Below, piece after piece: positions 1 to 31,717 of a stretch of DNA of 31,717 nt (within the stretch, counting starts at the first letter, position 1; each line of letters starts with the position of its first letter). Source of the stretch: Macrostomum lignano (taxonomy: Eukaryota). The stretch lies in the NCBI GenBank assembly GCA_002269645.1, contig NIVC01002454.1, positions 1 through 31,717 of the forward strand, in the 5' to 3' direction. The position numbers and the translations under genes are program-made. Below the pieces are notes generated by a model. That model ran no database searches, was not told the origin of the DNA, and saw nothing but the letters and a program-made list of their open reading frames with translations.

Positions 1-1
1 A

Positions 2-150
2 AATGAAATTCGGAAGTTTGTGGCATTGTGCTCTACATGGCACTAAACAAGAAGCCTGAATTGAACAGTTACTGGTCGAAGGATTTGTTCTACCATCCCA
101 TACCTTCTTCCGACTTTTTAAGGCTAATTCACTCTTAGCCGTACTCTGCA
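2..150 (+). mobile_element. Degenerate piggyBac-like (PGBD) transposase fragment, truncated by the window edge
   Basis: Two frames join to NEIRKFVALC/LYMALNKKPELNSYWSKDLFYHP...DFLRLIH. This resembles the recalled piggyBac segment EIKKFLGLLILMGIVKKPSIRDYWSTD...RFxxILRFLHF. A frameshift and a stop indicate decay. Confidence 0.55.
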
Positions 151-1194
151 CTCTCTATGCATGCTGCCAGCTAACCGTGTGGACTTGTGACGCAAATTGG
201 ATCACCACAGTTGAGACGCGAACCGCGGGCGTAACGTGAATTGCGTCACCTGGGGCTGAAGGTCTAAGAAAAGTTGACCAATGGTTTCGGAGGAAACTTG
301 TACATGTTGCCGAGTCAACATTACACTAGCTTACAAACTTAAGCTTTCACAGAATGCTAATAGACACCTCAAAACAGTCGAAAGTGCTAGGCAAGAAGTT
401 TTCATTTTTTGGAATATAGTGCGTCTTTTAATGCAATGGTATAAAACGTGATTATTATCTTTTTTATGCAATTTCTTTTTTTCTCTTGCTATACACCAGT
501 CGCATTTGGTGTTGAACCATCATCGACTTCGGACAGAATCAGTAGTGGCTGGAAGAGAGAAAGAGAGGTGGAGTCTTCAAGCTTCAAACATGGGGTTCCG
601 CTATCGCAACAGCTGGATTGACAGCACGGCAGGTTTCCTGTATGGGAGAGTTCCCTATTGGTTCAGTGCCAGACTAGCCACTGCCAGTGAATCCACAGGG
701 GCACAAAGAGTAGAAAACCGGTCGTAGCCGAGCTGTCTCTCTCACAGCTCCGTTGCGTCAAGGAATTTGCCAAAAAAAGCCGAACAGCGGGAGAACCCGA
801 CGGAATTATTTTCAATCTGCTCCAAGTAAGTTAAAGACGGCGGCTCACTTTGTGCGCCATGTTATCTGTCAGAATCTTCGTCTAGTTTTACCCAGCCCAG
901 GATTGCCACGCAGTGATGGAATTCAATCTCTACTCGAGTTTGAGCAGTCAATGCGTAATCAAATTCTGGGCCAGTAATTGGGTCGATAATGCAAATCACT
1001 CTCCCCTCTGGCTGTCCACCTCGTCTCCAGTGGGACTGATCAGCTGTTGAAAGCCGATCGTAGGAGTTTGTGGGGGGCGACTCAGAAACTCAAGCTCGCA
1101 CCATCCTATTGAATTTCTTTTTGCATCTGTCGCAACTTTTTCCCATGTCCGGCATGGTTTCAGAGAGAATCACTTGCTTTACCGCGATAACAGC

Positions 1195-3627
1195 ATGGAG
1201 AAGAAGTTGGCGCTGATCATGTTCGCGGCCTGCCTGCTGTTGGGCCTCGCGTTTGCCGCACCTGCTGCTAACAGCGACGAATTCGAGGAGCTTCAGTAAG
1301 TCAGTGTGATTCTTGCGCGTTCCCAAATTGATTCGTTTTTTAGATTCAGAAATATTGTATTTTTCAAGACGTCAGTTGACCGGCAGCCAAGGAAGACCTC
1401 TGACCACGCGCATGGATACGCACGCAGGCACACTCTCGCTCTTCCTATTACACACGGTCTGTGCCTTCTGGGTTGGCCCTCAAGGCTCGTGAATCGCGCG
1501 GAAAGTCCCAGACCAATGTTTTCGTGCTCAAATCCAGGATCTGTATAGCGCGGTAGTCGCGATGCAGAGTAGAATTGAGTACAAAGCTCCCGAATTGAAA
1601 GAGAAACTGTGTATTAGGACAATTTTCATTGTATGACATGCTTGTTCGCATGCGTTTCCACCGTTTTCAACTGCTTTGGGGGTTCAGTCAGGTGTCAATA
1701 CGAGATAAACTCACTGGCGTATGCCAAGGGAAAAAGTTATTAGTTCGAGAGAACCATCATCGTCGATCGGCTCGCAATCAAAGCTGGTCTGCTGTTTGAA
1801 TAGGTGGATTGTCTTACCTGCACTGCAAATACGAGGACGAGCTTAAGTGTCAGCCAGTCGCCCTGCAGAGCAACCACTTCAGAATTCATTTCCGATCTCT
1901 TTAGAGATTCTGGAGAATTCCAACAGTTTTTTTGCCAGTCCTGTTCGGCGTCCCCACCCCCATGCAGTATTTTCCGTTCAGCTCGGATTGCTTTTTTCAA
2001 TTTTCTTCTTTTTTTAATTTGAGCCTTGCGCTTGCCAGAGAGGGAAGCAAGAGGAAGCCCAACTGTTCAGCACGTTGAGCGACTTGAGGCGCTTGAGAAG
2101 AGACGAGAATCGAAGACAGGATCTCATTAGCTGGACGGCGGCTGAGCCTCTGTAATCCTCCGGGTCACAGGAACCCGAAGGTCCTTCGACATCGATGCAC
2201 CGCCTTATCGGAAGCCACGTTAGCAAATTTCATGCCGCATGCTCGCCAATTTTTAAGGCTTCTCCAGGATCAGTTCAGATGAGATAAGGAAAACAAATTT
2301 TCTTGGTGATACAAATTTTGATAGCGATCGACCAGCCATGCTCCATGGCTTAGACCACAGGTGGTGGGACATAAACCACCTAGCCTATTATACCATCTGG
2401 ATGTCTATCATGGAGTGCCAGTAGACTTACTGAAGGATCTGTTAGTTCAATAGAGTGATCCACTGTACTGCGGTCTCTCTGCAGAGCCGTGAAGCGCCTG
2501 AGCTCCGATCATCGCATTGCCGACCTTCTGGCCTCCCTGGGCGGTGCGGGCACCGGCGGTGGCCAGTACGGCATCGACCTCAATGCCAGGTGAGGCTTTG
2601 CAGGACTGCTGCTCTCTAATATACTCGTAATGTCCTATGCAGGCAAGTTGCTAGCCGAGTAGCTGCTAGTTAAGCAGAGTTGACCACGGTTAGTACGCAG
2701 CTGACTGCGTCAATCCCTCCACTGAGGCAGCCATTTAATCAGGCTGTTCTTCCAGTTCACTCTGCTGCTCTGATAGGGCAGCAGCTCCAAGTTGCGGTAG
2801 AAATGCAGGGTAGAAGCAAGGACGGGAGACTTTGGTTCTGAGAAAAGTCATAAGATCCTGGTTTTACCCGAAAAATACAATACGGAGATGGAGCTTTTAA
2901 ATTTTTCAACACAAAAATAATAACAGCTGACGAGATTGATTGAAGATCGTGGATGTTGTCTAAAAAAGTATTTAAAAGAAGTTCCCCATCCTACTTAAGT
3001 AGTCCTTAGGTTGGAGCACAGATACTAAAATAACTAGATGAGCCACTCAGGCATATATACATAGTAAAACTGCTTTCTACTATCAGTTCAGTAGCAAAGA
3101 AGAAAATATAAGCTATTTTATAAAAATAAAAGCAGCTGAAATGACTTTTGATAAGTTTAGAAGCCCAAGCTTGCAGGCGTAAACAACTTGCTAATTGGTT
3201 CAGCCATAATGTACATTAGCCAGTCCACTGAAATGTACATAGCAGCTTTAGACTGGAATTCCAAGAAAGGCGATAAAAATTGCGGCGGGGCGGGGGGTAG
3301 TGTGGTAAGGCACGGTTGGAGGGTTTAAGCTGGGAGGGGGGTAAGAACCGATAAAGGAGCCTTGGCTTAAAAATACATTAAAATGCTTCTGTTTAATTTA
3401 CTACTGAACTGAAAGTAGCTTACACGCAAATGTGCTGAGTGGCCCATCTGGTTATTCTAGTAGCTGTCCATAGTACTGTAGAACGGGTACAAGTGTGGTT
3501 TTAAAATGTTTTTTTAGACAAACAATGCAAATTTTCAGTACGAATCGTAGGGCACGCCTCATCATTTCATTTTTCATGTCGTCAATTCAGCGGCAGACGG
3601 AAGCGAAGCAGCGGCGGCCTGCCTTGA
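1195..3627 (+). CDS. Neuropeptide precursor, 80 aa, join(1195..1295,2485..2589,3591..3627): [80 protein letters not shown]
   Basis: Hydrophobic signal peptide and acidic spacer; donors GTAAGT (1296) and GTGAGG (2590); acceptors CTCTCTGCAG (2484) and TCAATTCAG (3590). Both phase-2 introns join in frame. The joined product has a KR site, a 31-aa peptide and a G-RRKR amidation/cleavage signal. Confidence 0.85.
3017..3468 (+). mobile_element. MITE family A, copy 1 (about 450 bp, non-autonomous DNA transposon) in intron 2 of the neuropeptide gene
   Basis: Imperfect TIRs (CACAGATACTAAAATAACTAGATGAGCCACTCAG ... CTGAGTGGCCCATCTGGTTATTCTAGTAGCTGT). Full-length reverse-complement similarity to 4190-5206 once the nested insert is removed. 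No clear TSD. Confidence 0.8.
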
Positions 3628-3819
3628 GACTGCGGCGTCCTGAGAAGCGGCGCCTTGTGAACTGTCACTTTTGCCCCTCTTCCCTCACCGAACCGAGCGA
3701 TGCCCACCCGCCTCCTCAAAACCCCTCTGTCTCGCGTGTGAAGGGTCCGTGCGATGAACTGAGACGCCTGCCGGAAGCTGAATCGAACATCCGCGTGACG
3801 ACAGCTTTGATTTCCGTTT

Positions 3820-3825
3820 AATAAA
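3820..3825 (+). terminator. Probable polyadenylation signal of the neuropeptide gene
   Basis: AATAAA about 190 nt after the stop codon at 3627. Confidence 0.5.
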
Positions 3826-4189
3826 ACTGGACGGCTGCAAATTTATCAATCTGGCAGTAAAACAAATTTGTTGGCCCAGTTTTTTCGTTATAATTCGAAT
3901 TTGCATTGGTTGCGTGATGACCAATTGAATGGGCGGAACCGAGCACACTGAGCATAAGCTCGATAAATTCACTTCAAGCAGTTTGAAACTTGGTACTGCA
4001 GGCAAAGCTATACGAGTTCAGGTTCATGTCCTTTCTATACAGTCTAGCAAAAGCTTAACGAAAGATTATGGGACATCGGCAACGGGCAAGAATGCAGTTG
4101 TGTCCACGCTCTAGATGTACTTCGCAAAGGTCTGCTGCTCGAATTTTGTGAAATGGACTTTTACGAGACGAGCGTACCTTAGACAAACC

Positions 4190-5206
4190 CACAGCTACTA
4201 GAATAAGATGGGCCACTCAGCACATTTGCGTGTAAGCTACTTTCAGTTCAGTAGTAAGTTAAACAGAAGCATTCTAATGTATTTTTCAAGCCAAGGCTCA
4301 TTTATCGGCTCTTACCCCCCTCCAGCTTGAACCCTCAACCGCGCCTTTCCACACGGGGGCGCTTCATAAGACCTAAATTTCACAACGCCTAAAGCACGTG
4401 ACTTCACATCACCTAAATTTCATAACGCCTAAATTTCACAACGCCTAAAATCGAAAATGCAGCCTCCTTCACAACGCCTAAATTTCACAACGCCTAAAAT
4501 TTCTGCACGCTCCTTCATATCGCCTAAATTTCATATCGCCTAAATTTCATAACGCCTAAAACCGAAAATGCATCCTACTTCACATCACCTAAATTTCATA
4601 TCGCCTAAATTTCACAACGCCTAAAAATCTGCATGCTCTTTCATATCGCCTAAACTTCATATCGCCTAAATTTCATAACACCTAAAACTGAATGTGAAGG
4701 AGAGAAGCAAAGATTTTAGACGTTGTGAAATTTAGGCGATATGAAATTTAGGTGATGTGAAGGATGCTGCATTTTCGGTTTTAGGCGTTGTGAAATTTAG
4801 GCGATGTGAAAGAGCGTGCAAATATTTTAGGCGTTGTGAAATTTAGGCGATATGAAATTTAGGTGTTGTGAAGTGTGGTGGTTTTAGGCGTTGTGAAATT
4901 TAGGTCTTATGAAAGCGTCCCTTCCACACTACCCCCCACCCGCCTCAATTTTTAATTGCCTTTCTCGAAATTCCAGCCTAAGCTGCCATGTACATTTCAG
5001 TGAACTGGCTAATTTACATTACTGCTGAACCAATTAGCAAGTTGTTTACGCCTGCAAGCTTGGGCTTCTAAACTTATCAAAGTCATTTCAGCTGCCTTTT
5101 TATAAAATAGCTTATGTATTCTTTTTTGGTACTGAACTGAAAGTAGAAAGCAGTTTTACTAAGTATATGTGTCTGAGTGGCCCATCTTGTCATTTTAGTA
5201 TCTATG
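4190..5206 (-). mobile_element. MITE family A, copy 2 (inverted relative to copy 1), P-element/hAT-like ends, carrying a nested insertion
   Basis: Termini CACAGCTACTA ... TAGTATCTATG; exact 8-bp TSD GACAAACC at 4182-4189 and 5207-5214. CA(N)AG ends with an 8-bp TSD fit the P superfamily or hAT. Confidence 0.85.
4355..4921. mobile_element. MITE family B (567 bp, foldback-like), nested in family A copy 2
   Basis: TIRs GGGGGCGCTTCATAAGACCTAAATTTCACAACGCCTAAA / TTTAGGCGTTGTGAAATTTAGGTCTTATGAAAGCGTCCC; exact 8-bp TSD TTCCACAC at 4347-4354 and 4922-4929; internal roughly 16-bp subrepeats (AATTTCACAACGCCTA) direct on the left and inverted on the right; empty site visible in copy 1 at 3300-3307. Confidence 0.9.
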
Positions 5207-5727
5207 GACAAACCCGGCTGAAATATCTTTAAAACTTTGGTCACTTAACAAACTCTTGTTTACTTCAAAGATTAAGAAACTTGGGAACTGAGCTAGGAAA
5301 ACAAATGCACACTAATTGCTTGATTTGCAACATTTGAAAGAGCATATGGTGAGATACATGTAGTGTCAGTTTAGTGTTGAGAAACACAAAAAAACTTCCT
5401 ATCAACATGCAGCCTCAAGGGAAATTTTGCACGATTTTGCAAGCGTAGCTTTCTTCTACTGAAAGTCGTGTATTTCGCGTAATTGTACATTTCAGTTTCT
5501 TGGTTAGAAATGATCTAGTTAGATACTGTGCTCATGTAAACGAACTCACATGGAGAAATGTTGCGCGTTCAATGTTTTTCTCGCCAGATCTCTCCGCTCA
5601 GCGCTGATCTCTTTATCTGAACGGCTCTTATCAACGGCAATTATGAAATAAAATCGACAGAGTTTTAGGCTACAGGGGCCCCAGCCCAGCCTAGTGCAGA
5701 GTGTGACTCTTACATGAGCCTAAAAAC

Positions 5728-6306
5728 ATGAAAACTGACGAACGCCGCTTCTGGTTCTGCTTCGCGGCGCTGCAGCTGTCACTCTGCCTGGCTGCCGCGC
5801 CTCTGGCCTGGCTGTCCGTCAGCCTGGCCAATGACGTGCCAGCTGTTATCGTTACGGCCGTCGGTGCCGCTCTGTGCTTGGCCTCCGTAGCTTTACTGTG
5901 CTCGGCGCAGTTTGCTGAAGGCGCCGCCTGCCTGACCCGCCTGCTGTGGCTGCGGGTGTTCACCGCCGGCTCGGGCGCTTGTGCACAGCTCGCCGCGGTC
6001 GGCCTGCTGCTGTTTGGCGCAGCAAATCGGCGTCTGCTGCCGACTGAAGCCGACGCGATCTGCGTGGCCATCCTGACCGGCTTAGCGGCGGTGAATTCGG
6101 CGCTGGCCGCGTCGGCCTGCGTGCACATCTACAACTGCGTGACCGCGGTGCGGCTCAGCTGGCGGGTGGCGGCGGCCCTCGAGGACGAGGCTGACGTCTT
6201 TGGACAGGCCGTCGACAGCAGGAGCAGGAGCGTCGCTCCGGTTGACTTGGAGGAGTCGGAAAAAGTTGTTGACGAATCTGGCGGGCAGCTGGAGCTGGAC
6301 AGTTGA
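5728..6306 (+). CDS. Single-exon 192-aa predicted four-transmembrane protein with an acidic cytoplasmic C-tail; family not recognised
   Basis: ATG-initiated ORF coinciding with a GC-rich island; four hydrophobic stretches (FWFCFAALQLSLCLAAAPLAWLSV; VIVTAVGAALCLASVALLC; VFTAGSGACAQLAAVGLLLFGAA; AICVAILTGLAAVNSALAASACVHIY). Confidence 0.75.
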   Translation: MKTDERRFWFCFAALQLSLCLAAAPLAWLSVSLANDVPAVIVTAVGAALCLASVALLCSAQFAEGAACLTRLLWLRVFTAGSGACAQLAAVGLLLFGAANRRLLPTEADAICVAILTGLAAVNSALAASACVHIYNCVTAVRLSWRVAAALEDEADVFGQAVDSRSRSVAPVDLEESEKVVDESGGQLELDS

Positions 6307-6820
6307 AGTAGAAGGATGCTGGACTCAACTATCCTCATCTACTGAGCTTGGGGGCATCCGTTTGCCCCATAAGTTTACAGGTTAGGCAAGACATTTTTGT
6401 CTTGCAGGCAAAGTCGGTCCTATTTTTTGCTTATATATTTCTTGGCAGTGTTTCTTAATGTCAATCATCTCAATGTGTTGCCGGTCGATTGAGTATTTTT
6501 TTTAGCAAAACAGTTCAGTGGCAAAAATCATTTGCGTCTTGCAGTGAAAACCGGCCTTCAGTGGATTTTTTTGCACGATTATTCGAGTGTGGCGCGCTTT
6601 TGAATCTACGCTCGTAGGATTTCGTGAGTAGACAGCCCTGGAGGGGGAGCCAGAACTTTGCTGCTTTTCAAGCAAGTCTTTCAGTAGTAGCTTCTGATTC
6701 GTGTATTCGCGACCTGTCGTTTGTTCTTTATTCCAGTTGATAAATACGTTTGAAGTTAATTTGTACTACTAGCTACAAAAAATGGTCTTTAATAACAATC
6801 ATTAGCGACGGATCGAAAAG

Positions 6821-7376
<556 letters not shown>

Positions 7377-8240
7377 ATCAGAGCCTCTTCAAGGTACTCA
7401 AGCATGAAATACTTTAATGTGTGTTGACTTACTGGATGATTTTGTGGAGCCTGGGACTTGAAGAATCAGGAAGACTTTTTTAAGACTTAAGAGTTCGTAT
7501 GTTTGTTGAAAGATGCAGGATAAAAAATTCAACTCGCGCCCTTAAATTTCGCGAGCCTGCTGCTACACTCGTAGATTCTTGATTGATGGACCCACGAGTG
7601 TTGTATGAAGAACCTTGCAAATAAGAATCGCTGCTTTACAATAAAAAAGCGTTGCAGTTCGGCTTCAAAAATGTTTATTTCCATATGTCTTTTATCGGTG
7701 CCGGTGCAAATATCAAATAATATGAGTGAAAAAACATCAATATTGCGTATGAATCACTTACTGCAAGTAGTGCGGATAGATACTCAGCCGAAGTGCATCT
7801 GACCATCTCACTGGGTTAACTAAAACTAATAGTGCGTCTCGTGCGCAAATTTTCTTTTAAAAACAAAAAATAATATTGGGAGGTTGCCTTGTTTTAATTG
7901 TTTGTTTAGTTTAGCTTTAAAAAAAGACAAGAATATTTGCAATCGCAGTTGTTAAGTAGACTCAGACGGTCATTTGTAGTCAAGCAGTCAATGTGGGATT
8001 TTTGACAATGTTTCCTGCAGATTTCCTCTCCTTCGGTGATGGAGAAGCCTGTCTATAGGGTCAAAGTCCCCAGGCATAAAATAACATTGGAAAATAGAGT
8101 TTTGTCTTCCCAACTTGTTTTCTACTTTCAGCTCCTTCAAACCTCAACCGGGCTGGATCACAGTGTCAATACATCACGTGACGAATAATAGAAAATAGGT
8201 TTGTGTTCTTGACGAGAACAACACAAAATTGAAGTGAAGT

Positions 8241-10148
8241 GATAGAGCTCCGCTACCATCCTACTAAGCATTCGATAGAGCTCCGCTACCATCCTACTAA
8301 GCATTCGATAGAGCTCCGCTACCATCCTACTAAGCATTCGATAGAGCTCCGCTACCCTCCTACTAAGCATTCGATAGAGCTCCGCTACCATCCTACTAAG
8401 CATTCGATAGAGCTCCGCTACCATCCTACTAAGCATTCGATAGAGCTCCGCTACCATCCTACTAAGCATTCGATAGAGCTCCGCTACCATCCTACTAAGC
8501 ATTCGATAGAGCTCAGCTACAATCCTAGAAAACATTCGATAGAGCTCCGCTACAATCCTAGAAAACATTCGATAGAGCTCCGCTACAATCCTACAAAACA
8601 TTCGATAGAGCTCCGCTACAATCCTAGAAAACATTCGATAGAGCTCCGCTACAATCCTACAAAACATTCGATAGAGCTCCGCTACAATCCTAGAAAACAT
8701 TCGATAGAGCTCCGCTACAATCCTACAAAACATTCGATAGAGCTCCGCTACAATCCTAGAAAACATTCGATAGAGCTCCGCTACAATCCTACAAAACATT
8801 CGATAGAGCTCCGCTACAATCCTAGAAAACATTCGATAGAGCTCCGCTACAATCCTACAAAACATTCGATAGAGCTCAGCTACAATCCTACAAAACATTC
8901 GATAGAGCTCCGCTACAATCCTAGAAAACATTCGATAGAGCTCCGCTACAATCCTACAAAACATTCGATAGAGCTCCGCTACCCTCCTACAAAACATTCG
9001 ATAGAGCTCCGATACCCTCCTACAAAACATTCGATAGAGCTCCGATACCCTCCCACAAAACATTCGATAGAGCTCCGCTACCCTCCCACAAAACATTCGA
9101 TAGAGCTCCGCTACCCTCCCACAAAACATTCGATAGAGCTCCGATACCCTCCTACAAAACATTCGATAGAGCTCCGCTACCCTCTCACAAAACATTCGAT
9201 AGAGCTCCGATATCCTCCCACAAAACATTCGATAGAGCTCCGATACCCTCCTACAAAACATTCGATAGAGCTCCGATACCCTCCTACAAAACAATCGATA
9301 GAGCTCCACTACCCTTCCACAAAACATTCGATAGAGCTCCGCTACCCTCCCACAAAACATTCGATAGAGCTCCGATACCCTCCCACAAAACATTCGATAG
9401 AGCTCCGCTACCCTCCTACAAAACATTCGATAGAGCTCCGCTACCCTCCCACAAAACATTCGATAGAGCTCCGCTACCCTCCCACAAAACATTCGATAGA
9501 GCTCCGATACCCTTCCACAAAACATTCGATAGAGCTCCGCTACCCTCCCACAAAACATTCGATAGAGCTCCGATACCCTCCCACAAAACATTCGATAGAG
9601 CTCCGCTACCATCCTACAAAACAATCGATAGAGCTCCGCTACCCTCTCACAAAACATTCGATAGAGCTCCGCTACCCTCTCACAAAACATTCGATAGAGC
9701 TCCGCTACCCTCTCACAAAACATTCGATAGAGCTCCGCTACCCTCTCACAAAACATTCGATAGAGCTCCGATACCCTCCTACAAAACATTCGATAGAGCT
9801 CCGCTACCCTCCAACAAAACATTCGATAGAGCTCCGATACCCTCCTACAAAACAATCGATAGAGCTCCGATACCCTCCTACAAAACATTCGATAGAGCTC
9901 CGATACCCTCCTACAAAACATTCGATAGAGCTCCGATACCCTCCCACAAAACATTCGATAGAGCTCCGATACCCTCCTACAAAACAATCGATAGAGCTCC
10001 GATACCCTCCTACAAAACATTCGATAGAGCTCCGATACCCTCCTACAAAACATTCGATAGAGCTCCGATACCCTCCTACAAAACATTCGATAGAGCTCCG
10101 ATACCCTCCTACAAAACATTCGATAGAGCTCCGATACCCTCCTACAAA
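8241..10148. repeat. 33-bp minisatellite, about 58 units (GATAGAGCTCCGCTACCMTCCTACAAAACATTC), just downstream of the GPCR stop
   Basis: 11-aa periodicity of the ORFs (HSIELRYPPTK); unit variants change progressively along the array. Confidence 0.98.
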
Positions 10149-10194
10149 GCCTTCCATGATGCGCCATGCCACCCCTCGCCAAGCCAGTGCTTAT

Positions 10195-12992
10195 TTATCG
10201 AGCTGTGGCAGCGGCGACGCTCCTAGATTCCCAGTCTTCGCTGCCGGCAGAGCAGCTCTTGCCGCCACCGCCTCCTCCGCATTCTCCTCTTCCACAGGTC
10301 CGGTAGACGGCAACAACGAAAGCCTGTCGGAACCGCGGCATGAAGGCGAAGTAGATAATTGGGTTCACCAGCGAGTTCAGGCTCACCAGGAACAGGGTGA
10401 TGTTCTAGAAGAATGACAGGAAATTGTTGGCAATGAGGCCGAAAGCGATCAGCAAGAAGTTGGTCTGGTTGGCGGCGAAGCAGAGCACGTAGGCGACCCG
10501 GCTATGGTGAAGGTCTTGATCAGAACGCGTGAAGCCGCCAGCTTCTTGCAGGCCGCCTGCTGCTGCTGGGTGGTAAACTTGAACCGCTTGCGCAGCTCTA
10601 CGATCATCCAAGCGTAGCAGACGGTCATGTTTACCAACGGGAAGGCGAACTTCACGGCGTAGTTCAACAGGCCATAGGCGAAGGCCAGCTCCGGGGGCAC
10701 CAGGCCGGACAGGATGCAGCATCCGGCCGTCGGTCCGTCCGGGCTGCCGCGCCGAAAGTCGGCCAGGCCGCGCCACTGATGCGCCAGGCCGAGCAGCCAG
10801 GCCAGGCCGCAGGCCAGTCGAATCTTCCACAGCTGACGGCGCACCATTGGCCGCACGATGGCGAAGAAGCGCTCGAGAGTGATGATCTGCAGGTTGAACT
10901 GCGGGCAGAGCAAGGTGATCGTTGGAAATCGAGTCTTCCACTGAAAGATTTATAAAACACGTCAGAATTTGATTGAAGTTTCAATGTAAAAAGACTCGAG
11001 TCCCTGTCTCTTGGTGGGCTCCCCCTGTCTCTTGGTGGGCTCCCCCTGTCTCTTGGTGGGTGGCCCCTGTCTCTTGGTGGGCTCCCCCTGTCTCTTGGTG
11101 GGTGGCCCCTGTCTCTTGGTGGGTGCCCCCTGTCTCTTGGTGGGCTCCCCCTGTCTCTTGGTGGGTGGCCCCTGTCTATTGGTGGGTGGCCCCTGTCTCT
11201 TGGTGGGTGCCCCCTGTCTCTTGGTAGGTGGCCCCTGTCTCTTGGTGGGTGCCCCCTGTCTATTGGTGGGTGGCCCCTGTCTCTTGGTGGGTGCCCCCTG
11301 TCTCTTGGTGGGTGGCCCCTGTCTATTGGTGGGTGGCCCCTGTCTCTTGGTGGGCTCCCCCTGTCTCTTGGTGGGTGGCCCCTGTCTATTGGTGGGTGCC
11401 CCCTGTCTCTTGGTGGGTGCCCCCTGTCTCTTGGTGGGTGCCCCCTGTCTCTTGGTGGGCTCCCCCTGTCTCTTGGTGGGTTCCCCCTGTCTCTTGGTGG
11501 GTGCCCCCTGTCTCTTGGTGGGCTCCCCCTGTCTCTTGGTGGGTGCCCCCTGTCTCTTGGTGGGTGGCCCCTGTCTCTTGGTGGGCTCCCCCTGTCTCTT
11601 GGTGGGCTCCCCCTGTCTCTTGGTGGGTGGCCCCTGTCTCTTGGTGGGTGGCCCCTGTCTCTTGGTGGGCTCCCCCTGTCTCTTGGTGGGTGGCCCCTGT
11701 CTATTGGTGGGCTCCCCCTGTCTCTTGGTAGGTGGCCCCTGTCTCTTGGTGGGCTCCCCCTGTCTCTTGGTGGGCTCCCCCTGTCTCTTGGTGGGCTCCC
11801 CCTGTCTCTTGGTGGGTGGCCCCTGTCTATTGGTGGGTGGCCCCTGTCTCTTGGTGGGTGCCCCCTGTCTCTTGGTTGGCCCTGGTGGTGGGTGGCCCCT
11901 GTCTCTTGGTGGGTGCCCCCTGTCTCTTGGTGGGTGCCCCCTGTCTCTTGGTGGGTGCCCCCTGTCTCTTGGTAGGTGGCCCCTGTCTATTGGTGGGTGG
12001 CCCCTGTCTCTTGGTGGGTGCCCCCTGTCTCTTGGTGGGTGCCCCCTGTCTCTTGGTGGGTGCCCCCTGTCTTTTGGTAGGTGCCCCCTGTCTCTTGGTG
12101 GGTGCCCCTGTCTATTGGTGGGCTCCCCCTGTCTCTTATCGTATCATTTCCTAGGAGCGTATTTTCTCTGTTTTCGCGCGTGGTGGCCCCTAATTGGGCC
12201 GTTTTATATTGTGCGTGTTGTGCGTACGATCTACGTGTATTTAGAGCGATTCGCAAAATAGTTGCGCGATCAATAATTTAGGTCTCTCACGCGTAGGGAA
12301 AGGTCCAGTTTCGTTAATTTTCAATTTAGCCTGATCCTCATCGCGGTTTACTCTCTCCTCTAACTTTTATACGACCGTTCAAACATCCCTTTCCGCCATT
12401 TGCTAAGGTAGCTTCATGTGTTAGTTTTTCATATTTGTCCTACTAAGCAATCGGTCAGGGACAGGGCAATTGTCATTAGATTCACACAGATGAAGCACAG
12501 CCACCACCCCCAGGCAAATTCTGTGTACACAACTAAAAACGAATGAGTCAGGCCGTCCCTGTACACCCTGAGTGACCGGACTTCAGGCAGTCTCTCTGTT
12601 CCGTACGCAGCAACAGCATATGAGTGAAGTCTCACCGTGCTGGCATTGACCAGAATCCAGACGGCGCTCTGGCTGAACCACAAGTGACAGACGATGCTAC
12701 CCAACACGTTCTCAGGCACCCTGCTGGGCAGGTGCACGGTGGACCACTTGACGGTGGTCACGGCGCAGGTGGCCAAGTCGATGACCGACTGGTTGATGAC
12801 CAGCAGGCGCGGGTTGCGGCTCATGTGCATGTGGCGCCTGCACAGCAGCCAGATCACCACGGCGTTCAGAGCGATGCCAGCGATGGCGAAGCCCAGGTAG
12901 ATGTAGGGCGCCGCGTCGCTTAGCCAAGTGCTGTTGGCGTGGGTCTCCGAGTACTCTTTGATGCAGACCTCAGCCTCCGAATCGTTGCTCAT
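10195..12992 (-). pseudogene. Class A (rhodopsin-like) peptide-receptor-type GPCR, about 353 aa, exons 12992..12636 and 10898..10195; disrupted by a 1-nt deletion near 10500 and a TAG at 10405-10407
   Basis: N-terminal NST sequon; TM1 GIALNAVVI; TM2 LVINQSVIDL; TM3 CHLW...NAST|FNLQIITLERFFAIVRP across a phase-0 intron (donor GTGAGA, acceptor CCCGCAG); TM5 FPLVNMTVCY; TM6 VAYVLCFAANQ in a shifted frame; TM7 F*NITLFLVSLNSLVNPIIY and helix 8 FRQA. Pseudogene versus assembly error is not resolved. Confidence 0.85.
11002..12137. repeat. 21-bp minisatellite, about 54 units (CCCTGTCTCTTGGTGGGYKSC), inside the GPCR intron
   Basis: 7-aa periodicity (LLVGSPC); directly visible. Confidence 0.98.
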
Positions 12993-13048
12993 GCTTCTCG
13001 GCTTCTGAAGGCAAAGCGAAAAACTCTTAATTAAATTAAGATTCTTAA

Positions 13049-14019
13049 GTCCGAAACCCGTGTCCGAAACCCGTGTCCGAAACTCGTATCCGAAACCCGT
13101 GTCCGAAACCCGTGTCCGAAACTCGTATCCGAAACCCGTGTCCGAAACCCGTGTCCGAAACTCGTATCCGAAACCCGTGTCCGAAACCCGTGTCTGAAAC
13201 CCTGCCTGAAACCTGTGTCCGAAACCCGTGCCTGAAACCCATGCCTGAAACCCGTGTCCGAAACCCGTGTCCGAAATCCATGTCCGAAACGCATTCCCGC
13301 AATCCACTCCCGAAACATGTGTCCGAAATCCATGTCCGAAACGCATTCCCGAAATCCACTCCCGAAACCCGTGTCCGAAATCCGTGTCCGAAATCCGTGT
13401 CTTAAACCCGTGCCTGAAACCCGTGCCTGAAACCCGTGCCTGAAACCCGTGTCCGAAATACGTGTCTTAAACCCGTGCCTGAAACCCGTGTCCGAAATAC
13501 GTGTCTTAAACCCGTGCCTGAAACCCGTGTCCGAAATACGTGTCTTAAACCCGTGCCTGAAACCCGTGTCCGAAATACGTGTCTTAAACCCGTGCCTGAA
13601 ACCCGTGTCCGAAATACGTGTCTTAAACCCGTGCCTGAAACCCGTGTCCGAAATACGTGTCTTAAACCCGTGCCTGAAACCCGTGCCTGAAACCCGTGTC
13701 CGAAATCCGTGTCTTAAACCCGTGCCTGAAACCCGTGCCTGAAACCCGTGTCCGAAACCCGTGCCTGAAACCCGTGTCTGAAACCCGTGTCTGAAACCCG
13801 TGTCTGAAACCCGTGCCTGAAACCCGTGCCTGAAACCCGTGCCTGAAACCCGTGCCTGAAACCCGTGCCTGAAACCCGTGCCTGAAACCCGTGCCTGAAA
13901 CCCGTGCCTGAAACCCGTGTCCGAAACCCGTGCCTGAAACCCGTGCCTGAAACCCGTGTCCGAAACCCGTGCCTGAAACCCGTGTCCGAAACCCGTGTCC
14001 GAAACCCGTGTCCGAAACC
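13049..14019. repeat. 13-bp minisatellite (TCCGAAACCCGTG and variants) with a 39-bp higher-order block at about 13440-13700
   Basis: 13-aa periodicity in translation; trimer CCGAAATACGTGT-CTTAAACCCGTGC-CTGAAACCCGTGT repeated several times. Confidence 0.97.
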
Positions 14020-14420
14020 GTCGATAATGGAATATTAAAAAGTCCTAAAACAAGAAATGTTAGCATTTTTCTGGACTTTGTATACAGAGTGTGAAATTAA
14101 AAGCAATTGACTTACCGTCAGTTATTCGTAAAATATTTTATCAAATTAATTTCTTGATAACAGTGTTCCCAAATCCCACGCTGGACTCAGAGCTTCAGAG
14201 CTTTATACTTGCAGAGTCACCCTTCATTCGCTGATATCCTTGCCTGCCAATCATTGGCTGGTTAACTCAGTTCATTGACGAGTCCTGAGTCTCCCTTTGG
14301 ATATTGGCTGAGTCAGCTAAATAGATCCGAAACGCCTAACAAGACTGGACAGGTACTGAATCCTAAAACTGTATTTATTAGCACTGAAAATTCTTTCATA
14401 ATTGAAGACTGTTGAGTTAA

Positions 14421-15426
14421 CAGTAGCTGAAGTGAGTTTACAGTAGCTAAAGTGAGTTTACAGTAGCTAAAGTGAGTTTACAGTAGCTGAAGTGAGTTTA
14501 CAGTAGCTGAACTGAGTTTACAGCAGCTGAACTGAGTTTACAGCAGCTGAAGTGAGTTTACAGTAGCTGAAGTGAGTTTACGGTAGCTGAAGTGAGTTTA
14601 CGGTAGCTGAAGTGAGTTTACAGCAGCTGAACTGAGTTTACGGTAGCTGAAGTGAGTTTACAGTAGCTAAAGTGAGTTTACAGCAGCTAAAGTGAGTTTA
14701 CAGTAGCTAAAGTGAGTTTACGGTAGCTGAAGTGAGTTTACAGTAGCTGAACTGAGTTTACAGCAGCTAAAGTGAGTTTACAGTAGCTAAAGTGAGTTTG
14801 CAGTAGCTGAAGTGAGTTTACGGTAGCTGAAGTGAGTTTACAGTAGCTAAAGTGAGTTTACAGTAGCTGAAGTGAGTTTACAGTAGCTAAAGTGAGTTTA
14901 CGGTAGCTGAAGTGAGTTTACAGTAGCTGAACTGAGTTTACAGCAGCTAAAGTGAGTTTACAGTAGCTAAAGTGAGTTTGCAGTAGCTGAAGTGAGTTTA
15001 CAGTAGCTAAAGTGAGTTTACGGTAGCTGAAGTGAGTTTACAGTAGCTGAACTGAGTTTACAGCAGCTAAAGTGAGTTTACAGTAGCTGAAGTGAGTTTA
15101 CAGTAGCTGAAGTGAGTTTACAGCAGCTGAACTGAGTTTACAGCAGCTGAAGTGAGTTTACAGTAGCTGAAGTGAGTTTACGGTAGCTGAAGTGAGTTTA
15201 CAGCAGCTGAACTGAGTTTACGGTAGCTAAAGTGAGTTTACAGTAGCTAAAGTGAGTTTACAGTAGCTGAAGTGAGTTTACAGTAGCTGAAGTGAGTTTA
15301 CGGTAGCTGAAGTGAGTTTACAGTAGCTGAAGTGAGTTTACAGTAGCTGAAGTGAGTTTACAGTAGCTGAAGTGAGTTTACAGTAGCTGAAGTGAGTTTA
15401 CGGTAGCTGAAGTGAGTTTACGGTAG
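14421..15426. repeat. 20-bp minisatellite, about 50 units (CAGTAGCTGAAGTGAGTTTA)
   Basis: Directly visible. Confidence 0.98.
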
Positions 15427-15947
15427 ATGCACAGCATGCAGTCTTCCTAAATGAAAGCTGTACTTACTGCGTCGAAAGTACAATTTTATTAAATATCTGA
15501 GTTGACTAAAAATAAAAAAAATAATTTTAAAAATTGTGAAGCCCGGAACTGCAATAATAATAAATTTCAATTGATCAATTCGTAAAAATTTAATAATTAT
15601 AATTGAAGTTGAATTTTCGTAAAGAATGAAAATGACGATTTTATTACGGTCTGGTGCAGAACAGGATATGCTGAGAAACATCTATAATAATGATTGGCCC
15701 TCAAATTCTTCAACACGTCATCGGTAGAGACAGAAGTGGTCCGGCCGAGTGTACGAGCGTATCTCAAAATTAATGAGCACTTCCGGTGCCTTCCTCTTAT
15801 CCCTACTTGCTGACTGAAGCAGTAAGACGCAGCTCTCGTAAGTCCCGAAAGTACACATTCCGGAGATGCTGGACGGTCTCTGGTACTGCATCACTTCTGA
15901 GGAAAAAAGCTGAGCACAGAACACACACACATGTTTTCGGTCTGCCA

Positions 15948-16254
15948 ATAATAATAACAATAATTGACTACACCTGCCCTAATGGCCAGTTGTGCAACCG
16001 ACAGCTCAGCCGCAGCCATTGCGCGGCGTATCTGAAGGCTGTGTACGGCTTTCAGTCCAAGGACTGGGGGGTCGCCACACACAGCCTCAATTACCCCAGC
16101 TAATGCTGGCACCCATTTTACAGCTGGGTGAACTGAAGCAATGCAGAGTTAAGTGTCTTGCTCAAGGACACAAATTGTTCCTGTGGGATCGAGAATCGAA
16201 CCCCCGACCTTCAAGTCGTGAGTTCGACGCTGTATCCACTAGGCTACAACCCCC
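15948..16254 (-). mobile_element. tRNA-derived SINE, copy 1 (about 305 bp)
   Basis: On the minus strand: A-box TAGCCTAGTGG, B-box GGTTCGATTC, central GTGTCCTTGAGCAAGACACTTAAC...CAGCTGTAAAATGGG (CORE-like) and an (ATT)n tail. Imperfect TSD TCGGTCTGCCA (15937-15947) / TCGGTCAGCCA (16257-16267). Near-identical body to the copies at 23240-23552 and 29929-30229. Confidence 0.9.
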
Positions 16255-16380
16255 TCTCGGTCAGCCAGAAATCCAGTAGTTCAGCATTTAACGTAAAACT
16301 TGTACCGAACTTACAACTTTAGTTCGTTCAATGCTCTAAGATTTGTCAGCGAAACTGTTCTCGAAACATTGTGTCTCGAA

Positions 16381-16820
16381 GCTATGGGCGAGTTGCTATG
16401 GGCGAGTTGCTATGGGCGAGTTGCTATGGGCGAGTTGCTATGGGCGAGTTGCTATGGGCGAGTTGCTATGGGCGAGTTGCTATGGGCGAGTTGCTATGGG
16501 CGAGTTGCTATGGGCGAGTTGCTATGGGCGAGTTGCTATGGGCGAGTTGCTATGGGCGAGTTGCTATGGGCGAGTTGCTATGGGCGAGTTGCTATGGGCG
16601 AGTTGCTATGGGCGAGTTGCTATGGGCGAGTTGCTATGGGCGAGTTGCTATGGGCGAGTTGCTATGGGCGAGTTGCTATGGGCGAGTTGCTATGGGCGAG
16701 TTGCTATGGGCGAGTTGCTATGGGCGAGTTGCTATGGGCGAGTTGCTATGGGCGAGTTGCTATGGGCGAGTTGCTATGGGCGAGTTGCTATGGGCGAGTT
16801 GCTATGGGCGAGTTGCTATG
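16381..16820. repeat. 14-bp minisatellite, about 31 apparently identical units (GCTATGGGCGAGTT), overlapping the stop codon of the clarin-like gene
   Basis: Directly visible; TAG at 16802-16804 (minus strand) lies within the array. Confidence 0.98.
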
Positions 16821-19384
16821 CAGCGCATCGGATAGCAGTGAGCGCTCTCCACCACCTGGGCAGCATCCGTATCGGCAGTCGATCGAGCGTCCAGCTGCCG
16901 CTCCACCAGCAGCCAGGCTCGAGGAATCTCGCACAGCAAGCCGGCCAGATGGCCGAAAACGGCAGCAACGAGCAGCCAGAAAGCCGTTCCGCGCTCCGCC
17001 CAGATCGACTCGCCCTCGGCCGGGCCCGATGGCGCCATCAGACCTTCGACTGCTGCCGCTAGGCGGCGGGGCTCCGCTGACAGTTGCTTGGCGCCGACTT
17101 CGCCGCAAGCCAGACAGGCGATCTGCGCCGTCAGTGCGCCGGCCAGCAGGCCGACATCGGCGGCAATTGCGACAGTCATTGCGGAGTCCGGAAAGGCCGC
17201 AACGGCGGCGTGGAAGGCCAGGCTGCCAACTGAGGCGGCGAGACCGCCCGACAGGAACACAGCAGCTGAGCGCCAGTTCGAGTTGCCTGAATGTTTTCAA
17301 CAGTTAGCCGAGTGTGAACTGGTTGCTAGGGCTTGAGTTGCCTGAATGTTTTCAACAGTTAGCCGAGTGTGAACTGGTTGCTAGGGCTTGAGTTGCCTGA
17401 ATGTTTTCAACAGTTAGCCGAGTGTGAACTGGTTGCTAGGGCTTGAGTTGCCTGAATGTTTTCAACAGTTAGCCGAGTGTGAACTGGTTGCTAGGGCTTG
17501 AGTTGCCTGAATGTTTTCAACAGTTAGCCGAGTGTGAACTGGTTGCTAGGGCTTGAGTTGCCTGAATGTTTTCAACAGTTAGCCGAGACCCTCGCTAATG
17601 TGGCTCGAACTCAGGGACTTGGGGGTTGGGAAGACTTCGTTCGCTGCCCGGTGAAGCTTGCCAATATTCATGCGGACATCTCCGGTTTCTCTATCATTAT
17701 GGGCGATGAAATATTTCATTTTTTTCAATTCCTGAAATCGTCTTGAAGACACGCAAATTTTTTAAATAGATTTCCGAATAATGCGCCAAAGATCTTGAAA
17801 ACCTTATCCTTAAGTATAATCTTTTTGATTAATCCACTTCCTAAACCGTCTGATAATCCCACATTTTTTCTAATCCAAAATTTCCTGTCAGAATCGAAAA
17901 ATCACGATATGATTTTAGTACGGTATGAGAGGCCCGATGCGTTCTGTAGTGATGGCACAGCAACTCGGCTTTTAAAAGTTAAAAAATAATTTAAAATGAA
18001 AGGCAAAACGAAACAGGAGCGAACCAATGCAACACACACAAGTCACACGGATCAAGCACAATGCAACACACACAAGTCACAAGGATCAGGCACAATGCAA
18101 CACACACAAGACACAAGGATCAGGCACAATGCAACACACACAAGACACAAGGATCAGGCACAATGCAACACACACAAGACACAAGGATCAGGCACAATGC
18201 AACACAAACAAGACACAAGGATCAGGCACAATGCAACACAAACAAGACACAAGGATCAGGCACAATGCAACACACAGAAGACACAAGGATCAGGCACAAT
18301 GCAACACACACAAGACACAAGGATCAGGCACAATGCAACACAAACAAGACACAAGGATCAGGCACAATGCAACACACACAAGACACAAGGATCAGGCACA
18401 ATGCAACACAAACAAGACACAAGGATCAGGCACAATGCAACACAAACAAGACACAAGGATCAGGCACAATGCAACACGTACAAGACACAAGGATCAGGCA
18501 CAATGCAACACAAACAAGACACAAGGATCAGGCACAATGCAACACACACAAGACACAAGGATCAGGCACAATGCAACACACACAAGTCACAAGGATCAGG
18601 CACAATGCAACACACACAAGACACAAGGATCAGGCACAATGCAACACACACAAGACACAAGGATCAGGCACAATGCAACACACACAAGACACAAGGGTCA
18701 GGCAAAATGCAACACACACAAGTCACAAGGATCAGGCACAATGCAACACACACAAGACACAAGGATCAGGCACAATGCAACACGTACAAGACACAAGGAT
18801 CAGGCACAATGCAATACACGTAAAACACAAGGATCAGGCACAATGCAACACGTACAAGACACAAGGATCAGGCACAATGCAACACACACAAGACACAAGG
18901 ATCAGGCACAATGCAACACACACAAGTCACAAGGATCAGGCACAATGCAACACACACAATTCACAAGGATCAGGCACAATGCAACACACAGAAGACACAA
19001 GGATCAGGCAAAATGCAACACACACAAGACACAAGGATCAGGCACAATGCAACACACACAAGACACAAGGATCAGGCACAATGCAACACACACAAGACAC
19101 AAGGATCAGGCACAATGCAACACATTACCACTGCACTCACTAAGCACAATGTCACTGCCTGGCATCCAGAGCTCCGCGCCATCGGAAAGTGTCAACCTGA
19201 CCCGAGACCGGAGAAGGCCAATATGCCAGCTGGCCGACCGGACATTGGAGTCCCGTTGGGTCCAGCTGATCCGCAGGCTACAGAATGTGTCCGTGGCTGC
19301 TGCACCAATTAGCGAACAGACGCCAACAAAGCTAGCAATGGCTCCAGCCAGGTACAGCCTCCATGTGATGATGACTAAGGACAT
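16802..19384 (-). CDS. Clarin/claudin (PMP22 superfamily)-like four-TM protein, about 242 aa, exons 19384..19141 and 17286..16802
   Basis: Exon 1 MSLVIITWRLYLAGAIASFVGVCSLIGAAATDTF...SWHIGLLRSRVRL...SDIVL ends at donor GTGAGT (phase 1). Exon 2 after ACATTCAG continues in frame as SNSNWRSAAVFLSGGLAASVGSLAF... with three more hydrophobic segments, the last GTAFWLLVAAVFGHLAGLLC. Topology TM1-large loop-TM2-TM3-loop-TM4. Family call is by motif resemblance only; an upstream exon is possible (acceptor TTTTGCAG about 20 nt before the ATG). Confidence 0.7.
17280..17587. repeat. 55-bp tandem repeat, 5.6 identical units, each containing the branch point and 3' splice site of clarin-like exon 2
   Basis: Units start at 17280, 17335, 17390, 17445, 17500 and 17555; the minus-strand unit reads ...CTCGGCTAACTGTTGAAAACATTCAG|GCAACTC. 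Confidence 0.95.
18025..19124. repeat. 34-bp minisatellite, about 32 units (CACAATGCAACACACACAAGACACAAGGATCAGG), intronic, ending about 16 nt from the exon 1 donor
   Basis: 34-aa periodicity seen in all three + frames. Confidence 0.98.
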
Positions 19385-19907
19385 GACATTGGCAAGGGGC
19401 TCCTCTGCAAAATATTCGATAGAAATAGGGACTGAGAGCCATTTTAGCAGGTAGACATCTTACTAACAACAATCTGGACAATTAATCTAATCAACTGCTG
19501 TTTACGTTCGAAACAGAAAATTAGCAGAAATAAGCGAGGGGTCAAAAAGTCCGTGAAAAATTTGATATACTTTTAGAAACTGCGGTCATTTGCAAAAGAT
19601 GCGTAAATTCTATTTCTACAAACTTCTTTTCTTGCTTGGCCATGTTAATCTGGCCATGTGTACGCGCAAAAGTTCATCTCTGGCGCGTTTTAGGTGAAGG
19701 AAGTACGTCGATGCGGCGAAGCTAGCCAATTTCCTAGAAACTCTGAAAATCCGACTGTGCGGTGGCAGTACAGGGCAAGCCCGCAGACAAACTTCCTCTA
19801 ACGACTGTTCGCAATAAGTTTCTCTGCTTCATGAAAAATAGATTTTGTTTCTTCAGTAATCTTTACCAACTTACCATATATTCCATATCAGCTATGGCCC
19901 CTACCCA

Positions 19908-21689
19908 CTTAGTCAATGATAGGCTTAGTCAGTAGTTTACTCAATCGGTAGGTTAGTCAATCGGTAGGTTAGTCAATCGGTAGCTTAGTCAATCGGTAGC
20001 TTAGTCAATCTGTAGCTTAGTCAATCGGTAGCTTAGTCAATCGGTAGCTTAGTCAATCGGTAGCTTAGTCAATCGGTAGCTTAGTCAATCGGTAGCTTAG
20101 TCAATCGGTAGCTTAGTCAATCGGTAGCTTAGTCAATCGGTAGCTTAGTCAATCGGTAGCTTAGTCAATCGGTAGCTTAGTCAATCTGTAGCTTAGTCAA
20201 TCGGTAGCTTAGTCAATCGGTAGCTTAGTCAATCGGTAGCTTAGTCAATCGGTAGCTTAGTCAATCGGTAGCTTAGTCAATCGGTAGCTTAGTCAATCGG
20301 TAGCTTAGTCAATCGGTCGCTTAGTCAATCGGTAGCTTAGTCAATCGGTAGCTTAGTCAATCGGTAGCTTAGTCAATCGGTAGCTTAGTCAATCGGTAGC
20401 TTAGTCAATCGGTAGCTTAGTCAATCGGTAGCTTAGTCAATCGGTAGCTTAGTCAATCGGTAGCTTAGTCAATCGGTAGTTTACTCAATCGGTAGCTTAG
20501 TCAATCGGTAGCTTAGTCAATCGGTAGTTTACTCAATCGGTAGCTTAGTCAATCGGTAGCTTAGTCAATCGGTAGCTTAGTCAATCGGTAGCTTAGTCAA
20601 TCGGTAGCTTAGTCAATCGGTAGCTTAGTCAATCGGTAGCTTAGTCAATCGGTAGCTTAGTCAATCGGTAGCTTAGTCAATCGGTAGCTTAGTCAATCGG
20701 TAGCTTAGTCAATCGGTAGCTTAGTCAATCGGTAGCTTAGTCAATCGGTAGCTTAGTCAATCGGTAGCTTAGTCAATCGGTAGCTTAGTCAATCGGTAGC
20801 TTAGTCAATCGGTAGCTTAGTCAATCGGTAGCTTAGTCAATCGGTAGCTTAGTCAATCGGTAGCTTAGTCAATCGGTAGGTTAGTCAATCGGTAGCTTAG
20901 TCAATCTGTAGCTTAGTCAATCGGTACCTTAGTCAATCGGTAGCTTAGTCAATCGGTAGCTTAGTCAATCGGTAGCTTAGTCAATCTGTAGCTTAGTCAA
21001 TCGGTAGCTTAGTCAATCGGTAGCTTAGTCAATCGGTAGCTTAGTCAATCGGTAGCTTAGTCAATCGGTACCTTAGTCAATCGGTAGCTTAGTCAATCGG
21101 TACCTTAGTCAATCGGTAGCTTAGTCAATCGGTAGCTGAGTCAATCGGTAGCTTAGTCAATCGGTAGCTTAGTCAATCGGTAGTTTACTCAATCGGTAGC
21201 TTAGTCAATCGGTAGCTTAGTCAATCGGTAGCTTAGTCAATCGGTAGCTTAGTCAATCGGTAGCTTAGTCAATCGGTAGCTTAGTCAATCGGTAGCTTAG
21301 TCAATCGGTAGCTTAGTCAATCGGTAGCTTAGTCAATCGGTAGCTTAGTCAATCGGTAGCTTAGTCAATCGGTAGCTTAGTCAATCGGTAGCTTAGTCAA
21401 TCGGTAGCTTAGTCAATCGGTAGCTTAGTCAATCGGTAGCTTAGTCAATCGGTAGCTTAGTCAATCGGTAGCTTAGTCAATCGGTAGCTTAGTCAATCGG
21501 TAGCTTAGTCAATCGGTAGCTTAGTCAATCGGTAGCTTAGTCAATCGGTAGCTTAGTCAATCGGTAGCTTAGTCAATCGGTACCTTAGTCAATCGGTAGC
21601 TTAGTCAATCGGTAGTTTACTCAATCGGTAGCTTAGTCAATCGGTAGCTTAGTCAATAGGTAGCTTAGTCAATCGGTAGCTTAGTCAAT
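19908..21689. repeat. 16-bp minisatellite, about 110 units (AGTCAATCGGTAGCTT)
   Basis: Directly visible; highly homogeneous. Confidence 0.98.
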
Positions 21690-22680
21690 GACTATCGGAG
21701 TAAATCAGTAGCTTAGCAACTTTGACTCACCTTACCAAAAGCTGCTAAAGGTGCAAACCAGCAAACAGAACGCAGGTTTCAAAATAAAAGGGTCCACCAA
21801 AAAAAGGTAATGGAAAAGAAGTTTTCAAAGCTGGCAGACTAAATACAGTTCCACATAATTGTTCCGTTGGCAGACGGCAAACACGAAAAAGTTTTGCGAC
21901 CAATCAGCGAAAAAATCAGCTAATGAAAAAGTTAGGTCTATCTGCACAGGTCTAAGTTCCTCCTGGGCCAAGAAGGTGCAGGGCATGACTGATGATGGTT
22001 CCTATGCCTGTTCTTTCTGTTGCCTGCATGGCTTTATGGATACGAGCTTTCCATCATCCTGCTTCTCCTGCTAGAGCGGACCTGCGGATGTACATACATA
22101 ACCTACAGGTCGCGTGATCTACATGTAGACTGATGCTCGTCTTGAAGTGAAATTGACGTTGAAATATTCTGTCGACGTCAGCATGAGAATCCTTTTTCGG
22201 AGCTAACCTCCTGTTGGATTATCCTGATTGACTTACTGATTCAACCCAGCAGAGCACAATATTCACAAGCTGATGTCCCAAGAGAACAAGGGACAACTTG
22301 ATATCTCTCGAACACTGCTCCGCCTGAGTTCTGCAGTAGAGATCGCCGCTTTTGATAGAGAACTTCTGCTAGACCGATTTAACAGGGAGGCTAATTGGGA
22401 TTTTAAGAATCATTTCGTCTTCGTGTAGGCAAGTCCGTTCCGTGTTCGGTTCTGGGTCGGTGCGCATACAAAAAATCACATTGAAAAGTGATATGCATTT
22501 TCAAGTTGATTAACTAAACCAATGAAGTTGGAAATCCATTCGTTTCTATGGACTATTCGGTATTTATGGGAATTTCGGCCATTCGACCCTTCACCCTCTG
22601 GTCGTTCTCTAGAGATCACCATTCTTATTTAATCAGTGACAGTCGTTTGCTCGCATTAAATCAAAATTTGGTGACAAGAA

Positions 22681-23260
22681 GGGGTTGTAGCCTAGTGGGT
22701 TGTAGCCTAGTGGGTTGTAGCCTAGTGGGTTGTAGCCTAGTGGGTTGTAGCCTAGGGGGTTGTAGCCTAGTGGGTTGTAGCCTAGTGGGTTGTAGCCTAG
22801 TGGGTTGTAGCCTAGTGGGTTGTAGCCTAGTGGGTTGTAGCCTAGTGGGTTGTAGCCTAGGGGGTTGTAGCCTAGTGGGTTGTAGCCTAGTGGGTTGTAG
22901 CCTAGTGGGTTGTAGCCTAGTGGGTTGTAGCCTAGTGGGTTGTAGCCTAGTGGGTTGTAGCCTAGTGGGTTGTAGCCTAGTGGGTTGTAGCCTAGTGGGT
23001 TGTAGCCTAGGGGTTGTAGCCTAGTGGGTTGTAGCCTAGTGGGTTGTAGCCTAGTGGGTTGTAGCCTAGTGGGTTGTAGCCTAGTGGGTTGTAGCCTAGT
23101 GGGTTGTAGCCTAGTGGGTTGTAGCCTAGTGGGTTGTAGCCTAGTGGGTTGTAGCCTAGTGGGTTGTAGCCTAGTGGGTTGGAGCCTAGTGGGTTGTAGC
23201 CTAGTGGGTTGTAGCCTAGTGGGTTGTAGCCTAGTGGGTTGGAGCCTAGTGGGTTGGAGC
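22681..23260 (+). repeat. 15-bp minisatellite, about 38 units (GGGTTGTAGCCTAGT), an amplified 5' head/A-box of the adjacent SINE
   Basis: The unit equals the first 15 nt of the SINE as seen single-copy at 16239-16254 (minus strand); the array runs directly into the SINE body. Confidence 0.95.
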
Positions 23261-23552
23261 GACGGACTCCCGACTGAAAGGTCGGGGGTTCGATTCTCGA
23301 CCCAATCGGAACGATTTGTGTCCTTGAGCAAGACACTTAACTCTGCATTGCTTCAGTTCACCCAGCTGTAAAATGGGTGCCAGCATTAGCTGGGGTAATT
23401 GAGGCTGTGTGGCGACCCCCCCAGTCCTTGGACTGAAAGCCGTACACAGCCTTCAGATACGCCGCGCAATGGCTGCGGCTGAGCTGTCGGTTGCACATCT
23501 GGCCCAATTGGGGCAGGTGTAATCAATAATAATCATTATTATTGTTGGCAAG
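22681..23552 (+). mobile_element. tRNA-derived SINE, copy 2, with an expanded 5' end
   Basis: B-box GGTTCGATTC at about 23287, the same CORE-like centre and 3' region as the other copies, and an AAT/ATT tail. Confidence 0.9.
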
Positions 23553-24223
23553 GTTATAAGTTAAACGGGACCCTAACATCTACTGCCAGCAATATATTAA
23601 GTTCTGTTTGAAGAGTGCTTCGAGGTAATTAATAAAGGATTTCGTAATTGCTTGACAGTATGCCTTTTTTAGCGTGAATTTAAATTGGATTTAGGTGATC
23701 GAAAGCAATTTAGGATGCTCTCATCTTAATTCCGTAGCCTGATTCTAGTGTTTCGGCACACAAGTCTCGGCAGTCGGAGTTCAATTTTCAATGTTAGCTA
23801 TATGGCTGGTTGGTTGCAGCATCTTGCCTGCCAACTGGAGGCTAAATTTACACTGATTAATATTTAATTCAAGATTTTCGAGACAACAGATTAAATATGA
23901 TAAATTTGACTAGCTGCAAAGTGGGTTATACTTTATACAGGCCACCCGAAGCGGGCATATTATTAGAATACAATTTGTGTTAAAAAGCCCCGCGCTGGAA
24001 ATTCCAAAGAATTATTTCTCTATCCACGCAGATTCGTGTCCCGCTATTTCCTAGAAACATCACGAACCTGTTGCTATTTTTAGCAACAGCCGCATTGGGT
24101 CACCCCCGGCCCCCGCCAGCCAGGCAAAATGGTGGGCGCTGCGGCGACGGCGGCGGCGGTGCCGAAATCTGTGAAAACTAGGAATTTCCAGGGAATTGAG
24201 TAGCACCATCTGGACGATGCTGA

Positions 24224-24230
24224 TATAAAG
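24224..24230 (+). promoter_or_regulatory. Candidate TATA box of the secreted-protein gene
   Basis: TATAAAG 65 nt upstream of the ATG at 24289; position only, no TSS data. Confidence 0.35.
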
Positions 24231-24288
24231 CTGCCAGGTCGACAGCGATTTGCAATGTTAACAGATAAAATTTCGACACACAGAGAAA

Positions 24289-25399
24289 ATGCGACTCAAT
24301 TTGCTGCTCGCTTTGATGTTCACCTCGGCGGCCGCCTGCGAGCTGCCGATGCTGGGCGAGGAGCTCGGCCGCCGCGGCTGCCAGGAGCGGCGTCACCTGG
24401 CCCGCGGCATCGACCTCGCCTATCGGCACTTGCAGAAAGTCCGCCTGCTGCTGAGCCGGTTCGAGTCGGCTGCTGGGACCACCGATGCCGAAGGTGGCGG
24501 CGACAGCAACTCGTGGTGTTGGAAGCCGCTGACAGCTGCGGCAGAGCAGCAGGACTGCGACTTGGTGCGCCTGGCTGAGTTCCGACTGCGCCTGATGACC
24601 GCTGCAGTGCGCGGCCTGCAGACCTGCCCAGGATGGTAGGCTTAGCAACTGGCTTTTTTCCGATTCGAAAATACCCCAAGCTCGAAAAATACCCCACGCT
24701 CGAAAAATACACCACGCTCGAAAAATACCCTAGGCTCGAAAAATACCCTAGGCTCGAAAAATACCCTAGGCTCGAAAAATAGTGGGTTGTAGCCTAGTGG
24801 CTTCGAAAGTTCGAAAGTTCGAAAAATACCCCACCCCAAGCTCGAAAAATACCCCACCCCAAGCACAAAAAATACTCCAAGCTCATAAATTCCCCAAGCT
24901 AAACACAATCTATCTCGTCTGCAGCGATCGGGATTCAGTCTGGCTCGCCCGCCACCTCGCACGGCGCATCTTCGCCCTGAACGCCACAGTCTTCAGTGAC
25001 TTGCCAAGGCCGCAGTCGCCGGAATGGCCGCAGTCGCTGCAGTCGGAGGCGGCCCGTCAGCTCGCCTGCCTGGAGGCGGCCGCCAAGCCGGCGCAGGCAG
25101 CGTCAGCCAGCCTTCAGCGGCCGTGGAGCCGGCGGCGGCGTCAGCGCTGGCTCGGCCGGTTTGTCACCGAGTTGCGCGCAGCGGCGGCGGAGCTTGAGTC
25201 GGAGTTCGGCGCCCAACCGGCCGCGGAGCTCCTGGCTTCGGCCAACGACGAGGCCGAATGCAACCAACTCGTCAAGGAGGAGCAGGCCGACCAGCTGACA
25301 GCGTTGACAGACGACTACAGCGGCAGCGTCACCTGGGAGACCAGCACAGTGAGGAGCGCGGACATTGCGGATCTGGAGACGAGTTCCATCGCTACTTGA
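24289..25399 (+). CDS. Secreted 273-aa predicted helical protein with 8 Cys, join(24289..24635,24925..25399); family not recognised
   Basis: Signal peptide MRLNLLLALMFTSAAA; donor GTAGGC at 24636 and acceptor TCTCGTCTGCAG at 24924 join TG+C in frame (…LQTCPG-C-DRDSVWLARHLARRIFALNATVF…); both exons are GC-rich islands; NAT sequon. Confidence 0.8.
24664..24899. repeat. Degenerate roughly 18-bp minisatellite (CTCGAAAAATACCCCACG) filling most of the 289-bp intron
   Basis: Directly visible; interrupted at 24780-24800 by foreign sequence. Confidence 0.9.
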
Positions 25400-26133
25400 T
25401 GACGCATGCTCAGGGACTCTCTTTAGCACAAGGACGCTCGGTACGTGTTCGAACAGCTTCCAAAGAGTCAGCGATAAACGCGCAAATCCGATTCTTGCAC
25501 CGAAGGTTCCCGGATTTGATCGATTTCTTTGAGGCTAATATCTAAGGCTATGTTAGACTTCTTATTCGTGGACTGTGAGAGCTACAGGGCTCTGTCTGCT
25601 AGCAATTGTATGCTCTTTTCGGAATGTTTGTATTACTTTCTTTGACCCCAACTGGGGGGCCAGATCGCTAGTCCATGCACTAAACAGATTTGTGGTCTTC
25701 TAAAATTCAGCTATCCAAAAGCGTCAATGAGGCTTGAATAATTCTGCCTAATGTTAATTGCAGGTTTCGCAGCAGTGCTTTTGCAGGGTTATAATCATAC
25801 TGTCCACTCTCGTACAATATTTAATTCACACATTTGCTAACTCCGCTAGTGGCTTTCTGCGACATTCATTGCACTACAATCCGTTCGCATAATTCAGTAA
25901 AACACAGATTTCTAAAAATGCTTCATTGCCATATATATTTTACTTAATAGAAGAATTTCGAATTTTTAGTAATCTGTTTTATGATCCGCCGTTTTGCGAA
26001 TGATAAATAAATAGCTTCTTCTCAGTGTGTTTATTCATCAATACCCTTCGCTCACTCGCTTGAATCTTGTTAATACGACAAAATTTGGTAAAATTTATGA
26101 ATGCGTTTGCCTGGAATATGACTAGAGTTTAAT

Positions 26134-26330
26134 AGATCATGACGAGACTATGACTAAATTAGACTAGATCATGACTAGACTATGACTAGATTAGACTAGA
26201 TCAAGACTAGACTATGACTAGATTAGACTAGATCATGATTAGACTATGACTGGATCATGGCTAGATCATGACTAGACTATGACTGGATCATGACTAGACT
26301 ATGACTGGATCATGACTAGACTATGACTGG
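26134..26330. repeat. Roughly 22-bp minisatellite (GACTAGACTATGACTGGATCAT and variants) abutting the 3' end of the minus-strand ORF
   Basis: Directly visible. Confidence 0.9.
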
Positions 26331-26796
26331 GCCGCAAGCCACCGCCGCCACTGAATGACGACGTCGTCGACTTTGCTGACGTCACGGCCACCGCCGCTGC
26401 CGCCCCAGCCGACTGCGGCGCTGATTTGGGCAGGCCGGCGCTTGCGCGGACCTCGCGCTCGATGTCGTCAAGCTCGTGGCGGACCCGGTCTAGCAGTCCG
26501 GATGGGCCGACTTTGCCGGGTGCCGGTGCCGCTGAAGTGGTCGATGATGGAGCCGGTTGCCTCGGCGGTTCGCGCCGCCTATCCTGTGCGACAGCGGTCG
26601 GCGGCGATGCGTCCAGCGACTTGTCGCGCTGCTGCATCCAGGCGTCACGGCGGCTCTGCAGCTCGCGCAGGCGCTCTTGAAGGTCCGGACGACCGGCCGC
26701 GACTCCGGCGGGGCCCCCAGAAGTCTTGCCTCGACCGGCGCCACCGCCGCCAGCGCGCTTGCCGCCCCCGTTTGATGGGGCTGGGCCGAAGGACAT
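26299..26796 (-). CDS. Low-complexity/coiled-coil protein ORF (about 165 aa, MSFGPAPSNGGGKR...); may be an exon of a longer gene
   Basis: GC-rich island; two short coiled-coil-like segments (LQERLRELQSRRDAWMQQRD; LLDRVRHELDDIEREVR). The last codons and the stop fall in the tandem repeat, so the true 3' end is uncertain. Confidence 0.6.
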   Translation of the reverse strand: MSFGPAPSNGGGKRAGGGGAGRGKTSGGPAGVAAGRPDLQERLRELQSRRDAWMQQRDKSLDASPPTAVAQDRRREPPRQPAPSSTTSAAPAPGKVGPSGLLDRVRHELDDIEREVRASAGLPKSAPQSAGAAAAVAVTSAKSTTSSFSGGGGLRPSHSLVMIQS

Positions 26797-28672
26797 TCCA
26801 AGTGGATCACGGGAGCGACAACGGCATGAAATTTCGAATGCAAATACATGCATAAATGCAATCACAGTATTTGAGATGGTTACAGAATTTATTTAAGTTT
26901 TTTTACAATAAATCTGCTCTTTTGCAGTCGTCGCGTTGTGCTCTACTTCGTCATAAAGCTATCAGAATAGATTATTATAGCGGAAAAGCTCAACCAATTT
27001 TAAATCCTGGCAAAGGAGAAACCATTAAAAGTAAATATTTAATCTACTCGTAGCTACGTGCTGCTACATGTTATGTCAAATATAAGGTATGCCCCATGGA
27101 ATTTAGAAGAGGAAAATATTCATGGAAATGAGATCCAGTGTCCCAAAGATTCAATGTGTATCTGGTTTGCTGGTTTAATCTTAAAAGTGTTTTAATAAAA
27201 CATGCATGTTAAACAAATTTACAAATCTGTTTCTCAAATATATTTAGATAGTATCACTTAAACCTTTGGAGAATATTCATTGGTTTTATATTTTGAAAAG
27301 AAACAGAATGTAAAAAACTAAGCCAGTCACATACAAAGAGATTTCTTACTCTTGCTAAAGGTACAACTAATTTTCATCCTAAAAGAAAACTTTTAGATAC
27401 ATAAAATAGCAGTACTGAAGTTAATAATATTCTAATGCAAAAAACCGTATTGTATAAATCTTTGAGACTTGCATATAGTTAATGATGGCTTGAGCCAAAC
27501 TTCTAAATGTATTTCTAAATAATGCTTAAATTGATCAAATCGATTTAAGGCAAGGCAGACGGGCAACTTTTATTATCTAGATATTCTTACATATGTAGAG
27601 CACGCGATGCAAGTTTAATTTAAGCCTTAAAAACCACTTTCAAAATAAAAGTATGCCTCAAATTTTGCTGCACTTGAAATGTTTTATTGAAAATATGTAG
27701 TACTTATGTATCTTTTTATTACTTGATTTATTCTTGTAATAATTATTTTGCTTTAAAATTTGACGTTTTATTTTGTTTTACTTCTCCGTTACTCTGCAAA
27801 CGGCTAGGGCGATATTTTGGAATTGTAAATTAACTGTCATTTTACATTCAACTTTGAAAGGTCAAATATTATGGCTAAAGCTTGTTATAAAGCTTCAACT
27901 GCAATGTTAGGCACCTAACACTTGCTCCTAAAATTCTCGTAAATTAAAGCAAGATTCATTGTTTTTTTGCAATTCAGAGCTGGTATAAGTTAAATAATTA
28001 TCTACAATATTATATTTTGACAGAACCGTGTCAACCTTATATATTAGTTTGTACTCGATTAAATTAATTAGTATATGGATAAAAATCCTTTGGATCACGG
28101 GTAATAGACTGCTTTCAGTGGAACTAAATACGAAAGAATTAAGATTTAATATGGCTGGTATTTCTAAAAAGCTATAGCTTGCACGCCTAGCAAGTCCTAA
28201 AATACATCTAGACATTCAAAATGTTTGCTTGAATTTTAAACGAAATTCAAGTAAATCGATATATACTCGTAGTGTGTAGTGTATATACATGTATAGTGAA
28301 TAGCTTCAGTGTATGTATTCATTTTTGAAAAGTTTAATACTTGATTAATGAAGTATAGTATTTTCATAAACAAGTGGATTTTTATGTAACAATCAACAGT
28401 GATTAATAAATTTTACATTTCACTAGTAATACTGTCTAAAATAAGTAATTAAAATGTCTCGAGAAATACATTAAAGCAGTACCTTTAGCCTTTAGCACCT
28501 TTAGAGCGTATTGACCTTTTTAAAAGACTTTTCTAATGGTCTTTCTTAATTTTTCTACTTGTCATATGCTTCGAAAATAGATGCAACACATCTATTTAGC
28601 ATTTACTGATTAATTAATTTTACCATACTTCTGTTGCATGATAAAAGAATTTGCACCAGCAACACCAGCCAG

Positions 28673-31460
28673 ATGTCCCGCCAGCCAGCCAAAGGTCGCG
28701 CAGACCGCGGGAAAGGAGCCCAGTCCACGCCGAATCCGGCTGTGCAGAATGAAATCATTCCTGGAAAATTCACAGAACACGACTGGTAATGAATGCTCTT
28801 TCCCGTGTCACCTACGCTGCGCCTCAATTTCTTAAATGATTTGTGTAAGTATTCCCTCCCCAAAACTCTCGCCAGGAACCTGGCCATGGGACCCAGCGAA
28901 AACGAGGAATTCGTGCTGGGCATCGTGAATGATGTTGTTGACACGGCGTTGGGCGAGATTTACGAGAAGTACCTGCAGCGACAGCTCATTCCCTACACTG
29001 TGTCGCTGGCCAAGGATGCTATGCTGCAAATTATTGAGGTATTTTTTGGACTTCTAATTCTGTAGCTTTTTATCGTACACGTGTTAATTTAATTATGATT
29101 TCAAGCCAAAGCAACAAAGTAGAAGCCCCACTGATTATTTGGAGTCCTTGAAGCTCATGAAGACTCACCCCGCCTCCCCCTCTCGCCCCAGTGGAATTTT
29201 CTGTCCCACGACGAAGGCGAGAGCCCGGACCGCCTGACCGGCGAGGCCTGGTCCGAGGACCGCGAGCCGGCATCGGCCACCATCGACTCCTGGGGCCAGG
29301 GCTGCATCCCCAAGACGGTGCTCACGCCGCGTTCTTCGCGACTGTCAACCCCGGCTCCGCAGCCGGAGGCCATCGCTGAGGAAGACGACGCCGACCTCGT
29401 AGAAGCGGCGGCGGCGGCCGAGTCATCTGGGGTAGATGAGGAAGCGGAATTCGCCGCAGCGACTGCGGAGGCTGAGGCGGAGACGGCCACCGGCCCCGAG
29501 TCGGAGGAGGCGGCCCCGGCCGGAGCTCAGCAGAGCAGGGCAGCTCCAGGCCGGGCGCCCGGTTCCGCTTCCGGCCGTACCGCGGCAAGCTGAAGTCGGC
29601 TGGCCTGTCGGCAATGAGTGAGACGCTTCTGGAGACCGAGCTGCGCCTGCGCGATGTCGATGATCCGCGGCGTGGCGCGGCCGCCGAGGCGGCTGGAGGA
29701 GGCAGCGGCGGCGGCGGCGGCGTAGGCGGCATGCCGACCTCCTGCCTGAGCATCCTGAAAGTGCAGGCGGGCCGGCCCCCGGCAACAAGGAGGTGATCTA
29801 CGACGAGGCCGGCAATGTTGTCAGCGTGGTGAAGATCCCGGCGGATCGCCTGCCCTCGCACAGGTGAGTGAGGAGAGAGTGAGTAGCGCTGAATGGTGTT
29901 TTCGCCATAGACTAAATGGCTGTCCTAAGGGTTGCAGCCTGGTGATTAGAGCGTCGGGCTCACGTTGATAGGTCGGGGGTTCGTTTCCGATCCCACCCGG
30001 AACAGTTTGTGTTCTTGAGCAAGACACTTAACGATCTGCATTGCTTCAGTTCACCCAGCTGTAAAATGGGTGCCAGCATTAGCTGGGGTAATTGAGGCTG
30101 TGTGTGGCGACCTTCCAGTCCTTGGACTGAACAGCCGTACGCAGCCTTCAGATACGCCGCGCAATAGCTGCGGCTGAGCAGTCGATTGCACATCTGTCTA
30201 TTAGGGAAGGTGCAATAAAAAAAATAATACTTCCTCACAGCAGCTGATACAGTACGGGCGAATTTAAATTTACATAACTACTATAGTAAAAGGCCTTTAT
30301 GGTTTAAAGCATTGATGTGACACATCTATAGGGCAAATGCTATCAAACTACTTTTCCAAAATTAAACTTCATAGTGCGGACTGGCTTTCCCGCTTGAGAA
30401 CTGTGATTATTTTGCAAGCCAACCTGAAAAACACATACGCAGCTCCACTTCGCTGCCAGACCGACTCAGGCCAGCCAGTGGTAGCTCAGAGCCCAGGTAA
30501 CAATCCACCCAGGTAGCAACTGGCTCCGGTGTACTCTCTTTGTCGGAAGTCACTTTTTGCGTTTTTCACGGAAGTCACTAAAATATTTAAACGAATAACA
30601 CTAATATTATACCGCAAAAAACAGCCACAATTAATTGTTACAAATTCTCCCATTCAAAATACCAGAGCTAACTTCAGTTTAACAATTATGGAATGTCTCT
30701 ACTCTGTATATTTTAGTTATTTTTTACTATCTACATGTATTTATCGCTACTTGCATTTTGCGTGCATCACTTCCATTGTTTATCTATGGCCTGTGCATCA
30801 CTTCCATTGTTTATCTATGGCTTGTGCATCACTGCCATTGTTTATCTATGGCTTGTGCATCACTGCCATTGTTTATCTATGGCTTGTGCATCACTGCCAT
30901 TGTTTATCTATGGCCTGTGCATCACTGCCATTGTTTAACTATGGCTTGTGCATCACTGCCATTGTTTGTCTATGGCTTGTGCATCACTGCCATTGTTTAT
31001 CTATGGCCTGTGCATCACTGCCATTGTTTATCTATGGCTTGTGCATCACTGCCATTGTTTATCGATGCCCGCAGGGTGAACGTCGGCTATCGCGTGCTGC
31101 AGGCGGAGCTGGAGGCAGAGAAGGCTCGCCTAGAGGCGCTCAAACGCGGAATTCGGGTACCGCAGGCTGGCGCGGGCGGGGCGCCGACAGCGGCTGGCCG
31201 GCGGCAGTGGCAGCCTCCTCGGATCCGCGTCTGCCGCAGCAGGCGCCGAGCGGCCCGGCGCCGACCAGAAGGTGGAGGCGCTGCCGCCGTCGCTAGTGGA
31301 GACCATCGACCTGGCGCCAGGCGTCAGCGTTCGCGAGGGCGGCCTCGTCCGCTCCGGGCCGCCGGCGCAGCGGAACGGCAACGAGAAGTTCGCCGAGATC
31401 CACCTGAAAGGCCTGCGGCCCGTGCAGGCCCGCCTGGCGCTGGCGAGCCGCCGAAGGTGA
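28673..31460 (+). CDS. C2orf81: C2orf81 (DUF4639)-like protein, exons 28673..28785, 28876..29038, 29192..29863, 31075..31460; three frameshifts (about 29500-29545, 29776-29780, about 31190-31205)
   Basis: Spliced N-terminus EIIPGKFTEHDW...EEFVLGIVNDVV...YLQRQLIPYTVSLAKDAMLQIIE|WNFLSHDEGE...WSEDREPASATIDSWGQGCIP matches the recalled human C2orf81 segment DIVPGRLSEAEW...[29 protein letters not shown]...WGEDEEP...DSWAQGSVP. All introns are GT-AG with consistent phases. Downstream blocks FRPYRGKL, GNKEVIYDEAGNV and LPPSLVETIDLAPGVSVREG lie in different frames. Confidence 0.85.
29929..30229 (+). mobile_element. tRNA-derived SINE, copy 3 (more diverged head), in intron 3 of the C2orf81-like gene
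   Basis: GGGTTGCAGCCTGGTG head, GGTTCGTTTCC B-box, the same central and 3' body, and an A-rich tail. Confidence 0.9.
30762..31063. repeat. 31-bp minisatellite, about 10 units (GTGCATCACTGCCATTGTTTATCTATGGCTT), ending 11 nt before the exon 4 acceptor
   Basis: Directly visible. Confidence 0.97.
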
Positions 31461-31717
31461 CGGCGACAGACCTGCTGCCTGCGGGCAGGGTGGCTGTGCG
31501 GCCGCCCATCAACGGCCGACAGCCGATCCCGCCCATCCAGCGGCCGCCCGCGCTGACCGCTGTCCCTCCAGCTTCCCTCGCCGCCTACGCTTTCCCGATT
31601 CCCAAAATCTCCCTAAGCCTAATCCTAATGTGTTGTAAAATTCCTTGATTGTCAGTAAGGAAAACGGTTCAAGACTGACAGACTTTCAGCTAAATGCTTC
31701 ACTGTCAGTAGTTTGCC

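Follow-up and report, generated by a model that had tools for sequence, protein, structure and literature searches.

A Macrostomum lignano Gene for a Predicted Amidated Peptide, with Support for an Assignment to the iPTH/PXXXamide/QSGamide Family

Gene structure of Mlig026345

The gene Mlig026345 of Macrostomum lignano is present as one genomic copy in the window (the whole stretch of DNA that was analyzed, 31.7 kb) and consists of four exons, three of which are coding (Table 1). In the window sequence, coding parts of 101, 105, and 37 nt join to a CDS of 243 nt for an 80-aa precursor, and both introns of the coding region are GT-AG introns in phase 2. The sequence-only reading had placed three coding exons at 1195 to 1295, 2485 to 2589, and 3591 to 3627, and every one of these coordinates held, with an identical RNA-seq-based GenBank model. 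This 80-aa protein is already public as GenBank PAA58761.1 ("hypothetical protein") and UniProt A0A1I8ITV6 ("Secreted protein"). Because of this identity, and because the diverged paralogue Mlig012485 (L004) has the same three-exon structure, the exon arrangement goes beyond chance. The gene had also been called hidden, which is right for a prokaryote-style list of ORFs, where it is absent, but not for the public annotation, where it is present. The M. lignano gene models derive from a genome-guided RNA-seq transcriptome with StringTie/TACO assembly and TransDecoder ORFs (PMC5730564). In an exact-protein look-up in Logan, the protein was carried by GenBank genomic contigs only, with no spliced cDNA contig.

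Table 1. Features of the Mlig026345 gene in window coordinates (a slash between letters marks a splice junction)
Feature	Position	Strand	Remarks
5' UTR exon, non-coding	~748..825	+	Read through by 116-aa 5'-extended "partial" GenBank models (P0002)
ATG-bearing exon	1164..1295	+	Acceptor tttcag/AGAGAAT at 1163/1164 (AG 1162-1163); donor TTCA/gtaagt
Intron, phase 2, GT...AG	1296..2484	+	Window sequence
Peptide exon, 105 nt, symmetric phase 2/phase 2	2485..2589	+	tctctctgcag/AGCCGT ... TGCCAG/gtgagg
Intron, phase 2, splitting the final peptide codon, just 5' of the amidation Gly	2590..3590	+	Window sequence
Last coding segment	3591..3627	+	caattcag/CGGCAG ... CCTTGA; identical in PAA58761.1
3' UTR, putative, extent inferred	3628..3845	+	AATAAA at 3820-3825, 193 nt past the stop

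The ATG-bearing exon contains 31 nt of 5' UTR followed by 101 coding nt from the ATG at 1195, which encode the signal peptide and an acidic spacer, its final 2 nt belonging to codon Q34. The exon boundary at 1295 reads GCTTCA/gtaagt; left unspliced, the frame would run for 34 codons and stop at the TAA of 1297 to 1299, as had been described and as can be seen in the sequence. The peptide exon encodes (Q)AVKR, then 30 residues, then (S), with split codons CA/A and AG/C, so that the codons of the mature peptide occupy 2498 to 2589 plus base 3591. The last coding segment supplies the third base of S69, then G70 (3592 to 3594), RRKR (3595 to 3606), the tail SSGGLP, and TGA. At the 5' end of the gene, tblastn maps SVASRNLPKKAEQRENPTELFSICSK to 749 to 826, and the donor of the non-coding exon reads CCAA/GTAAGT, with GTAAGT at 826. 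The start of this exon is approximate; lying directly after an AG at 746 to 747, the exon could begin at a spliced-leader acceptor or at a join to a further upstream exon. A dispersed repeat of ~300 bp (3017 to 3317) lies in the intron at 2590 to 3590.

Precursor anatomy and selection on the peptide

By a heuristic check, the precursor has signal-peptide n, h, and c regions, with MEKK followed by a 17-residue hydrophobic core (residues 5 to 21), and A-x-A sites occur after residues 21 and 24 of the precursor. The dibasic site K37-R38 lies upstream of the peptide and G70-R-R-K-R74 downstream, a pattern common to all three M. lignano paralogues. The architecture of an amidated-neuropeptide precursor, that is, signal peptide, acidic spacer, KR, and G-RRKR, can be read straight from the sequence, in agreement with the sequence-only reading. 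Six-frame scans of the window yielded a single peptide, giving one predicted peptide per precursor, and its C-terminal ending is predicted to be YG-I-D-L-N-A-S-amide.

Applying what is established about processing at KR and G-basic sites, we infer the following steps. A signal peptide of ~21 to 24 residues would route the precursor to the secretory pathway, prohormone convertases would cleave after K37-R38 and within or after R71-R-K-R74, a carboxypeptidase would strip the basic residues, and peptidylglycine alpha-amidating monooxygenase would turn G70 into the C-terminal amide. The product would be an amidated 31-mer with a calculated monoisotopic mass of 2984.50 Da, which corresponds to an [M+3H]3+ of 995.839. 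For the predicted amidated peptides of the paralogues Mlig012485 and A0A1I8GKX0, the calculated masses are 3314.685 Da and 4446.183 Da, respectively.

M. lignano has three paralogues, in three separate single-peptide genes, and the paralogues P0003 and P0006 keep LSSDHR[IL]AD[LM]L ... GQYGI[DN]L.A[SN]-G-basic. Compared with the paralogue, the peptide region shows a pN of 0.20 and a pS of 0.59, and the signal peptide and spacer show a pN of 0.59 and a pS of 0.71; purifying selection acts on the peptide, not on the rest of the precursor. A search of the window and of the 16 kb of L004 for an alternative peptide exon of the QS type (Cys) or the PXXX type gave none, the QS-type HMM matching nothing beyond the known one, and a six-frame scan of the intron at 1296 to 2484 gave no second peptide exon.

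Similarity to the iPTH/PXXXamide family

A family HMM was made from 33 iPTH/PXXXamide peptides, all from outside the flatworms, taken from Table S1 of PMC7224569. Against the precursor it scored 20.8 bits (E 1.7e-8, Z=1), with an end-to-end alignment from KR to G-RRKR, and none of 20,000 sequences in which the peptide was shuffled and the flanks were kept reached this score; a profile without the basic flanks scored 11.9 bits, a value equalled once in 20,000 shuffles. The shortness of the peptides keeps the bit scores modest. When the window was scanned as 1286 six-frame segments, the peptide exon was the sole significant match of the iPTH/PXXXamide HMM (E 0.0022, the next being 2.2). In the reciprocal direction, an HMM made solely from flatworm peptides was tested on 45 family sequences and ~2,060 decoys, and ranks 3 to 12 were all taken by family members, above every decoy.

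The shared alignment pattern is KR-x-S-S-D-[QH]-R-[ILVM]-A-[ED]-L ... [YH]-G-x-[IV]-D-[PL]-x3-G-basic, and the N-terminal family motif S-D-x-R-[ILVM]-A-[ED]-[LIM] is present, SSDHRIADL aligning with SSDQRIAEL and SDHRVAEL. The literal PXXXamide signature, [YFH]-G-x-x-[DN]-P-x-x-x-amide, is absent, the flatworm peptide having Leu for Pro and one residue fewer after G. Xie et al. (PMC7224569) describe SD as "highly conserved," the amidation and cleavage signal as "strictly conserved," and Pro as "mildly conserved," and Leu or Phe stands at the "P" position in Centruroides gene 2, Mesobuthus gene 2, Clitarchus, Apis, and Orchesella (Leu in all but Orchesella). Because Pro is only mildly conserved and these other members also have Leu or Phe, its absence is not disqualifying. 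The Leu had been singled out as a difference from the family; it is present, but it is shared with some scorpion and insect members. Of the two outcomes that had been envisaged, a divergent member or a new family, membership stands, and a new family is unneeded since arthropod members also have Leu.

By comparing gene structures, we found that phase-2 introns flank the peptide exon at equivalent positions in Mlig026345, in the paralogue Mlig012485, and in a Crassostrea exon (on L002). Relative to the dibasic site, the 5' intron of the oyster gene and of the paralogue has the same phase and lies within one codon, and the 3' intron is identical in position and phase in the oyster (CTG AT/gtaggt) and the paralogue (GCC AA/gtgcga). 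The exon edges read ag/A TTT ATG AGG AAA CGC ... CTG AT/gt in the oyster and AG/G ... AA/T in the paralogue. Additionally, ~40 genomic ORF matches, all arthropod, mollusc, or annelid, terminate by reading through a donor at the same codon (...DPxx, then M, L, or A and a stop), and these ORF ends suggest that the same 3' intron occurs in many taxa of the three groups. The link to insect PTH-like and molluscan PXXXamide precursors, proposed in the earlier reading together with a profile search for homology, was thus borne out by a significant HMM match, the reciprocal profile ranking, and introns matching those of the oyster.

Single-sequence phmmer against 1.84 billion representatives returned two M. 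lignano paralogues and low-complexity noise (P0004, P0005, and repetitive proteins), with no other phyla, and a three-sequence flatworm profile against 5.8 billion proteins returned those three sequences only. The mixed-family profile A2 recovered ~50 members from arthropods, molluscs, and annelids, each of them unnamed or listed as "uncharacterized"; no further flatworm was among them, nor did the other searches return a homologue from a flatworm other than M. lignano. A Pfam scan of the three flatworm precursors gave no family at E <= 1, including PTH/PTHrP and Pigment_DH; Pfam has no model for the iPTH/PXXXamide family. Matches to PDB sequences (ARPC1A, E 0.12) were set aside as chance.

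Close relatives confined to M. lignano and the lack of a Pfam match would also be expected of a Macrostomum-specific secreted peptide, for example, a gland or antimicrobial product, whose likeness to iPTH/PXXXamide is convergent. We regard this as very improbable, as the profile match extends over the two conserved ends of the peptide and outscores every shuffle, the reciprocal ranking agrees, and the two intron positions and phases held in common with the oyster gene are unexplained by convergence. The KR ... G-RRKR sites and the selective conservation of the peptide are, moreover, typical of neuropeptide precursors.

The same gene family could have been reached by another route, from a Cys-containing exon of the QSamide/QSGamide type that lost its two cysteines. 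The ending ...GIDLNAS-G resembles the QS-type endings ...CGLVDIAAS-G and ...CGVVDVEAS-G, which also give Ser-amide, a QS-type HMM scored 15.1 bits with 0 of 20,000 shuffles reaching it, and the best match of the reciprocal HMM, Phoronis transcript 1 (E 1.1e-4), is itself of the QS type (RLADMLASI...GLNLDEV). However, the PXXXamide HMM scored higher (20.8 versus 15.1 bits, and 21.4 versus 7.4 for the paralogue), and none of the three paralogues has a Cys. Both ends of the peptide also point to the PXXXamide type, since QS-type peptides open with Q-x-[AG]-D and not with SSD[QH]R[IL]A[DE]L, and Y/H-G ahead of D is a PXXXamide-type feature. An origin from the QS-type exon is accordingly unlikely in our judgment.

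A third alternative keeps the receptor class but changes the family, making the peptide a ligand of another class-B receptor family (PDF/cerebrin or calcitonin/DH31) and not of a PTH-like one. PDF peptides carry a stretch like I-x-x-L-L-x-L and end in a small amidated residue, and DH31 has about the size of a 31-residue amidated peptide; the flatworm peptide recalls them in such a stretch, in amidation, and in size. We give this alternative scarcely any weight, because no Pfam match to Pigment_DH or another peptide-hormone family appeared at E <= 1, and the SSDxR.A[DE]L and YG.D motifs and the gene structure fit iPTH/PXXXamide.

Taken together, the sequence comparisons support the Mlig026345 peptide as a probable flatworm orthologue of the protostome iPTH/PXXXamide/QSGamide family. 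The best explanation overall, in which we have high confidence, is that Mlig026345 is a preproneuropeptide gene of this family, with a processed and amidated product that is a likely ligand of a class-B1 GPCR.

Known PTH-type systems and the flatworm gap

In arthropod iPTH (Tribolium castaneum, PMC7224569; Ixodes ricinus, bioRxiv 10.64898/2026.06.22.733765), as in the flatworm gene, each precursor holds one peptide after a signal peptide and a short spacer, with KR or RR upstream and G plus two to four basic residues downstream, leading to amidation. Both have the N-terminal S-D-x-R-[ILV]-A-[ED]-L, in which Locusta, Bemisia, and Cimex also use His (SDHR), the [YF]-G-x-x-D-x-x-x-x-amide ending, and a phase-2 intron that splits the last codon of the peptide. 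In the flatworm, the peptide is shortened in its middle (31 aa versus ~35 to 45), which is Gly-rich, its YG-to-D spacing is one residue shorter, and the long C-terminal extension of other phyla, 20 to 80 residues in arthropod iPTH, is reduced to 6 residues past the basic site. Position -4 is Leu in all three M. lignano paralogues but Pro in arthropod iPTH, apart from the few members with Leu, and the flatworm peptides end in Ser-amide or Asn-amide, in contrast to Ile-, Leu-, or Val-amide.

The lophotrochozoan PXXXamide/QSamide (QSGamide) gene (Sepia officinalis, Crassostrea gigas, Platynereis, and Capitella; PMC8398477, PMC8557429) has an N terminus of the SSDQRIAELQALIAL type, like that of the flatworm, and shares with it the signal-peptide exon, the symmetric phase-2/phase-2 peptide exon, and a last exon that opens with the third base of the final residue and then G-basic. 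A Ser-amide ending is common to the flatworm peptide and lophotrochozoan QS-type peptides. The alternative Cys-containing QS-type exon is a lophotrochozoan feature and not one of most arthropods. Molluscs, annelids, brachiopods, and phoronids have at least two alternative peptide exons, one of them with Cys, whereas M. lignano has its three single-peptide genes.

Vertebrate PTH is not amidated, and no sequence similarity between vertebrate PTH, PTHrP, or TIP39 and the flatworm precursors was detectable (Pfam, E <= 1), although the receptor class is presumed to be common to them. The receptors of iPTH are orthologues of the PTH receptor group (PMC7224569, PMC8557429), and Tribolium iPTH has <12% identity with vertebrate PTH (Xie et al., PMC7224569).

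Pairing of iPTH with receptors has been demonstrated in the beetle, with EC50 values of 63 nM and 413 nM (PMC7224569), and in the tick (bioRxiv 10.64898/2026.06.22.733765). By analogy with Tribolium and Ixodes, the flatworm peptide most likely functions as the ligand of a GPCR of class B1 (secretin type) that resembles the PTH receptor; expression of Mlig026345 would be neuronal or endocrine. For lophotrochozoan peptides, Thiel et al. only assumed a PTH-type receptor. In Schistosoma mansoni, Smp_170560 has been known since 2011 as a secretin-type GPCR with PTH-receptor homology, and the paper names no ligand (PMC3261222). A GPCR fragment 7 to 10 kb downstream in the window was considered as a linked receptor and rejected, being rhodopsin type, class A (PF00001), and not class B.

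Surveys list iPTH/PXXXamide for nemerteans, brachiopods, phoronids, molluscs, annelids, tardigrades, and arthropods and not for Platyhelminthes (PMC7224569, Table S1). The open literature searched, in which five papers name PXXXamide and four name QSamide or QSGamide, contained no flatworm iPTH/PXXXamide member and no match to the M. lignano peptide strings; a single paper had both "iPTH" and "flatworm," the latter occurring once, and flatworm lists numbered with "npp" may include the gene. The main texts of Collins et al. 2010 and of a schistosome peptidome paper held no matching motif.

The system is of a known kind, with nothing unusual in its architecture, processing logic, or probable receptor class. 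In a joint reading, to which we would assign even chances, the flatworm PTH-receptor-like secretin-family GPCR finds its missing ligands in the three M. lignano "LXXXamide" peptides; PTH-type signaling would then have been present in the platyhelminth ancestor, its ligand having diversified to three genes in Macrostomum and having diverged past recognition or been lost in planarians and parasites. If this reading is true, the ancestral role of PTH-type signaling would be testable in an animal without a skeleton or cuticle, since M. lignano permits RNAi and transgenesis. In protostomes, receptors that are orthologues of the vertebrate PTH receptors have iPTH/PXXXamide as their ligand. Naming the M. 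lignano genes closes the taxonomic gap for iPTH/PXXXamide and puts forward a candidate ligand for a class-B receptor of flatworms that may be of anthelmintic interest. To locate orthologues in planarians and parasites, a phase-2/phase-2 exon with the pattern LSSDHR[IL]AD.L ... GQYGI[DN]L..[SN]-amide can be sought.

Structure, predicted processing and genomic copies of the peptide gene

When the proposed exons were joined in silico after inspection of window positions 1000 to 3900, the three-exon layout of the sequence-only reading was exactly reproduced, giving an 80-aa product with two phase 2 introns, each splitting a codon after its second base. As had also been claimed, the unspliced frame of exon 1 stops at a TAA (1297 to 1299), and the protein is missing from the mechanical ORF list of the window, in which nearly all of the long "ORFs" are minisatellite translations. 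The same protein is found as GenBank PAA58761.1 (BOX15_Mlig026345g3, "hypothetical protein") and UniProt A0A1I8ITV6 ("Secreted protein"; free-living flatworm M. lignano), both identical; the gene is already in public annotation, but only under such names. In the 116-aa sister models marked partial (PAA49573, PAA57704, PAA60075, and PAA60077), the reading frame extends through the 5' UTR, which revealed an extra non-coding 5' exon; its splice partner is the acceptor at 1162-1163, which places the true start of the ATG exon at 1164. Because the NIVC01 annotation was built on a transcriptome assembled from RNA-seq with genome guidance (StringTie/TACO; ORFs from TransDecoder; PMC5730564), the exon junctions have indirect RNA support. 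The annotated transcript begins right behind an AG (cacag/CTCC, window 746-749), which would fit a spliced-leader trans-splice acceptor; such trans-splicing is common in M. lignano (PMC5730564).

Features of the window and of the paralogous locus
Feature	Position	Strand	Basis or remark
Non-coding 5' exon	~748-825	+	donor CCAA/GTAAGT; located via 116-aa partial GenBank models
Start codon ATG	1195	+	sequence
Coding exon 1 end	1295	+	consensus donor TTCA/gtaagt; 101 coding nt
Coding exon 2	2485-2589	+	tctctctgcag/AGCC ... CCAG/gtgagg; 105 nt
Coding exon 3 start	3591	+	caattcag/CGGC; 37 nt
Stop TGA	3625-3627	+	sequence
AATAAA	193 nt 3' of stop	+	sequence
192-aa hydrophobic ORF	5728-6306	+	called GenBank gene at equivalent place, ~2 kb downstream of peptide-gene copies L001, L005
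Rhodopsin-family GPCR gene fragments	10449-10913, ~12429-13000	-	PF00001 for 10449-10913
Micro-/minisatellite arrays	6830-7376, 8241-10148, 11002-12137, 13049-14019, 14413-15426, 16381-16820, 18025-19124, 19932-21689, 22682-23260, 30762-31067		
Mlig012485 gene, reconstructed exons	6001-6134, 7964-8071, 10106-10142 on NIVC01002879 (L004)		

In a heuristic check for signal-peptide features, the N-terminus proved to have a charged n-region, MEKK, ahead of a hydrophobic core of 17 residues, with A-x-A motifs after residues 21 and 24. According to established prohormone processing rules, prohormone convertase would cleave at K37-R38 and G70-RRKR74, carboxypeptidase would trim the basic residues, and PAM would amidate the product, predicted to be a 31-residue Ser-amide with a calculated mass of 2984.495 Da. 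In the N-terminal third of this peptide, hydrophobic residues are spaced i, i+3, i+4, i+7, as in an amphipathic helix; a Gly-rich linker and a YGIDLNAS tail come next.

At least four copies of the whole peptide-gene region, about 99% identical to the window, occur in the assembly (L001 and L005 to L007, on contigs NIVC01002335, NIVC01002194 [twice], and NIVC01003839), the two sharing one contig lying in opposite orientation. None of them is identical to the window without gaps over 5 kb, the differences being mostly small indels, and this multiplicity fits the documented redundancy of assembly Mlig_3_7 (PMC5730564). Two places near the gene, in intron 2 (3017-3317) and at ~4913-5203, carry a dispersed repeat of ~300 bp in inverted orientation, with 88% identity to copies in L001 and probably representing a small non-autonomous transposable element. 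The 192-aa hydrophobic ORF matched no Pfam family.

Kinship with the iPTH/PXXXamide family

Family sequences, both iPTH/PXXXamide and QS-type, were taken from Table S1 of Xie et al. 2020, which contains no flatworm (PMC7224569). A profile of 33 PXXXamide-type peptides, aligned to the window precursor from KR to GRRKR, gave it 20.8 bits (single-sequence E = 1.7e-8), in support of the suspected PTH-like/PXXXamide link. None of 20,000 shuffles of the 31 peptide residues with the flanks kept attained this score; for the profile without basic flanks, the score was 11.9 bits, attained by 1 of 20,000. In a six-frame scan of the window (1286 segments), the exon-2 segment was the sole match (E = 0.0022; runner-up, 2.2). 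Reciprocally, when a flank-free profile of the three flatworm peptides was run against 45 family peptides and about 2,060 decoy segments, ranks 3 to 12 were all family (Phoronis, Locusta, Crassostrea, Limulus, Sepia, Cimex, Notospermus, Agrilus, Octopus, and Capitella), with the first decoy below these ten. Flatworm and family peptides share the start motif S-S-D-[QH]-R-[ILVM]-A-[ED]-L and the end motif [YH]-G-x-[IV]-D-[PL]-x-x-x-Gly-basic. A PDF-type or vertebrate-PTH-type identity is disfavoured, since the precursors had no Pfam match at all, which argues against either assignment by sequence.

Intron positions provide an independent character. About 50 proteins came out of a search with a mixed-family profile; many are prokaryote-style ORFs on arthropod, mollusc, and annelid genomic contigs that end in DPxxM, L, or A before the stop, as expected if the frame runs through a donor (AT/GTAA, CT/GTAA, GC/GTAA) lying after base 2 of the final peptide codon. 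The one checked directly, P0013 on the Logan contig SRR327424, matches the Crassostrea gigas transcript-3 peptide as far as the read-through residue. Around this exon (cag/A TTT ATG AGG AAA CGC ... CCA GCT CTG AT/gtaggt), the upstream intron is phase 2, three codons ahead of KR, and the downstream intron is phase 2 within the codon of the residue preceding the amidation Gly. The window gene (CA/A GCC GTG AAG CGC ... GCC AG/C GGC) has the same arrangement, with its upstream intron offset by one codon, and likewise the paralogue; convergence would hardly explain such shared positions and phases.

Paralogues and flatworm-specific features

phmmer, run exhaustively against 1.84 billion representatives, found two true relatives, BOX15_Mlig012485g1 and A0A1I8GKX0, both from M. 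lignano. The Mlig012485 gene carries the same two phase 2 introns; at the DNA level, they are not similar to the window. Comparing this gene with the window gene gave a pN of 0.20 and a pS of 0.59 for the KR-peptide-G-basic region, against 0.59 and 0.71 for signal peptide plus spacer. These values point to clear purifying selection on the predicted peptide only, the usual pattern in neuropeptide precursors.

Leu in place of the eponymous Pro, as first read in the window peptide, holds for all three flatworm genes; it also occurs in Centruroides gene 2, Mesobuthus gene 2, Clitarchus, and Apis, and the family Pro is only "mildly conserved" (PMC7224569). Unlike known members, the flatworm peptides are one residue shorter between YG and D, and their precursors extend only six residues past the basic site. 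In other lophotrochozoans, a single gene carries alternative exons for PXXX-type and for QS-type peptides (PMC8398477), whereas M. lignano has three single-peptide genes; no second peptide exon was found in the window or in L004, the Mlig012485 locus. The flatworm peptides end in Ser-amide or Asn-amide, Ser-amide being a feature of the Cys-containing QS-type peptides. The best reciprocal match of the flatworm profile is a QS-type phoronid peptide, but the flatworm exon more probably descends from a PXXX-type exon, which the N-terminal motif, YG, and higher HMM scores favour. We assign the window gene to the iPTH/PXXXamide family as a further member, not as a system of a new type; the annotation is solid and useful, and its evolutionary interest is moderate.

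The peptide strings are absent from the searchable open literature, a scope outside which the flatworm catalogues of Koziol 2016 and McVeigh 2009 fall, and an earlier description under an "npp" number is possible. In that literature, flatworms are the subject of none of the five papers mentioning PXXXamide or the four mentioning QSamide/QSGamide, which concern cuttlefish, oyster, other molluscs, insects, or nemerteans, brachiopods, and phoronids; the one paper in which "iPTH" and "flatworm" both occur uses the latter word just once. Neither a flatworm ligand nor a flatworm receptor is listed by Xie et al. (PMC7224569).

Candidate receptor and remainder of the window

Synthetic iPTH activates Tribolium iPTHR1 and iPTHR2 (EC50, 63 and 413 nM; PMC7224569), and in Ixodes ricinus iPTH, made by identified neurons, activates PTHR1 and PTHR2 (bioRxiv 10.64898/2026.06.22.733765); for Lophotrochozoa, such pairing has been assumed, not proven (PMC8557429). 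Flatworms have secretin-type receptors, and one schistosome receptor with PTH-receptor homology is without an assigned ligand (PMC3261222). By analogy with these pairings, the peptide would most likely act as an amidated neuropeptide or hormone, with a PTHR-type class-B1 GPCR as its receptor.

The GPCR fragments 7 to 10 kb downstream in the window were rejected as the receptor, because they are rhodopsin-type (class A) and not the expected class B. The fragment at 10449-10913 scored 37.5 bits against PF00001 and includes an ERF (DRY-like) motif, while the upstream ORF resembles TM1-3; the 21-nt minisatellite parting them (11002-12137) presumably lies within an intron. About a third of the window consists of micro- and minisatellite arrays (periods of 4 to 34 nt, up to 137 copies, 84 to 100% matches), which account for almost all long ORFs as well as for the composition profile's extreme strand skews.
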